Positions 1 through 64,000 of a stretch of 64,000 nucleotides of DNA are shown here, piece after piece. The position numbers and the translations under genes are program-made. Source of the stretch: an uncultured Bacteroidales bacterium (lineage in GTDB: Bacteria > Bacteroidota > Bacteroidia > Bacteroidales > UBA1402); NCBI GenBank assembly GCA_964502355.1, contig CAZCWK010000006.1, positions 2,321 to 66,320 of the forward strand. The letters are read 5' to 3'. Numbering within the stretch: the stretch's first letter is position 1; each line of letters opens with the position of its first letter. The notes under the pieces were generated by a model that was not told the DNA's origin, did not search any database, and saw only the letters and a program-made list of their open reading frames with translations.

Positions 1-757
1 TTCCATCATAATTAATTTTAGCCAGATCGTTAGTAAATATTTTTTCCTTACAGATTTCAGGTGCATCAATTATCAGGGTTTCAGTATCAGATAATGTTAC
101 TGAAATGCCTGGTAGGAGGGTATAGCTTTTAGAAGCACCTTTTCCATTTATTTTTCTTAATCCAATATGAGATAATGTTTCAGCCATGCCATATGAGACA
201 TAAACATTATTTGGAAATGATTTTAAGTTGTTTTCAAGTGATATCTCAATGCTTTGTCCGCCAATGAGTAAGTTTTTTACTCTTTTCAGCTTTTTTGTCT
301 CATCTTCTGATTGTAATGTATTATAAACCTGCATCGGAACCATTGAAATAAAATCAAAACCGACGTTAATCTCTTTTAGCGGATTTCCCGTTGGATCAAT
401 GGGATAAAGGTCAAGACCAGCTACCAGCGATCTTACTACGAGCATTTTTGCGGCAATATAATTCAATGATAAGCAGAGTAATACTTTATCATTTTCCTTT
501 AGTTGAAAATAATTGCATGATAATTCTGCACTTTTTATCATGGATTTCTTTTTGACATCCATGGTTTTGGGCATTCCCGTAGAGCCGGAAGTGGAAATTG
601 ACATACAATCACTATCGTCAAACCAGTTATTCAGGAAATCATTTAATTCAACAGGAACGCCATTTTCAGTTGTCTTTCCTGACTTAATATCCTCTGAATT
701 ATATAGTATTCCATTAATTCTTATGGTTTGCTTATCTATCAAAGTCTTAAACCTCAT
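1..757 (-). CDS. menE: O-succinylbenzoate--CoA ligase (AMP-binding acyl-CoA synthetase family), C-terminus beyond window edge
   Basis: Absent from the ORF track because it runs off the window. The minus-strand frame from ATG 757-755 stays open to base 1. My translation starts MRFKTLIDKQ and contains the AMP-binding signature SISTSGSTGMPKT (codons about 601-563). ATGA start/stop overlap with menC. It is the last gene of a menF-D-B-C-E array. Confidence 0.8.
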   Translation of the reverse strand, partial: MRFKTLIDKQTIRINGILYNSEDIKSGKTTENGVPVELNDFLNNWFDDSDCMSISTSGSTGMPKTMDVKKKSMIKSAELSCNYFQLKENDKVLLCLSLNYIAAKMLVVRSLVAGLDLYPIDPTGNPLKEINVGFDFISMVPMQVYNTLQSEDETKKLKRVKNLLIGGQSIEISLENNLKSFPNNVYVSYGMAETLSHIGLRKINGKGASKSYTLLPGISVTLSDTETLIIDAPEICKEKIFTNDLAKINYDG

Positions 758-1785
758 TTTTTTGGTTTATACCATAATCTCTCTCCGATTATTTCAAGTG
801 GCATATTAATGTTGTTTTTAAACAATTTCCCGGTTCCCAATCCATGATAAGTGTCATTATCCAGTTTAGCACACCATTGAGCAATGGCATTCAATCCGAT
901 GTTTGATTCGAGAGCTGATGTAATCCACCAGCCAATATTCCTTTTTTCAGCGATATCTATCCATTCCTCACAACCTGTGAAACCACCATGTAAGGATGGT
1001 TTCAAAACTATGTAATCAGGTTTTAAAGTATCGAGCAATTTTATTTTTTCTTCTGAGGTGTTTACACCAATCAATTCTTCATCAAGAGCGATTGGTAATG
1101 GCGATTTTTTGATTATTTCAGCTGACAATTCCCGATTACCGGATTTTATGGGTTGTTCTATAGAATGAATATCCAATTCATTTAGCCTGCTTAATTTGAT
1201 TAAAGCATATTCAGGTTTGAATGCTCCGTTTGCATCAACACGGATAGTCAATTGATCAGATGAATATCTATTTCTGATTTGTTTAAGTATGTTTAGTTCC
1301 TCCTCAAAGTTTTGCGCTCCGATCTTTAGTTTGATGCATTTGAATCCAGCTTCAATTTTATCTTTAACTTGTTCAGTCATTTTTTCAATGGTGCCCATCC
1401 AGATAAGACCATTGGTTAAAATGCCTTCTTCTCCTCTGGAAAAAGGTGTATCCCATAAGGCGTAATCGTTTCTTTCGTAATGCCTTATGGCTGTTTCAAT
1501 CCCGAATTTTATTGAAGGGTAGGGACGAAGCTCTTCAAAATCAAAAGAATCATCGCTTTCAATTTTTTGACAGAAGTAGTTTAGCTTCGATTCGTATTCA
1601 TGATCGTAATCACAACTTAAATCAGGAAGTGGTGCGCATTCTCCAATTCCAAAATGGTAAGAATTACTTTTGTCCGTAATCGTAATCAACCATAAAGTTC
1701 TTTTATTATAAACACCTCTTGATGTTCCGGCAGGTATTTTAAAATCAAGTATTCGTTGATCAACTTTGATTCTGATATTTTGCAT
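754..1785 (-). CDS. menC: o-succinylbenzoate synthase (enolase superfamily)
   Basis: 343 aa. Enolase-superfamily pattern (KLKIG, IRVDANGAF, ALDEEL). Sits between menB and menE. Confidence 0.8.
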   Translation of the reverse strand: MQNIRIKVDQRILDFKIPAGTSRGVYNKRTLWLITITDKSNSYHFGIGECAPLPDLSCDYDHEYESKLNYFCQKIESDDSFDFEELRPYPSIKFGIETAIRHYERNDYALWDTPFSRGEEGILTNGLIWMGTIEKMTEQVKDKIEAGFKCIKLKIGAQNFEEELNILKQIRNRYSSDQLTIRVDANGAFKPEYALIKLSRLNELDIHSIEQPIKSGNRELSAEIIKKSPLPIALDEELIGVNTSEEKIKLLDTLKPDYIVLKPSLHGGFTGCEEWIDIAEKRNIGWWITSALESNIGLNAIAQWCAKLDNDTYHGLGTGKLFKNNINMPLEIIGERLWYKPKK

Positions 1786-1882
1786 ATGTTATTCTCTATA
1801 AATTACGAAAGAACCATATGGAATGCCGTATTCCAAAGGATTGTTCATTCAAAGTACTGGTTTATTAATACTCAATCCTCAA

Positions 1883-2707
1883 TCAGGGGAACTTCGGGAA
1901 TTTTTTAAAGTCTGGTTTCCTCTTTTCAAGAAATGCTTTTTTACCTTCCTGAGCTTCTTCAGTCATGTAATATAATAATGTGGCGTTTCCGGCCAGTTCC
2001 TGTATTCCTGCCTGCCCGTCAAGTTCGGCATTCAATCCCATTTTTATCATACGTAAAGCAAGAGGACTATGTTGCATCATGGTTTCTGCCCATTCAACCA
2101 CTTCGTCTTCAAGCTTGTCAAATGGTACAACTTTATTCACAAGACCCATCTCAAGAGCTTCCTGAGCTGAATATTGCCTGCACATAAACCAAATCTCTCT
2201 TGCTTTCTTTTGTCCGACAACACTGGCAAGATATGATGATCCGAATCCTGCATCAAAACTTCCGACGCGAGGTCCTGTCTGACCAAATATTGCATTCTCA
2301 GATGCAACTGATATATCACAAACAACATGTAATACGTGACCTCCACCTATAGCGAAACCATTTACCATTGCAATGACCGGTTTAGGCAAAGATCTTATTT
2401 GTTTCTGTACATCTAGTATATTTAATCTAGGAACTCCGTTTTTGTCAATATACCCTCCCTTACCTTTATAATTCTGATCACCGCCTGAACAAAATGCTTT
2501 GTCTCCTTCACCGGTAAGAACAACTACATAAATATCAGTATTTTCACGGCATACTCTCAAAGCATCACTTATTTCAGCTGATGTCAATGGTGTGAATGCA
2601 TTTCTGTATCTTGGTCTGTTTATCGTAATTTTACCAATACCATTGAAATACTCGAATTTTATTTCTTCGTACTGTTTGATTATTTCCCAGTTTCTTTCAG
2701 ATGACAT
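1883..2707 (-). CDS. menB: 1,4-dihydroxy-2-naphthoyl-CoA synthase
   Basis: 274 aa crotonase-fold protein ([19 protein letters not shown]-terminal KRKPDF). men operon context. Confidence 0.9.
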
Positions 2708-4394
2708 GATTGTTTTGTTTTAGATTATTGTAGTACTGATCTACAGCTTTTTTGTTATTAATTTTGTTTGTGAAAATTTCCAGTAAAACTCCATTATTCC
2801 GATTTTTACTAAAAAATTCAGATAGCACACTGTCAAGTTCCTCAATGTTTTCTGCTTTCAGGTAATCCAAATCTGTCGCTTCAATCCACTTGCGTGCATC
2901 TTTTGAATGACTTGCACTAACATATTTTTCAAGAGATTCTGCCTTTTCCAATCCCGGTAAAAGATGAAATATCCCGCCACCTCCGTTATTAATTAGAATA
3001 ATATGCAGATTTCCCGGTACTTTGTAATTCCACAAACTATTTAAGTCATAGAAGAAACTCAGATCTCCGACTAAAAGAAAAACTTCACCTTCATGTATGG
3101 TAGAATAACCTATAGCAGTTGATAATGTTCCTTCTATGCCGTTTGTGCCTCTGTTGCAAAAAACTTTTAAAGTTTTTTTCTTTTCGTATAGTTGAATATT
3201 TCTTACAGATGAACTATTTGCAACAAATAATACTGAATCCGAAGGCATTGAGTTCATGATTTTTCCGGTAACGACAATGTCAGAAAAAGGCAAGTTGAAG
3301 TCAGGGCTTTTAACCACAGATGATTCTTTTTGCCACATCGAAATGTATTCAGAGTCAGTTTCATGACATTCCTCAATGTGTTTTTCAAGTTTACTGAAGA
3401 AAATCTCAGGAGTCGAATTTATATAATGAGTAAGACATTTATATGTATCAGGTATTTCATCTGATGTTGAAATATGCCAATGATATTCAGGTGGATTATT
3501 TCTCAGAAGATTTTTAATTCTTTTTGAGACTATATGTCCACCAAAAGTAATCAGCAATTCAGGTGCAAACTTCATTATATTATCAGAGTCACACCCCGAC
3601 AGGATTGCATCAAAATTGTAGATGTCGTCGTGTAAAACAGAATTACTCAAATGCTCATCCAGTAAAACGAAATCGTTTTTATTTGATTTCAAAAGATGAT
3701 CAAAAGTGTTTTCAATGCTCCTCTGACCAATCATAATGATGCGTTTACCTGACTTTTTCCAGATTTCAGCAAGTTGAGTTAAGTCTTCGTAAGATATATC
3801 ATTTACTGCTTTAACCTGATTAATCTTTCTCGATTCAGGTAATTCTTCCAGGCTAAAATCAAATAATGGTTCTGATATCGGAATATTTATATGTACGGGC
3901 CCCGGACAATTCATTTGACAAGCTATCAGAGCCTCATTCAGAAGTCTGTTGCAATGCCAGTTGTCTTCTTCATTATTAATTTCAGGCAGTTGAACGGATT
4001 TTTTGACAAGACTTCTAAAAACTCCATATTGAGGTACTGTCTGTCCATCCATCTGACCAATCCATGCAGGAGATCTGTCTGCCGAAATTACAATTAAAGG
4101 TAATTTCTGATAATAGGCTTCAGCTACTGCAGGGTGATAATTTAATAATGCTGTTCCTGATGTACAGCATATTACAACTGGTTTCTTAGTCTTATAAATT
4201 ATTCCTATTGCATAAAAAGAGGCACTTCTTTCATCAACAACCGAATGGCATCTGAAAAAAGGATCTATAGCAAAGCCCTGAAGCAGAGGTGCATTTCTTG
4301 ACCCCGGTGACATAACCACATCATTGATCCCAAAAGCTTTCAATAATGCAATTGTCTGAACTACATTTTTTTTTGATGAAAACATTTTTTTCAT
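2697..4394 (-). CDS. menD: 2-succinyl-5-enolpyruvyl-6-hydroxy-3-cyclohexene-1-carboxylate (SEPHCHC) synthase
   Basis: 565 aa ThDP-dependent enzyme. N-terminal GSRNAPL; C-terminal ThDP motif [11 protein letters not shown]...NNGGGGIF. Overlaps menB by 11 nt and menF by 4 nt. Confidence 0.85.
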
Positions 4395-5509
4395 TTATCA
4401 ATTATGGAAAGCATCGTATTAAACTTAGCTTCAGTTTCTTCCCATTCATTCTCAATCTCAGAATCATCTATCAAACCACCGCCGGCATATAGTATCAAAG
4501 CATTATCAGTGATTTCCATGCATCTCAGATTTACATAAAGGCTGGTTTCTCCATTTTTGGATATAGGACCGCAAAAGCCACAATAATACTTCCTGTCGTG
4601 GCCTTCATTACTTCTTATGATTTCCATAGCGATGTCTTTAGGATATCCGCTGACTGCAGGAGTTGGGTGTAAAGAGAACAGCAAGTCACTTAAATAACTG
4701 TTAAAACGTAAATTCATTTTAAATTCCGTTTTCAGATGTTTCAATTTGCCGGCTTTTATCGTATAAGGTCCATTCATTGTAAATGTAATTTCCTTTTCAA
4801 GAAGCTTCTTTCGAATAAATGAAGTTACAATTTCCTGCTCATTTACATTTTTATTGTCCCATATGTTTTCATTACCGTTATCATCAAATTTTGTTCCTGC
4901 AAGTGAAACCGTTTGCCAGTCATCGCCTTTTCCGGAAATAATAATTTCGGGTGTTATTGTTAACCATGTACCTGAATGAATTGTTTTAAACATACATACC
5001 ATAGCCTCAGGGTATGATTCAAAAGCTTTCCTGAATGTCATTCCCAACGAAAAATTTTCAGGTTTTATAATTGCTTTTTTTCTTGACAAAACGATTTTCT
5101 CACAAACTCCATCAGTCAGAAATGATTTGAATCTATCAAATGTTTTACAATATCTCCCGTATTCATCTGTACTGAGTAAAGGTCCATAATCATTTTTGCA
5201 GACATTTTGATTAATATCAAAACCTTGTTCTTCGATCCAGCTGAATATCTGATATTCATTCTCGAACTTCAGATCATTTCTAATAAGCATAATCGGATTT
5301 TCTGAACTTATATCAAAAGGAGAGATGACGAAACCTTCGGCAGGATCGACGTCTGAATAACTATATAAACATTTGGCATGATCGTTAATCTGAACAATCA
5401 TATTCAGTTGTTCAGAACCGGGTAAACTGTATATCGCAAAGTCAAGCCCTGATCCCAGCAAACCGTCCAAAAGAGAGTAATCTAAATATTTGGTTTCACC
5501 AACTAACAT
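4391..5509 (-). CDS. menF: isochorismate synthase
   Basis: Chorismate-utilising fold motifs LHPTPAVSGYP, YCGFCGP, AGGGLIDDS. The track start at 5530 is a TTG; the first ATG is at 5509. Confidence 0.8.
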   Translation of the reverse strand: MLVGETKYLDYSLLDGLLGSGLDFAIYSLPGSEQLNMIVQINDHAKCLYSYSDVDPAEGFVISPFDISSENPIMLIRNDLKFENEYQIFSWIEEQGFDINQNVCKNDYGPLLSTDEYGRYCKTFDRFKSFLTDGVCEKIVLSRKKAIIKPENFSLGMTFRKAFESYPEAMVCMFKTIHSGTWLTITPEIIISGKGDDWQTVSLAGTKFDDNGNENIWDNKNVNEQEIVTSFIRKKLLEKEITFTMNGPYTIKAGKLKHLKTEFKMNLRFNSYLSDLLFSLHPTPAVSGYPKDIAMEIIRSNEGHDRKYYCGFCGPISKNGETSLYVNLRCMEITDNALILYAGGGLIDDSEIENEWEETEAKFNTMLSIIDK

Positions 5510-5627
5510 AAAAGAAAAACATTTAAGCAAAAATAAGACTAATTATTTAATTACGGTGCGCTAACCCGGCTGCTTTGCGGAGATGTCAGAAAAAATGATT
5601 TATATCCGGGATAAATGAAACAAAAAG

Positions 5628-6608
5628 TTACAATACTTTGTTCAGAAACTTAACTGAGTAATCGACAGCTGTTTCAACCCATGGTGAAAACAGCCAATAG
5701 GAGTGTGGTGCATCTTTGATCATATACTCTTCATTAACAATGCCGTATTTATCAAGGAGTTTCATCATGTCTTTTTGTCCCGCACTAAAACGAGGCTGGA
5801 TGCTGTTAACATATAAAAAATTCGCACTTTTTTTATTTACATGAGTCAATGCCGATGCTTCATACCATAATTCAGGTTTATCATTAAATGAACTTCCAAG
5901 CCATGCTGTTGCAGCAGAAGGTTTCCCCGGAATATCTTTACCTTCACCGGAATCAGGGTGGATAAATGCAAGTACTCCGTCAAAGTCAATCACAGCAAAT
6001 ACATCATCCGTATATTTATAGTATTTATCTGACCTGTAAGGGGATTTTTTTTTATTAATACTCCCCAATAAAGAAACCATTTGTCCTCCTGAAGAACAAC
6101 CCAAAAGTATAACCCGTTTTTTGTCGAAACCATACTTATCGGCATTTGCTTTAGTCCATCTTATAGCAGTAACAATGTCTTTCAGACCTTCAGGGTATCC
6201 TGACTCCATTGACAATCTGTATTCTACAGAAATTGCAGCGAATCCTTTACCGGCAAACAGGTTTGCCATATAGTGGTTCATGTTTTTATCGCCTGACCGC
6301 CAACCACCTCCATGTATTAGTAAAACGACGGGAATTTCTTTATTGTTATTTTTTGGTTTGAAAATATCAAGATGAAGTTCTCTTTTGTCAAACTGTTCAT
6401 AAACAACATTATAATGATACTCAATATCGTTGTTTTCGCTAAAAAAAGGTAAACTTATATAAGGATATTTTTTTTGATGTTTTTTTAATTCGTTTGTTGT
6501 ATTGTAAGAACTGTCAAAAGGGATTTCAGGATGCATCTTGTAGTGTTGCGTATAGCCTGAAGTGCATAAAAACATAAAAAACAAGGTAAAATATATGATT
6601 TTGTTCAT
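5628..6608 (-). CDS. secreted alpha/beta hydrolase (esterase/lipase type)
   Basis: HGGGW oxyanion-hole motif and GCSSGG nucleophile elbow. The internal Met at 6608 starts a signal peptide (MNKIIYFTLFFMFLCTSGYTQ), so the 6677 start is probably too long. Confidence 0.7.
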   Translation of the reverse strand: MNKIIYFTLFFMFLCTSGYTQHYKMHPEIPFDSSYNTTNELKKHQKKYPYISLPFFSENNDIEYHYNVVYEQFDKRELHLDIFKPKNNNKEIPVVLLIHGGGWRSGDKNMNHYMANLFAGKGFAAISVEYRLSMESGYPEGLKDIVTAIRWTKANADKYGFDKKRVILLGCSSGGQMVSLLGSINKKKSPYRSDKYYKYTDDVFAVIDFDGVLAFIHPDSGEGKDIPGKPSAATAWLGSSFNDKPELWYEASALTHVNKKSANFLYVNSIQPRFSAGQKDMMKLLDKYGIVNEEYMIKDAPHSYWLFSPWVETAVDYSVKFLNKVL

Positions 6609-6720
6609 TTTGATTATTTGCAAATAATTTAAAGTCAAAAATATAAATAAACAAAATAAAAAAAGATATTCAAACATAATGTATTTTAATCCTATTCGTT
6701 AATGTTTACTTTTTTATATT

Positions 6721-6728
6721 TATATTTG
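6721..6728 (+). promoter_or_regulatory. candidate Bacteroidota -7 promoter box (TAnnTTTG)
   Basis: TATATTTG matches the TAnnTTTG consensus, about 100 nt upstream of the CapD-like gene. No clear -33 TTTG was seen. Confidence 0.25.
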
Positions 6729-6830
6729 TAGCTCTTTACGTCCCAAATTTTTTGATCTCCATGGATAAGCAAGACAGATTATTGTTTTTTTTAATTTGGT
6801 CGGGCTGGTTTTTAATTTAAAATATTTCTT

Positions 6831-8771
6831 ATGGAAGACCTTAAATCGTGGTTAATAAAAACTGTTAAGAAACTATTGAAGTTTTCTCTTGAACACAGAC
6901 GAATTGTTCTTTTTGTAGATTTAATTATAAGTATATTTGGTTTATCACTTTCTGTTTTTATATACAACTATACAACTGATTATACTCAGCTAAGTCTGTT
7001 ACGGCTTTTTCAGGCTCAAATTGCATTCTTGATTTTTAATTTATTTACGTTCAGTTTGTTGAGGACTTATTCAAATCTGAATCGTCACACTACAATAAAA
7101 GAAATCTGGAGAGTCTTTGTATCGGTTTCAATATCCTGTATTTTGCTTTTATTTTTTTTAAAAATAATCGGATATCCGAAAATATCTGCTGAGTTTGTTG
7201 TTACATATACTTTTTTAATAACATTATTTATTTCTCTTTTTGTAAGGTTTCTGGTTATCTATACTTACGATTTTTCAAGGTCGCTGGCTAATAAAAAGAG
7301 GGAAAAAACTTTGATTTACGAGTTTGGCCCTCATAGTCTTGCTTTGGCTGGCTGGATTAAAAGAAGTGAATATTTAAATCTTAACGTTCAGGCATTTATT
7401 ACCAGACAGAAAGATGCAAGAAAAACCAGAATAATGGATAAGCCTGTTTATTATATGCCCAATGATGATATAGACTATATTCTTGAAAAACACAATGTTT
7501 CTACAATTCTTTTTCCTGATTATATGAGTGTCAGCAAGGAAAAAGATTTTATTTCATCTATGGTTGACAAAGGAATGAAATTACTGGTCACTCCACCTTT
7601 GGAGGGAATCAGGAATGACGATGAAAAAAAATACCAAATAAAGAATATTCAGCTTGAAGATTTATTGGGAAGGGCAGAGATAGTTATTGATTTAGAGAAG
7701 ATTAGAAATCAGACTTCAGGCAAAACTATACTAATCACAGGTGCAGCCGGATCTATTGGCAGTGAAATGGTAAGGCAATTGTCCGGATTAAGTCCCAAAA
7801 TGCTTATACTTTATGATACTGCAGAAACACCAATGCATGATTTGAGAATCGAACTTGAAAGTCAGAAAAATAAAATCAATTTTGTTCCTGTTATTGGTGA
7901 TATCAGGTATGAACACAGATTAAAACAGGTATTTGATACTTATCATCCTGATATCGTTTTTCATGCTGCTGCCTATAAACATGTTCCATTAATGGAAGAA
8001 AATCCCTGTGAGGCGATAAGAGTGAATGTTAAAGGCACAAAATTCCTGTGTGATATGGCGATTCAAAATAATGTTGAGTGCTTTGTAATGATTTCAACTG
8101 ACAAAGCTGTAAACCCAACTAATGTAATGGGGGCATCAAAAAGAATGGCTGAAATATATGTGCAATCTGTTGCAAGAAAAATTCAGAATGAAGGTAGCAA
8201 AATGAGAATTCTGACTACCCGTTTTGGTAATGTGCTTGGATCAAACGGATCAGTTATACCTCTTTTCAGACAACAAATTGAAGCAGGTGGACCGGTAACT
8301 GTTACAGATCCTGAAATTGAAAGATATTTTATGACAATACCTGAAGCCTGCAGACTGGTTCTTGAAGCCTCTGTTTTGGGTAATAATGGAGAAATTTACG
8401 TTTTTGATATGGGTAAACCCGTAAAGATTAAGGAATTAGCCAGGAGAATGATAATCTTGTCAGGGCGTAAACCGGAAACCGATATTAAAATTGTTTATAC
8501 CGGATTAAGACCCGGTGAGAAACTTTATGAAGAGCTGTTAAATGACAAAGAAAAAACCCTACCTACGACACATGAAAAAATTACTGTTGCTAAGGTAAGG
8601 CAATATGATTATCAATATGTTTTGGAGTCAATTAATAAAACCATACATTACGCTGATATAGTAGATATTGACAATACGATAATTAGTCTCAAGGAAATTA
8701 TAAGTGAGTATAACAGTAATAATTCACCTTTTAAGAAATTTGATGTTTCACGAAAAATAAATCAGAATTAA
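6831..8771 (+). CDS. polysaccharide biosynthesis protein, CapD/WbpM/PglF-type membrane-anchored NDP-HexNAc 4,6-dehydratase
   Basis: 646 aa. Several N-terminal TM segments, then a Rossmann motif ([13 protein letters not shown]) and SDR-like motifs ([19 protein letters not shown]). Confidence 0.8.
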
Positions 8772-8784
8772 TATTTATAATAAT

Positions 8785-9936
8785 ATGTCAAAAGTAGCTT
8801 TAATCACAGGAATCACCGGTCAGGATGGTGCATATCTTGCAGAGTATCTTATTAAAAAAGGATACATTGTACATGGTATTAAGAGAAGATCCTCCATGTT
8901 TAATACAGACAGGATTGATCATCTTTATCAGGCTCCCTGGGAGGAAGACAGAAGGATGGTACTTCACTACGGAGATTTGACAGACAGCCTGAATCTTACC
9001 AGAATTATTGGTGAAATTAAGCCTGACGAGATTTATAACCTTGCTGCAATGAGCCATGTAAAAGTAAGCTTTGATACACCTGAATATACTGCGAATGCTG
9101 ATGGTTTAGGTACTCTAAGAATACTTGAGGCTGTCAGATTACTGGAACTTACTAAAAAGACCAGGATTTATCAGGCTTCGACTTCTGAACTATATGGTAT
9201 GGTTCAGGAAATACCACAAAAAGAAACCACACCATTTTATCCCAGGAGTCCTTATGCAGTAGCAAAGCTATATGCTTACTGGATTACTGTAAACTATCGG
9301 GAGGCCTACGGAATGCATGCAAGCAATGGCATACTTTTTAATCATGAATCTCCTTTAAGAGGTGAAACCTTTGTAACCAGAAAGGTCACAAGAGCAGTTT
9401 CAAGAATTGTTCTTGGTATGCAGAAAAGTGTTTATATGGGTAATTTATCTTCCAAAAGAGACTGGGGACATGCTAAAGATTATATCAGAGCAATGTACCT
9501 TATACTACAACAGGACAAACCTGATGATTACGTTATAGCAACAGGTATTACAACTACAATCCGTGATTTTATTCTGATGGCTTTTTCTGAAATTGGTGTT
9601 AGTATCGAATTCAGGGGAAATGGTCTTGATGAGAAAGGTTATCTGGTTTCTGTAGATGAAAATATTTTTACAAAGACTGTCGGTGCTGAATATCTTGAAC
9701 AACTATTAAAAAGGAGAGGAGAAATCTTTGTAGGAGTAGATAAGAATTATTTCAGACCTACTGAAGTGGAACTATTGATAGGAGACGCATCCAAGGCCAG
9801 AAACATACTGGGCTGGAAACCTGAATATGATTTAAAATCATTGTGTAATGATATGATTATGAGTGATATAAAACTTATGAAAAAGGAGAACTACCTTAGA
9901 GACGGCGGATACCGCATTATGAATTATTTTGAATGA
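8785..9936 (+). CDS. gmd: GDP-mannose 4,6-dehydratase
   Basis: 383 aa. [25 protein letters not shown] and [15 protein letters not shown] are typical Gmd signatures. Confidence 0.95.
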
Positions 9937-9940
9937 TAAA

Positions 9941-11011
9941 ATGGAAAAAGAAGCTAAGATTTATGTTGCAGGTCATTTAGGATTGGTTGGCTCTGCTATT
10001 TTGAATAATTTAAAAAAAAGAGGATATACAAATTTCGTTTTACGTTCAATTTCTGAACTTGACCTTACAAATCAAAGTGCTGTAGAAAAATTCTTTAGTG
10101 AAGAGAAACCTGAATATGTTTTTCTGGCTGCTGCTCATGTGGGTGGTATAATTGCCAATAATACTTACAGAGCTGACTTTATTTACATCAACCTTCAGAT
10201 ACAAAACAATATAATTATTAGTTCATGGAAATACGGAGTTAAAAAACTCCTGTTTCTAGGCAGTACATGTATATATCCAAGAGATGCTCCTCAACCTATG
10301 TCTGAGAATACGTTGTTAACTTCTCCATTGGAATACACTAACGAGCCATATGCGATTGCTAAAATTGCAGGTTTGAAGATGTGTGAGAGCTTCAATCTTC
10401 AATACGGAACCAATTTTATAGCTGTTATGCCAACGAATCTTTACGGACCAAATGATAATTTCAATCTGGAAAAAAGTCATGTGCTTCCGGCATTAATCAG
10501 AAAGGCTCATTTGGGTAAGTGCCTGATGAATGATGATTATCAAAGTTTAAGAAATGATTTCAACAGATATCCTGTAGAGGGAGTTGACGGCAATGCTGAT
10601 TTATCGGAGATACTTTTCAAATTAGAAAAATACGGAGTTTCCAAAAACCAAATAGCCATTTGGGGTACCGGAGAGCCTACAAGAGAATTCCTGTGGAGTG
10701 AAGAAATGGCTGATGCCTGTGTCTTTATAATGGAAAAAGTTGATTTTAAAGATGTTAAAGGCCAGGATACTGAGGTTAAGAATTGTCATATAAATATTGG
10801 TACAGGCAAGGAAATAAGTATAAGACAACTTGCAATCCTGGTTTCAGAGATAGTCGGTTATGAAGGTGAATTATTTTTTGATTCCACAAAACCAGATGGA
10901 ACAATGAGAAAATTAACTGATCCCTCTAAATTACATTCATTAGGCTGGCATCATAAAATTGAAATCAATCAGGGTATTTCGACGCTTTACAATTGGTATC
11001 TTAATAAATAG
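9941..11011 (+). CDS. fcl: GDP-L-fucose synthase
   Basis: About 356 aa SDR ([25 protein letters not shown]), immediately after gmd. The track start 9929 is TTG; the ATG is at 9941. Confidence 0.9.
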
Positions 11012-11117
11012 TCATATTTTTGTAGAAATTCAAAAATCTGAAGTACAAAAACAATGATTTGTAATTACCTGTTCTGAAATAGTCGTATTTAAATATCATT
11101 GTGATTAAATAGAACAT

Positions 11118-11978
11118 ATGAAAGGAATTATACTTGCGGGCGGGAGTGCAACCCGTCTTTTCCCTTTGTCTAAGGCAATTTCAAAACAAATAATGCCTGT
11201 TTATGACAAACCAATGATATATTACCCGCTCTCAACATTGATGTTAGCAGGTATCAGGGAGGTTCTTATTATATCAACCCCAAGAGATTTGCCTATGTTC
11301 AGGGATCTGTTGGGTGATGGTAAAGAAATCGGTATGAATTTTGAGTATAAGATTCAGGAAGTACCTAATGGTTTGGCTCAGGCATTTGTTTTAGGTGCAG
11401 ATTTTCTTAATGGTGAACCCGGCTGTCTGATACTTGGTGATAATCTGTTTTATGGACAGGGTTTCTCTGAAATGCTTAAAAGAGCTGCTTCAAATCAAAA
11501 CGGAGCTACGATATTCGGTTATTATGTAAAGGATCCAAGTGCATATGGTGTGGTTGAATTTGATAATAACGGAAGTGTGGTTTCACTTGAAGAGAAACCG
11601 TTAGTGCCAAAATCACATTATGCTGTACCGGGTTTGTATTTTTATGATTCTAAGGTCGTTGAATATGCAAAAGCTCTGAAACCATCTCCCCGTGGTGAAT
11701 ATGAGATAACTGATTTGAATAAAGTATATCTTGAAAATAATAATCTCAAAGTGGAATTGTTTGGCAGGGGATTCGCGTGGCTTGATACAGGAAACTGTGA
11801 CAGCTTACTTGAAGCTTCAAATTTTGTGGCAACTATTCAAAACAGACAAGGATTTTATGTCTCCTGTATTGAAGAGATTTCATGGAGAAATGGCTGGATA
11901 GATAATGACCGTTTAAAAAGCCTTGGAGAAAAACTTTCAAAGACCTCATATGGACAATATTTATTGTCACTGTTATAA
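11118..11978 (+). CDS. rfbA: glucose-1-phosphate thymidylyltransferase
   Basis: 286 aa. [18 protein letters not shown]-terminus and a canonical RmlA C-terminus. Confidence 0.95.
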
Positions 11979-11990
11979 ACATTAATAATT

Positions 11991-13106
11991 ATGCTGAAAA
12001 CTTTTATCGTTACAGGTGGTGCCGGTTTTATAGGTGCCAATTTCGTAAAATACATGTTGTCAAGCTATAAGGATATTAAAATTATTATTCTTGATAGTCT
12101 TACTTACGCCGGTAATCTGGGTACTATTGCCGGTGATATCGATGGCGAAAGGTGTATTTTCGTAAAAGGTAATATATGTGATTTTGATTTAGTCAATAAA
12201 ATATTTGAAGACTATCCTGTAGATGTGATTGTCAATTTTGCTGCTGAAAGTCATGTTGACAGGAGTATTGAAAATCCCCGTCTGTTTCTTGAGACAAATA
12301 TACTCGGAACACAAAATCTTATGGATGTTGCCAGAAAACACTGGTCAACCGGTAAAGATGAAAACGGTTACCCTACATGGAAACCTGAAGTAAGGTTTCA
12401 TCAGGTTTCTACTGATGAAGTTTACGGTTCTTTAGGAGATGAAGGATATTTTACCGAAGATACTCCGCTTGACCCAAGGAGTCCGTATTCAGCTTCCAAG
12501 ACTTCTGCAGACCTTATTGTTAAAGCATACATGGAAACCTTTAAGTTTCCTGCTACAATAACCAGATGTTCAAATAATTACGGTCCATATCAGTTCCCTG
12601 AAAAACTTATACCGTTAATTATTAAAAACATTCTTGAAGGTAAAAAACTACCTGTCTATGGTGACGGTACAAATGTTCGCGACTGGTTGTATGTGGAAGA
12701 TCATTGTAAAGCGATTGACAGAGTTGTCAGAGATGGCAAGGATGGTGAAATATACAATGTAGGAGGACATAATGAAAAACAAAATATTGAAATAGTAAAG
12801 CTTACTATTGATACAATTATTGATTTGATGAATTCTAATTCTGAATATAAAAAAGTTTTGAAGACTGATTTATCAAATATCAATTATGATTTAATCACTT
12901 ATGTTCAGGACAGGCTTGGTCATGACAAACGCTACGCTATAGATCCTACAAAAATGAAAGAGTTATTGAATTGGGCACCCGAGACAAGTTTTGAGGTTGG
13001 TATAAAGAAAACTATAAAATGGTATCTTGAAAACCAGTCATGGGTAGATGAGGTAACATCAGGAGATTATCAGAAATATTACGAAAAAATGTATTCAAAT
13101 CGTTGA
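11991..13106 (+). CDS. rfbB: dTDP-glucose 4,6-dehydratase
   Basis: 371 aa. VTGGAGFIGANF, HQVSTDEVYG, PYSASKTSADL. Confidence 0.95.
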   Translation: MLKTFIVTGGAGFIGANFVKYMLSSYKDIKIIILDSLTYAGNLGTIAGDIDGERCIFVKGNICDFDLVNKIFEDYPVDVIVNFAAESHVDRSIENPRLFLETNILGTQNLMDVARKHWSTGKDENGYPTWKPEVRFHQVSTDEVYGSLGDEGYFTEDTPLDPRSPYSASKTSADLIVKAYMETFKFPATITRCSNNYGPYQFPEKLIPLIIKNILEGKKLPVYGDGTNVRDWLYVEDHCKAIDRVVRDGKDGEIYNVGGHNEKQNIEIVKLTIDTIIDLMNSNSEYKKVLKTDLSNINYDLITYVQDRLGHDKRYAIDPTKMKELLNWAPETSFEVGIKKTIKWYLENQSWVDEVTSGDYQKYYEKMYSNR

Positions 13107-13107
13107 A

Positions 13108-13653
13108 ATGCAGTTTATTGAACAATTTATAAAAGGAGTTTTCATCATAGAACCTAAGGTTTATTATGACCAGAGAGGTTATTTTATGGAAAGTTTTAAG
13201 GAGGCTGATTTTGAAAAAAACATTGGCAAAATCCATTTCCTTCAGGATAATGAATCAAAGTCTTCATATGGTGTATTAAGAGGATTGCACGCTCAGTCCG
13301 GTAATTCTGCACAAGCCAAATTGGTAAGAGTAATTAAGGGATCTGTCCTTGATGTCGTAGTGGATATGCGTAAAGGCTCATCTACTTTCGGAAAATACGT
13401 AGCTGTGGAATTATCTGAAGAAAACAAGCGTCAGCTTTTTGTTCCCCGTGGATTTTATCATGGTTTTTTGGTTACCAGTAATGAAACCATTTTCTCATAT
13501 AAGGTAGATAATGTTTATGATCCTTCTTCTGAAGTATCATTAAATTATGCAGATCCGACTATAGGTATTAAATGGCCTGTTTCAGAGAATGAGTTAATAC
13601 TATCAGATAAAGATAAAGTAGCTCCGTTATTGTCAGAAGCTGTTATTTTTTAA
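13108..13653 (+). CDS. rfbC: dTDP-4-dehydrorhamnose 3,5-epimerase
   Basis: 181 aa cupin. DQRGYFMESF, LRGLHAQ, VPRGFYHGF. Confidence 0.9.
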   Translation: MQFIEQFIKGVFIIEPKVYYDQRGYFMESFKEADFEKNIGKIHFLQDNESKSSYGVLRGLHAQSGNSAQAKLVRVIKGSVLDVVVDMRKGSSTFGKYVAVELSEENKRQLFVPRGFYHGFLVTSNETIFSYKVDNVYDPSSEVSLNYADPTIGIKWPVSENELILSDKDKVAPLLSEAVIF

Positions 13654-13680
13654 TATTGTTAAATTATAAGTGTTACTTTA

Positions 13681-13688
13681 TATATTTG
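13681..13688 (+). promoter_or_regulatory. candidate -7 promoter box (TAnnTTTG)
   Basis: TATATTTG lies 40 nt upstream of ATG 13728. Confidence 0.35.
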
Positions 13689-13727
13689 ATCGTAAGTAGT
13701 TGAAATATAGAGGTAAATTATATTCAA

Positions 13728-14876
13728 ATGAGAAAGAAAGTATTTGTATCAGGCTGTTATGACATGCTACACAGTGGGCATATTGCCTTCTTTAAAGAAG
13801 CAGCAAGTTATGGCGATTTATATGTTGGCTTAGGATCTGATTCAACCATACATGACTTGAAAGGACGGGATACCATAAATTCTGAGCAGGAAAGGTTGTA
13901 TATGGTAAAGTCAATCAAATATGTCACTGATGCCTGGATAAATACCGGTTCCGGAATACTGGATTTCGAAGATGATTTAAGACGTTTTAAACCTGATTTG
14001 TTCATTGTTAATGAAGATGGTCATTCACCTGCAAAAGAGAAAATCTGTACTGAACTTGAAATTAATTATCTGATTTTAAAAAGAATACCTGAAGCAGGCT
14101 TACCTGCCAGATCTACTACTTCAATCAGAAGCGAAGTTCACTGTCAGTTGCCGTTCAGAATTGATCTTGCAGGTACATGGATTGATCAGCCATACGTTTC
14201 AAAATATGGTTCAGGCTGGGCATTAACTATCTCTGTTGAACCTACTATCGAGTTTATGGAGAGGTGTGGTATGTCTACTTCTACACGAAATGCGGCAAGA
14301 AAGCTATGGCCATATCAGTTGCCGCTTGATCGTCCTGAAAAATTAGCTGAAATGCTTTTCAGATTTGAAAATGAACCTGGCAGAACTGAAATATCCGGTG
14401 CCCAGGATTCTATTGGCATTTGCATGCCGGGATTAAACAGACACTTTTATGATGGTAATTACTGGCCGGCAAAAATTGAGTCCTGCCATGATGAGAGTAT
14501 CTTGACATGGCTTGAAGACCATTTGTATATGGTTTTACTTTGGCCCAGAGAGCCTGGTCTGAATTTGCTGAAGGAAACTTACATAAATGAAGAAAATGTA
14601 AAAGCTTTGACATCTGCGGCTGAAAGATGCTGGGATGCAATAATGAAAAAAGATTTAGAAGCTTTTGCTCAATCTTATAAGGACTCTTTTGAAGCACAGA
14701 TACGAATGTTTCCTGCTATGATGAATCCTGCTGTTGCTGAAGTAATTGATAGCTACAAGGATAAAGCTCTTGCCTGGAAAATGCCGGGAGCAGGAGGTGG
14801 CGGTTATCTTGTTTTTATTTGTGAGAAACCGTTGGAAAACAGCATAAGGCCTAAAATTAGAAGGAGAGGCATGTGA
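13728..14876 (+). CDS. fusion protein: N-terminal cytidylyltransferase-fold nucleotidyltransferase + C-terminal GHMP-family sugar kinase
   Basis: 382 aa. The N-terminus carries VSGCYDMLHSGH (HxGH nucleotidyltransferase signature). The C-terminal about 250 aa carry GHMP-like motifs: RIDLAGTWIDQP, a divergent phosphate loop CGMSTSTRNA, and MPGAGGGGYLVF. Confidence 0.6.
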   Translation: MRKKVFVSGCYDMLHSGHIAFFKEAASYGDLYVGLGSDSTIHDLKGRDTINSEQERLYMVKSIKYVTDAWINTGSGILDFEDDLRRFKPDLFIVNEDGHSPAKEKICTELEINYLILKRIPEAGLPARSTTSIRSEVHCQLPFRIDLAGTWIDQPYVSKYGSGWALTISVEPTIEFMERCGMSTSTRNAARKLWPYQLPLDRPEKLAEMLFRFENEPGRTEISGAQDSIGICMPGLNRHFYDGNYWPAKIESCHDESILTWLEDHLYMVLLWPREPGLNLLKETYINEENVKALTSAAERCWDAIMKKDLEAFAQSYKDSFEAQIRMFPAMMNPAVAEVIDSYKDKALAWKMPGAGGGGYLVFICEKPLENSIRPKIRRRGM

Positions 14877-14885
14877 TTATTTGGT

Positions 14886-16766
14886 TTATCCAAATAACTT
14901 ATTTATAAGGTCTTGTCTGTTCATTTTTCTTAGTTTTTTGATAATAATATCACGGTAATTTTTGTCATACCAGAAGAAATAATCTTTTTGCCCGGTTTTT
15001 TCCTGTTTGCTCTTTGCTGAGAATACGGGTTTAAGGGTATAAGGATCAAGGCCTGTATAAAACATTTCTGTAGCCAGGGTCATAGGTGTAGGCGTAAAAT
15101 CCTGTACTTGTTCTAGTCTGAAGTTAAGTCTGCGTGTTTCAACAGCCAGCTCAGCCATATCTTCTTCAGTACATCCGGGATGTGATGATATGAAATAGGG
15201 TATAAGTTGTTGTCTTCCGGTTTCAGCATGTTTTAATCTGCGATCTTCAAACTCATTAAACTTTTCTGTGAATTTTTTGAACTGATTAAAATCTGGTTTC
15301 CTCATAAGTCTGAGAACATTCTGGCTGGTATGTTCAGGAGCAACTTTTAATCTTCCGGATACGTGATTCTTCACAACTTCTTCCAGATATTCATAAGAAT
15401 AGTTCTTGTCATTTTCTTTAGCGAATGATTTTTCGTTTTTATTGTCAGATATTTTTTCTCCTACAATCAGATCATAACGTATTCCGCTTCCTATGAAGGA
15501 TTTTTTTATGCTGGGAACCGCATCGGCTGCTTTATATAAGTCTATTAATGGTTTGTGATTTGTATTAAGATTCCTGCATATTTTTGGATAAATACATGAA
15601 GGTCTTTTACAATTTCTGCATAAGCCCAAATCAAATCCCTGCATTTGATACATATTAGCTGACGGTCCACCCAAATCACTAAGATATCCTTTGAAATCCT
15701 CCATCTCCGATAGTTTCTTTATTTCATCAATAATGGATTCTTTACTTCTGCTTGTAATAAATTTGCCCTGATGAGCAGAAATAGTACAAAATGAACAGCC
15801 TCCGAAACATCCTCTGTGAATATTAACTGAGAATTTTATCATTTCATAAGCCGGGATGGTTTTGCCTTTATATTTTGGATGTGGAAGTCTGGTAAATGGT
15901 AAAGAATGCACTTTGTCAAGCTCTTCACCTTCCATTGGAGGGAAAGTGCCATTCACAACAATTTCAAGGTTTCCACATGATTGTATTATTCTGCTTGATT
16001 GATATTTGTTGGATTCCTCTTCAATTATTTTGAAGTTTTCAGCCTGATAAATCTTGTTTTTCAGGCATTCTTCATGTGAATGTAAATAAACCCATTCGTT
16101 TTGTCTTATTATTCCTTTCTGGTTATTGCCTTCATTTACACCAATATAAGCTGTCTGAGGGATGTCTTTCATTGATGAAATAGTTTCACCTTCCATAAAT
16201 CTTTTGCATAACTCAGCAAGCGGTTTTTCCCCCATACCATATACCAGCATATCTGCCTTGCTGTCAATGAGAATACCGGGCATTAATTTATCTGACCAGT
16301 AATCGTAATGAGTCAACCTTCTGAGAGATGCTTCTATACCTCCGATGATTACAGGAGTATCAGGAAATAATTTTTTTAATATCCCTGAATAAGTTATTGT
16401 GGCGTAATCCGGTCTCGAACCTGCTTTTCCACCGGCAGTGTATGCGTCATCCGAACGTAATCTTTTATTTGCGGTATAATGATTCACCATAGAATCCATA
16501 CAGCCGGCAGTAATGGCAAAGAAGTATTTTGGTTTGCCTAATTTGGTGAAATCTCTGTAATCACCTCTCCAGTCAGGTTGTGGAACCAATGCGACTTTTA
16601 GCCCAAATGATTCCATCAATCTTCCGATAACAGCAGCACCAAACGAAGGGTGATCAACATATGCATCACCTGAAAAGATTATAACATCAACTTCATTCCA
16701 ACCCCTGATTTCCAGTTCTTTTTTTGTGGTTGGCAACCAATCTGTTAGTCTGTAATTTTCTGCCAT
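14886..16766 (-). CDS. ygiQ: YgiQ family (UPF0313) radical SAM protein
   Basis: 626 aa. Radical SAM triad in CFGGCSFC. N-terminal MAENYRLTDWLPTT...VDVIIFSGDAYVDHPSFG is typical of YgiQ. Confidence 0.85.
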   Translation of the reverse strand: MAENYRLTDWLPTTKKELEIRGWNEVDVIIFSGDAYVDHPSFGAAVIGRLMESFGLKVALVPQPDWRGDYRDFTKLGKPKYFFAITAGCMDSMVNHYTANKRLRSDDAYTAGGKAGSRPDYATITYSGILKKLFPDTPVIIGGIEASLRRLTHYDYWSDKLMPGILIDSKADMLVYGMGEKPLAELCKRFMEGETISSMKDIPQTAYIGVNEGNNQKGIIRQNEWVYLHSHEECLKNKIYQAENFKIIEEESNKYQSSRIIQSCGNLEIVVNGTFPPMEGEELDKVHSLPFTRLPHPKYKGKTIPAYEMIKFSVNIHRGCFGGCSFCTISAHQGKFITSRSKESIIDEIKKLSEMEDFKGYLSDLGGPSANMYQMQGFDLGLCRNCKRPSCIYPKICRNLNTNHKPLIDLYKAADAVPSIKKSFIGSGIRYDLIVGEKISDNKNEKSFAKENDKNYSYEYLEEVVKNHVSGRLKVAPEHTSQNVLRLMRKPDFNQFKKFTEKFNEFEDRRLKHAETGRQQLIPYFISSHPGCTEEDMAELAVETRRLNFRLEQVQDFTPTPMTLATEMFYTGLDPYTLKPVFSAKSKQEKTGQKDYFFWYDKNYRDIIIKKLRKMNRQDLINKLFG

Positions 16767-19250
16767 TTATTCTAAATCTACGATTGTTATACCTGCACCA
16801 CCAAACTGAACATGTTCGTCGTGATAATCTTTAACTCCATTAACTGTACCGAGGTATTGTCTGATTAGTTGCCTGAGTACTCCGGTTCCTGTGCCGTGGA
16901 GTATCCTTACACGGCTGACACCTGTCATTATAGCATCATCAATGAAATATGTAATTGTCTGCAAGGCTTCATCACCTCTCATTCCTCTTACATCTATTTC
17001 TTGTTTAAATTGTAATTTTTTTTCTCTGATTTCGTCAGATGTTCGTCTGCCAATGGTTGTATATGGGTTGAGATTTTCTTTTTTGACAGTAGCATGTTCG
17101 ATTTCGTCTATTTTGACTTTTGTTTTAATCGAACCAAAGATTACCATTGCCTTGCCTTCTTTTATTGACAAGATTGAGCCTACAGCCTGTTGCCCTTTAA
17201 TTCTTACAGTATCTTTTATTTTGAATTCCGGTTTAAGGATAGGCTTTACAGTAAGCGAAGGATTAACATCCTTTTCTTTATGTTTTGGATTGAGTTTTCT
17301 TTCGTCTTTTCTTTTGATCTTATCAATTTTTCTTTTAATAAAATCGATTTCGTCGGTATTATCTGTGGATATAGTTTCTTTAAAATCCTGGATGTTTTTT
17401 CTGAGTAATTTGGTTTTTTCCTTTTCTGCCTGAGTCTCACGGATTTCCCTGACAGTGTTTTCAATTATTGAATTGGAATTTTCCAGAATTTTTTTTGCTT
17501 CATTCTTCGCATTCAGAATTATTTCTTTTTTCTTCTGACTTACATCATTTAGTTCATTTTCAATCTTTTCATACAATTCCTCAGACTTTTTCTCCTGTAT
17601 CCTGATTTGTTGTCTTTTGTTTTCCCAATATCGTTTATCCCTTACAATGTCCTGCAAATATTTGTCTATATCAATATACTCTGAACCAACTATCTGTGAA
17701 GCCTTTTCAATCACTTCTTCAGGTAGTCCGATCTTTCTGGCAATTTCAACAGCAAAAGAACTTCCGGGTCTTCCGGTTTCTAACAAAAAAAGAGGTTTCA
17801 TCTCATTCCTGTCGTAAAGCATTGCCCCGTTAAATATGCCTTCGTGGTCATCAGCGTAATGTTTAAGATTGCTGTAATGAGTTGTAATAATGCCGAATGA
17901 TTTTTGTTTATTAAACTTTTCAAGACATGCTTCAGCTATAGCTCCTCCGATTTTTGGTTCAGTGCCACTTCCGAATTCATCAATTAATATAAGTGTTTTT
18001 CCGTTACCATTTTTCAGGAAATACTTCATGTTCAAAAGATGTGAACTATATGTACTTAAATCATTTTCAATGGATTGTTCATCGCCAATATCAACAAAAA
18101 TACTCTCAAAACATCCTGTCAATGAACTTTCATGAACAGGTATCAACAAACCGCACTGTAGCATGTATTGCAGTAAGCCGACTGTTTTCAAGCAAACCGA
18201 TTTACCACCTGCATTAGGACCTGAAATTATGAGAATTCTGTTTTTGTCATTGAGCTTTACTGATAATGGTACTATTTTTCTTTGTTGTTTTTTAAGTGAA
18301 ATGTCAAGCAGGGGATGTATGGCTTTATTATATTCAATACATGGTTCATTTATAAAATCTGGTTTAATTGCTCCTATGGTTTTCGAAAAAATCGATTTTG
18401 CTCTGAGGAAATCTATTTCAGCAAGTAACTCATATGAACTAATCATCTCAATTGCAAATGGTCTGATCTTATCTGTAATCTGTATCAAAATCTTAATAAT
18501 CTCACGTCTCTCTTCATTCTGAAGCTCTCTTATTCGGTTGTTGATTTCAACAAGTTCTTCAGGCTCAATGAAAATAGTTTTTCCTGTAGCGGATTCATCA
18601 TGTACAATACCCTTAATCTTTCTTTTATACATCGGTGAAACCGGTAAAACCAACCGGCCTTCTCTCATACCGGGAACAGTATCTTTATCCACAAATCCAT
18701 CCAATTGAGCCTTTCTCAGGATTTGACTCATCTTTCTTGAAACACTGTTGCTGGTAGATGATAATTCTTTCCTGATATTTGAAAGTTCAGGTGATGCATT
18801 ATCTTTAATTTCACCTTCAGGTGTTAAAATCGTATCAACCTTTTTAATGATTTCAGGAAATACAGGCGTTTCAGAAGCAAGCAGACTTAAACAAGGATAT
18901 TTATTTGTTTTATCTTCATTTTTAAAGAATACTACAATTTTCCTGATTGATTCCAATGATTGTCTTAATGCCAAAAGCTCTGATTCATCAAGCCAGATGC
19001 CTTCAATTCTGATTTTTTTTAGCGAAGGTTTTAAATCGTAAAAGTGACAATCCGGGAAAGTATCTTCTTCGTTTGATATATTCTGGTATTCCTGAGCTCT
19101 TCTCAGATACTCAAGTATGGTTTCATATTTGCTTGAAAATGAGATTTTATCAACTTTTTCTGAACCAAGAGTACTTAAACATTCATTTTTTAAGTACTGC
19201 CTGATCTGGTCAAATCCTATTTTTTGTTCGAAATGTATTGGATAAATCAT
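16767..19250 (-). CDS. mutS2: endonuclease MutS2 (MutS domain V ATPase + C-terminal Smr domain)
   Basis: Walker A GPNAGGKS. C-terminal Smr (VRILHGTGTGVLR). The track start 19322 adds 24 unlikely residues; the ATG at 19250 gives MIYPIHFEQKIGF. Its stop codon directly abuts the ygiQ start. Confidence 0.9.
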   Translation of the reverse strand: MIYPIHFEQKIGFDQIRQYLKNECLSTLGSEKVDKISFSSKYETILEYLRRAQEYQNISNEEDTFPDCHFYDLKPSLKKIRIEGIWLDESELLALRQSLESIRKIVVFFKNEDKTNKYPCLSLLASETPVFPEIIKKVDTILTPEGEIKDNASPELSNIRKELSSTSNSVSRKMSQILRKAQLDGFVDKDTVPGMREGRLVLPVSPMYKRKIKGIVHDESATGKTIFIEPEELVEINNRIRELQNEERREIIKILIQITDKIRPFAIEMISSYELLAEIDFLRAKSIFSKTIGAIKPDFINEPCIEYNKAIHPLLDISLKKQQRKIVPLSVKLNDKNRILIISGPNAGGKSVCLKTVGLLQYMLQCGLLIPVHESSLTGCFESIFVDIGDEQSIENDLSTYSSHLLNMKYFLKNGNGKTLILIDEFGSGTEPKIGGAIAEACLEKFNKQKSFGIITTHYSNLKHYADDHEGIFNGAMLYDRNEMKPLFLLETGRPGSSFAVEIARKIGLPEEVIEKASQIVGSEYIDIDKYLQDIVRDKRYWENKRQQIRIQEKKSEELYEKIENELNDVSQKKKEIILNAKNEAKKILENSNSIIENTVREIRETQAEKEKTKLLRKNIQDFKETISTDNTDEIDFIKRKIDKIKRKDERKLNPKHKEKDVNPSLTVKPILKPEFKIKDTVRIKGQQAVGSILSIKEGKAMVIFGSIKTKVKIDEIEHATVKKENLNPYTTIGRRTSDEIREKKLQFKQEIDVRGMRGDEALQTITYFIDDAIMTGVSRVRILHGTGTGVLRQLIRQYLGTVNGVKDYHDEHVQFGGAGITIVDLE

Positions 19251-19450
19251 AAAGCCCCGACCGAAATTTATATTTACAAATATAATACTAATAACTGAGC
19301 TGTATTGTTCTGAAAAAAACAATTAAATCTTATATATGTACTTAGTATTCACGTTCTAATCGGCATAGCAATAATGATATTTAATTGCTTTTAATCAATT
19401 AATGTTTATTTTTGTTATACCATAAACACACAAACATCATTGTTTTTATC

Positions 19451-22249
19451 ATGAAGAACTTTAAATCTGCAGTAGTTTTAATAAATATATTGTTTTTAAC
19501 TTTCTTATTTTCCTGTAATAAGCAAAGTGATCAGACCAGATCAAGGATTGATTTATCAGGGGATTGGTCGGTTTCATTGATAAGTGATTCGACATCTTCT
19601 AAAACATCCTCAATATATTTGCCCGGCACAACAGACATTGCAAAAATTGGGCACCTCAATAAAGATACTTCTTTAAGCCATTTGAACAGAGAGTATTATT
19701 ACAATGACAAGGCGTTTTACAAAAAAGAAGTGGATATACCTCAGGAATGGGATGGCAAACATATTGTTTTGTACATGGAAAGAACCAAATCATCAGGTTT
19801 ATGGATTGATGATAAACTGGTCGGTAAATCTGATATACTTGAATCCCCGCAAATCTACGATATTACATCTTTTGTGAAACCGGGAAAACATCTGTTGACT
19901 ATAATGGTGGACAATAATTTGAAAAATACTCCTTATGGGAATGTCCACATTTATTCAGATGATACTCAGACAAACTGGAATGGAATACTGGGAGATTTTT
20001 ATCTTGAAGCTTCAAGTATGACTTATATTAAGGATTTACAGGTGTTTCCTGATATCAACGATAAAAAAATTAAAGTTAAAATGACTGTAGGCAATTCCAT
20101 AAATAAAAAGATAAAGACCGAGCTTACAGTGACTAAAAGGAGAGGGGATGTAAAAGTAAAATTAGCACCTGAAAGTTTTGTTATAGATTGCGATTCCGTC
20201 ATTGAGCTTTCTTATAATTTAAAAGGAAACACCCATTACTGGGATGAATATCATCAAAGTTTCTATGATATAAATATTAAGATCGGATCTACAGATGAAT
20301 CCTGGTCTGATAGTAAAAGTGTAACTTTTGGTATGCGTAAATTTTCTACCAAAGACAATCATTTTACTATCAATGACAGAATTACATTCTTAAGAGGTAA
20401 GAATGATGCATGCATTTTTCCAAATACGGGCCATACCCCAATGGATGAAGAAACCTGGATGAAGGTGATGAGTGTAGCAAAAGAGTATGGTATCAATCAT
20501 TATCGTTTTCATTCATGGTGTCCTCCCGATGCTGCATTCAGAGCCGCTGACAAACTGGGTATCTATATGCAGGTTGAATTACCTTATTGGGGCAATATTG
20601 ATTCTTTGTATTCTAAAATGTATGATGAGGGTATTCATTTATTGGAGAATTATGCTAATCATCCTTCGTTTGTAATGTTTTCAATGGGTAATGAGTTATG
20701 GGGAGATTTTCAAAAAGCCGGTCAATTAATGACTAATCTTAAAAAAGCTGACGGCAGACCATTATATGCGATTGGTTCGAATATAAATATCGGCTATACC
20801 TGGCCTTTTGAAGGTGCGGACTTTTATGTTGGAGCAAGAACACCTTCAGATGGTGATAACCATTTAACACACTTAAGATTAACTCATGCTTTTGCTGATT
20901 CATATCAGGCGGGATTACTTAACTCTAATGTGCCATCAACAAGAATTAATTTCGATAATGCTGTTTCGCAGATAAAAATACCTGTAGTAAGTCACGAAGT
21001 TGGTCAATACCAAATATATCCTGATTTCAAAGAAATAAAAAAATACAAAGGTGTTTTGAAACCATGGAACCTTGAAAAATTCAGCAACAGATTAAAAAAA
21101 TCAGGAATGTTTGACCAAAATACTGATTTTCAAAAAGCTTCAGGTGCGTTATCCGCAATTTGTTATCGGGCAGAAATAGAAGCTGCATTAAAGACAGATA
21201 AGCTTGCTGGTTATCAATTACTTGATCTTCAAGACTATTCTGGCCAGGGAACAGCATTAGTTGGCATTTTGGATGCATTTATGGAGAGTAAAGGAGTAAT
21301 TGATGTTGAAGATTGGAAAAGTTTTTCAAATGATGTTGTGCCTCTTTTAGGTTTTGATAAATATTGCTGGACAAATAAAGAAAGATTTTCAGCTGATATA
21401 CAAATTGCAAATTTCTCAGATAAGAAATTTGATAATAAGATTGTTTATAAAATAACTGACGAGAGTGGTAAAAAAATAAAGGACGGTTTCATTAAAAACA
21501 AGATTATCGATAACCAGGGTGTAAATCATTATGGTAAAATCATGTGTGATTTGTCAACAGTAAAAAAAGCTTCTAAGCTTACAATATCCATCAGCATAGA
21601 TAGCACAAATTATAAAAATGATTATTCTGTTTGGGTATATCCTGTCAACCAGCAAATCGAAACCCCTAAAGATCTGATTGTAAGTAATAAGCTTAATAAG
21701 GCCTTACTTATTCATCTAGCTAAAGGTGGCAAAGCTTTATTGTTGCCTGAAACTTATACTGTTTCTCATAATAGTCTGCCGGGGATGTTTATCCCGGATT
21801 TCTGGAATTACGGCATGTTTAAACAAATAAGTATATCCAATGGGAAACCGGTTTCTCCCGGCACTTTAGGATTACTTATGGATCCTGAACATCCGATATT
21901 CAATGATTTCCCGACAGAATTTCACACTAACTGGCAATGGTGGAATATTATAAAAAACAGCAATTCAATGATACTGAATAATTTGAAGAGCGATTACAAA
22001 CCTATCGTTCAGGTGATTGACAATATGGAAAGAGATTATAAACTCGGTCTAATTTTTGAGTTTAAAGTAAACAAAGGCAAATTATTGATTTGTATGTCAC
22101 AATTACATAGAAACCTTGAAAAACCTGAAGTTTATCAACTTTATAAAAGCATTATTAATTATATGTCTTCCGAAAAATTTAATCCTGCTTACAGAATTAC
22201 TCCGGAAGAATTGACGCAAATGGTAAAATATACAGTTACCAAGTTTTGA
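19451..22249 (+). CDS. glycoside hydrolase family 2-like lipoprotein (sugar-binding jelly-roll + TIM barrel)
   Basis: Signal peptide with lipobox (LTFLFSC) after ATG 19451. The GH2-like N-terminal region ends NWNGILGDFYLEA; the TIM-barrel-like region contains HYRFHSWCPP and MGNELWG. The family assignment is tentative. Confidence 0.5.
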   Translation: MKNFKSAVVLINILFLTFLFSCNKQSDQTRSRIDLSGDWSVSLISDSTSSKTSSIYLPGTTDIAKIGHLNKDTSLSHLNREYYYNDKAFYKKEVDIPQEWDGKHIVLYMERTKSSGLWIDDKLVGKSDILESPQIYDITSFVKPGKHLLTIMVDNNLKNTPYGNVHIYSDDTQTNWNGILGDFYLEASSMTYIKDLQVFPDINDKKIKVKMTVGNSINKKIKTELTVTKRRGDVKVKLAPESFVIDCDSVIELSYNLKGNTHYWDEYHQSFYDINIKIGSTDESWSDSKSVTFGMRKFSTKDNHFTINDRITFLRGKNDACIFPNTGHTPMDEETWMKVMSVAKEYGINHYRFHSWCPPDAAFRAADKLGIYMQVELPYWGNIDSLYSKMYDEGIHLLENYANHPSFVMFSMGNELWGDFQKAGQLMTNLKKADGRPLYAIGSNINIGYTWPFEGADFYVGARTPSDGDNHLTHLRLTHAFADSYQAGLLNSNVPSTRINFDNAVSQIKIPVVSHEVGQYQIYPDFKEIKKYKGVLKPWNLEKFSNRLKKSGMFDQNTDFQKASGALSAICYRAEIEAALKTDKLAGYQLLDLQDYSGQGTALVGILDAFMESKGVIDVEDWKSFSNDVVPLLGFDKYCWTNKERFSADIQIANFSDKKFDNKIVYKITDESGKKIKDGFIKNKIIDNQGVNHYGKIMCDLSTVKKASKLTISISIDSTNYKNDYSVWVYPVNQQIETPKDLIVSNKLNKALLIHLAKGGKALLLPETYTVSHNSLPGMFIPDFWNYGMFKQISISNGKPVSPGTLGLLMDPEHPIFNDFPTEFHTNWQWWNIIKNSNSMILNNLKSDYKPIVQVIDNMERDYKLGLIFEFKVNKGKLLICMSQLHRNLEKPEVYQLYKSIINYMSSEKFNPAYRITPEELTQMVKYTVTKF

Positions 22250-22252
22250 TAT

Positions 22253-22939
22253 TTATTCAACAGTCATCATATAACCCGTTCCACGCATAGTCTTAATTTG
22301 AACCCGTGGATCGGGAGCAAGATATTTTCTTAACGTATAAATAAATGCATCAAGCCTTTGTTGTGTGTAAAACTTAATGCCTCCCCAGATAAGTTCGGCT
22401 ATTTCTTCTTTAGAAACCAGCTGGTTCATTTTTTTACACAAAAGTTCTAATAAATATGCTTCACGCATAGATAAATGAACATCACCATTAGATGAATGAA
22501 GTACCTGTAATTTAGCATCAAAGCCCATATTTCCCAAATGATATATGTTTTCTGATTTATCCTCAGATTTTATACCTGTCCTTTTTATAAGTCCCTGTAG
22601 ATAAGCATGAAGCTCATCAGGTAAAAAAGGTTTTTTAATATAATTATCAATGCCGATTTTATATGCTTCCAGTATTATTTTACTGGAAGTTACGCATGTT
22701 TCAAGTATGATTGGAATATCGGCATCCTTTTCTCTGATCTTTCTTGCAAAATCAAGACCACTCATTATAGGCATTTCAACATCAGATACAATTACGTCGG
22801 GTTGGAACTCTTCATACGCTCTCAATCCTTCAACAGGATTAACAGACCACTGAACATCATATTCGCCTATAAGTTCCATTCCTTCTTTTATAATGAAGCC
22901 CAAAACTTCATCATCTTCAACCAACAATAACTTGATCAT
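22253..22939 (-). CDS. OmpR/PhoB-family response regulator
   Basis: 228 aa. Receiver domain (DVIVSDVEMPIMSG, KKPF) plus a winged-helix C-terminus (MRGTGYMM). Lies 4 nt downstream of the kinase gene. Confidence 0.85.
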   Translation of the reverse strand: MIKLLLVEDDEVLGFIIKEGMELIGEYDVQWSVNPVEGLRAYEEFQPDVIVSDVEMPIMSGLDFARKIREKDADIPIILETCVTSSKIILEAYKIGIDNYIKKPFLPDELHAYLQGLIKRTGIKSEDKSENIYHLGNMGFDAKLQVLHSSNGDVHLSMREAYLLELLCKKMNQLVSKEEIAELIWGGIKFYTQQRLDAFIYTLRKYLAPDPRVQIKTMRGTGYMMTVE

Positions 22940-22943
22940 ATAA

Positions 22944-24245
22944 TCAATTTTTATATAAATCTATTATAAATTCACTGCCAACGCCTTCTGTACTATCTAC
23001 CATAATAGAGCCCTTATGGGCTTTAATAACTTTCTGGACGTAATTTAATCCTATACCAAAACCATCAATACCTTTTATATCTACTTTATTACCTCTTTCA
23101 AAATTGTCAAATATGTGTTTGATTTCTTTTTCTGAAATTCCAAACCCATTATCCTTGATATGAATCTTGAGTTTATCTGATTGACATTCACATATAATCT
23201 GAATTTTTATAGTTGATTCTGAGTATTTTATCGCATTATCTATGAGATTACTCAAAACATTTTCCATTAATGTCGGATCAAAATTCCAGACTATATTTTC
23301 CTGATTGTAACTGGTAGTAATTTCAAGATTTTTTTGTCTGTAATTATTCAATCTATAACTCTCTGCAATTTTCTCAATATATGGTTGTAATGTTACTACT
23401 TCATAGTCCGGAATAATTGCTGAATGTTCTGCTTTTGCAACCAATAGTATCCTTTCAACAGTTTTCAATAATTTTGAACTTTGATCTTTACATATTTGAT
23501 AATGTTTTTGTCTTGACTCCAGGTTACCTTCAAGCTTTCCGGAAGTCAGCATGGATGAAGACATGTATATACCACTTATAGGAGTTTTTAATTCATGAGT
23601 AAGAGCATGTGTGTATTCTTTAAGAAATGTTACAAACTTACTTTCTCTAAGCATTCCCTGTAACTGAATGATTAAAATTACACCAATCAATACAGCCAGA
23701 AACAAAGATATTATCAATATTAACTGTGCTTCCCGCAATACTGAACGAATAGGTGAAATGAGAGTTACTTTTAAATATTGATCTTCTGTAATCTTATTAT
23801 ATAAGGTGTATTTAGAATAAGTGCTTTTAATTCTGGTAGAATCATCAACCATCTTTACTGTATAATTCAACTTTTCATTCAAACTATTATCAAGGTTCTG
23901 GCTAATTAATGTATCCAGGCGTGAAACTGAACAGGGGAGACCCAGCATTTTTGATAGTTCTTGCAGGCTAGTGTTTATGTCGATTGATTTACTGACTTGA
24001 TTATCTGTAAGAACCACGTCATCATTATCTAAAATATTTTTTTCTTGAACATTTAAATTAATAGATTTTTTTTCAAGTCTTTCATATAACTCAGATTCAA
24101 CAGCTTTATCAATGCTTTCTTTGCATTTTACCAAAAGATTATGCTCCATAAGGTCAAAAGAATTTTTAAACCAGATATATTGCAGTACCAGTAACAGCAG
24201 TATGCCAACGATTGATACGATTCTGATAGATTTAGTCTTGAACAT
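22944..24245 (-). CDS. sensor histidine kinase (two TM helices flanking a periplasmic domain, HisKA + HATPase_c)
   Basis: H-box THELKTPISG, N-box LIDNAIKYS, G-boxes DNGFGIS and GFGIGLNYV. The track start 24272 is TTG; the first ATG is at 24245. Confidence 0.85.
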   Translation of the reverse strand: MFKTKSIRIVSIVGILLLLVLQYIWFKNSFDLMEHNLLVKCKESIDKAVESELYERLEKKSINLNVQEKNILDNDDVVLTDNQVSKSIDINTSLQELSKMLGLPCSVSRLDTLISQNLDNSLNEKLNYTVKMVDDSTRIKSTYSKYTLYNKITEDQYLKVTLISPIRSVLREAQLILIISLFLAVLIGVILIIQLQGMLRESKFVTFLKEYTHALTHELKTPISGIYMSSSMLTSGKLEGNLESRQKHYQICKDQSSKLLKTVERILLVAKAEHSAIIPDYEVVTLQPYIEKIAESYRLNNYRQKNLEITTSYNQENIVWNFDPTLMENVLSNLIDNAIKYSESTIKIQIICECQSDKLKIHIKDNGFGISEKEIKHIFDNFERGNKVDIKGIDGFGIGLNYVQKVIKAHKGSIMVDSTEGVGSEFIIDLYKN

Positions 24246-24297
24246 TATAATTTCATATTGAGGTGTATGCAAATATAAATGATTATTTAAAAACTTG

Positions 24298-24328
24298 CTC
24301 AGGTTAAATAAGGTTTTACTCAGATTAA
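24298..24328. promoter_or_regulatory. direct repeats CTCAGGTTAA / CTCAGATTAA (21-bp register) and AGGTT/AGGTT (10-bp register)
   Basis: CTCAGGTTAA at 24298-24307 and CTCAGATTAA at 24319-24328. AGGTT at 24301 and 24311. They sit in the divergent region between the kinase operon and the peptide gene. Confidence 0.4.
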
Positions 24329-24355
24329 CTAAGATTTCTTTTTAGGATAGACGCA

Positions 24356-24388
24356 ATCTTATATCTTATTTTTGTAAAAAATAAGATA
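24356..24388. promoter_or_regulatory. heptamer repeats (ATCTTAT x2 direct, x1 inverted) forming a perfect 12-bp inverted repeat that embeds a -7 box
   Basis: ATCTTAT at 24356-24362 and 24363-24369; its complement ATAAGAT at 24381-24387. Inverted repeat TATCTTATTTTT (24362-24373) / AAAAATAAGATA (24377-24388). TATTTTTG (24367-24374) matches TAnnTTTG, 44 nt upstream of ATG 24418. Confidence 0.5.
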
Positions 24389-24417
24389 CAGCATTAAAAA
24401 CTATAAAACACCCTGTT

Positions 24418-24564
24418 ATGAAAACAATTTTTAATTCAACCAAAAGCAACAAGAAAAATTTTGAAGTTATCTCAAGTGAAGAAATGAAACAGGTTCAAGG
24501 TGGTGTTCGCGTGATTGCTATCAGAGATGGTGAAGGAAATATAAGAGTAGTTATCATACCTTAA
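24418..24564 (+). CDS. double-glycine-leader precursor peptide (48 aa), bacteriocin/RiPP/peptide-signal candidate
   Basis: Below the ORF-track cutoff. My translation: MKTIFNSTKSNKKNFEVISSEEMKQVQGG|VRVIAIRDGEGNIRVVIIP. The leader fits the GG-leader consensus (hydrophobic at -4, -7, -12, -15; E at -8; S at -11). A C39-peptidase ABC exporter lies downstream. Confidence 0.8.
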   Translation: MKTIFNSTKSNKKNFEVISSEEMKQVQGGVRVIAIRDGEGNIRVVIIP

Positions 24565-24584
24565 GATTATTAAATATAATTAAT

Positions 24585-24761
24585 ATGGGAACAATAAATT
24601 TCCACGCAGAACGCCTGTTCTTTAATCCAATTTTAGATCCTATTTCTAATTTCAGGTCTCTCTACGGCATTGAAATTGAAGAAAATAGTCAGAATCTGTT
24701 AAACAGGTATATTTCACGTTCTGTAAATGATGCAAAGACTTACAAAGTAGTCATATTGTGA
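24585..24761 (+). CDS. hypothetical 58-aa protein (unannotated small ORF)
   Basis: ATG 24585 to TGA 24759-24761. Translation: MGTINFHAERLFFNPILDPISNFRSLYGIEIEENSQNLLNRYISRSVNDAKTYKVVIL. It starts 20 nt after the peptide gene and ends 5 nt before the SPASM gene. No recognisable motif. Confidence 0.45.
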   Translation: MGTINFHAERLFFNPILDPISNFRSLYGIEIEENSQNLLNRYISRSVNDAKTYKVVIL

Positions 24762-24766
24762 TTTAG

Positions 24767-25762
24767 ATGTATCGGTATTTTAACCTTTATTCGTTTTGTA
24801 TTCCTGTTAAGGGGATAAAAAGGGCGGTCGTCTGCGATTTGCAGCGTAATATTATTCAACCTATACCTCTGTTGCTCTTTGAATATCTCGAGAAACTTAA
24901 AACAGTTGATGAACCTTTGGAAATGTTAGATACTTATACTAACATTGAGAGGAATACAATCAATGAGTATATCAACTTCTTATATTATAATCAGTTCGGT
25001 TTTTTTACAACAAATAAGCCGATTGCTCCTGACATCCCGACAATTGAATATTCTGATGATAGTCAAATTACAAATGCAATTGTGGACTTTAACAGAAATT
25101 CGGAACATTCTTTAGAAAATATTCTTGGTCAGTTATCTGAATTGGGATGTAAGGCTATTGAAATAAGATATTTTTATCCAATACCTTTTACTCATTTTTT
25201 AGATTCATTAATCGTTGCAAATAATTGCCAGGTTGAAAAAATCGAATTTTTACTCCAGAAAAATGAGGAAATTAACTGGAACAAAATTCTTCAGTTAAAT
25301 ATTCAATTTCCAAAACTAAAAAAAGTTACTATAAGTAATTCTGCAGACAATATTATCTACAAACATGAGGACCTTGTAGTAATATATACTACTGAGATAA
25401 TCAGGAATGAGACAAAATGCGGTGTTACAGGTGAGCTTTATTGTATAGCTGATAACAGATTATTCTGGGAATCTCAGAATTTTAATAATTGTCTTTACAA
25501 AAAAATATCAATTGACAAATCCGGATTAATAAAGAATTGTCCTTCCATGCAGGAAAGCTTCGGAAATATACAATTCACTAAGCTATCTGATGTAATTTCA
25601 GATGAATCTTTTAAAAAATTCTGGACCATAACTAAGGATTCGATTGAGATTTGCTCAGAATGCGAACTAAGATATGTTTGTCAGGATTGCAGAGCTTATA
25701 CAATAAATATGAACAATCCTTTTTCCAAACCTCTGAAATGCAGATATAATCCTAAAGAATAG
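24767..25762 (+). CDS. SPASM-domain protein lacking the radical-SAM Cys triad (pseudo-radical-SAM / SPASM-only peptide-maturase-like)
   Basis: 331 aa. The C-terminus has a full 7-Cys SPASM pattern: CLYKKISIDKSGLIKNC (C-x10-G-x4-C), CSECELRYVCQDC (C-x2-C-x5-C-x2-C), and a final C in KCRYN. No CxxxCxxC occurs anywhere in the protein. Confidence 0.75.
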   Translation: MYRYFNLYSFCIPVKGIKRAVVCDLQRNIIQPIPLLLFEYLEKLKTVDEPLEMLDTYTNIERNTINEYINFLYYNQFGFFTTNKPIAPDIPTIEYSDDSQITNAIVDFNRNSEHSLENILGQLSELGCKAIEIRYFYPIPFTHFLDSLIVANNCQVEKIEFLLQKNEEINWNKILQLNIQFPKLKKVTISNSADNIIYKHEDLVVIYTTEIIRNETKCGVTGELYCIADNRLFWESQNFNNCLYKKISIDKSGLIKNCPSMQESFGNIQFTKLSDVISDESFKKFWTITKDSIEICSECELRYVCQDCRAYTINMNNPFSKPLKCRYNPKE

Positions 25763-25794
25763 CTGCAAATTTATATAAAATGTAATTGTTTGTT

Positions 25795-25802
25795 TAAATT
25801 TG
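25795..25802 (+). promoter_or_regulatory. candidate internal -7 promoter box (TAnnTTTG)
   Basis: TAAATTTG lies 40 nt upstream of the exporter ATG at 25842, in the 79-nt gap after the SPASM gene. Confidence 0.3.
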
Positions 25803-25841
25803 AAATATTATACAATTGCATTAAGAATCTAAACCCTTGTA

Positions 25842-28055
25842 ATGAAAAGCTTTCATTTTATTTCACAGTTGGATGCCATGGATTGCGGACCAACCTGCCT
25901 ATTGATGATATCAAAATTTTATGGGAAATCTTTTGATTTACAGGATTTAAGACAAAGAGCATCAATAAATAAACTTGGAACTAATCTGCTTGGCCTCAGT
26001 GAAGCTGCTGATTCATTAGGTTTTGAAGCAACCGGAGTTAAAGTTTCAGAAGATCAATTGATTGAGGATGTCCCACTGCCATGTATTCTTCACTGGAAAC
26101 AAAATCATTTTGTTGTATGTTACGACATTAAAAGGAAAAGGAATGGATCAGTGATTTTTTTAATTGCTGATCCTGCTACCGGATTAGTAAAGTATGATAA
26201 AAATGAAATCAGAAATAACTGGATAAGTTCCGGAAATTCAAATGAAAATGGAAATAAGGGAGTTGCATTGATTCTTCAACCTACAAATGTCTTTTTTGAT
26301 ATTGCAGAAGAAAAACCAAATGGAAAAAACAAGATAATCCCTTTTATTAATTATTTAAAACCGTATAAGAAGCATATTTTACAGATCATTGTAGGTATGG
26401 TAGCTATCAGCATTTTACAGTTGATTTTACCGTTTCTTACTCAGGTTTTGGTCGATATTGGTATAAAAGATGGCAATTTAAATTTCATAAAAATCATCCT
26501 CATTACCCAGCTTTTAATTTTTATTGCGAGATTATCTGTGGAATTTATCAGAGGATGGTTATTGTTACATATTAATACAAGGATAAGCATATCTCTTATT
26601 TCAGATTTTCTGATTAAAATCATGAAAATGCCTCTGAAATTTTTTGATACTAAAACAATAGGGGATATATTACAAAGGATAAGCGATCACAAAAGGATAG
26701 AATCTTTTTTAACAGGCAATTCGGTTACCTTACTATTTTCACTCATTAATTTTTTTGTATTTTCCTTAGTGCTTGGTTATTATAAATTTAGCCTGCTGGC
26801 TTTATTTTTATTAGGAAATACAATTTACGTTGTGTATGTTCTGTTTTTTATGAAATACCGCAAAAACCTCGACAATAAAAAATTTGAACTTTCTGCTGAA
26901 GAACAAGGTAATTTGATACAGATGGTTTCCGGTATGCAGGATATAAAACTAGGTAACTGTGAAAATCAAAAAAGATGGAAGTGGGAGCAAATTCAGGTAA
27001 GATTATTTAATATTAATGTCAAAAATCTTGCATTAGGACAAATTCAACAAATCGGTTCAGTCTTTTTTAGTCAGCTTACCAACATTCTGATTACGTTTAT
27101 TGCTGCTAAATCTGTGGTAGATGGCGAAATAACTTTGGGTATGTTGATGTCAGTAAGTTTTATACTGGGTCAGTTAAGTGCTCCTATTGATCAGTTTCTT
27201 GGATTTTTTCAGACATTCCAGGATGCAAAACTTAGTCTGGAACGGTTGAATGAGATTCACGGCAAAAATGATGAGGAACAGGATTCTATGAAAAAGCTTG
27301 AAGAGATATCCGGTAAAAGGAACATTATAATTTCGAATCTTAGTTTTGGATATGAACATGCTGAAAGAGATTTTATTTTAAGGGATCTGAATCTTGTGAT
27401 TGAAGAAAATAAAGTTACTGCGATCGTTGGTTCCAGCGGAAGTGGTAAAACTACATTGATAAAATTATTACTCGGTTTTTACGAACCTCAAAAAGGTAGT
27501 ATATGTATTGGTGATACTAATCTGAATAATATTAATCCTCACTACTGGAGGAATTGTACAGGCTCGGTATTGCAGGATGGTTATATTTTTTCTGAAACAA
27601 TAGCCGAAAATATTGCATTAGGTGATACTGAGATTAATAACGAAAAACTGAATAAAGCTGTAAATATTTCAAATATTAAAGATTTTATTTACTCTTTACC
27701 TCTAAAGTTCAATACAAAAATCGGTACTGATGGGCATGGTTTAAGTCAGGGACAGAAGCAAAGAATTTTAATAGCCAGGTCTGTTTACAAAAATCCGGAT
27801 TTTTTGTTTTTTGATGAAGCAACAAATGCACTTGATGCTTCAAATGAAAAGGAAATAATGGAAAATCTTGATTCTTTCTACAATGGAAAAACTGTAATCA
27901 TTGTAGCACACAGGCTAAGTACAGTCAGAAATGCAGATAAAATTGTTTTTATTGAAAATGGTCAGATTATTGAAGAGGGTAATCATGAGGAACTGACTTC
28001 GCTTCGGGGAAAATATTACAATCTTGTAAAGAATCAGTTGGAGCTTGGTAATTAA
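25842..28055 (+). CDS. peptidase-containing ABC transporter (PCAT; C39 peptidase + ABC TMD + NBD), bacteriocin/peptide exporter
   Basis: 737 aa. C39 catalytic Cys in QLDAMDCGPTC and His in HWKQNHFVV. Six-TM region. Walker A GSSGSGKTT, signature LSQGQKQR, Walker B FLFFDEATNALD, H-loop VAHRLS. Confidence 0.9.
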   Translation: MKSFHFISQLDAMDCGPTCLLMISKFYGKSFDLQDLRQRASINKLGTNLLGLSEAADSLGFEATGVKVSEDQLIEDVPLPCILHWKQNHFVVCYDIKRKRNGSVIFLIADPATGLVKYDKNEIRNNWISSGNSNENGNKGVALILQPTNVFFDIAEEKPNGKNKIIPFINYLKPYKKHILQIIVGMVAISILQLILPFLTQVLVDIGIKDGNLNFIKIILITQLLIFIARLSVEFIRGWLLLHINTRISISLISDFLIKIMKMPLKFFDTKTIGDILQRISDHKRIESFLTGNSVTLLFSLINFFVFSLVLGYYKFSLLALFLLGNTIYVVYVLFFMKYRKNLDNKKFELSAEEQGNLIQMVSGMQDIKLGNCENQKRWKWEQIQVRLFNINVKNLALGQIQQIGSVFFSQLTNILITFIAAKSVVDGEITLGMLMSVSFILGQLSAPIDQFLGFFQTFQDAKLSLERLNEIHGKNDEEQDSMKKLEEISGKRNIIISNLSFGYEHAERDFILRDLNLVIEENKVTAIVGSSGSGKTTLIKLLLGFYEPQKGSICIGDTNLNNINPHYWRNCTGSVLQDGYIFSETIAENIALGDTEINNEKLNKAVNISNIKDFIYSLPLKFNTKIGTDGHGLSQGQKQRILIARSVYKNPDFLFFDEATNALDASNEKEIMENLDSFYNGKTVIIVAHRLSTVRNADKIVFIENGQIIEEGNHEELTSLRGKYYNLVKNQLELGN

Positions 28056-28069
28056 TAAAAAATGTTCGA

Positions 28070-28585
28070 ATGAATCAAAATGATATAGAAAAAAGGTCAG
28101 GGGAAGTACAAAAACTGATGAATCAAATACCCGGTAAAATACTCATATGGGGAAATACGATAATTCTTTTTATAGTAATTAGTTTAATAATAATTGCCTG
28201 TTTTTTTAATTATTCAGAAGTAGTAAAATCTGATATCATAATTAATACTACCAGAACCGGTCATAATACATATGTGAATAAAGGGTTATTATTATTGAAT
28301 TTTGAAGGATCAGATAAAATCAGAAAAGGTTATCCTGTAGAAGTCCGTATTGATAACTATCTTGGACATAAACAAGGTCATATTAAAGGTGTTATAACAG
28401 CAATATGTACTAATAATTTAAATAGTGAGTTTGGAGAAGCTCATATAAATTTCTCCCGGACTGTGGTAGCTGATAACCATAAATATTTACCGGACTCTAT
28501 TGTGTTTCGTGGCAATGCGAAAATAATAGTTGGAAAAACCAGGTTTTTAACAAAAATAAAGCTGGCTTTGAAAAAGAAATCATAA
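28070..28585 (+). CDS. HlyD-family adaptor-like protein, unusually short (171 aa; no coiled-coil hairpin)
   Basis: The N-terminus (RSGEVQKLMNQIPGKILIWGNTIILFIVISLIIIACFF) and C-terminus (GNAKIIVGKTRFLTKIKLALKK) resemble the ends of about 400-aa Bacteroidota bacteriocin HlyD proteins (from memory). The central helical region is absent. Confidence 0.55.
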   Translation: MNQNDIEKRSGEVQKLMNQIPGKILIWGNTIILFIVISLIIIACFFNYSEVVKSDIIINTTRTGHNTYVNKGLLLLNFEGSDKIRKGYPVEVRIDNYLGHKQGHIKGVITAICTNNLNSEFGEAHINFSRTVVADNHKYLPDSIVFRGNAKIIVGKTRFLTKIKLALKKKS

Positions 28586-28593
28586 TAAAGGTA

Positions 28594-30012
28594 TTAAGCT
28601 ATAGGTATCTTAATAAGAAATTCAGTTCCAACATGTTCTTTGCTTGTAACCAGAATATCGCCTTTATGAGCCTTCACAACTTTTTTTACAAAACTTAAAC
28701 CAATACCGTATCCCATAATACTGCTTCTTTCAACTTTGCTACCCCGGTTGAAATTTTTAAAAATTTCATCCAAATCCTGAGCTGAAATTCCCATACCATT
28801 ATCGGATATTTTAATATTGAGGTTATTATTATCCTGCCGGCATTCAATATCAATATTTAGTGATTCATATGAATATTTGATAGAATTATCTATCATGTTG
28901 TAAAAAACTATCTCAAATTTGTCTTTGTCTATACAGGCTTGCAGATTTTCCGGATTACATATAAAACTAAACTTCACTTCTTTGTTTTGCACTGAGACAG
29001 ACTCTTTGTAATAACAGATTATTTCATTAACAAATTCGTTAATTTTTACAAATTTCTTTGTTAAAACAAGTTCACCTCGTTCTTCTTTTGCCAAAAGAAG
29101 TAGTCTGTGAATACTCCGGATTTGTTTTTCGCATTGTTCTTTGAATAGTTTATAATACTTGCTGCGTAACTCTTCGCTTTTATCAAAATTACCCATTTTC
29201 AACATATCAGAAACGTACATTATATTGTTTAACGGAGTCTGCATATCGTGAGTTACTGCGCTGGTATATTCCTTTAAAAATTGAATTTTAAGATGCTCTT
29301 TATTTAATGATCTTATTTGAAGAATGATAATCAGTATAACAAACATTACAATAAAAAGAGAAGTAAAGAATAAGCGTCGTATTTCTTTGTAGTGTATTAC
29401 AGATTTAAGATCAAGATTCATTTCAATTACCTGTACACTGTTTAACCTGATAAGAATATGGTTACCTTGTATGCTATCATATACCAGATTTGTATTAGAG
29501 CTAACTTCAGAAGTTGTTTTTTTGGTATTTCTACCCTTAGTAGAATCACTGATTAAACCTGAAATCTGAAAGTTTTTTAATTGAACAGAATCATTTTTGA
29601 TTGAAATATTATATTCCGGTAAAAAGCCAATTTTATTTGTAATAATACTTTTATATATAGAATCAATTTTAGATATATCAGGTTTAATACCCATAAGATA
29701 TGATGATTCATATAAAAATATTATCATATCTCCGGTTTTAGACGCCATACCACTAGCAATAACTTCTCCGTCAGTAACAAATGTATCTTTGACTAAACTT
29801 ATTTTACTGTCAGCTAAAACATCTGTTCTTTCAATCAATTCAATATCTGCCGCTTCCCTAAGGCTCGTTTTGCATTTCTCCATCATATCTTTTGATGTGG
29901 ATTCAAATGCTTGTAAAAACCAGTTATACTGCAGTATTAATAGTAATAAAACGCACAATATGGGTAATACATGCATTGATATGTAAACCAGTTTGTTCTT
30001 ATTTATTTTCAT
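28594..30012 (-). CDS. orphan sensor histidine kinase, paralog of 22944-24245
   Basis: 472 aa with the same architecture as the other kinase. TM1 LLLLILQYNWF compares with LLLLVLQYIWF. H-box VTHDMQTPLNN; NMIDNSIKYS; SDNGMGIS; GYGIGLSF. No adjacent response regulator. Confidence 0.85.
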   Translation of the reverse strand: MKINKNKLVYISMHVLPILCVLLLLILQYNWFLQAFESTSKDMMEKCKTSLREAADIELIERTDVLADSKISLVKDTFVTDGEVIASGMASKTGDMIIFLYESSYLMGIKPDISKIDSIYKSIITNKIGFLPEYNISIKNDSVQLKNFQISGLISDSTKGRNTKKTTSEVSSNTNLVYDSIQGNHILIRLNSVQVIEMNLDLKSVIHYKEIRRLFFTSLFIVMFVILIIILQIRSLNKEHLKIQFLKEYTSAVTHDMQTPLNNIMYVSDMLKMGNFDKSEELRSKYYKLFKEQCEKQIRSIHRLLLLAKEERGELVLTKKFVKINEFVNEIICYYKESVSVQNKEVKFSFICNPENLQACIDKDKFEIVFYNMIDNSIKYSYESLNIDIECRQDNNNLNIKISDNGMGISAQDLDEIFKNFNRGSKVERSSIMGYGIGLSFVKKVVKAHKGDILVTSKEHVGTEFLIKIPIA

Positions 30013-30050
30013 AGCATTAAATTAACGATGCGAAAATACAAAAAAAATTA

Positions 30051-30087
30051 ATAAAAAAAATCCTGATTCAAAAAAAGAAACAGGATT
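30051..30087 (-). terminator. rho-independent terminator-like hairpin after the ECF/DUF4252 operon
   Basis: Stem AATCCTG (30059-30065) / CAGGATT (30081-30087). On the minus strand it is followed by a T-run (plus-strand A-run 30051-30058). Confidence 0.55.
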
Positions 30088-30111
30088 TTCGTAAAAAAAA
30101 GTATAAAAAAA

Positions 30112-30582
30112 TTATTTCATCTTTTTTGTAAGTTTCTGAATATCTTCCATAGTCATGTTTCCATTCATTTGTATGATGACAAATTCGTCAGGTTCATCAA
30201 CCAACATTACAAGTTCAGAAATCAGAGTTTCAGATTTTTTCTTGACATAAAAATTTACATTGGATCCATCATCTTTGATTTTCATAAGTATTTCATATGC
30301 CGGATTGTTATGAAAGTGGGAAGTTTCCGTACGCATCATTTTTGCTATTCCGGGATTTTCAGAAGTCAGTATTAAAATACCTGATAGTTTTCCTGCAAAA
30401 TCTCCTATGTCCATTCCATTTTGGATTTTCATACCAGGCATCATTTGAAGCATTGATTTTGAAATAAATACAGAAGTAACTCCTTCCATCTCAGAAAACT
30501 TATCAAACAATTTATTTTGGGCAAAGCAATTGCCTGTAATCAGAACCATCAGTAAAGCAATTATTATATTCTTTGTTTTCAT
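30112..30582 (-). CDS. DUF4252 domain-containing secreted protein
   Basis: 156 aa with a signal peptide. The pattern LFDKFSEMEGVTSVFISKSML...ILILTSE...FVIIQMNGNMTMEDIQKL is typical of DUF4252, as I recall that family. Confidence 0.7.
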   Translation of the reverse strand: MKTKNIIIALLMVLITGNCFAQNKLFDKFSEMEGVTSVFISKSMLQMMPGMKIQNGMDIGDFAGKLSGILILTSENPGIAKMMRTETSHFHNNPAYEILMKIKDDGSNVNFYVKKKSETLISELVMLVDEPDEFVIIQMNGNMTMEDIQKLTKKMK

Positions 30583-30592
30583 ATAGTTATTA

Positions 30593-31183
30593 TTATTTGT
30601 TATTAGTAATCTTTTTAATTTGTTTGTCTAATATCTTATTGGATTTTTCAATTTTATTTGTTGCATTCTCCATTTGTTCAAATCCTGTATTTAAGTTCTC
30701 AGCGACCAAAGCAAGAGCTTTTTGAGTTTCAACGTAAGCTTTAGCCGGATCATTAAAAGTATCAGCATAGTTTTGAGTATCATTTTTCTTAACTACGGCA
30801 AATGTTATTGCAAATATTATTAGGGCACATGCTGCGATTGTTGACATAATTGTCCATGGCGAATACAGAAATACATTTTTTCTTTTTGGAGGCTTTATAT
30901 CAGGATTTATTCTTTCTGATATTGCTTTTTCACTATAGCTGGAATTGTTATTTTCGGAATTTTCAGAAAGTTTATCAATCATAGAGTTTAAATCAAACTC
31001 CAGGGATTCAGGTACGTTTATCACTTCGTTTTCATAACAAGCTAAAAATATTTTCTTGTCATCCATCAGTTCATCTGGTACATTATCCTTACTGAAGAAT
31101 TCATACAATTCTTTTTCTTGTTCGTTTGTGGTATTCCCATCATAAAACTCTGAAATTAGCTTTTTTATATGTTGAGTTCTCAT
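30593..31183 (-). CDS. putative anti-sigma factor (single-pass membrane protein)
   Basis: 196 aa. Cytoplasmic N-terminus, one TM (WTIMSTIAACALIIFAITFAVV), immediately downstream of the ECF sigma gene. Assignment is by context only. Confidence 0.4.
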   Translation of the reverse strand: MRTQHIKKLISEFYDGNTTNEQEKELYEFFSKDNVPDELMDDKKIFLACYENEVINVPESLEFDLNSMIDKLSENSENNNSSYSEKAISERINPDIKPPKRKNVFLYSPWTIMSTIAACALIIFAITFAVVKKNDTQNYADTFNDPAKAYVETQKALALVAENLNTGFEQMENATNKIEKSNKILDKQIKKITNNK

Positions 31184-31187
31184 TGTT

Positions 31188-31745
31188 TTATAGTGTAATG
31201 TTTAGACAATATTCATTATTATTTTCTACTTTATAATTCAATTCTCTGTTATAGAATGAATTATAATTTTCTTTAATAAACTTTCTACTTCTTGACAGAA
31301 TAACTCTGATATTGACAGCGCTTAATCCTGTAATCGCTTCAATTTCTTCAAAACTGTAATCATCATAGTGTCTTAATTTAAATACAAGCTTACTTTGCTC
31401 AGGCATTTTTTCGACAATCTTGTTAATAATACTTAGTGACTCATTGGTTTCAAAATCAGTAATTATTGACGAACTGTCAGACTTTTCCACATTTTGCAAA
31501 TCAAGCGAGTTCATTTTGTTTCTTGATGATCTCAAAATATCCATGCAGAGATTTCTAACCATTACTATGCAAAAGGATTCAGGATTTCTGAGTAATTCAA
31601 GCTCATCTCTTTTTTCCCACAACTTAACGTAAGTTTCCTGAACTACATCCTCTGCATCTGATGAATCTTCAAGAAGGCGATAGGCCATTCTGTAAAGTTT
31701 CTTATGTAAAGGAATAAATACTCCTTTGAAAGTAGTTGCATCCAT
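31188..31745 (-). CDS. ECF-type RNA polymerase sigma-70 factor
   Basis: 185 aa. Region 2 (DAEDVVQETYVKLW) and region 4 HTH (SFEEIEAITGLSAVNIRVILSRSRKFIK). Confidence 0.85.
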   Translation of the reverse strand: MDATTFKGVFIPLHKKLYRMAYRLLEDSSDAEDVVQETYVKLWEKRDELELLRNPESFCIVMVRNLCMDILRSSRNKMNSLDLQNVEKSDSSSIITDFETNESLSIINKIVEKMPEQSKLVFKLRHYDDYSFEEIEAITGLSAVNIRVILSRSRKFIKENYNSFYNRELNYKVENNNEYCLNITL

Positions 31746-31748
31746 TTA

Positions 31749-32201
31749 TCAATTGTTACATGCAAATTTTTGAACATCAGTTAAAGAAAAGCTGCCTTTA
31801 ATTCTGATATAAGCTGAATCATCACCGGTTACTAAAATGACGATTTCGTTAAAATGATCATTATAGTTTTTGGCCATAATCTTTACAAACTCGTCATCTT
31901 CTTTCACCTGAATAAGAGTTTCGTACAATTCATCATCAACATATCTGACTCTGTCACCATATTCTTCTTTTACATGCCTGTCACATTCACTCAAATCCAG
32001 AACCTGTAATGATTTTATTTTCAGGCCACTAAATTCTTTTTGTGATATGAATGGTCTTATCACTGACATGACAAAACGATTAAGATTTACTTTTTCAACA
32101 TTCCGGGCATATGAAAAATCCTTAAAAATATCACTCACAGATTCTGCCTGAATATTGAGGACGCTGATAAAAATTGTTGCTATAAATAAAATACGTTTCA
32201 T
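31749..32201 (-). CDS. DUF4252 domain-containing secreted protein
   Basis: 150 aa with a signal peptide. C-terminal VILVTGDDSAYIRIKGSFSLTDVQKF fits the DUF4252 pattern. First gene of the ECF operon. Confidence 0.65.
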   Translation of the reverse strand: MKRILFIATIFISVLNIQAESVSDIFKDFSYARNVEKVNLNRFVMSVIRPFISQKEFSGLKIKSLQVLDLSECDRHVKEEYGDRVRYVDDELYETLIQVKEDDEFVKIMAKNYNDHFNEIVILVTGDDSAYIRIKGSFSLTDVQKFACNN

Positions 32202-32331
32202 ACGATATTGTTTTTTTATTTTTTAGTCTTTAATAGGTAGACGATATCGAATAAATCTTGTTACAAATAAAAATAAAAAATTGTTTCTTTGTACTAATAA
32301 CATATCACTAGCTGGTTTATTGAATAAATAT

Positions 32332-33360
32332 ATGAAGAGTTTTGCGTCAGATAACAATTCCGGTGTACATAGTTCTGTAATGGATGCAATTATTAATGCC
32401 AATCAGGGTCATGCGATTGGTTACGGTGATGATCTGTGGACTAAAGAAGCTGAAGCATTGTTTAAATTTAATTTTGGAAATCAAAGTGAAACATATTTCG
32501 TTTTTAACGGGACAGGAAGTAACATAATATCGCTTCAGTTGATTACAAGGCCTTATAATTCAATAATATGTGCAGAAACCGCACATATCAATGTAGATGA
32601 ATGCGGAGCACCTGTTAAAAGTACCGGATGTCAGATTATTTCAATACCGGTTTCAAATGGAAAATTGACACCAGAATTGATTATGCCATATTTGCATGGG
32701 TTTGGTATAGAACACCATTCTCAACCCGGTGCAATTTATATATCGCAATGTACAGAACTTGGAACCGTATATACCATAGATGAGATTAAAGCCATTACAA
32801 AACTGGCTCATGAAAATGGAATGTATGTTCATATGGATGGTGCAAGACTGGCAAACGCTGCTGTTTTTTTAAATGCTTCATTTAAAGAAATGACTACTGA
32901 TTGTGGCATTGATGTCCTGAGTTTTGGAGGCACTAAAAACGGTTTAATGGGGGGAGAAAGTGTTGTGGTGTTGAACCCTCAACTATTTAATAAGGCAAAA
33001 TATATCCGTAAACAATCAGCTCAATTATCTTCAAAAATGAGGTATATATCAGCTCAGTTTGTAGCATATTTAACTGACGATTTATGGAAGAAAAATGCAG
33101 TTCATTCAAACAGGATGGCCGGATTGTTATTTGATAATTTAAAAAAATACCCCGAAATATCATTTACTCAAAACGTTGAGACTAATGCAATTTTTCTGAA
33201 ATTGCCAAAACAGGTGTCAAAGGCACTATTAGAAAAATGGTTTTTTTATTATTGGAATGAAAACGAAGGCGAGATTCGTCTGGTAACATCTTTTGATACT
33301 GATGAAAGTGATATAGATGAGTTTATAAGTGATTTAGATAACATTATTAATAACAGATAA
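32332..33360 (+). CDS. ltaE: low-specificity L-threonine aldolase (PLP-dependent)
   Basis: From ATG 32332: MKSFASDNNSGVH, and GGTKNG with the PLP lysine. The track start 32281 is TTG. Confidence 0.8.
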   Translation: MKSFASDNNSGVHSSVMDAIINANQGHAIGYGDDLWTKEAEALFKFNFGNQSETYFVFNGTGSNIISLQLITRPYNSIICAETAHINVDECGAPVKSTGCQIISIPVSNGKLTPELIMPYLHGFGIEHHSQPGAIYISQCTELGTVYTIDEIKAITKLAHENGMYVHMDGARLANAAVFLNASFKEMTTDCGIDVLSFGGTKNGLMGGESVVVLNPQLFNKAKYIRKQSAQLSSKMRYISAQFVAYLTDDLWKKNAVHSNRMAGLLFDNLKKYPEISFTQNVETNAIFLKLPKQVSKALLEKWFFYYWNENEGEIRLVTSFDTDESDIDEFISDLDNIINNR

Positions 33361-33391
33361 TAAAAACTTCATACTTAAAAAAACCAAAACA

Positions 33392-34627
33392 ATGAAAAGA
33401 GTTTTAATTGTAGCTTCATTGCTATGTTTTAATATTATGCTTAATGCACAGGTTAAAAATTCTGTGCCTGCCACAAAAATTAAGGTGTCTCAAAACGCTG
33501 AAAAAAGCATGAACGATCAGCTTGTAAAAGGCAGTGTTAAAGTTGTTTTAAATGTAAAAGATTTCGAGAATGATACTATTTATATTAGTGTCAATAACTT
33601 AAGTGCTCAGAATGATGTATTTGAAGATACATTGTTTTGTCAATCAGCAAATCAGGTTATTGATTTAGATATTAAAGGTCCGGGTTTAGCCAAGATTTAT
33701 TCAAAGAAATCATTTTTACTCAGGAAAAATGGTAAAAAGCTACTCGCTAACCACAGGTCAATAACGTTAGCTCTGAAACCGGGACAAAACATTGGTATTT
33801 CGGGAAAATTTGAGAATAACACATTGATATATAAAGTAGATGGTGATGATATTAACAAGACTTTCGGGGAAATGAGATTGAAATCATTAAGCGAAGATGC
33901 GTTGCTTACTACTCAAATGCTTAAAATAGATTCAATGCAATACAGCGGAGCTGATGAGAAATTAGTAGATTCACTTTGGGAAGAGTTGGATAAGAAACAG
34001 CAAAATCTTTTATCTGACAATTGGAAGTTTATCAAAGAAAATCCTGAAAATGAACTATCAGCTTTTTATATGTCATCACTTCCAATGGATTCAATACCTG
34101 TTTATATGAATCTTTTAGGTGTTAATCTTAAGAATGGAGATTATAGTAAGTTTTTAAACAATCTGAATGCCAAATACAAAAAATATGATGAAATAAACCA
34201 GGCTCAGAAAAAAGTTACTGAAGGTAAACAGGCTCCTGATTTCTCCCTGACTTCCATTGATGGTAAGCAAGTTAAATTATCTGATTTTAAGGACAAGTAT
34301 ATAGTAATTGATTTTTGGGGGAGCTGGTGCTACTGGTGCATAAAAGGCGTTCCACAGATGAAAGAGTATTATGCAAAATATAAGAATAAAGTAGAATTTA
34401 TTGGTATAGCATGTCGCGATAAAGATGCTGCATGGAGAGAGTCAGTAGCCAAAAATGAAATGAAATGGGTTCAACTGTATAATCAGACAAAAGATGATGC
34501 ATCAGTTTTATATGGAGTGACAGGCTATCCGACAAAGTTTATTCTTGATAAAGATCATAAAGTGGTTTATAAAGTAATTGGTGAAGATCCTGCTTTTTAT
34601 ACAAAGATGGATGAGTTGTTTAAATAA
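33392..34627 (+). CDS. TlpA-family thiol:disulfide oxidoreductase (thioredoxin-like, secreted)
   Basis: 411 aa with a signal peptide. C-terminal thioredoxin fold with CxxC (FWGSWCYWC) and GYPTKFILD. Confidence 0.75.
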   Translation: MKRVLIVASLLCFNIMLNAQVKNSVPATKIKVSQNAEKSMNDQLVKGSVKVVLNVKDFENDTIYISVNNLSAQNDVFEDTLFCQSANQVIDLDIKGPGLAKIYSKKSFLLRKNGKKLLANHRSITLALKPGQNIGISGKFENNTLIYKVDGDDINKTFGEMRLKSLSEDALLTTQMLKIDSMQYSGADEKLVDSLWEELDKKQQNLLSDNWKFIKENPENELSAFYMSSLPMDSIPVYMNLLGVNLKNGDYSKFLNNLNAKYKKYDEINQAQKKVTEGKQAPDFSLTSIDGKQVKLSDFKDKYIVIDFWGSWCYWCIKGVPQMKEYYAKYKNKVEFIGIACRDKDAAWRESVAKNEMKWVQLYNQTKDDASVLYGVTGYPTKFILDKDHKVVYKVIGEDPAFYTKMDELFK

Positions 34628-34640
34628 TAAATGATAGAAT

Positions 34641-35396
34641 ATGAGGTTCTTAGGATTGATACCTGCGAGGTATGCTTCAAGTAGATTCCCTGGAAAACCA
34701 CTGGTAAATATCGGTGGCAAATCAATGATCAGAAGAGTATATGAACAGGTTTTACCGGTTTTGGACGAAGTATGGGTTGCAACAGATGATGAAAGGATAC
34801 AAAAAGAGGTAGTCAGTTTTGGAGGGAAAGTTATAATGACATCAGATACTCACAGAAGTGGTACTGACAGATGTCTGGAAGCCTCTCAGAAGATTGGAGG
34901 AGACTTTGATGTTATTATCAATATTCAGGGTGATGAACCTTTTATTCAGCCCTCTCAAATTGAAAGTCTGAAAGCCTGTTTTCTGAATTTTCCTGAGATA
35001 AAACTTGCCACACTTATTAAAAAAATAACTGAAAAAGACGGAACAGAGTCTTTAATAAATCCTAATTCGCCTAAAGTTGTTATTGACTCCAGAGGCAGGG
35101 CTTTATACTTTAGCCGTTCAGTAATTCCTTTTGTAAGAGGTTTAAAACCTGATAGCTGGCTAAAAAATGGTTTGTTTTATAAACATATTGGAATTTACGG
35201 CTATAAAAAAGAGACATTGCAGGAAATTGCTTCTTTACCACAATCTAATCTGGAAAAACTTGAATCGCTTGAACAACTCAGATGGATTGAAAATGGATAT
35301 CAAATTCAAACAGCCATAACTGATATTGAAAATATTGCTGTGGATACACCTGAAGATCTTGAAAAAATTAATGAATTCCTTTTTAAAAATAGTTGA
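34641..35396 (+). CDS. kdsB: 3-deoxy-manno-octulosonate cytidylyltransferase (CMP-Kdo synthetase)
   Basis: 251 aa. IPARYASSRFPGKPL and IQGDEPF motifs. Confidence 0.9.
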   Translation: MRFLGLIPARYASSRFPGKPLVNIGGKSMIRRVYEQVLPVLDEVWVATDDERIQKEVVSFGGKVIMTSDTHRSGTDRCLEASQKIGGDFDVIINIQGDEPFIQPSQIESLKACFLNFPEIKLATLIKKITEKDGTESLINPNSPKVVIDSRGRALYFSRSVIPFVRGLKPDSWLKNGLFYKHIGIYGYKKETLQEIASLPQSNLEKLESLEQLRWIENGYQIQTAITDIENIAVDTPEDLEKINEFLFKNS

Positions 35397-35445
35397 TTTT
35401 GCAATAGAAAGACTATTTTGACGTTAATAATCAAGAATCAAGTGT

Positions 35446-36381
35446 ATGGAAATCATTGAAGTATCTCAGAAGGTCTACGACTCTTATTTTAAGGATATAC
35501 CATGTTTTAACAAGGCATCTTTTAATGAATTGAACTCTCAGAAATGTGAAGAAGTTCATTATCTTTTTTTTAAAGATAATAAAATCAGACTTGGCTTAAT
35601 ATATGGTGAAACCGGTAAGAATATCAACAGTCCGTTTTCTGCACCTTTTGGAGGATTTTCAACTAATAATTCAAAAATCAAAATTGAATATCTGGAAGAA
35701 TCAATCGGATTGTTTGAGGAGTACTTAGCTGCTTCAGGTATTGAGTGTGCAAAAATTGCCTTACCTCCGTTATTTTACGATGAGTCTTTCATAACCAAAA
35801 TAACTCACGTACTATACCAGAAAGAATGGATTCTGGACCAAATGGATCTTAATTATTATTATGTTCTGGATGATATCATTAAAGATTTTGGTTTCCCGGT
35901 AATGACCTATAGTGCCAGGAAAAATTTATCAGCTTCAAATAGTAATAATCTGCAATTCGCTTTTTGGAAAGACGAAGAACATTTATCAATTGCCTATGAT
36001 ATTATTGAAAAAAACAGGGCAATGAAGGGATATCCATTAAGTATGACCAAAGATCAGATGATTGTTACATCAAAAGTCGTACCTGTGGAATCCATGCTTG
36101 TAAGTCTTAATGATAAGTATATAGCAGGTGCGATAGTATATATGGTAACAAAAAACATACCACAGGTAGTTTATTGGGGAGATGATATTGAATATTCCGG
36201 ATTGCGGACGATGAATTTTTTGTCATATAACCTTTTCTTACACTATCAGAAATGTGGTTTCACAATTATTGATGTAGGAACAGCGATGATAGGGAATAAG
36301 CCAAATTATGGTCTGTGTGAATTCAAGGAATCAATAGGTTGTAAAATTCAGCCAAGAATTACTTTCAGAAAAGACTTCTAA
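35446..36381 (+). CDS. hypothetical protein, possibly FemAB/CelD-like GNAT-fold acyl- or aminoacyl-transferase
   Basis: 311 aa. The SPFSAPFGGF motif and the size are reminiscent of FemAB-like/Acetyltransf_6 proteins found in glycan loci. This is a weak call by eye. Confidence 0.3.
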   Translation: MEIIEVSQKVYDSYFKDIPCFNKASFNELNSQKCEEVHYLFFKDNKIRLGLIYGETGKNINSPFSAPFGGFSTNNSKIKIEYLEESIGLFEEYLAASGIECAKIALPPLFYDESFITKITHVLYQKEWILDQMDLNYYYVLDDIIKDFGFPVMTYSARKNLSASNSNNLQFAFWKDEEHLSIAYDIIEKNRAMKGYPLSMTKDQMIVTSKVVPVESMLVSLNDKYIAGAIVYMVTKNIPQVVYWGDDIEYSGLRTMNFLSYNLFLHYQKCGFTIIDVGTAMIGNKPNYGLCEFKESIGCKIQPRITFRKDF

Positions 36382-36391
36382 ATCACTTATC

Positions 36392-36964
36392 ATGAAACCA
36401 TTACTATATTTATTAAATAATATCAGAATCAGGTGCTACAGGAAGATCTGGAGTAAAAGTGTAACCATCGAAGGACAACCTGTACTAAATCAGCCTTTAA
36501 TGATTAATGGTAGTGGACATATAATATTTGACACAAATGTAATTATAGGTTACAGATATTCACAGCAATATCTGAACACATATACGTATTTTGATTTAAG
36601 GGGATACGGTGCTTCCATAATAATTGGTAATAATGTAATTCTTAATAATAACACCTGTTTAAATGCTGATAAAGCATCAATTACTATTGGTAATGATACA
36701 GTTGCAGGTGTAAATCTTTCAATTATGACCAGTGATGGTCACAATATAGAAGGTTCAGACAGGCATGATGCAAATTATCCCGGACAGCCTGTTGTAATAG
36801 GAAAGAACGTATTCATCGGAGATAATGTAATGATTTTAAAAGGAGTGAATATTGGAAATAATTCCGTTATTGGTGCCGGTTCCGTTGTTACTAAAGATAT
36901 TCCTGAAAATGCTATAGCTGCCGGGAATCCATGCAAGATTCTAAGATTAATCAATCAGGATTGA
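36392..36964 (+). CDS. hexapeptide-repeat (left-handed beta-helix) O-acetyltransferase
   Basis: 190 aa. Repeated [LIV]-G-x4 hexapeptides (IGNNVILNNN, IGKNVFIGDNVMILKGVNIGNNSVIGAGSVV). C-terminal AAGNPCKILR. Confidence 0.8.
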   Translation: MKPLLYLLNNIRIRCYRKIWSKSVTIEGQPVLNQPLMINGSGHIIFDTNVIIGYRYSQQYLNTYTYFDLRGYGASIIIGNNVILNNNTCLNADKASITIGNDTVAGVNLSIMTSDGHNIEGSDRHDANYPGQPVVIGKNVFIGDNVMILKGVNIGNNSVIGAGSVVTKDIPENAIAAGNPCKILRLINQD

Positions 36965-36965
36965 A

Positions 36966-38456
36966 GTGGAAAAGGAAAATGACAATTCATATAACCAGAT
37001 TGCAAAATCGACAGGTATATTTGGCGGATCTCAGTTTCTGATTATAATAATTGGAGTATTAAGGACAAAAATTCTTGCCGTTCTGCTTGGAACTTATGGT
37101 ATTGGTCTGGTAGGTTTGTACCAGTCTGTGATAGATTTTTTTAAAACTTTCGCAGGAATGGGACTTAATTTTAGTCTGGTTAAAGAAATATCCCAGGCAT
37201 CCGAATCGGGAAATAAAGATAAGCTTGCTTTAGCAATTTCAGTATCAAAACGTTTGCTTTGGTATACAGGAGTTTTGGGTATGTTTTTGCTGATTATTTT
37301 CAGCGTACCTGCAAGCAGGATATTCTTTGGAGATTCAAGTAAATCACTGCATTTATGCTTTCTTTCTTTTGCAGTTCTTACAGGTATATTATCTACCGGA
37401 CAGGTAGCATATTTACAAGGTACCAGACAGATTTTCAAGATGGCAAAAGCGACATTATATGGTGCGATAGTTGGTTTGGTATTATCGGTTTCATTATATT
37501 ATATATTTGGTATTGAGGGGATTGTGCCTGCATTGATAGGAGCATCAGTCATTAATTTATTTTTCTCATGGTTTTTTTCTCATAAAGAGATGCTTGTAAA
37601 AGTAAAAATCAGTTTCAGAGAAACCATGACGAAAGGTATGAATATGATAAAGCTGGGTTTCTTTACAATGCTTACCGGAATTATTTCTACTTTAGCAATG
37701 CTGTTTCTGAAAAGTTTTATCATTAAAGTGGACAGTCTGGAAACTCTTGGGTTATTTCAGGCGGTTTGGTCGATATCATTTACTTATATTGGTGCTTTAC
37801 TGGCTTCTATGGGTGCTGATTACTATCCTAAGCTTTGTGGCCTGTCTGAAGATAATAAATCGATGGTAACATTTGCAAATCAACAAACCAGATTCGTTTT
37901 GTTGATATCTTCCCCAATACTAATAGTAGCTTTATTTTTGTCTGTTCCGATACTTAACATCCTTTATTCCAGCAAATTTATCGGAGCTGAGAATCTTATG
38001 TATTTTCAACTTTTCGGATTATTCCTGAAAGTTTTTACATGGCCTATCGGTTTCATCTTACTTGCTAAAGGAAAAGGTTTGAGATTTTTTCTGGTTGATT
38101 TTATCTGGTTTGTTATATATTGCACGGCAACATGTTTAGGATGGGAAACGTTTGGAGTTGAGTCTGCAGGTATTGCATTTGTGATTTCTTATTTGGTTTA
38201 TTTACCAATGGTTTATCTTATTGTCAAACCACTCTGCGATTTAAAATATGAAAAAATAAATATTCTCTATTTCATTATATTTTTGCTCCTGATATCTACA
38301 GCTTTAGTGGTTTCATTAATATTTAATGGTTGGATTTTTATAATTTCCGCAATTGTGATAGCCATCTTATCTTTGATAATTGCAATGAATGGTTTGAACA
38401 ATATTCTGCCTGCAAAAACCTGGATTAATTATATAAAAAAAGTATTGATCAAATAG
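36966..38456 (+). CDS. Wzx-type oligosaccharide flippase (MOP superfamily)
   Basis: 496 aa with about 12-14 TM segments. Typical N-terminus (AKSTGIFGGSQFLIIIIGVLRTKILAVLLG). GTG start at 36966. Confidence 0.75.
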   Translation: MEKENDNSYNQIAKSTGIFGGSQFLIIIIGVLRTKILAVLLGTYGIGLVGLYQSVIDFFKTFAGMGLNFSLVKEISQASESGNKDKLALAISVSKRLLWYTGVLGMFLLIIFSVPASRIFFGDSSKSLHLCFLSFAVLTGILSTGQVAYLQGTRQIFKMAKATLYGAIVGLVLSVSLYYIFGIEGIVPALIGASVINLFFSWFFSHKEMLVKVKISFRETMTKGMNMIKLGFFTMLTGIISTLAMLFLKSFIIKVDSLETLGLFQAVWSISFTYIGALLASMGADYYPKLCGLSEDNKSMVTFANQQTRFVLLISSPILIVALFLSVPILNILYSSKFIGAENLMYFQLFGLFLKVFTWPIGFILLAKGKGLRFFLVDFIWFVIYCTATCLGWETFGVESAGIAFVISYLVYLPMVYLIVKPLCDLKYEKINILYFIIFLLLISTALVVSLIFNGWIFIISAIVIAILSLIIAMNGLNNILPAKTWINYIKKVLIK

Positions 38457-38462
38457 TTTAAT

Positions 38463-39500
38463 ATGGAAAATAAAGGACCGTTGGTTTCGATTCTTGTAGT
38501 AACATATAATCAGGTATCTTTTATCAGGCAAACTCTTGATAGCCTGATAGAACAAGACTGTCCTTTTAATTATGAAATCCTGATTGGGGAAGATAATTCA
38601 ACTGATGGAACCCGTGAAATTTGCATAGAATACGAAAAAAAATATCCTGAAAAAATCAGACTTTTTCTGAATCAAAGCAATAAAGGTTTCATTAAAAATT
38701 ATTTTGGCCTTTTTGAGTACGTAAAAGGGAAATATATTGCTGAATGTGGCGGAGATGATTACTGGTGCGATAAGTTAAAATTAAAGAGACAGGTTGATAT
38801 TCTTGATGCTAATCCTGAAGTAGGTTTGGTTTATGGTAATTATAAGATATTCAATGAAACCAAATCAAAATATGAAAGTTCTGCTATAAATATCGATAGT
38901 GATTGGTTTGATAAAGATTACTATGGAAAGAATGCTCTGGCAGATTATATTAACGGTTTAAAAATCCCCCGTGTTGTATTATCTACTGCCTGTTACAGAG
39001 CTGATTGGGTGAAGTGTTTTTTTGCAGAAAAAGCGCAACTGTTTGATCTGGAAGATATTGTTTGTGAAGATCTCCCTTTAACTATATGTTTTTTAGAAAG
39101 AAGTCCTTTATACATGATGAAGGATGATCTTATGGTTTATAGATTAATGGAAGAATCCGAGAGCCATTCCAGAGACGCAGATAAATATATGAGAGGTTTC
39201 GCATGGAATGTCTTTCGTCAGACTATAAATATTTCTAAAAATTTCAACATTCCTCTAAAAGAAATATCTGAATATGTTAAAAGGTTATACCCGGATTTTT
39301 GGCTTCATGCTTTTAAAACAGGTGATAGTAAATGGATACAAGAGATATATTTTTTTTCCAAAGAACACAATCTTAAAGTTGGATTTAAACAAAAAGTACT
39401 AAGATTTCTTACTGAAACATATATTCTGAAAAAAGTATCGAGGCCTCTTTATTTTGCCTTTAAAGGCATAAATAAAAGGATGTTATTTATGAAACGCTGA
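38463..39500 (+). CDS. glycosyltransferase family 2
   Basis: VSILVVTYNQ, GEDNSTDGT and GGDDYW (DxD-like) are GT-A signatures. Confidence 0.8.
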   Translation: MENKGPLVSILVVTYNQVSFIRQTLDSLIEQDCPFNYEILIGEDNSTDGTREICIEYEKKYPEKIRLFLNQSNKGFIKNYFGLFEYVKGKYIAECGGDDYWCDKLKLKRQVDILDANPEVGLVYGNYKIFNETKSKYESSAINIDSDWFDKDYYGKNALADYINGLKIPRVVLSTACYRADWVKCFFAEKAQLFDLEDIVCEDLPLTICFLERSPLYMMKDDLMVYRLMEESESHSRDADKYMRGFAWNVFRQTINISKNFNIPLKEISEYVKRLYPDFWLHAFKTGDSKWIQEIYFFSKEHNLKVGFKQKVLRFLTETYILKKVSRPLYFAFKGINKRMLFMKR

Positions 39501-39512
39501 AAAGAGATTAGT

Positions 39513-40697
39513 ATGGAAACCGGAAGAGTTTTGTTCGTATGTCCTTCATATCCTGCAATAGGAGGTGTGGAAACCGTCACCTCATTGTTGGTTGATTACT
39601 TTATCAGCAAAGAATATGATGTTCACATCCTGGTTTCCGGTGATAAAAAGACAGAAGAAATGGCTTCTCATAAACATTCCCGTTTAATTCATTTGATGGA
39701 AGGAGCGTTGAACTCTGAGCTAAATATCAGATTCATTGAAGATTTCATTATTAAGAATAATGTAAAATTTGTTTTTAATCAGGGTGTATTCTCAGAAATA
39801 AGAAAAGGATCGGGTCAAATTAGCAACTTTGTTTTGATAAATACTCTTCATTCATGCCCGTTTTGGGAAGTTGAAAAGTTTGGCCACAGTAGTTTGTTAT
39901 CACTTTTTAAAACTGAAAAAACTGCTTTTAAAAAGTTTAAATTGATTTTCAGATACCCCTTGTACAAAATCAATCCATATATGGCTTTTCCCAATGTATT
40001 TAAAAATTACAGATTGGCGATTGATGAATCTGATTATTATGTTGTTCTAAATCAATCATATAAAAGAATACTAGAGGATAAACTGTTTAAAGGAAAATCA
40101 ATCGAAAAAATAAAAGTCATACCAAATCCTTCTGTTTCCGGTGAGCACATTTCCGTAAGTGAAAAAGAAAAAATAATACTTTATACAGGAAGACTTGTAA
40201 AGGTTCCTAAAAGAGTTGACAGATTGCTAAGTATCTGGAAAAGAATAGAGGATAAATTGAATGATTGGCATTTGATAATACTTGGTGATGGTGAAGAAAA
40301 ACCACATCTGGAAAAAATCTCAAATGATATGAATCTGAAAAGGGTCACATTTGAAGGCTTTAAACCTGCTGAGGACTATTACCGGAAAGCTTCAATATTA
40401 TGTCTTACCTCAGATTATGAAGGTGCTCCCCTGGTAATAACTGAATCACAAAGTTATGGAGTTGTACCTGTAACTTTTGATAGTTCAGCAGGTATCAGAG
40501 AAATGATACAGGATGGGGCAGACGGAATAATCGTAAAGCAGGGTGATGTTGATTTGTTTTCAAAGGAATTACTGAAACTGGCATCTGACAATGCTTTAAG
40601 GGAAAGTATGAGTAAAAAATGCTTTGACAAATCACTCGAAAATGATTTGGAAAAAATCGGAATCAGATGGGTTGAGCTGTTTAAAACATCAGACTAA
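39513..40697 (+). CDS. glycosyltransferase family 4 (GT-B fold)
   Basis: 394 aa. C-terminal GT1/GT4 motif region SDYEGAPLVITESQSYGVVPV. Confidence 0.8.
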   Translation: METGRVLFVCPSYPAIGGVETVTSLLVDYFISKEYDVHILVSGDKKTEEMASHKHSRLIHLMEGALNSELNIRFIEDFIIKNNVKFVFNQGVFSEIRKGSGQISNFVLINTLHSCPFWEVEKFGHSSLLSLFKTEKTAFKKFKLIFRYPLYKINPYMAFPNVFKNYRLAIDESDYYVVLNQSYKRILEDKLFKGKSIEKIKVIPNPSVSGEHISVSEKEKIILYTGRLVKVPKRVDRLLSIWKRIEDKLNDWHLIILGDGEEKPHLEKISNDMNLKRVTFEGFKPAEDYYRKASILCLTSDYEGAPLVITESQSYGVVPVTFDSSAGIREMIQDGADGIIVKQGDVDLFSKELLKLASDNALRESMSKKCFDKSLENDLEKIGIRWVELFKTSD

Positions 40698-41647
40698 AGC
40701 AGAAACTCAGCTATCCTCCAGAAGCCTCTTCCTCCGGATCCGGTGTACAGGTAATGTAGCTTAATAACGTTTCCGGAAAAGGCTTTATTTTTTTCGGGTA
40801 GTTTATTCAGAGCGTCACCAAGAAAGGCTTCAGATAATTTTTTATGACCTTCAAGCTTAATCTGGGCCGCAACAGTACCGATTCTGAAGCATAAAGCTCT
40901 TTGTAGTTTATCCTTAAAGTGAGGATTTTCAATACTGTCAATTATTGTCTGTATTTTTTGAATTGTCCTGTTAAGTTTGTAATGGTCGTCTGTGTATGAG
41001 TTGCTGCTGATAGCGTTTTCGTGCATCAAAACTTCATATAAAGGATTTCCTTTAATAAAAACAATTTTCTCAGTATTAAGTAATATCCTGAAACCAAATT
41101 CCAAATCCTGCCACCTCGATAAAGATTTATCCCATAAGCCGGCTTTTTCAAATAGTGACCTTTTAAAAATCATTCCATGCGTAGCCAATACCGTGTCAAA
41201 TAATTGGCTTTCAGGTTTTTTTGAATTTCTTTTTGGTCTTTTGGTAAGTTTTCCTTCAGGAGTTCTTATCTGGAATGGAAAAGCTAAAACTTCGGGAAAA
41301 TCATATTTATACAGATTCCTGTAAATAATCTCCAGACTTCCGGGGAACATAATGTCATCAGAGTCAAAAAAGTACACGTAATCACCATCGGAATTTTTGA
41401 AACCTTTGTTTCTCGCAGCATTTGCTCCGGTTTTTGCTTCAGAAAAAACTTTAATGAATAAAGACTGGTCTTTGTTATTGTCCTTAAATTTGTTGCAAAT
41501 GTCTAAGGAGCTATCATTTGAATTGTTATCAACAAGAATTAATTCAAATGGTCTGAAAGTTTGATTAATTAGTGACTGCAATGTTCTCTCAAGGATTTCC
41601 TGCCTGTTATATACAGGAACAATTACAGAAATCAAAGGATTTTCCAT
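40694..41647 (-). CDS. glycosyltransferase family 2
   Basis: ISVIVPVYNR, VDNNSNDSS, FFDSDD. Its 3' end overlaps the convergent GT4 gene by 4 nt. Confidence 0.8.
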   Translation of the reverse strand: MENPLISVIVPVYNRQEILERTLQSLINQTFRPFELILVDNNSNDSSLDICNKFKDNNKDQSLFIKVFSEAKTGANAARNKGFKNSDGDYVYFFDSDDIMFPGSLEIIYRNLYKYDFPEVLAFPFQIRTPEGKLTKRPKRNSKKPESQLFDTVLATHGMIFKRSLFEKAGLWDKSLSRWQDLEFGFRILLNTEKIVFIKGNPLYEVLMHENAISSNSYTDDHYKLNRTIQKIQTIIDSIENPHFKDKLQRALCFRIGTVAAQIKLEGHKKLSEAFLGDALNKLPEKNKAFSGNVIKLHYLYTGSGGRGFWRIAEFLL

Positions 41648-41792
41648 ACTAATGAATTTTCAGGAGTTATGATTTAATAATCAGACTGATACCGGAAGTA
41701 AGGTTTTCAAACATAGAATACTATCATCATTTACCAATTGATACAAATATATATTTTAAATCACAGAGTTGTTCAAAGTATCTTAATTTCTT

Positions 41793-41800
41793 TATTTTTG
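41793..41800 (+). promoter_or_regulatory. candidate -7 promoter box (TAnnTTTG)
   Basis: TATTTTTG ends 20 nt upstream of ATG 41820, in a 172-nt divergent intergenic region. Confidence 0.3.
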
Positions 41801-41819
41801 TCATAATTAATTCTGTATA

Positions 41820-42632
41820 ATGCAAACCGTTCAACTATTAATATCAACTTTTGGTAACCGGATTAGCCAGGTGGAAAAAATATTGTTGCCTCCTGAAGCC
41901 GGGGTTTCATATATAATTTCACATCAGATAGTTGATGGAGTTGACATCCTGATACCTGAAAGCTTATTAAGAGATGATGTATCCGTTTTTCAGATAGAGG
42001 GCAGAGGATTGGGCAGAAACAGAAATAACTGTCTGAGTCATGCCAGTGCAGATATTGTAATGATACTCGATGATGATATAAAAATTAAGTCTGAATATAT
42101 ACAACGGGTCAGGGACTTCTTTGAAAACGAAGATATAGATATTGCATGCAGTAAAATTAAAACTCCTGATAATCAACCTGCCTATAAAACTTATACTGAT
42201 TATCCGGTTTTACTGGACAAACCCGATCAGTTTAAATCAGTAAGTTCTGTAGAATTGTCTATAAGATTGAAATCTGTAAGTGATAAATCGATTTTTTTCG
42301 ATGAAAGATTTGGACTGGGTACTAAGTTGAGTAGCGGAGAAGAGTTCGTTTTTTTGGTTGAATGCTGGAGGAAGAAGCTTAAAATCAAGTATTTCCCTGT
42401 ATTTACAGTTGAGCATGATTATCAAAGCTCCGGAAAAGATAAATCCTTTTTAAGTGATGAAAAACTCATGGTTGCCGGTGCGCATTCGTTTTATCTGTAT
42501 GGAAACAAGGCATTTATCTATAATTTTTTGTCGGTATTCAGAAGATTTTTTGCGATTATCAAAACCGGTATTAACCCTGTACATTTCCTGAAGATGAAAA
42601 ATGCTGGCTCATCCTACCTTCGTTATAGCTGA
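41820..42632 (+). CDS. GT-A fold glycosyltransferase-like protein
   Basis: 270 aa. VMILDDDI is a DxD motif, and GRNRNN sits upstream of it. Glycan locus context. Confidence 0.55.
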   Translation: MQTVQLLISTFGNRISQVEKILLPPEAGVSYIISHQIVDGVDILIPESLLRDDVSVFQIEGRGLGRNRNNCLSHASADIVMILDDDIKIKSEYIQRVRDFFENEDIDIACSKIKTPDNQPAYKTYTDYPVLLDKPDQFKSVSSVELSIRLKSVSDKSIFFDERFGLGTKLSSGEEFVFLVECWRKKLKIKYFPVFTVEHDYQSSGKDKSFLSDEKLMVAGAHSFYLYGNKAFIYNFLSVFRRFFAIIKTGINPVHFLKMKNAGSSYLRYS

Positions 42633-43519
42633 TGTGTTTGTTTATATAAACACATGTAACCTAATCTGTAACAGTCAAATATAAACAAGCTTGGTCTTGA
42701 ATTTATTAAATTGCTTCTCATTGAATTCCTGGATAATCTAAACAATATTGATCCGGTTTTATCGAGTTTTAAATGACATATTCTGTCAAAAACTCTGAAT
42801 ATCTTAATGCTTTTTAACAGAGAATCCTGTCTGAATGCAGGATTAGTAAAAAATTTAGATGCCGAAACCAGACTCTTCTCCAAAAAGATTGCGTTATCCT
42901 CCAGCCCCGTATGTATCAAAGGATTATCAATATGAAGTATTGAAATGCCAGCTTTAAGGAATTCATAACCTATTAAAGTATCTTCATGACCATAATCTGT
43001 GATTGATTCGTCAAAAGGATGATTAATCAAAATATCCTTTTTTGTCAGGAATTGAAAGGAAGAGAATGATTTATACGGTTGGATATTTTTAACCACAGGG
43101 CTGATATATTCCCGGTTTCTTCCATAATGCCATCTGAGTATTTTTTCTTTTTCAGGCCTTTTGTTGTCGTACATTACTCCACCCACGATGACATCAGATT
43201 TGTCAATGTTCTCAAGATACCTTTCAATATATTTATTATCAGTTATTTGTGCATCACAATCCATGAGTAAAATATATGGGAAGGATGCCATTAAGACCAG
43301 TTTGTTTCTGTTTTTGGCAGCACCGGAATTTTCAGCATTGATAATAAACCTGCAAAAAGGATATTCTGAAATTGCCTTATTTTCAGTTATATATTTGTTG
43401 GATGCATCATCAAGAACAATAATTTCAAAATCAATTTTGAGATCACCGCATTGTGTATATAAATCATATACAAGCTTGCTGCAATCATGATTGTATTCCG
43501 GAATTAGTATAGATAGCAT
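42623..43519 (-). CDS. glycosyltransferase family 2
   Basis: LSILIPEYNHD, VLDDASN, LLMDCDA. Its 3' end overlaps the convergent gene by 10 nt. Confidence 0.8.
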   Translation of the reverse strand: MLSILIPEYNHDCSKLVYDLYTQCGDLKIDFEIIVLDDASNKYITENKAISEYPFCRFIINAENSGAAKNRNKLVLMASFPYILLMDCDAQITDNKYIERYLENIDKSDVIVGGVMYDNKRPEKEKILRWHYGRNREYISPVVKNIQPYKSFSSFQFLTKKDILINHPFDESITDYGHEDTLIGYEFLKAGISILHIDNPLIHTGLEDNAIFLEKSLVSASKFFTNPAFRQDSLLKSIKIFRVFDRICHLKLDKTGSILFRLSRNSMRSNLINSRPSLFIFDCYRLGYMCLYKQTHQL

Positions 43520-43602
43520 TTTTTCAGGATAAGTCTAAACATAGTTAAACGATATACAAATTTAAAATTTATATCACTATTTTTGCTAATAAAAAGTTTG
43601 AA

Positions 43603-44616
43603 ATGCAATTATTTGAAAATATATCCCTCAAGGACAAACATACATTCCACATAGATGTAAAATCACGTTATTGGATTGATTTTGAGAAAACAGAAGAACT
43701 AAGTAATATTTTTAATAATCCGTGCTTTTCAAATCTGCCTTCTTATATAATTGGCGGAGGTAGTAACATGCTTTTCGATAATGATTTTCCCGGTCTTTTA
43801 ATTCATTCCTGTATTAAAGGAATCGAAGTTGTCAGTGAAGATTCAGAAAGTGTTTTAGTAAGAGTCGGATCTGGTATTAACTGGGATAATTTTGTTAATG
43901 AAGCCGTTAGCAGGGGATGGTCAGGTGCAGAAAATCTGTCCGGAATTCCCGGAGATGTTGGTGCAACCCCGGTTCAGAATATTGGTGCTTATGGAGTTGA
44001 AGCAGGCGATCTGATTTATTCAACTGAAGCCTATAGCATTGAAACCGGGGAGATTAAATGTTTCTACAATTCAGATTGTGACTTTTCATACAGAAACAGC
44101 GTTTTTAAAAAAGAATTGAAAGGAAAATATATAATTTGTTATGTTACATTCAGGCTTTCAAAAAAGTTTGTACCTGTACTAAACTATGGAGATCTGGAGT
44201 CAAGATTAATGAAAACCGGTGATATTTCTCCTTTGGCTGTTAGAAATGCGATAATTTCAATAAGATTCGAAAAATTACCTGATCCGGATGTGACAGGAAA
44301 TGCAGGTAGTTTTTTTATGAATCCTGTAATAACATCAGATGAATATTTTAGAATAAAAGCCTCATTCCCGGATTTTAACGGATGGCTTCAAAAAGATGGA
44401 AAATACAAGGTTTCTGCTGCCTGGTGCATAGAAAAATCCGGTTGGAAAGGTAAAACTTATGGTAATGCCGGTGTTCATCCGAAACAAGCTCTTGTGCTTG
44501 TTAATAATGGAGAATCAACAAGTAAGGAAATAATTGAATTGTCAGAATTAATCCGCAGGGATGTTTTATCAGATTTTGGAATTAATCTGATACCTGAAGT
44601 TCTGATAATAAAATAG
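43603..44616 (+). CDS. murB: UDP-N-acetylmuramate dehydrogenase
   Basis: 337 aa. FAD-binding IIGGGSNMLF. C-terminal SAAWCIEKSGWKG is typical of long-form MurB. Confidence 0.9.
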   Translation: MQLFENISLKDKHTFHIDVKSRYWIDFEKTEELSNIFNNPCFSNLPSYIIGGGSNMLFDNDFPGLLIHSCIKGIEVVSEDSESVLVRVGSGINWDNFVNEAVSRGWSGAENLSGIPGDVGATPVQNIGAYGVEAGDLIYSTEAYSIETGEIKCFYNSDCDFSYRNSVFKKELKGKYIICYVTFRLSKKFVPVLNYGDLESRLMKTGDISPLAVRNAIISIRFEKLPDPDVTGNAGSFFMNPVITSDEYFRIKASFPDFNGWLQKDGKYKVSAAWCIEKSGWKGKTYGNAGVHPKQALVLVNNGESTSKEIIELSELIRRDVLSDFGINLIPEVLIIK

Positions 44617-44623
44617 AGTATAT

Positions 44624-44773
44624 CATATGAAACGAGCATGCTTAAACAAAACGTCCAAGTCAATGAAAGTTTTAAGAAGCGAGAGTAGAGACGAAGTTTA
44701 CTTCGGATATACCGAGTCTCGCAAAACTACTGTTCAGAATGAACAAAATTTTTGGCATGCGGCGTACCATATG
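44624..44773. other. 150-bp imperfect nested palindrome (candidate structured RNA, MITE/REP-like element, or coincident with a 59-codon ORF 44627-44806)
   Basis: Nine nested all-Watson-Crick helices, 44 bp in total. They include CATATG 44624/44768, ACG/CGT 44632/44763, GCATGC 44636/44755, CAAAA/TTTTG 44647/44750, AGTTTT/AAAACT 44668/44723, GCGAGA/TCTCGC 44679/44717, and CGAAG-TTTA-CTTCG 44692-44705. The segment looks visibly GC-richer than other intergenic DNA here. The ORF ATG 44627 to TGA 44804-44806 overlaps the next gene's ATG as ATGA. Confidence 0.45.
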
Positions 44774-44802
44774 GCCTTAGTGTTAAAGATTAAAAATAAT
44801 AT

Positions 44803-45561
44803 ATGAAAATAACTTTTCTTGGTACAGGTACTTCGACAGGAAATCCCCAGTTATTATGTGAGTGCAGAACCTGCAAATCAGAAGATCCAAAAGATGTCAG
44901 GTTAAGATCCTCTGTATTTATTGAAACTGATGATGCCTCAATATTGATTGATTGCGGGCCTGATTTCAGATACCAGTCACTTAGGTCGGGTATTAAAAAA
45001 ATTGATTCTGTTATTTTAACTCATGAACATTATGATCATGTCGGAGGCCTGGATGACCTGAGGCCCTTTTGTAAAGTAAGGGATTTGCCTTTGTATTCAT
45101 TAAACAGAGTTCTTAAAAAGGTTCAGGAATATATGCCGTACAGCTTCACTAAAAATCCTTATTCGGGAGTTCCGGTGTTTGAACTGAATGAAGTTAATGA
45201 TGAAGTTTTTAAAATAAATAATACCAGTATAATTCCCGTTAAACTAATGCATTACAAACTGGAAGTATTGGGGCTTAGAATTGGTGATTTTGCCTATCTC
45301 ACTGATTTTAATTATATTGATGATCGTGAACTGGGTAAACTTCATGGTTTAAAAGTACTTGTAATTGATGCATTAAGGAAGGAAAAGCATATTTCCCATA
45401 ATTCACTTGATGAATCTCTTAAAATTATTGAGATGATAAAACCTGAAAAAACATTGTTAATCCATATGAGTCACGATATGGGACTTCATAAAGAAGTTAA
45501 CGATGAGTTACCTGAAAATATCAGTTTATCCTGGGATAATCTTGAAATATCAATCAAATAA
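44803..45561 (+). CDS. MBL-fold metallo-hydrolase (PhnP-like phosphodiesterase type)
   Basis: 252 aa. HxHxDH motif (LTHEHYDHVGG). N-terminal GTGTSTGNP...CECRTC as in PhnP-like proteins. Confidence 0.75.
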   Translation: MKITFLGTGTSTGNPQLLCECRTCKSEDPKDVRLRSSVFIETDDASILIDCGPDFRYQSLRSGIKKIDSVILTHEHYDHVGGLDDLRPFCKVRDLPLYSLNRVLKKVQEYMPYSFTKNPYSGVPVFELNEVNDEVFKINNTSIIPVKLMHYKLEVLGLRIGDFAYLTDFNYIDDRELGKLHGLKVLVIDALRKEKHISHNSLDESLKIIEMIKPEKTLLIHMSHDMGLHKEVNDELPENISLSWDNLEISIK

Positions 45562-45603
45562 AAAAAAGCTTTATATTGATAAAACAGCTGCTACTTTTTT
45601 TAG

Positions 45604-45611
45604 TATTTTTG
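45604..45611 (+). promoter_or_regulatory. candidate -7 promoter box (TAnnTTTG)
   Basis: TATTTTTG lies 26 nt upstream of the dnaN ATG. Confidence 0.35.
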
Positions 45612-45636
45612 TAAATAAAACCATAAAAATCGACCT

Positions 45637-46761
45637 ATGAAATTTACTGTATCAAGTTCTTCATTACAGAGTCATCTGCAGGCAATTAGCCGTGTGATAA
45701 ACTCTAAGAACACCCTACCGGTTCTTGAGTGTTTCCATTTAAAAATAGAAGGTCTCAAATTGATTGCTACAGCTTCTGATACTGAGACTACCTTAGTAAC
45801 ATCTCTTGATTTGATTAGCTCTGATCAGGATGGTTCATTCGCGATTTCTTCAAAAACATTGCTTGATGCTCTTCGTGAATTGACTGAACAGCCTTTATCA
45901 ATTGAAATAAATGAAAACAGTCTTGAGGTTACTATACTTTATCAAAACGGTAGATATAAATTTGTAGCTCAGAATGGAGATGAGTTTCCGAGATTAAAAG
46001 GTCTTAAAGAAAATCAGGGGAATATTGAAATTCCGGCTTCCACATTGCTGAGAGGTATTAATACTACATTATTTGCTTCTGCTGATGATGAGTTACGTCC
46101 TGTTATGAATGGTGTTGTACTTGATATAACAACTGAAGATGTAACTTTTGTGGCTTCAGATGCTCATAAACTTGTAAGGCTTAAAAACAGTTCAATAAAG
46201 GGTGAACAAAAATCCACTCTGATTTTACCAAAAAAACCTGCTAACCTTTTACGTGCGATTCTGCCTAAGGAAACAGGCAATGTTTTGGTTTCTTTTGATG
46301 ATAATAATGTTTTATTTATACTTTCCAATTATCAGATGTTTTGCAGACTTGTTGAGGGCCGATTCCCCAATTACAATGCTGTAATTCCTCAGAATAATCC
46401 ATACAGAGTTATTGTTGACAGGATTTCTTTTTTGAATACTCTCAAACGTGTAGCTATTTTCGCTAATCAGTCAACGAGTTTGGTTAAGATTTCCATTAAT
46501 CAAAATAATATGGATCTTACTTCACAGGATATAGATTTCTCAACCTCAGCTGAAGAAAGCATTACGTGTCAGTATGAGGGAGAGCCGATTAATATAGGAT
46601 TTAAAGCTCAGTTTATTATTGATATTGTTAATAATCTTGAAACTCAGGAAATTACTCTTGAGCTGGCAGATCCATCCAGGGCTGGTTTGTTTTTACCAAT
46701 AGAAAATAATGAAAACGAAGATTTATTGATGTTATTAATGCCTATGTTGATAAATGAATAA
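45637..46761 (+). CDS. dnaN: DNA polymerase III subunit beta (sliding clamp)
   Basis: 374 aa. N-terminus MKFTVSSSSLQSHLQAISRVINSKNTLPVLECF, three-domain length, C-terminal LLMP. Confidence 0.9.
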   Translation: MKFTVSSSSLQSHLQAISRVINSKNTLPVLECFHLKIEGLKLIATASDTETTLVTSLDLISSDQDGSFAISSKTLLDALRELTEQPLSIEINENSLEVTILYQNGRYKFVAQNGDEFPRLKGLKENQGNIEIPASTLLRGINTTLFASADDELRPVMNGVVLDITTEDVTFVASDAHKLVRLKNSSIKGEQKSTLILPKKPANLLRAILPKETGNVLVSFDDNNVLFILSNYQMFCRLVEGRFPNYNAVIPQNNPYRVIVDRISFLNTLKRVAIFANQSTSLVKISINQNNMDLTSQDIDFSTSAEESITCQYEGEPINIGFKAQFIIDIVNNLETQEITLELADPSRAGLFLPIENNENEDLLMLLMPMLINE

Positions 46762-46804
46762 ATCAAAGATTGAGATTTTTAAGTATAAAATATAGTGATT
46801 ATGA

Positions 46805-46833
46805 ATGAGGCTGTTTTGTTAAAGCAGCCTCAT
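46805..46833 (+). terminator. terminator-like hairpin after dnaN
   Basis: Stem ATGAGGCTG (46805-46813) / CAGCCTCAT (46825-46833), extendable by T-A pairs into the loop. No clear U-tract. Confidence 0.45.
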
Positions 46834-46857
46834 GGCATCTAATAAAAAACCAATTCA

Positions 46858-47625
46858 ATGAAGCTAAATTTAACCAACAGCCTGATTTTTTTTGATCTGG
46901 AAACCACAGGTATTAATCCCGGAACTGACAGAATTGTTGAGATTTCATGGCTTAAGGTATATCCTAATGGCAAGGAGGAAAGTAAAACAATAAGAGTTAA
47001 TCCCGGTATTCCCATTCCAAAGGAAGCGTCAGATATTCACCATATTACAGAAGCGGATGTTGCTGACTGCCCAACGTTTAAAGAAGTTGGTAAGATGATA
47101 GCACGAGAGTTTGAAGGTTGCGACATTGCCGGTTTCAATTCGAACAGATATGATGTACCTCTTCTTGCTGAAGAATTTTTAAGAAATGATGTGGATATTG
47201 ATTTGTCAAAACATAAGTTTATTGATGTCCAGGTTATTTTTCATAAGATGGAACAGAGAACACTAAGTGCCGCGTATAAATTTTATTGCGGTATGGATCT
47301 TGAGGGTGCACATGGAGCTGAAGCTGATACGAAGGCAACATATGAAGTCCTGAAGGCTCAGCTTGACAGGTATCAGGATCTGGAAAATAATGTTTCATTT
47401 TTATCTGAATTCTCTACACAAAACAAGAATGTTGATTTTGCAGGTAAAATCATTTATAATGACAAAGGCGTTGAGGTTTTTAATTTTGGAAAATATAAAG
47501 ATGTTCCTGTAGAGGAAGTCCTTAAAAAAGATTTAGGATATTATGGTTGGATAATGAATGGTGAATTTTCGCTCCATACAAAAAAGGTTCTTACAAGAAT
47601 AAGGCTTCGATCGCTTAATAAATAA
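46858..47625 (+). CDS. DEDDh 3'-5' exonuclease (DnaQ/epsilon-like)
   Basis: Exo I FFDLETTG, Exo II GFNSNRYDVPLL, Exo III HGAEADTKATYEV. Confidence 0.8.
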   Translation: MKLNLTNSLIFFDLETTGINPGTDRIVEISWLKVYPNGKEESKTIRVNPGIPIPKEASDIHHITEADVADCPTFKEVGKMIAREFEGCDIAGFNSNRYDVPLLAEEFLRNDVDIDLSKHKFIDVQVIFHKMEQRTLSAAYKFYCGMDLEGAHGAEADTKATYEVLKAQLDRYQDLENNVSFLSEFSTQNKNVDFAGKIIYNDKGVEVFNFGKYKDVPVEEVLKKDLGYYGWIMNGEFSLHTKKVLTRIRLRSLNK

Positions 47626-48839
47626 TGCTTATGCTTAAAGGGAAACATGTTTTGATTGGTATTTCAGGAGGTATTGCTGCATACAAGATTCCGGAATTGG
47701 TCAGGTTGTTTATTAAATCCGGAGCTGAAGTAAAGGTTATAGCTACCAAAAATGCTCTTGAATTTGTTACACCAATGACATTGGAGACATTATCACAAAA
47801 CAAGTTGTATTGTGAAACCTTTGACTCTGCTAATCAATACTCCACAGACCATATTTCTCATGCCAAATGGGGTGACATATTGGTTGTGGCACCTGCCACG
47901 GCGAATATCATCGGAAAATTTGCCAATGGTATAGCTGATGATGCTTTATCAACCACTTTTATGGCTTTTGATAAATTTGTTTATGTGGCTCCGGCGATGA
48001 ATGTGAATATGTATGAACATCCTGAGTTACAGGAGAACATTGTCAAAATAAAAAAAAGGGGAGTCTCTATAATTGAACCAAATGAAGGTGAATTAGCTTG
48101 TGGTGATATTGGTAAAGGAAGAATGGAAGAACCTGCAGGTATTCTTAAATATGTCGAAGAGTCTTTACTTCTTCAATCTTCATGGTCCGGGAAAAAAATC
48201 CTTATTACTGCGGGGCCTACTTTTGAAAAAATTGATCCTGTACGTTTTATTGGTAACTATTCATCCGGTAAGATGGGTTTTGCTATTGCTGAAGCATGTG
48301 CAAACAGAGGTGCTGAAGTATTTTTAATATCAGGTCCGGTCAGTTTAAAAACATTTCACCCGAATATAAAAAGGATTGATGTTGAATCTGCTGAAGAAAT
48401 GTACCAGGAATCATTAAAAATATTTTCTGATATGAATGCTGCCATTTTATCTGCAGCTGTTGCTGACTTTACACCTGAAACCGTTTTTGATTCTAAAAAG
48501 AAAAGAGGAAGCGAAGATTTAATCTTAAGATTGAAACCCACAAAAGACATTGCATCTTCTTTAGGTATGATGAAAAACAATACTCAGATTCTTGTTGGCT
48601 TTGCACTGGAAACTGACAACGAAGAAGAAAATGCACTTTTGAAACTAGATAAGAAAAATCTTGATTTTATTGTGCTGAATTCTTTAAAAGAAGAAGGTGC
48701 AGGTTTTCGGCACGATACTAATAAAATAATGATTATCAATAAAGAAGGTTATAGATTTGACTTTCCTTTAAAGGATAAGAAAGATGTTGCCGAAGATATT
48801 TTAAATACATTGAATATTTGTTTTATTAATAATAAATAA
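47625..48839 (+). CDS. coaBC: bifunctional phosphopantothenoylcysteine decarboxylase / phosphopantothenate--cysteine ligase
   Basis: 404 aa. Flavoprotein N-domain (IGISGGIAAYK, PATANIIGK) plus CoaB domain (ITAGPTFEKIDPVRFIGNYSSGKMG). Confidence 0.9.
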   Translation: MLMLKGKHVLIGISGGIAAYKIPELVRLFIKSGAEVKVIATKNALEFVTPMTLETLSQNKLYCETFDSANQYSTDHISHAKWGDILVVAPATANIIGKFANGIADDALSTTFMAFDKFVYVAPAMNVNMYEHPELQENIVKIKKRGVSIIEPNEGELACGDIGKGRMEEPAGILKYVEESLLLQSSWSGKKILITAGPTFEKIDPVRFIGNYSSGKMGFAIAEACANRGAEVFLISGPVSLKTFHPNIKRIDVESAEEMYQESLKIFSDMNAAILSAAVADFTPETVFDSKKKRGSEDLILRLKPTKDIASSLGMMKNNTQILVGFALETDNEEENALLKLDKKNLDFIVLNSLKEEGAGFRHDTNKIMIINKEGYRFDFPLKDKKDVAEDILNTLNICFINNK

Positions 48840-48883
48840 ATATATATCTTTGCGTTTGATTAATTTATTTATGCATATTATAC

Positions 48884-49780
48884 ATGAAATTGAAATTACT
48901 TACAGTTTTCGCATTAACGCTATTTACTGTGCTGGTACCTGCAAGTGCTCAGGAACTGGATTGTAAGGTACAGGTTAATTCTCAGCAGATGACAGGAGAC
49001 AAGGCTATCTATGATAATTTCAAGACTTCTGTTGAGACATTTATGAAATCTAATCAATGGTCAAATCTGCAACTAAAAAAAAATGAAAAGATATCATGTT
49101 CGATGAATTTCATTTTTAAGAAAAGAGAAGGAGATAACCATACCTGTGAATTTCAGATGCAGTCTCAACGCCCTGTGTTTGGTTCCACATTAACTACATC
49201 TTTGCTTAATATCAGAGAGGAAATCTCATTTGAATTTTCAGAAAATCAGGTACTGACTTTTAATGAGACATTGATTGACAACAATCTGACAGCTACTCTT
49301 GCATTTTGGGCTTACGTGATTATTGGTATGGATTTTGACAGTTTTTCAAAACTGGGAGGTACACCTTTTTTTCAGAAAGCTCAGGAAATTGCAGGTATTG
49401 CTCAGGGAAGTCTCGGGGATTTATGGAAAGGACAGGAAGATAAGAATCACTGGGGCTGGATTAATGTACTGACTGATGAAAACCAGCCATCACTCAGACT
49501 TTTATCTTACGAATATCATCGTACAGGCCTGGATGAGATGTATAAAGATGTTGAAAAAGGCAGAAGCGGCATTTCTAAATCTCTCAATCAATTAAAAACC
49601 GCGAAACAGGTTAAACCAAGATCTCCTTTACTGGCGAATTTTATTGATACGAAAGCAGATGAACTGGTTAATGTTTATTCTAAAGCTCCGGCTCAGGAAA
49701 AAGTAAACGTATATAATTTGCTCACAGAGATTTATCCGGCTTCAAGCAATAGATTACAGGGTATAAAAAACAACAGATAA
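48884..49780 (+). CDS. DUF4835 family protein (family I recall being annotated as T9SS-associated PorD; uncertain)
   Basis: 298 aa with a signal peptide. The conserved Bacteroidota position between coaBC and recN and the opening ELDCKVQVNSQQ pattern are recalled from memory. Confidence 0.5.
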   Translation: MKLKLLTVFALTLFTVLVPASAQELDCKVQVNSQQMTGDKAIYDNFKTSVETFMKSNQWSNLQLKKNEKISCSMNFIFKKREGDNHTCEFQMQSQRPVFGSTLTTSLLNIREEISFEFSENQVLTFNETLIDNNLTATLAFWAYVIIGMDFDSFSKLGGTPFFQKAQEIAGIAQGSLGDLWKGQEDKNHWGWINVLTDENQPSLRLLSYEYHRTGLDEMYKDVEKGRSGISKSLNQLKTAKQVKPRSPLLANFIDTKADELVNVYSKAPAQEKVNVYNLLTEIYPASSNRLQGIKNNR

Positions 49781-51441
49781 TGCTTTGCAGACTTCATATA
49801 GAAAATTATGCTCTGATTGATAAACTTGATCTTGATTTTGAAGATGGTTTTACAGTAATCACCGGTGAAACCGGTGCCGGTAAATCTATTCTTCTGGGTG
49901 CTTTATCATTGATATTAGGGCAAAGATCAGATGCAAAAGTAATAATGGAAGGATCTTCCAAATGTATCGTTGAAGCTGAGTTTAGACTTAATGACGATTA
50001 TTTTGAAAGACTGTTTCAGTTAAACGACCTGGACTATTATCCCGGGAGTTGCATTATAAGGAGAGAATTATTTGAGAATGGTAAAAACAGAGTCTTTATT
50101 AATGATTCACCGGTTTCTTTGAATATTCTTAAGGAAATATCGGGTTTGCTTATTGATATTCATTCTCAGCATCAGAATCTCTTATTGGCAAAAGAAAGCT
50201 TTCAATTGAATTTTATTGACTGTGTAAGTAAGAATAAAACTATTTTAGATGATTATAAAGCATCTTTCTCCAAATTTAAGGAACTTACTTCTGATCTGAA
50301 AAAAATCGAATCCCTGTCTGAAAAATCAAAAGAAGAAGAAGATTACATCCGGTTTCAATATAATCAACTACTTGAAGCTAAACTAAAAGATGGAGAGCTG
50401 GAATCGCTTGAATCTGAATGGAATATATTAAGTCATGGAGAGGAAATAAAGTCAGGTCTGAGTTTGATTACTGATATTTTTGAAAATGACGAGAAAGGTG
50501 TTCTGTCTAATTTAAAGAGTATTATTAATCAGATTACATCCATTGGAAAGTTAACTGATAGCTTTAATGAGATTAAAGAAAGACTTTCGGTTAATATGAT
50601 TGACTTGAAAGATATTTCTGAAGAAATCAGGAATAGATTTGAAGATATTGAAATTGATCCTGAAAGGCTGTTACTAATTGAGGGAAGATTGAATTTGATA
50701 AACAGTCTTCAACAAAAGCATCATGTGAACAGTGTTAAGGAATTAATTTCTATCAGAGATAGTTATTCTGAAAAGCTTCAGAAGATAGATTCATTTGAAG
50801 AAGAAATATTGTCTCTTAAAAAAGCGATTGAAACCAGTGAATCAGAAACTTTAAAAAAAGCTGAAAATTTGTCAGAAACCAGAAAAATCGTATTTCATCC
50901 TTTAGAAAGCAAAATCGTAAGTATGTTGGTGCAATTAGGGATCCCCAATGCTAAATTTAAAATTTGCCATGAAATCAAAAAACCGGATACTGATGGATTT
51001 GATAAGATAAGTTTATTATTCTCAGCAAATAAAAACTATTCTCCAATGTCTATCGATGACATTGCCTCAGGTGGTGAAATGTCCAGAATCATGTTGTGTA
51101 TAAAGTCCGTTATGGCGAGTTCAATGTCGTTATCCACTCTTTTGTTTGATGAAATTGATACCGGTGTTTCCGGTGAGATTGCTTACAGAATGGGGGAGAT
51201 AATGCAGGATATGTCTGTAGACAGGCAGGTTATATGTATAACTCATTTACCACAGATAGCGGCAAAAGGTAAAACTCATTTAAAAGTAATAAAATCAGAT
51301 TTAGAAGACAGGAGCAGGACAAATGTAGTAAAGTTGAACGATAAGGAGAGGCTGGTTGAGGTCGCGCAAATGCTTAGCGGTGCTAATATAACTGATGCTG
51401 CGATAATTAATGCTCAGACATTAATGGAAGATAAAAATTGA
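49780..51441 (+). CDS. recN: DNA repair protein RecN
   Basis: 553 aa SMC-like protein. Walker A GETGAGKS, long coiled coil, LLFDEIDTGVSG, CITHLPQIA. Confidence 0.9.
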   Translation: MLCRLHIENYALIDKLDLDFEDGFTVITGETGAGKSILLGALSLILGQRSDAKVIMEGSSKCIVEAEFRLNDDYFERLFQLNDLDYYPGSCIIRRELFENGKNRVFINDSPVSLNILKEISGLLIDIHSQHQNLLLAKESFQLNFIDCVSKNKTILDDYKASFSKFKELTSDLKKIESLSEKSKEEEDYIRFQYNQLLEAKLKDGELESLESEWNILSHGEEIKSGLSLITDIFENDEKGVLSNLKSIINQITSIGKLTDSFNEIKERLSVNMIDLKDISEEIRNRFEDIEIDPERLLLIEGRLNLINSLQQKHHVNSVKELISIRDSYSEKLQKIDSFEEEILSLKKAIETSESETLKKAENLSETRKIVFHPLESKIVSMLVQLGIPNAKFKICHEIKKPDTDGFDKISLLFSANKNYSPMSIDDIASGGEMSRIMLCIKSVMASSMSLSTLLFDEIDTGVSGEIAYRMGEIMQDMSVDRQVICITHLPQIAAKGKTHLKVIKSDLEDRSRTNVVKLNDKERLVEVAQMLSGANITDAAIINAQTLMEDKN

Positions 51442-51459
51442 ATGAAATAAATAATTACA

Positions 51460-52245
51460 ATGCAGGAATATAACAAAGAAAGAACAGGAAGACCGGTCAA
51501 AAAGAAATCATCAGGTGATTATATTTTTGGGACTCGGGCAGTCATTGAAGCAATAAAAGCAGGTAAAGACATTGATAAAATACTTGTAAAGAAAAATATT
51601 GAATCAGAATTGGTTTCAGAATTATTTGCTGAATTAAAAGGTCTGGAAATACCAATTCAGAGAGTACCTGTTGAAAAATTGAACAGGATAACGATGAAAA
51701 ATCATCAGGGAGTAATTGCCTATATTTCAGCTGTTACTTACCAGAAGATTGAAGATATTATTCCTTCTTTATATGAAGAGGGCAAAACTCCTTTTATTTT
51801 ACTTCTAGATGGAATAACTGATGTTAGAAATTTTGGAGCCATTGCAAGAACCTGTGAATGTGCCGGAGTTGATGCTATCGTGATCCCTTCAACAAATTCT
51901 GCCGGAATAAACGCTGATGCTATTAAAACTTCAGCAGGTGCATTACATAAATTACCGGTATGCAGAGAAAGAAGTCTTAAAGAAGCGATAATTTATCTGA
52001 AGAATTCAGGTGTTAAAGTTATTGCAGCATCAGAAAAATCATCAAACATATATACAGGAATTGATTATAATGTACCAATAGCTATAGTAATGGGAGCTGA
52101 AGATACAGGTGTTTCAGCTGAACATTTACGAATATGTGATGATCTGGTCAAATTACCAATGCAGGGTTCTATAGCATCTCTGAACGTTTCTGTTGCAGCC
52201 GGTATATTAATATATGAGGTTTTAAGGCAAAGATTGAATTTTTGA
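51460..52245 (+). CDS. rlmB: SpoU/TrmH-family 23S rRNA (guanosine-2'-O)-methyltransferase RlmB
   Basis: 261 aa. Substrate-binding N-domain (IFGTRAVIEAI) plus SPOUT domain (LDGITDVRNFGAIARTC, IVMGAEDTGVS, SLNVSVAAGI). Confidence 0.75.
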   Translation: MQEYNKERTGRPVKKKSSGDYIFGTRAVIEAIKAGKDIDKILVKKNIESELVSELFAELKGLEIPIQRVPVEKLNRITMKNHQGVIAYISAVTYQKIEDIIPSLYEEGKTPFILLLDGITDVRNFGAIARTCECAGVDAIVIPSTNSAGINADAIKTSAGALHKLPVCRERSLKEAIIYLKNSGVKVIAASEKSSNIYTGIDYNVPIAIVMGAEDTGVSAEHLRICDDLVKLPMQGSIASLNVSVAAGILIYEVLRQRLNF

Positions 52246-52246
52246 T

Positions 52247-53317
52247 ATGCTGGAGACATTAACAGAAGTTTTTAAAAATACAGTAATGATCACATCATTC
52301 GTGATCGTTATAATGATATTTATTGAGCTTTTAAATGTTTTTACAAGTGGTACCTGGAGTCATTGGTTAAGTAAATCTAAACCATTACAGGTTTTAATTG
52401 CAACTTTACTTGGTTTGATTCCCGGTTGTTTTGGTGGTTTTGCTGTTGTCGGAATGTGGACACATGGGGCAATAAGTTTTGGTTCATTGGTTGCTGCTAT
52501 GATAAGCAGTGTTGGAGATGAAGCTTTTTTTATGCTGGTGAGTATGCCTGAGAAGGCATTTTTATTGTTTTTCATACTTTTAATAATTGCCATTTTCGTA
52601 GGAATTACCATCGATAAGTTGAAAATTAATGTGAAAACTCCGGCAAATATGGGTAATCACCTTATTGTTCATGAACATGAGCGTAAAAACGTTTCAGAAT
52701 ATCTTAAAAACTGGAAAACCAATTTTAAACAGCTCACTTTTACACGAATTTTGTTAATTACAGGAGTATGCTTTTTTATTATTGCAGTTTTAGGAGGTTT
52801 CTTTGAGCATGAGCATGAAAGTGTAAAAAATATATCACAGGGTATATTTATCGAGGAGAAATGGTTTAACTCGATATTCATAATTATGGCTTTTGTAGTT
52901 TTGTTGACTTTTATAATTGTTGATGATCATTTCCTTGAAGAACATCTTTGGAAACACATAATCAGGCAACATGTACCTAAAATAGCGATATGGACATTCG
53001 GGGCTTTGTTATTAATTCATTTTGTTTTCAATTCAGTTAATCTGCAAACATGGGTAAGCGAAAATACTTTGTTGGTTTTGTTGATAGCTGTTTTGTTTGG
53101 ACTTATACCTGAATCAGGTCCGCACCTGATTTTTATCACTATGTTTTTAAGTGGTACAATTCCTTTCAGTGTTTTGCTGGCAAATTCAATAACACAGGAT
53201 GGTCATTCTTCTTTGCCTTTGTTAGCTGAATCAAAAAGGGGATTTATATTGACTAAATCAATTAATATTGTTATTGGTTTTTCAGTAGGTTTTGCTGGCT
53301 ATTTATTTGGTTTCTAA
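52247..53317 (+). CDS. polytopic membrane protein (family I recall annotated as putative manganese transporter / formerly arsenic efflux protein)
   Basis: 356 aa, about 10 TM segments in two repeated halves (LIPGCFGG... and LIPESGPHLIF...). The functional label comes from memory only. Confidence 0.4.
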   Translation: MLETLTEVFKNTVMITSFVIVIMIFIELLNVFTSGTWSHWLSKSKPLQVLIATLLGLIPGCFGGFAVVGMWTHGAISFGSLVAAMISSVGDEAFFMLVSMPEKAFLLFFILLIIAIFVGITIDKLKINVKTPANMGNHLIVHEHERKNVSEYLKNWKTNFKQLTFTRILLITGVCFFIIAVLGGFFEHEHESVKNISQGIFIEEKWFNSIFIIMAFVVLLTFIIVDDHFLEEHLWKHIIRQHVPKIAIWTFGALLLIHFVFNSVNLQTWVSENTLLVLLIAVLFGLIPESGPHLIFITMFLSGTIPFSVLLANSITQDGHSSLPLLAESKRGFILTKSINIVIGFSVGFAGYLFGF

Positions 53318-53388
53318 ATATTTATAAATTAACGCATTAATTGAACACGCGGTGTTCAATACGACCTCAGTGTAAAAAAAATAAACGT

Positions 53389-53766
53389 ATGAAAAAGGTT
53401 ATTAGTACAAAAAAAGCACCTTCAGCAATTGGTCCTTATAGTCAGGCAATTATGAGTTCGAATATGCTGTTTATATCGGGACAGATACCGGTTAATCCCC
53501 AGAATGGATTAGTAGAATCAAATGATATAAAAGGTCAGACACTACAAGTCTTTAATAACATAAAGGCCATTCTTGAAGAGGCTGATCTTTGTATCGATAA
53601 TATAGTTAAGACAACTGTCTTTCTGTCTGATATGAGCCTTTTTGCTGATATGAACGAAGTTTATTCATCTCAGTTTACCGGGAATTTTCCGGCCAGAGCT
53701 GCATTTGCTGTCAGGGAACTTCCTAAAGGCGCATTGGTAGAGATAGAAGCAATTGCAATGAAGTAA
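53389..53766 (+). CDS. ridA: RidA family reactive-intermediate deaminase (YjgF/L-PSP)
   Basis: From ATG 53389: MKKVISTKKAPSAIGPYSQA...ARAAFAVRELPKGALVEIEAIA. The track start 53341 is TTG. Confidence 0.85.
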   Translation: MKKVISTKKAPSAIGPYSQAIMSSNMLFISGQIPVNPQNGLVESNDIKGQTLQVFNNIKAILEEADLCIDNIVKTTVFLSDMSLFADMNEVYSSQFTGNFPARAAFAVRELPKGALVEIEAIAMK

Positions 53767-55227
53767 TCATTGCGCAATTGCTTCCATCAAAACTACATTT
53801 TCTACATGTTGAGTGTGGGGGAACAAATCTACCGGTTGAACTTTTGTTACTTTGTATTTTTCACTTAACATTAAAATATCTCTTGCCTGAGTGGCAGGAT
53901 TGCAACTGACATAGACAATTTTCTTAGGAGATGCAAATAAAATAGCATCAATAACATCTGAATGCATCCCTGCCCGTGGTGGATCAGTTATTATAATATC
54001 GGGACGACCATGAGTTGTTATGAATTGTTCATTTAATATATCTTTCATATCTCCTGAGAAGAACATTGCATTTTCAATATTATTCAATTCTGCATTGATC
54101 TTTGCATCTTCAATTGCTTCAGGTACATATTCAATTCCGATTACCTTATTGCAATAACCGGAAATAAACTGGGCTATTGTTCCTGTACCTGTATATAAGT
54201 CATAAACCAATTCATTCCCGTTTAAGCCGGCAAATGAACGGGCAACTTTATAAAGCTCGTACGCCTGAGTGGAGTTGGTTTGGAAAAATGATTTTGGACC
54301 AACCTTGAAGCGAAGATTTTCCATGGTTTCGTAAATACAATCATTTCCTCTGAAAATATGTATTTCCTGATCACTGATTGTGTCATTGGCTTTTTCATTT
54401 ATGACATATAACAGCGAAGTTATCTCAGGAAATTGTTTTTCGATGTGATTAAGCAGCGCTTCGATTTTCTCAGGTTCATTAGCAAAAAAGACTACTATTA
54501 ACATTATTTCTCCCGAAGAGGATGTCCTGATAATGAGGTTTCTCATTAAACCTTCCTGCTGCCTTAAGTTGAAAAAAGGATAGTCATTATGATTGCAAAA
54601 ATCTTTTACCGATAATCTGATTCTGTTCGAAATATCATCCTGCAACCAACAATATTTTATATCCAGCACTTTATCAAACATACCCGGAATATGAAATCCT
54701 AATCCATTTCTGTCTTTATAAATTTCTTCATTTTCCATTTCAGAAAAACTCAGCCATCTTCTGTCAGAAAAAGTGAATTCCAGTTTGTTTCTGTAAAATC
54801 TTGTTTTTTCAGAACCAATTATATTAAAAGTTCCTTCAGTTACAGCCTTGTTGTCATATTCTGTATCTAGTGAAACAGGCATTTGTATTTTACCAATTCT
54901 TTCAAGAGCATCAATGACTTGTTTGTGCTTGTATTTCAACTGATTATTATATGTCAGGTGCTGCCATTTACAGCCTCCGCAAACACTAAAATGCTCACAA
55001 AAAGGTGTTTCCCTTTCTTCAGAAAAAGTATGGTACTTCACAACATAGCCTTCAGCATAATTGTGTTTTTTCTTATTTACCTGAATATCTACAATATCAC
55101 CCGGAGCTGCAAATGGCACAAAAACAACCATATCATCTATTCTTGCTAAAGCTTTACCTTCAGCAGCAACATCCGAAATCTTAACCATCTCCAGTAATGG
55201 GAGATTTTTTTTCTTTCTTCCAGCCAA
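53767..55227 (-). CDS. rlmD: 23S rRNA (uracil-C5)-methyltransferase RlmD (TRAM + Fe-S + SAM MTase)
   Basis: 486 aa. TRAM N-domain, Cys cluster CEHFSVCGGCKWQ, SAM motif DLYTGTGT, catalytic VYVSCNPAT. TTG start at 55227; the N-terminus looks full length. Confidence 0.85.
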   Translation of the reverse strand: MAGRKKKNLPLLEMVKISDVAAEGKALARIDDMVVFVPFAAPGDIVDIQVNKKKHNYAEGYVVKYHTFSEERETPFCEHFSVCGGCKWQHLTYNNQLKYKHKQVIDALERIGKIQMPVSLDTEYDNKAVTEGTFNIIGSEKTRFYRNKLEFTFSDRRWLSFSEMENEEIYKDRNGLGFHIPGMFDKVLDIKYCWLQDDISNRIRLSVKDFCNHNDYPFFNLRQQEGLMRNLIIRTSSSGEIMLIVVFFANEPEKIEALLNHIEKQFPEITSLLYVINEKANDTISDQEIHIFRGNDCIYETMENLRFKVGPKSFFQTNSTQAYELYKVARSFAGLNGNELVYDLYTGTGTIAQFISGYCNKVIGIEYVPEAIEDAKINAELNNIENAMFFSGDMKDILNEQFITTHGRPDIIITDPPRAGMHSDVIDAILFASPKKIVYVSCNPATQARDILMLSEKYKVTKVQPVDLFPHTQHVENVVLMEAIAQ

Positions 55228-55340
55228 TCTAAAAAGAGTTAAAAAAATTCAATACTAACTGACTGCAAAAATACTAAAAAATACATATGGATTTTGATAT
55301 TTCGAGTTGGCAAAAAAGCATATAATTGAATATATTTTTT

Positions 55341-55348
55341 TAATTTTG
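55341..55348 (+). promoter_or_regulatory. candidate -7 promoter box (TAnnTTTG)
   Basis: TAATTTTG lies 52 nt upstream of the probable ppdK ATG at 55400. Confidence 0.35.
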
Positions 55349-55399
55349 CACATCATTGTTAGAAATTATATTTTTATTAATCTAAATACATTTTTACGG

Positions 55400-58117
55400 A
55401 TGAATACTAAAAGAGTCTATACCTTTGGAAATGGTAAAGCTGAAGGTAAAGCTACTATGAAAAACCTTCTTGGAGGTAAAGGAGCAAATCTTGCAGAAAT
55501 GAATCTTATTGGCGTTCCAGTGCCTCCGGGTTTCACAATTACTACTGATGTTTGTTCAGAGTATTTTGAACTTGGAAAGGAAAAAGTTATTTCGCTGTTG
55601 AAGGAAGAAGTTGAAAACGCCATCAGCGGTGTTGAGATCCTTATGAAGTCCAGATTTGGAGATGTCGAAAATCCTCTTTTAGTGTCTGTTCGTTCTGGAG
55701 CAAGAGCCTCAATGCCTGGTATGATGGATACTATTCTGAACTTAGGTTTAAATGACAAGGTTGTAGAAGGTATGGCCAGAAAGACCGGTAATGCACGCTT
55801 TGCATGGGATTCATACAGAAGATTTGTGCAGATGTACGGTGATGTTGTACTTGGAATGAAGCCTGTCAATAAGAATGATATTGATCCGTTTGAAGAGATT
55901 ATTGAAGAAGTAAAACACTCAAAAGGCGTTAACCTTGATACAGAACTTCAAGTTGAAGATTTGAAAGAACTTGTAAGCAAATTTAAAAATGCTGTTAAAG
56001 AAAGAACCGGCAAAGATTTCCCTGAAAACTCTTTTGAGCAGCTTTGGGGTGCTGTATGCTCAGTTTTTGACAGCTGGATGAATGATCGTGCCATTCTTTA
56101 TCGTAAGATGGAAGGAATACCTTCAGAATGGGGTACCGCTGTTACTGTACAGGCTATGGTTTTTGGAAATATGGGCCTGACATCTGCAACGGGAGTTTGT
56201 TTCTCCCGCGATGCTGCGACAGGTGAAGACATGTTTATTGGAGAATATCTCATTAATGCACAAGGAGAAGATGTTGTTGCTGGTATCCGTACACCACAGC
56301 AAATCACAAAGGAAGGATCACAAAGATGGGCAAGACTGGCAAGCGTAAGTGAAGAAGATCGTATTTCAAAATATCCATCAATGGAAGAAGCCATGCCTGA
56401 GATATTTAACGAATTAAATTCGATTCAGGAAAAGGTGGAAGATCATTATAAAGACATGCAGGATATGGAATTTACCGTTCAGGAAGGAAAGCTTTGGTTT
56501 TTACAGACCAGAAACGGTAAAAGAACAGGAGCTGCTATGGTAAAGATTGCTATGGATATGTATCATCAGGGAATAATAGATGAAAAAACAGCTGTACTTC
56601 GTATAGATCCTCTAAAATTAGATGAACTTTTACATCCAATATTTGAAAAGAAAGCAATCAAAAATGCTAAAATTATTGCAAAGGGACTCGCTGCATCTCC
56701 TGGTGCTGCTACCGGTAGAATAGTTTTCAATGCAGATGATGCTTCTGAATGGGCTAAAAGAGGTGAGAAAGTGATAATGGTACGTATTGAAACCTCTCCT
56801 GAAGATTTAGCCGGAATGGCGGCAGCTCAGGGTATTTTAACAGCCAGAGGAGGTATGACATCTCATGCTGCTGTAGTTGCCAGAGGTATGGGTAAATGCT
56901 GTGTATCAGGTGCAGGCTCTTTAAAAATCGATTATGCTACCAAAACTATTGAGGTTGCTGACGTTGTACTTAAGGAAGGTGATAATTTATCATTAAATGG
57001 TTCAACCGGTGATATTTATTTGGGTGCTGTTGCTACAACTGAAGCCGAATTGGATAACGATTTTGCAGAACTGATGTCTCTTGCTGATAAGTATACGGTA
57101 ATGAAGGTCAGGACTAATGCTGATACTCCTCATGATGCGGAAGTTGCCAGAAAATTTGGTGCATCAGGTATAGGTCTTTGCAGAACAGAGCATATGTTTT
57201 TTGAAGGTGAAAAAATCAAGGCTATGCGTGAGATGATTCTTGCCGATGATGCAAATGGTCGTACAAAAGCTCTTGAAAAAATATTACCATTTCAGAAGGC
57301 TGACTTTAAGGGTATTTTTAAAGTTATGCATGATCTTCCTGTTACCGTACGTTTACTGGATCCACCATTGCATGAATTTGTACCTCATGAAGAAAAAGAA
57401 CAGGCAGAACTTGCTAAAGTCATGGGTATTTCACTGAAGAAAATTCAACAACGTGTGAATGAACTTCATGAAGCTAATCCGATGTTAGGACATCGTGGTT
57501 GTCGTTTAGGAAATACATATCCTGAAATTACTGAAATGCAGACCAGAGCTATCCTTGGAGCTGCACTTGAATTACAGGAAGAAGGAATTACCGCAATTCC
57601 TGAAATAATGGTTCCTTTGACAGGTATCTTATATGAATTTTTGGAACAGGAGAAAGTTATTCGTGCTACAGCAGAAAAGTTGTTTGCAGAAACCGGTAAA
57701 AGAATTGATTACAAAGTAGGAACGATGATTGAAATACCAAGAGCTGCTCTTACAGCTAATCGTATTGCATCAGCTGCAGAGTTTTTCTCATTTGGTACAA
57801 ATGACCTGACACAAATGACATTTGGTTACAGCCGTGATGATATCGCTTCATTCCTTCCAATATATCTTGAAAAGAAAATCCTCAAAGCTGATCCTTTCCA
57901 GGTTCTTGATCAGAAGGGTGTTGGCCAGTTAGTTCAGATGGCGACTGAAAGAGGTCGTTCAGTACGTCCGGAATTGAAATGTGGAATTTGTGGTGAACAT
58001 GGTGGAGAGCCATCATCTGTTGAGTTCTGTCATAGAACCGGCTTGAATTATGTAAGTTGTTCACCTTTCAGGGTACCTATTGCAAGAATTGCTGCAGCTC
58101 AGGCTGCTTTGAGATAA
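55400..58117 (+). CDS. ppdK: pyruvate, phosphate dikinase
   Basis: From ATG 55400: MNTKRVYTFGNGKAEG. Phosphohistidine motif GGMTSHAAVVARG, and the C-terminal PEP-utilising motif GICGEHGG. The 31 residues upstream in the track ORF are hydrophobic junk. Confidence 0.95.
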   Translation: MNTKRVYTFGNGKAEGKATMKNLLGGKGANLAEMNLIGVPVPPGFTITTDVCSEYFELGKEKVISLLKEEVENAISGVEILMKSRFGDVENPLLVSVRSGARASMPGMMDTILNLGLNDKVVEGMARKTGNARFAWDSYRRFVQMYGDVVLGMKPVNKNDIDPFEEIIEEVKHSKGVNLDTELQVEDLKELVSKFKNAVKERTGKDFPENSFEQLWGAVCSVFDSWMNDRAILYRKMEGIPSEWGTAVTVQAMVFGNMGLTSATGVCFSRDAATGEDMFIGEYLINAQGEDVVAGIRTPQQITKEGSQRWARLASVSEEDRISKYPSMEEAMPEIFNELNSIQEKVEDHYKDMQDMEFTVQEGKLWFLQTRNGKRTGAAMVKIAMDMYHQGIIDEKTAVLRIDPLKLDELLHPIFEKKAIKNAKIIAKGLAASPGAATGRIVFNADDASEWAKRGEKVIMVRIETSPEDLAGMAAAQGILTARGGMTSHAAVVARGMGKCCVSGAGSLKIDYATKTIEVADVVLKEGDNLSLNGSTGDIYLGAVATTEAELDNDFAELMSLADKYTVMKVRTNADTPHDAEVARKFGASGIGLCRTEHMFFEGEKIKAMREMILADDANGRTKALEKILPFQKADFKGIFKVMHDLPVTVRLLDPPLHEFVPHEEKEQAELAKVMGISLKKIQQRVNELHEANPMLGHRGCRLGNTYPEITEMQTRAILGAALELQEEGITAIPEIMVPLTGILYEFLEQEKVIRATAEKLFAETGKRIDYKVGTMIEIPRAALTANRIASAAEFFSFGTNDLTQMTFGYSRDDIASFLPIYLEKKILKADPFQVLDQKGVGQLVQMATERGRSVRPELKCGICGEHGGEPSSVEFCHRTGLNYVSCSPFRVPIARIAAAQAALR

Positions 58118-58134
58118 TTGGTTTATCAATTACA

Positions 58135-58182
58135 TTATAACAATGAGGCTGTAACATTGATCGTTCAGCCTCATTGTTATAA
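58135..58182 (+). terminator. strong terminator-like hairpin after ppdK (17-bp stem)
   Basis: TTATAACAATGAGGCTG (58135-58151) pairs perfectly with CAGCCTCATTGTTATAA (58166-58182), with a 14-nt loop. It starts 18 nt after the ppdK stop. Confidence 0.6.
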
Positions 58183-58320
58183 ATGAGCAAAATAAATCTG
58201 TTCTGAATAATCCTGATGACTTGTTACAAGTCACATAACTTTTAAATAGATTTTACCGTTTTATTCTTGTCAATTTTAGGGAAATTAACTAATATAGCAG
58301 TTCATATAAGCAATAGCCTG

Positions 58321-58611
58321 ATGAAATACAAGGAGTTTATAGATTCTATTTCGAAAAAGACCGGTATTGACAACACAAATACCGAATTTTTGTCGGAAAA
58401 AACATGTCAGATAATTATTGATATGTTAAGCAAAGGAGATACTTTATCCATACAAGGTTTCGGAACTTTTATTGTAAAAAAAAGGGAAGAGCGGTTATCT
58501 GTAATCCCCTCTACACAAAAAAGATTACTGATTCCACCGAAGCTTGTTCCTGGTTTTAAACCCGGACCATTATTGAAAGAAAAAATCAAAAACCTTTCGA
58601 ACAATGGATAA
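58321..58611 (+). CDS. HU family DNA-binding protein
   Basis: From ATG 58321: MKYKEFIDSISKKTGID...GFGTFIVKKREER...IPPKLVPGFKPG, an HU/IHF fold pattern. The track start 58267 is TTG. Confidence 0.8.
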   Translation: MKYKEFIDSISKKTGIDNTNTEFLSEKTCQIIIDMLSKGDTLSIQGFGTFIVKKREERLSVIPSTQKRLLIPPKLVPGFKPGPLLKEKIKNLSNNG

Positions 58612-60055
58612 AAAACTATTATTTCAGGATTTGGTAGATGCTCTAAGCGAATCAGGCGAAATCAGGAAGAAAGAAGCTGATGAGTTTCTTAAGGTTTTTT
58701 TTGATTTACTTGAAGATGGCTTGCTCAATGAGAAGTTAGTAAAAATAAACAATCTGGGTACTTTCAAGCTAATTGAAGCAGAAGCAAGAAATAGCGTTGA
58801 TGTAAATACAGGTGAAAGTTTCCTCATTAAAGAGCATTTTAAGATTAGTTTTACTCCTGATCAGGTTTTGAAAGATGCTGTAAATAAACCTTTTTCTGCT
58901 TTTGAACCTGTAGAATCAAATATTACAGACGATAATACAGCAAATAGTGTAATTGCTGAAGACGAAGATCCAGAAATACCACAAAAGCCATCTCTGTCCC
59001 CCAAAGAAAGGATTTGCGAACATAATACCGAGCATACAATTGAGAATTTAAAGTATAATACAGTATATAGTGGTGAGGCTCAAAAAATTGAATGTGATTG
59101 TAAAATATTGCAAAATGTAGAACCAGTTTCTGATAAAAACTTAAATGGAATAAGAATTTCTGAAACTGGTATCATTTATGATTATGATTCAGATGTCCCT
59201 GATATCACATATTATAACAAGGAAGATGAGCATAAAGAGTTTAAAACTAATAATGATGTATCTGAGAACTGTATTATTAACGAAATTGATTCGGATATTC
59301 CTGATATTGAAATAGAACAAACCAATTCTCTTTTGATTAGTACTGAAGAGTACCAACTGACACCTGATATTTCTATTGAAGAGCAAAGAAGCTTCATTTC
59401 AGACACAGAAGAGCCACAATTAATATCTAAGGATAATATAAATAGAAAACAGAGATTAATAATAATCGGAAAGAGAACAAGATTTATTTTTTTCTCAATA
59501 ATATGCATTATTGGTATATTAATACTTATATGGTCAATAATTTCAAATTTGGAAGTACAAAAAGACATCGATCAGAAAAATAAGATAAAAGAATTATATT
59601 TAAAGGAACAATCTGTTAAGAAGTCACCAGTATCAACTGATTCAGTTACCGGAGTACAAGAAGATAGTCTTAAGACCAAAAAGGATACTATTATTCAAAA
59701 AAAGAATAAAGAAGCAATAATCTCAGACAAGCAGGTTGAAATTGAAACCAAAAAAACAGAGTCAACTAAACAAAACATTGTAAACAAAAATATTTTACCG
59801 AAAACAATAATTATACATCCAGGTGAGAGATTGTTGGATCTATCAAAAAAATACTATGGCAATTCTGTTTTTTGGGTATACATTTATCTGGACAATAAAA
59901 ATGTAATCAGTGATCCTAATAATGTTGTAGTAGGTACAAAAATATTAATATCCAAACCTGATCCTTCTAAAATAAACTCTAATGATCCGGTTTCAATTGA
60001 TAAAGCGAAAAAATTGCAATCAAGCATTTTTTCTGAATTCAAAACTGTAAATTAA
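58604..60055 (+). CDS. HU-like domain / acidic repeat linker / TM helix / LysM-like domain fusion protein
   Basis: 483 aa. N-terminal HU fold (LVKINNLGTFKLIEAEARNSVDVNTGE). Acidic region with repeated DSD[VI]PDI. TM FIFFSIICIIGILILIWSII. C-terminal LysM-like HPGERLLDLSKKYYGN...VVGTKILISKP. Overlaps the upstream HU gene by 8 nt. Confidence 0.7.
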   Translation: MDKKLLFQDLVDALSESGEIRKKEADEFLKVFFDLLEDGLLNEKLVKINNLGTFKLIEAEARNSVDVNTGESFLIKEHFKISFTPDQVLKDAVNKPFSAFEPVESNITDDNTANSVIAEDEDPEIPQKPSLSPKERICEHNTEHTIENLKYNTVYSGEAQKIECDCKILQNVEPVSDKNLNGIRISETGIIYDYDSDVPDITYYNKEDEHKEFKTNNDVSENCIINEIDSDIPDIEIEQTNSLLISTEEYQLTPDISIEEQRSFISDTEEPQLISKDNINRKQRLIIIGKRTRFIFFSIICIIGILILIWSIISNLEVQKDIDQKNKIKELYLKEQSVKKSPVSTDSVTGVQEDSLKTKKDTIIQKKNKEAIISDKQVEIETKKTESTKQNIVNKNILPKTIIIHPGERLLDLSKKYYGNSVFWVYIYLDNKNVISDPNNVVVGTKILISKPDPSKINSNDPVSIDKAKKLQSSIFSEFKTVN

Positions 60056-60195
60056 ATTATTCCGGAAAGCTTGCATAGAATGAGCCGTATATTTTTTGAT
60101 ATTCATGGCACATAAAATATGGATGATATTTCATTTAAAGTGTCATACTTAAACATTTTTAACGAGAATGGTTATTTATTAAAACAAGCGTTAGT

Positions 60196-60203
60196 TAATT
60201 TTG
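60196..60203 (+). promoter_or_regulatory. candidate -7 promoter box (TAnnTTTG)
   Basis: TAATTTTG lies 35 nt upstream of the moxR ATG. Confidence 0.35.
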
Positions 60204-60237
60204 CAAATCAATTTTCAAACACAATAAACTATTAAAT

Positions 60238-61233
60238 ATGAGTCAAACCGTTAACATCAGGGAATTAAATGAACTGATTGAAAGGAAAAGTGCATTTGTC
60301 GATACAATATTCCTGGGTATGGACAAAGTTATCGTTGGGCAGAAACACTTGGTTGAGTCTTTACTGATTGGTCTGCTTTCAGACGGACATCTTCTGCTTG
60401 AAGGTGTGCCGGGATTGGCAAAAACATTGGCAATCAAAAGTTTATCATCTTTGATTGATTCTAAATTTAGTAGAATCCAGTTCACGCCCGATTTATTACC
60501 TGCCGACGTAATTGGCACCATGATTTATAGTCAGAAAAAAGAAGAGTTTTTGGTAAAAAAAGGACCAATATTTGCAAATTTTATACTTGCGGATGAAATA
60601 AACAGAGCTCCGGCTAAAGTTCAGAGTGCTTTATTGGAAGCAATGCAGGAAAGACAGGTTACAATAAGTGACAAAACATTTGAACTTGACAAACCTTTCC
60701 TTGTGATGGCAACCCAAAACCCAATAGAACAGGAAGGTACTTATCAGCTACCTGAAGCCCAGGTTGACCGTTTTATGCTGAAGGTTATTGTAGGCTATCC
60801 CAAAAAAGATGAAGAAGTCCTGATTATCAGACAAAATATGTCAGGTAGTATGCCTGAAATAAAACCAGTTCTTGGTCCTAAAGATATTATGGAAGCAAGA
60901 GATGTGGTCAGACAAGTCTATATGGATGAAAAAATTGAAAAATATATTGTTGATATCGTTTTTTCAACCAGATATCCTGAAGAATATGGCTTGAATGATT
61001 TAAAAGGTATGATTTCATTCGGCGGATCTCCCCGTGCTTCAATAAATCTTGCTTTAGCTGCCCGTTCTTACGCTTTTATTAAGAGAAGAGGCTACGTAAT
61101 ACCTGAAGATGTCAGAGCTATCTGTCATGATGTGCTACGTCATCGTATCGGTTTAAGTTATGAAGCAGAAGCAAACAATCTTACAAGTGAAGAGATAATT
61201 AGTGAAATTCTTAATAAAGTAGAAGTACCTTAA
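60238..61233 (+). CDS. MoxR-family AAA+ ATPase
   Basis: 331 aa. LLEGVPGLAKT (Walker A), ILADEINRAPAKVQSALLEAMQE, ATQNPIEQEGTYQLPEAQVDRF. Confidence 0.9.
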   Translation: MSQTVNIRELNELIERKSAFVDTIFLGMDKVIVGQKHLVESLLIGLLSDGHLLLEGVPGLAKTLAIKSLSSLIDSKFSRIQFTPDLLPADVIGTMIYSQKKEEFLVKKGPIFANFILADEINRAPAKVQSALLEAMQERQVTISDKTFELDKPFLVMATQNPIEQEGTYQLPEAQVDRFMLKVIVGYPKKDEEVLIIRQNMSGSMPEIKPVLGPKDIMEARDVVRQVYMDEKIEKYIVDIVFSTRYPEEYGLNDLKGMISFGGSPRASINLALAARSYAFIKRRGYVIPEDVRAICHDVLRHRIGLSYEAEANNLTSEEIISEILNKVEVP

Positions 61234-61239
61234 AAATTA

Positions 61240-62109
61240 ATGGAAACCAGCGAGCTTTTAAAAAAGGTACGAAAAATCGAGATTAAATCACGCGGATTAT
61301 CCAGCAATATTTTTGCAGGACAATACCATACTGCTTTTAAAGGTCGTGGTATGGCATTTTCTGAGGTAAGAGAATATCAATACGGAGATGATATTCGCAA
61401 TATTGACTGGAATGTAACCGCGAGATTTGACAAACCCTATGTCAAAATTTTTGAAGAAGAAAGAGAGCTGACAGTAATGTTGCTGATTGATGTTTCAGGA
61501 AGTCATAGTTTTGGTACAGTTAATAATTTTAAAAGAGAAATTATTACTGAAATAGCAGCAACTCTCGCTTTTTCAGCTATTCAAAACAATGATAAGATAG
61601 GTGTTATATTTTTTTCGGATAAAGTTGAAAAGTTTATTCCTCCTCAGAAAGGTAAAAAACATACTCTTTATATAATCAGAGAATTAATTAATTTTCAACC
61701 TGATAACAAAAAAACCGACATTTCATTGGCTCTTAAGTATATGACCGGGGCTATAAAGAAACGTTGTACAGCTTTCATTATTTCAGATTTTATAGACAAA
61801 ATGGATTTTAAAACAGATCTTACTATAGCAAATCGAAAACATGATATAGTTGCCATTCAGGTATTTGATAAGCGAGAAGCTGAACTGCCATCTGTAGGAT
61901 TAATGTATGTTCATGATGCTGAAACCGATAAACAAAGATTGATTGATACCTCCTCAAATACTGTCAGAGAGACATATAGAAGATGGTGGAAAGATCTCCA
62001 GGAAAAACTGTCGGATACTTTCAAAAAAAGTAAAGTTGATTCAATTTCGATTTCAACAGATCAGGATTATGTACGAGCATTAATGAACCTGTTTAATCTG
62101 AGATCGTAA
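61240..62109 (+). CDS. DUF58 domain-containing protein (VWA-like, MoxR partner)
   Basis: 289 aa. YQYGDDIRNIDWNVTAR motif. Standard position after moxR. Confidence 0.8.
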   Translation: METSELLKKVRKIEIKSRGLSSNIFAGQYHTAFKGRGMAFSEVREYQYGDDIRNIDWNVTARFDKPYVKIFEEERELTVMLLIDVSGSHSFGTVNNFKREIITEIAATLAFSAIQNNDKIGVIFFSDKVEKFIPPQKGKKHTLYIIRELINFQPDNKKTDISLALKYMTGAIKKRCTAFIISDFIDKMDFKTDLTIANRKHDIVAIQVFDKREAELPSVGLMYVHDAETDKQRLIDTSSNTVRETYRRWWKDLQEKLSDTFKKSKVDSISISTDQDYVRALMNLFNLRS

Positions 62110-62135
62110 CCATATACAGAAAGCCTATATTTTAT

Positions 62136-63170
62136 ATGAGTATAAAAAAAATATTTTTGATTTTTGTCCTGATTAATTTGGCTTTTATACCTGCATATTC
62201 ACAGGTATCGGTAAATGCATCCATTGACTCTACACAGTTAATGATTGGACAACAATCTGCGATGCATTTAAAAATATCCGGACCTTCATCAAAGAAATAT
62301 GTTTTGCCTCAATTTCCCGGTGATACTCTGGTAAATGGGATTGAAGTCCTTTTAAAAAGTAATGTAGACACCATCAAACAGGAAAATGGTGAAATCCAGT
62401 TAAAGATAGATTATCTGGTTACTTCATTTGATACCGGTTTGTACTACATACCTCCGATAAAAGTACTTGCAGATCAGGATACATTTTTAAGTAATAATAT
62501 GGCTATTAAAGTATTAACATATGAAGTTGATACTACTAAAGCTCAGTTATTTGATATTAAAGGAGTGCAACAACCCCCAATTGTCTTAAGCGATTATTAT
62601 ACAATTTTGATAATAATTCTGTTGGCTTATATCCTGGCTTTGATTACTATATGGTTTATACTTCGAAAAAAGTACAAAAATAAAGAAAAGCAAACCGAAG
62701 AACAGGATAAATACCTGCCACCCCATGTCAGAGCATTATTTGAGCTTGATAAGCTTAAATCAGAAAAAATGTGGAGAGCAGGTAAAAATAAAGAGTATTA
62801 TACTAAACTATCTGATATTATTCGAGAGTATATACAGCGTAGATACCAGATCAATGCACTGGAAATGACAACGGGTGAAATTTTACCATTTTTCGGCAAA
62901 GACAAAATTACACAATCTGTTTATTTAAATCTGAAGCAGATACTTCAGCTTTCCGATCTTGTAAAGTTTGCCAAATATTCACCATTAGAAGATGATAATG
63001 AGCTAAGTTTAATGAATGCATTCTTATTTGTAAATCAAACGAAATTTGAAGAAGTTCAATCTATTGATGAGCAGAAAGAGGCATTTAATGAAAAGAATGA
63101 AACCAATAATAACTCAACAAATATTGTTGATGAAGATCAGGAGTATCTGAAAAAATTTCAAAGAAAATGA
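62136..63170 (+). CDS. hypothetical membrane protein of the Bat-type operon
   Basis: 344 aa. Signal peptide, extracytoplasmic N-domain, one central TM (YYTILIIILLAYILALITIWFIL), charged C-terminal half. ATGA overlap with batA. Confidence 0.5.
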   Translation: MSIKKIFLIFVLINLAFIPAYSQVSVNASIDSTQLMIGQQSAMHLKISGPSSKKYVLPQFPGDTLVNGIEVLLKSNVDTIKQENGEIQLKIDYLVTSFDTGLYYIPPIKVLADQDTFLSNNMAIKVLTYEVDTTKAQLFDIKGVQQPPIVLSDYYTILIIILLAYILALITIWFILRKKYKNKEKQTEEQDKYLPPHVRALFELDKLKSEKMWRAGKNKEYYTKLSDIIREYIQRRYQINALEMTTGEILPFFGKDKITQSVYLNLKQILQLSDLVKFAKYSPLEDDNELSLMNAFLFVNQTKFEEVQSIDEQKEAFNEKNETNNNSTNIVDEDQEYLKKFQRK

Positions 63171-64000
63171 TATTAGCAAATCCACAATACCTATTTTTAA
63201 TATTGCTGTTAATACCAGCCATTGCATGGTATGTACTCAAAAGAAATAAATCACATGCAACTTTACAGGTTTCAAACAGTTATGCATTAGACACATTACG
63301 AAAATCCTGGAAAGAGCGTCTGGTCCATTTACCTTTTATCCTGAAGATGCTTGCTTTTGTTATGCTGGTACTGGTACTATCACGTCCTCAATCCACTAAT
63401 AGCTGGCAAAATGTTTCTACAGAAGGTATTGATATTGTCATTACTCTTGATATATCAAGTAGTATGCTTGCCGAAGATTTAAGACCAAACAGACTTGAGG
63501 CAGCAAAGACTGTTGCGTCGAATTTTATTTCAGGCAGACCAAATGACAATATCGGATTAGTTGTTTTTTCAGCTGAAAGCTACACACAATGTCCGTTAAC
63601 AACAGACCATACTGTTTTATTAAACTTATTTGGTGGAATTAAAAGTGGTATCATAGAAGATGGTACAGCAATTGGATTAGGTCTCGCAAATGCAGTAAAC
63701 AGAATCAAAGATTCTAAAGCCAAATCAAAAGTTATTATTCTTCTTACAGATGGAACAAACAACAGAGGTGATATTGATCCGATAACCGCTGCAGAACTGG
63801 CTAAAACATTTGGTATCAGAGTATATACTATTGGTATTGGTACTCATGGCAAAGCTCCTTATCCATTCCAGACTGCCTATGGTGTTCAATATCAAAATAT
63901 TGATGTAGTGATTGACGAACAACCTCTTAAACAGATTGCCGGCTTAACCGGGGGAGAGTATTACAGAGCAACAAATAATAATAGTCTGAAGAGTATTTAT
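63167..64000 (+). CDS. batA: VWA domain-containing protein BatA, C-terminus beyond window edge
   Basis: Not in the track because it runs off the window. My translation from ATG 63167: MILANPQYLFLILLLIPAIAWYVLKR..., with two N-terminal TM segments and VWA MIDAS motifs (DIVITLDISSSM, IILLTDGTNN). Confidence 0.8.
   Translation, partial: MILANPQYLFLILLLIPAIAWYVLKRNKSHATLQVSNSYALDTLRKSWKERLVHLPFILKMLAFVMLVLVLSRPQSTNSWQNVSTEGIDIVITLDISSSMLAEDLRPNRLEAAKTVASNFISGRPNDNIGLVVFSAESYTQCPLTTDHTVLLNLFGGIKSGIIEDGTAIGLGLANAVNRIKDSKAKSKVIILLTDGTNNRGDIDPITAAELAKTFGIRVYTIGIGTHGKAPYPFQTAYGVQYQNIDVVIDEQPLKQIAGLTGGEYYRATNNNSLKSIY

Follow-up and report, generated by a model that had tools for sequence, protein, structure and literature searches.

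Can a protein that has kept the SPASM domain of the radical SAM peptide maturases, and with it the ligands for auxiliary iron–sulphur clusters, still act on a peptide once the cluster that cleaves SAM is gone? The gene at 24767..25762 in the window (the whole 64,000-nucleotide stretch of DNA from an uncultured Bacteroidales bacterium analysed here) raises this question, as the sequence-only reading of this DNA had reported an intact SPASM domain and no canonical SAM-cluster motif in its product, a description that proved true of the protein and of all 120 members of its family that we examined. The protein is hereafter called GwsS, the gene name gwsS being taken from a 2026 preprint; it and its predicted parts are as follows:

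24767..25762 (including the stop), + strand: GwsS-family SPASM-only protein, 331 aa, ATG start (ORF list, TIGR04193)
24767..25009, + strand: predicted leader-binding RRE, PqqD-like winged-helix, aa 1–81 (AF2, Foldseek)
25073..25387, + strand: predicted relic of a radical SAM partial TIM barrel, aa 103–207 (AF2 secondary structure, Foldseek)
25418..25759, + strand: SPASM domain, aa 218–331, with eight invariant Cys (TIGR04085, PF13186, Cys conservation)

Family, cysteines and predicted fold of GwsS

By profile score, GwsS belongs to NCBIfam family TIGR04193, the ‘grasp-with-spasm system SPASM domain peptide maturase’ (258.7 bits, cutoff 175, with residues 4–329 lying on positions 1–327 of the 342 in the profile). 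It also matched the SPASM model TIGR04085 (29.1 bits, cutoff 27, E = 1e-6) and, marginally below its gathering score of 21.5, PF13186 (20.5 bits). A homology search yielded 2173 homologues, counted as clusters at 90% identity, and the 120 best-scoring were listed and examined: PF04055 and CX3CX2C occurred in none of them, and CX2CX5CX2-3C in 119. The missing SAM cluster, which had been presented as an open oddity of this one protein, is instead the defining property of a curated family. Within GwsS itself, a motif scan found no CX3CX2C, PF04055 gave no match at E ≤1 in a Pfam profile search, and the radical SAM families of NCBIfam aligned at residues 241–329 only, leaving the N-terminal 240 uncovered. 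TIGR04150 (pseudo-rSAM, GG-Bacteroidales), to which the sequence-only reading had pointed, did not match at E ≤0.01.

Cys residues occur at positions 11, 23, 128, 154, 218, 226, 242, 258, 296, 299, 305, 308 and 325 of GwsS, and every SPASM motif previously described is there at the spacing given, namely C242-x10-G253-x4-C258 followed by C296-x2-C299-x5-C305-x2-C308, with C325 last. These had been thought to supply ligands enough for two auxiliary clusters; C218 adds an eighth conserved C-terminal Cys to that count, bringing the set to the number that two fully ligated 4Fe-4S clusters require. All eight (C218, C242, C258, C296, C299, C305, C308 and C325) were present in 117/117 aligned homologues, a conservation which suggests that the SPASM domain would bind 4Fe-4S clusters. 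The N-terminal Cys are isolated, as had been claimed, yet not scattered at random: C11 and C128 never vary, and C23 occurs in 114/117 homologues from Bacteroidota, Acidobacteriota, Gemmatimonadota and Myxococcota, being replaced by Tyr in two homologues and by Val in two more (L037 and L068). At an overall identity of roughly 35%, some 45 positions of GwsS are ≥95% conserved across phyla, including D24, R27, N103, D107, R134, E235, K246, D250, K290, D291, R302, D307, R309, K321 and K324.

The segment ITNAIVDFNRNSEHSLENI (residues 101–119) comprises, in the AF2 model, strand β1 (103–108) and the loop preceding helix α1 (116–125), and the β1–α1 loop is where radical SAM enzymes carry CX3CX2C. 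The proposal that Phe, Ser and Ser stand here in place of the SAM-cluster Cys holds in so far as F108, S112 and S115 keep the 3/2 spacing, but it is a positional argument and not a residue-level alignment. As far as its sequence goes, GwsS is likely unable to generate a 5′-deoxyadenosyl radical; we say likely because the conserved C11, C23 and C128 are the kind of non-canonical site that the sequence-only reading had itself listed as counting against this verdict.

Structure prediction gave a model of the whole protein (AF2, pLDDT 89.9, pTM 0.83) whose best PDB match in Foldseek was the sactisynthase CteB (5WHY/5WGG; E = 3.5e-7, prob 1.00), with further matches to TigE, SkfB and, at prob 0.96, viperin (6B4C). 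PDB sequence searches, with the family profile and with the SPASM part alone, returned no radical SAM or SPASM match. When the SPASM domain was removed and the N-terminal 217 aa were searched alone, CteB was still best (E = 1.3e-4 over 214 columns), and TIM-barrel proteins and stand-alone RRE proteins also matched. Because the fold is collinear with that of CteB even without the SPASM part, GwsS appears to be derived from a radical SAM maturase, and judged by its predicted structure it descends from the RRE–radical SAM–SPASM peptide maturases of sactisynthase type.

In the model, the N-terminal ~210 residues do not make up a single degenerate radical SAM domain, as residues 1–81 form a predicted RRE and the barrel remnant spans just ~105 residues. 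The RRE has four strands and three helices, with C11, V14, G16, C23, D24, R27 and P34 conserved, and superposes over ~82 residues on TbiB1 (5V1U/5V1V) and a lasso B1 protein (6JX3) at prob 1.00, TMt 0.58–0.63 and rmsd 2.7–3.7 Å; the PqqD Pfam profile found no match in GwsS. As to whether a partial TIM barrel persists, the model shows only four β/α units and a hairpin of what is (β/α)6 in a full radical SAM core; they resemble TIM-barrel fragments and run collinear with CteB. This relic lacks CX3CX2C and holds N103, D107, C128 and R134 invariant. The model places D107 at the C-terminal end of strand β1 and R134 at that of β2, and thus on the face that holds the active site in barrel enzymes.

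Genomic context of the graspless cassette

GwsS is surrounded by the following features:

22253..22939, − strand: OmpR-type response regulator (PF00072, PF00486), kept with kinase 1 in the graspless clade
22944..24272, − strand: sensor histidine kinase 1 (HisKA, HATPase_c), divergent from the putative precursor operon
24418..24564, + strand: precursor peptide, 48 aa (ORF list, weak GG-leader matches)
24418–24504, + strand: double-glycine leader of the precursor, aa 1–29, ending ...EEMKQVQGG
24505–24561, + strand: precursor core VRVIAIRDGEGNIRVVIIP, 19 residues without Cys, Ser, Thr or Lys
24585..24761, + strand: conserved partner protein, 58 aa, directly 5′ of GwsS (conservation, selection)
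25842..28055, + strand: C39-peptidase/ABC exporter, 737 aa, with predicted GG cleavage and export (PF03412 at 1e-29, PF00664, PF00005, bacteriocin ABC families)
28070..28585, + strand: short HlyD-like adaptor, 171 aa (alignments, weak TIGR01843 match)
28594..30012, − strand: sensor histidine kinase 2 (HisKA, HATPase_c), convergent with the putative operon end

Gene order suggests an operon that runs from the precursor through the 58-aa partner, GwsS and the C39-ABC exporter to the short adaptor, flanked by the regulator and the two kinases. The ATP-grasp ligase GwsG (TIGR04192/PF21068-like) had no tblastn match in positions 15001–35000 of the window. It is likewise absent from 15/15 loci with a GwsS identity of ≥48%, inspected over up to 7–10 kb of available flank on each side; in these 15, the kinase and regulator lie upstream wherever flank exists and the C39-ABC gene lies downstream. 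An ATP-grasp gene is found at 73 of the 74 loci of ≤45% identity, mostly ending ~200–300 nt upstream, the single exception (L032) being on a contig too short to tell. In a neighbour-joining tree the graspless clade is monophyletic, and the GwsS of 24767..25762 sits in this Bacteroidales subclade, which has lost GwsG. We considered whether the stretch from precursor to GwsS holds what is left of an ATP-grasp gene and rejected this, since the gap measures only 200 nt and encodes the conserved 58-aa protein. Within the graspless cassette, GwsS is the only candidate peptide modifier. What is new here is this genomic context; the loss of the SAM cluster is shared by all 120 family members examined, the family itself is known and named, and the graspless cassette has apparently not been described so far.

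The precursor was recognised by its leader, with weak matches to PF10439 (E = 4e-4) and TIGR01847 (16.1 bits, cutoff 15.7), and orthologous precursors with the same strand–DxxG–strand pattern were found in nine relatives. The graspetide precursor models TIGR04139 and PF14406 gave no match at E ≤10 (NCBIfam) and ≤1 (Pfam), respectively, and the window holds no GG-leader precursor beyond the one at 24418..24564. The precursor diverges much faster than the neighbouring genes: in comparison with a 95%-identical relative (L010), dN/dS of GwsS is 0.08, and the 58-aa partner shows 12 synonymous and 0 non-synonymous differences.

Although it has no Pfam or NCBIfam match, the partner is kept in all graspless loci, even where its gene is uncalled, and carries the motif AE.LF..PIS..YG...ISR..ND..YKVV.L. 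It occupies the ‘LPL family’ position of PMC8939145, and in canonical, ATP-grasp-bearing loci proteins of 77–81 aa in the same position share with it a K/N-x-ISR motif, the homology being confined to short motifs. The C39-ABC gene follows GwsS directly 3′ in every graspless locus. The short adaptor consists of a TM anchor and the C-terminal part of the barrel, with the coiled-coil hairpin missing; in alignments it covers residues 5–53 and 278–429 of the L005 adaptor (435 aa), and its entire length matches a 181-aa protein of L002. Kinase 1 lies upstream of every graspless locus with enough flank and is not found there in ATP-grasp-bearing loci, and kinase 2, its paralogue with a similar N-terminal sensor region, is present in L002, L003, L005, L012 and L014. 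The true start of kinase 1 may be an internal ATG giving 433 aa, as called in L001.

Possible roles of GwsS

On balance we lean towards GwsS being a leader-binding, SAM-independent Fe–S maturase. The precursor leader would be bound by the RRE, probably with help from the 58-aa partner, and the 19-residue hairpin core would be offered to a pocket with the top of the relic barrel (N103, D107 and R134) on one side and the SPASM clusters on the other. There the Fe–S protein would act on the peptide without SAM-derived radicals, by electron transfer/oxidoreduction or by cluster-assisted binding, and the exporter would then cleave after Gly-Gly and secrete the product, which, to judge by gene order, may in turn be detected by the two-component system encoded alongside. 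For rSAM-SPASM enzymes, substrate binding and electron shuttling have been proposed as functions of the auxiliary clusters (PMC10114670), and our literature search found no precedent for a SPASM domain performing chemistry on a peptide in the absence of a radical SAM partner; a further search on SPASM-only, pseudo-rSAM and gwsS proteins found nothing relevant. The cores of the graspless clade lack Cys and offer few side chains of obvious reactivity, so that we can name no particular reaction, and the conserved C11, C23 and C128 fall outside what a maturase model explains. A bolder version, which we put forward tentatively, is that the cassette could define a new class of ribosomal peptides, in which the SPASM Fe–S protein and the 58-aa partner are the sole maturase, make a SAM-independent change on a Cys-free β-hairpin and hand it to export as a strain-specific signal sensed by the two kinases. 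If true, it would mark the first time that a SPASM domain working independently of a radical SAM partner has been given a chemistry of its own.

GwsS could also be a pseudoenzyme, a non-catalytic scaffold or chaperone whose RRE passes the precursor to the real catalyst and whose Fe–S clusters are purely structural. Its recipient would, as part of the same reading, be the ATP-grasp ligase in canonical loci and the C39-ABC exporter alone in the graspless cassette. We consider this a serious possibility, though not a probable one, as the ancestral catalytic cluster is gone in 120/120 members examined and the RRE has been kept. Among the graspetides, synthesis that depends on a partner protein has a precedent (PMC13097080), and Makarova et al. 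(PMC8939145), who find branch-5 precursors to be without the usual ATP-grasp leader motif, suggest that accessory proteins may help recognition. The Cys-free, poorly functionalised cores would also suit a protein that performs no chemistry on them. What speaks against a scaffold is how much of the protein is maintained: GwsS and its small partner remain under strong purifying selection after loss of the ATP-grasp gene, and all eight cluster Cys, along with many charged residues beyond the RRE, stay the same from phylum to phylum, which exceeds the needs of a leader clamp. Moreover, C39-ABC exporters of GG-leader peptides normally work without a chaperone.

The Cys residues that a maturase model leaves unexplained suggest another alternative, in which GwsS is a cryptic radical SAM enzyme whose C11 and C23 (in the RRE sheet) and C128 (before β2) ligate a non-canonical, SAM-cleaving 4Fe-4S cluster. 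Three Cys are the ligand number for a site-differentiated cluster, Dph2-like enzymes draw their three cluster Cys from separate segments, and the near-complete conservation of this trio across four phyla fits such a site. We nevertheless regard it as improbable, given the Tyr and Val replacements of C23 and the position of C128 at the N-terminal end of β2, the opposite strand end from the ancestral cluster site. The barrel, moreover, is down to four β/α units, β2 (AIEIRYFYP) has no G-G-E-type motif after it, neither PF04055 nor a radical SAM NCBIfam family matches over the N-terminal 240 residues, and the N-terminal two-domain model (pLDDT 91.6, pTM only 0.56) gives no confident RRE–barrel packing that would bring the three Cys together.

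Very little favours the idea that GwsS is an inactive paralogue that assists a radical SAM enzyme from another locus, the arrangement suggested for the TIGR04150/TIGR04148 pairs of the GG-Bacteroidales system, and we think it quite unlikely. There is a radical SAM gene ~8 kb upstream, at 14886–16766 (−) (PF08497, PF04055, CFGGCSFC), syntenic in L003 and the one real ORF in the window with CX3CX2C, but it is of the YgiQ-type housekeeping family, lies on the other strand and has MutS2-like and glycosidase genes between it and the cassette. As the only candidate in the window for a trans-acting partner, it was judged unrelated. A radical SAM gene was called in 0/9 annotated GwsS loci, canonical or graspless, and TIGR04150 does not match GwsS. 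The chance that an N-terminal radical SAM motif is concealed by a frameshift or an assembly error, or that the gene is a decaying pseudogene, is negligible, with nothing found in its favour: the error that the sequence-only reading had allowed for is ruled out at 24767..25762 by full-length profile coverage at a length typical of the family, by an independent metagenome contig encoding an identical GwsS and neighbours and by the low dN/dS, and in addition a six-frame scan of the cassette found zero CX3CX2C in any frame and the frame upstream of GwsS encodes a separate conserved protein.

Relation to known systems

The GwsS family corresponds to cluster 20/ATP-grasp branch 5 of Makarova et al. 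2022 (PMC8939145) and, in Carter et al. 2026, to the SPASM protein of the clusters for group 14 graspetides, for which no more than co-occurrence with a SPASM protein is noted (PMC13097080). In the main comparative paper the family counts as a radical SAM enzyme, with thioether formation as the predicted chemistry (PMC8939145). On the sequence evidence, the family cannot form thioethers via the canonical radical SAM route, and with that route excluded, product predictions for group 14/branch 5 graspetides need revisiting. This SPASM-only family is large (2173 clusters at 90% identity; relatives in no fewer than 578 species-level genomes of several phyla) and biochemically still untouched, no characterised member being known.

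The window’s GwsS shares with its canonical relatives the three-part architecture, the invariant Cys and polar residues and the small protein upstream, and its locus, like canonical grasp-with-spasm loci, has a GG-leader precursor and a C39-ABC exporter nearby. Unlike them, the graspless cassette has no GwsG; its cores are short, Cys-free hairpins where graspetide cores are rich in Thr, Ser and Asp, its partner has 57–67 aa within the clade compared with the longer canonical proteins, and only here do a response regulator and two sensor kinases border the genes. The clade, with its precursor, 58-aa partner, SPASM protein and exporter, offers a minimal test system in which ATP-grasp chemistry does not confound the result and which can reveal what auxiliary Fe–S clusters do alone, a role not yet settled across the rSAM-SPASM maturases (PMC10114670).

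With CteB, whose relatives include TigE (8VPO), SkfB and SuiB, GwsS has in common the collinear RRE, β/α and SPASM parts and a RiPP-type operon with a leader-bearing precursor, whereas identity to this group is ~12–15%, TM-scores reach only 0.40–0.45, and the ~105-residue barrel stands against a full (β/α)6 with CX3CX2C and PF04055. Stand-alone RRE proteins (PqqD, TbiB1, lasso B1) superpose on residues 1–81, so that leader binding would be expected from the model, but in GwsS the RRE is fused to the relic barrel and SPASM domain and carries the conserved C11 and C23. TIGR04150 we take to embody the same concept as GwsS, being presumably a Bacteroidota homologue of SPASM-type maturases that has lost the SAM-cluster Cys and is encoded beside a GG-leader precursor; that system is described as pairing with a genuine radical SAM enzyme, TIGR04148, a partner which the graspless cassette does not have.

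Parallels in layout are pheromone loci of the ComC/ComAB/ComDE type and class II bacteriocin loci, which likewise combine a GG-leader precursor, a C39-ABC exporter and an adaptor with an adjacent kinase and regulator. Such pheromone and bacteriocin loci are not known to have an Fe–S maturase, whereas the graspless cassette includes GwsS and its host is an uncultured member of the Bacteroidales. The kinase-flanked layout and fast-diverging precursor hint at peptide signalling in the Bacteroidales, where such systems are poorly known.

The GwsS family

The SPASM-only protein GwsS is encoded within the window as follows:
24767-25762, + strand, GwsS reading frame, 331 aa

Among the profiles proposed for comparison by the sequence-only reading, TIGR04193 of NCBIfam (‘grasp-with-spasm system SPASM domain peptide maturase’) aligned over the full length of GwsS at 258.7 bits (cutoff 175), whereas neither TIGR04150 nor, in a Pfam scan that returned a marginal SPASM match only, PF04055 matched the protein. 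The SPASM family TIGR04085 matched residues 245-321 (29.1 bits, cutoff 27), and further radical SAM/SPASM families aligned to residues 241-329 only. GwsS of the window belongs, as an ordinary member, to a family that is known, curated and uncharacterised, and that occurs in at least 578 species-level genomes of Bacteroidota, Acidobacteriota (Thermoanaerobaculia), Gemmatimonadota, Myxococcota and others.

Cysteines lie at positions 11, 23, 128, 154, 218, 226, 242, 258, 296, 299, 305, 308 and 325, and the C-terminal motifs read by eye are all present with exact spacing (C242-x10-G253-x4-C258, C296-x2-C299-x5-C305-x2-C308 and the last Cys, C325). CX3CX2C is absent from the GwsS protein, and when all six frames of the window were scanned it turned up in one real ORF, a 626-aa YgiQ-type gene at 14886-16766 (-). 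This gene (PF08497, PF04055, DUF3362; motif CFGGCSFC) carries the only canonical radical SAM motif of the window, 8 kb from gwsS, and is syntenic with the cassette in the related locus L003, with MutS2-like and glycosidase genes intervening.

A homology search with GwsS gave 2173 clusters, of which the best 120 were examined: their Pfam content was either no domain or SPASM only, none had CX3CX2C upstream of the SPASM region, and 119 had CX2CX5CX2-3C. Eight SPASM cysteines (C218, C242, C258, C296, C299, C305, C308 and C325) were retained in 117 of 117 aligned homologues. Motif scans of GwsS and these best 120 homologues thus bear out the initial claim that the SPASM domain is kept and the SAM-cluster ligands are lost, a state that defines TIGR04193 and is no peculiarity of the window gene; the interpretation that the sequence-only reading put on it is supported in part. 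The TIGR04193 annotation already implies this central point; Makarova et al. (2022) list the family as ‘SPASM domain peptide maturase’ and elsewhere treat it as a SPASM radical SAM enzyme, with thioether bonds predicted (PMC8939145). In Carter et al. (2026) it is the SPASM protein of the group 14 graspetide clusters. The names gwsG and gwsS are used in a 2026 preprint, and no discussion of the missing SAM cluster was found in the literature searched.

Predicted architecture of GwsS

An AlphaFold2 model built with 89 homologues was confident (pLDDT 89.9, pTM 0.83) and comprised three parts:
residues 1-81, four strands and three helices
residues 103-207, four beta/alpha units, then a hairpin
residues 218-331, Cys-rich C-terminal domain

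In a Foldseek comparison of the whole model with the PDB, the best match was CteB, a sactisynthase (5WHY/5WGG; E 3.5e-7 to 5e-7, prob 1.00, ~420 aligned columns), and TigE and SkfB came next. As a control for a match carried by the SPASM domain only, residues 1-217 were modelled alone (pLDDT 91.6, pTM 0.56), and CteB was again the top match (E 1.3e-4, 214 columns). The first ~82 residues retain the fold of the RRE, a PqqD-like leader-binding domain, matching the stand-alone RRE proteins TbiB1 (5V1U/5V1V) and lasso B1 (6JX3) with prob 1.00 and rmsd 2.7-3.7 A, and the beta/alpha part matched TIM-barrel enzymes. From the whole-model match to CteB and these N-terminal matches we infer that GwsS is, as modelled, an RRE, a relic of the radical SAM barrel and a SPASM domain, collinear with RRE-rSAM-SPASM maturases. 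The order of parts is the same as in those enzymes, whereas the barrel of GwsS is down to ~105 residues; comparison with CteB had been proposed to show whether a partial barrel persists, and the predicted model has only four beta/alpha units and a hairpin.

The segment ITNAIVDFNRNSEHS, originally guessed to be the lost SAM-cluster site, forms strand beta1 and the loop preceding helix alpha1 in the model, and the spacing of its residues F108, S112 and S115 fits a SAM-cluster loop. Place and spacing therefore held, but sequence searches gave no alignment to a solved enzyme; the model supports, positionally, the assignment of this segment to the structural position of the radical SAM cluster loop.

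The graspless cassette

Canonical loci run precursor(s), ATP-grasp ligase (GwsG), a 77-81 aa protein and the SPASM protein, often with a C39-ABC exporter close by. In L045 the ATP-grasp gene follows the SPASM gene, and in L059 the two are on opposite strands, so that canonical gene order is not strictly fixed. We searched 80 species-representative loci and the earlier loci with ATP-grasp, exporter, kinase and regulator queries. None of the 15 loci with a SPASM protein at least 48% identical to GwsS (the window, L001-L006 and L010-L017) had an ATP-grasp gene in the available flank of up to 7-10 kb per side, compared with 73 of 74 loci at no more than 45% identity, where it mostly ends ~200-300 nt upstream; the sole exception, L032, is on a contig of insufficient length to decide. 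A neighbour-joining tree groups the 15 graspless loci in a single clade, within which the ATP-grasp gene has been lost, and all belong to uncultured Bacteroidales or Bacteroidota, the closest to the window being MAG contig CAZCPI010000003.1 (95% identity).

Where flank suffices, their core order is precursor, 57-67 aa protein, SPASM protein, C39-ABC exporter and HlyD-like adaptor, a response regulator and histidine kinase diverge from the cassette upstream, and a second, paralogous histidine kinase converges on it downstream; in contrast to canonical loci, only graspless loci have kinases and a regulator at these positions. No description of graspless gwsS cassettes was found in the literature searched, and both comparative studies (Makarova et al., Carter et al.) began from ATP-grasp genes and so would have missed them. 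The window cassette is apparently an undescribed variant of the grasp-with-spasm system; being minimal, it is convenient for testing directly what a SPASM domain does when radical SAM chemistry is absent. Two small genes precede gwsS:
24418-24564, precursor, typical double-glycine leader (...FEVISSEEMKQVQGG) and 19-residue core VRVIAIRDGEGNIRVVIIP
24585-24761, small partner protein, 58 aa

The partner, which has no database family, is conserved in every graspless locus, even where the gene is uncalled, and is under purifying selection (12 synonymous and 0 non-synonymous differences from L010, the locus of a 95%-identical relative). A K/N-x-ISR motif is common to it and the small proteins of canonical loci, at whose position Makarova et al. 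place an ‘LPL family’ of proposed PqqD-like helpers (PMC8939145). The module shared by both kinds of locus therefore consists of this small protein and the SPASM protein. Just before the ISR motif, the small proteins upstream of the SPASM gene in L008 (2475-2720) and L009 (6744-6980) carry C-x5-C-x2-C and C-x2-C, respectively; those of L007 and the graspless clade have no such Cys motifs.

Nine orthologous cores follow one pattern, two strands joined by a D-x-x-G turn, and they lack Cys and are poor in nucleophiles. Between the precursor of the window and that of L010 (6651-6794), nucleotide identity is 72% across the final 34 codons (dN 0.23), compared with ~93% for the flanking genes (GwsS dN 0.026). 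Although the numbers are small, this suggests that the peptide has been replaced by another allele or has undergone diversifying change, and it resembles the allele diversification of peptide pheromones and bacteriocins. The expected precursor site of L013 (~6660-6790) is masked as a run of N/X.

The paralogous kinases flanking the window cassette (22944-24272 (-) and 28594-30012 (-)) have similar N-terminal regions, with two hydrophobic segments around a ~150 aa stretch, and are accompanied by one response regulator only (22253-22939). The HlyD-like proteins of L003 and L005 are 434-435 aa long; the adaptor following the ABC exporter of the window (28070-28585) has only 171 aa, which match their N-terminal anchor and the barrel part near the C-terminus but lack the coiled-coil hairpin. 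The adaptor of L002 is short in the same way (181 aa), which makes the short form a property of the clade and no truncation artefact. Beyond the second kinase, small ORFs of 156, 196, 185 and 150 aa (30112-32201 (-)) are collinear, by position, with the DUF4252, unknown, sigma-70 and DUF4252 genes of L002, and probably have nothing to do with the peptide cassette.

Possible working and alternatives

We lean slightly towards a system in which the RRE, with the small partner, would bind the leader, while the core would be held between the top of the relic barrel (N103, D107, R134) and the putative auxiliary clusters. These clusters could then perform a SAM-independent step, either electron transfer/oxidoreduction or cluster-assisted binding, after which the exporter would cut behind GG and secrete the peptide, to which the flanking two-component system may respond. 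Within this picture, we rate true catalysis by GwsS only moderately above service as a scaffold alone.

The chemically bland core, with no obvious reaction, would suit a GwsS that acts purely as a scaffold, but we regard this as the less likely reading given that the module persists after loss of the ATP-grasp gene and that conservation reaches well past the RRE. Invariant polar residues in the RRE (D24, R27), at the relic barrel top (N103, D107, R134) and, in many places, in the SPASM domain suggest a conserved functional site, not a bare scaffold.

The N-terminal cysteines, described in the sequence-only reading as isolated only, are isolated but also conserved: C11 and C128 are invariant among aligned homologues, and C23 is kept in 114 of 117 and replaced by Tyr in two, and by Val in another two loci. 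C11 and C23 occupy neighbouring strands of the predicted RRE sheet, C128 comes immediately ahead of strand beta2, and together they are the kind of non-canonical three-Cys site named in that reading as evidence against SAM-cluster loss. A SAM cluster here is improbable, as C23 does not occur in every homologue, C128 and the ancestral active site are at opposite ends of the strand, beta2 is followed by no SAM-binding motif, only part of the barrel is left, and the low pTM of the two-domain model means that no confident packing joins the three. A frameshift or assembly error hiding a radical SAM motif, also raised at the outset, is ruled out by the end-to-end profile alignment, by an identical GwsS protein with the same neighbours on an independent metagenome contig, and by a dN/dS of 0.08 for gwsS against the 95%-identical relative, indicating strong purifying selection.
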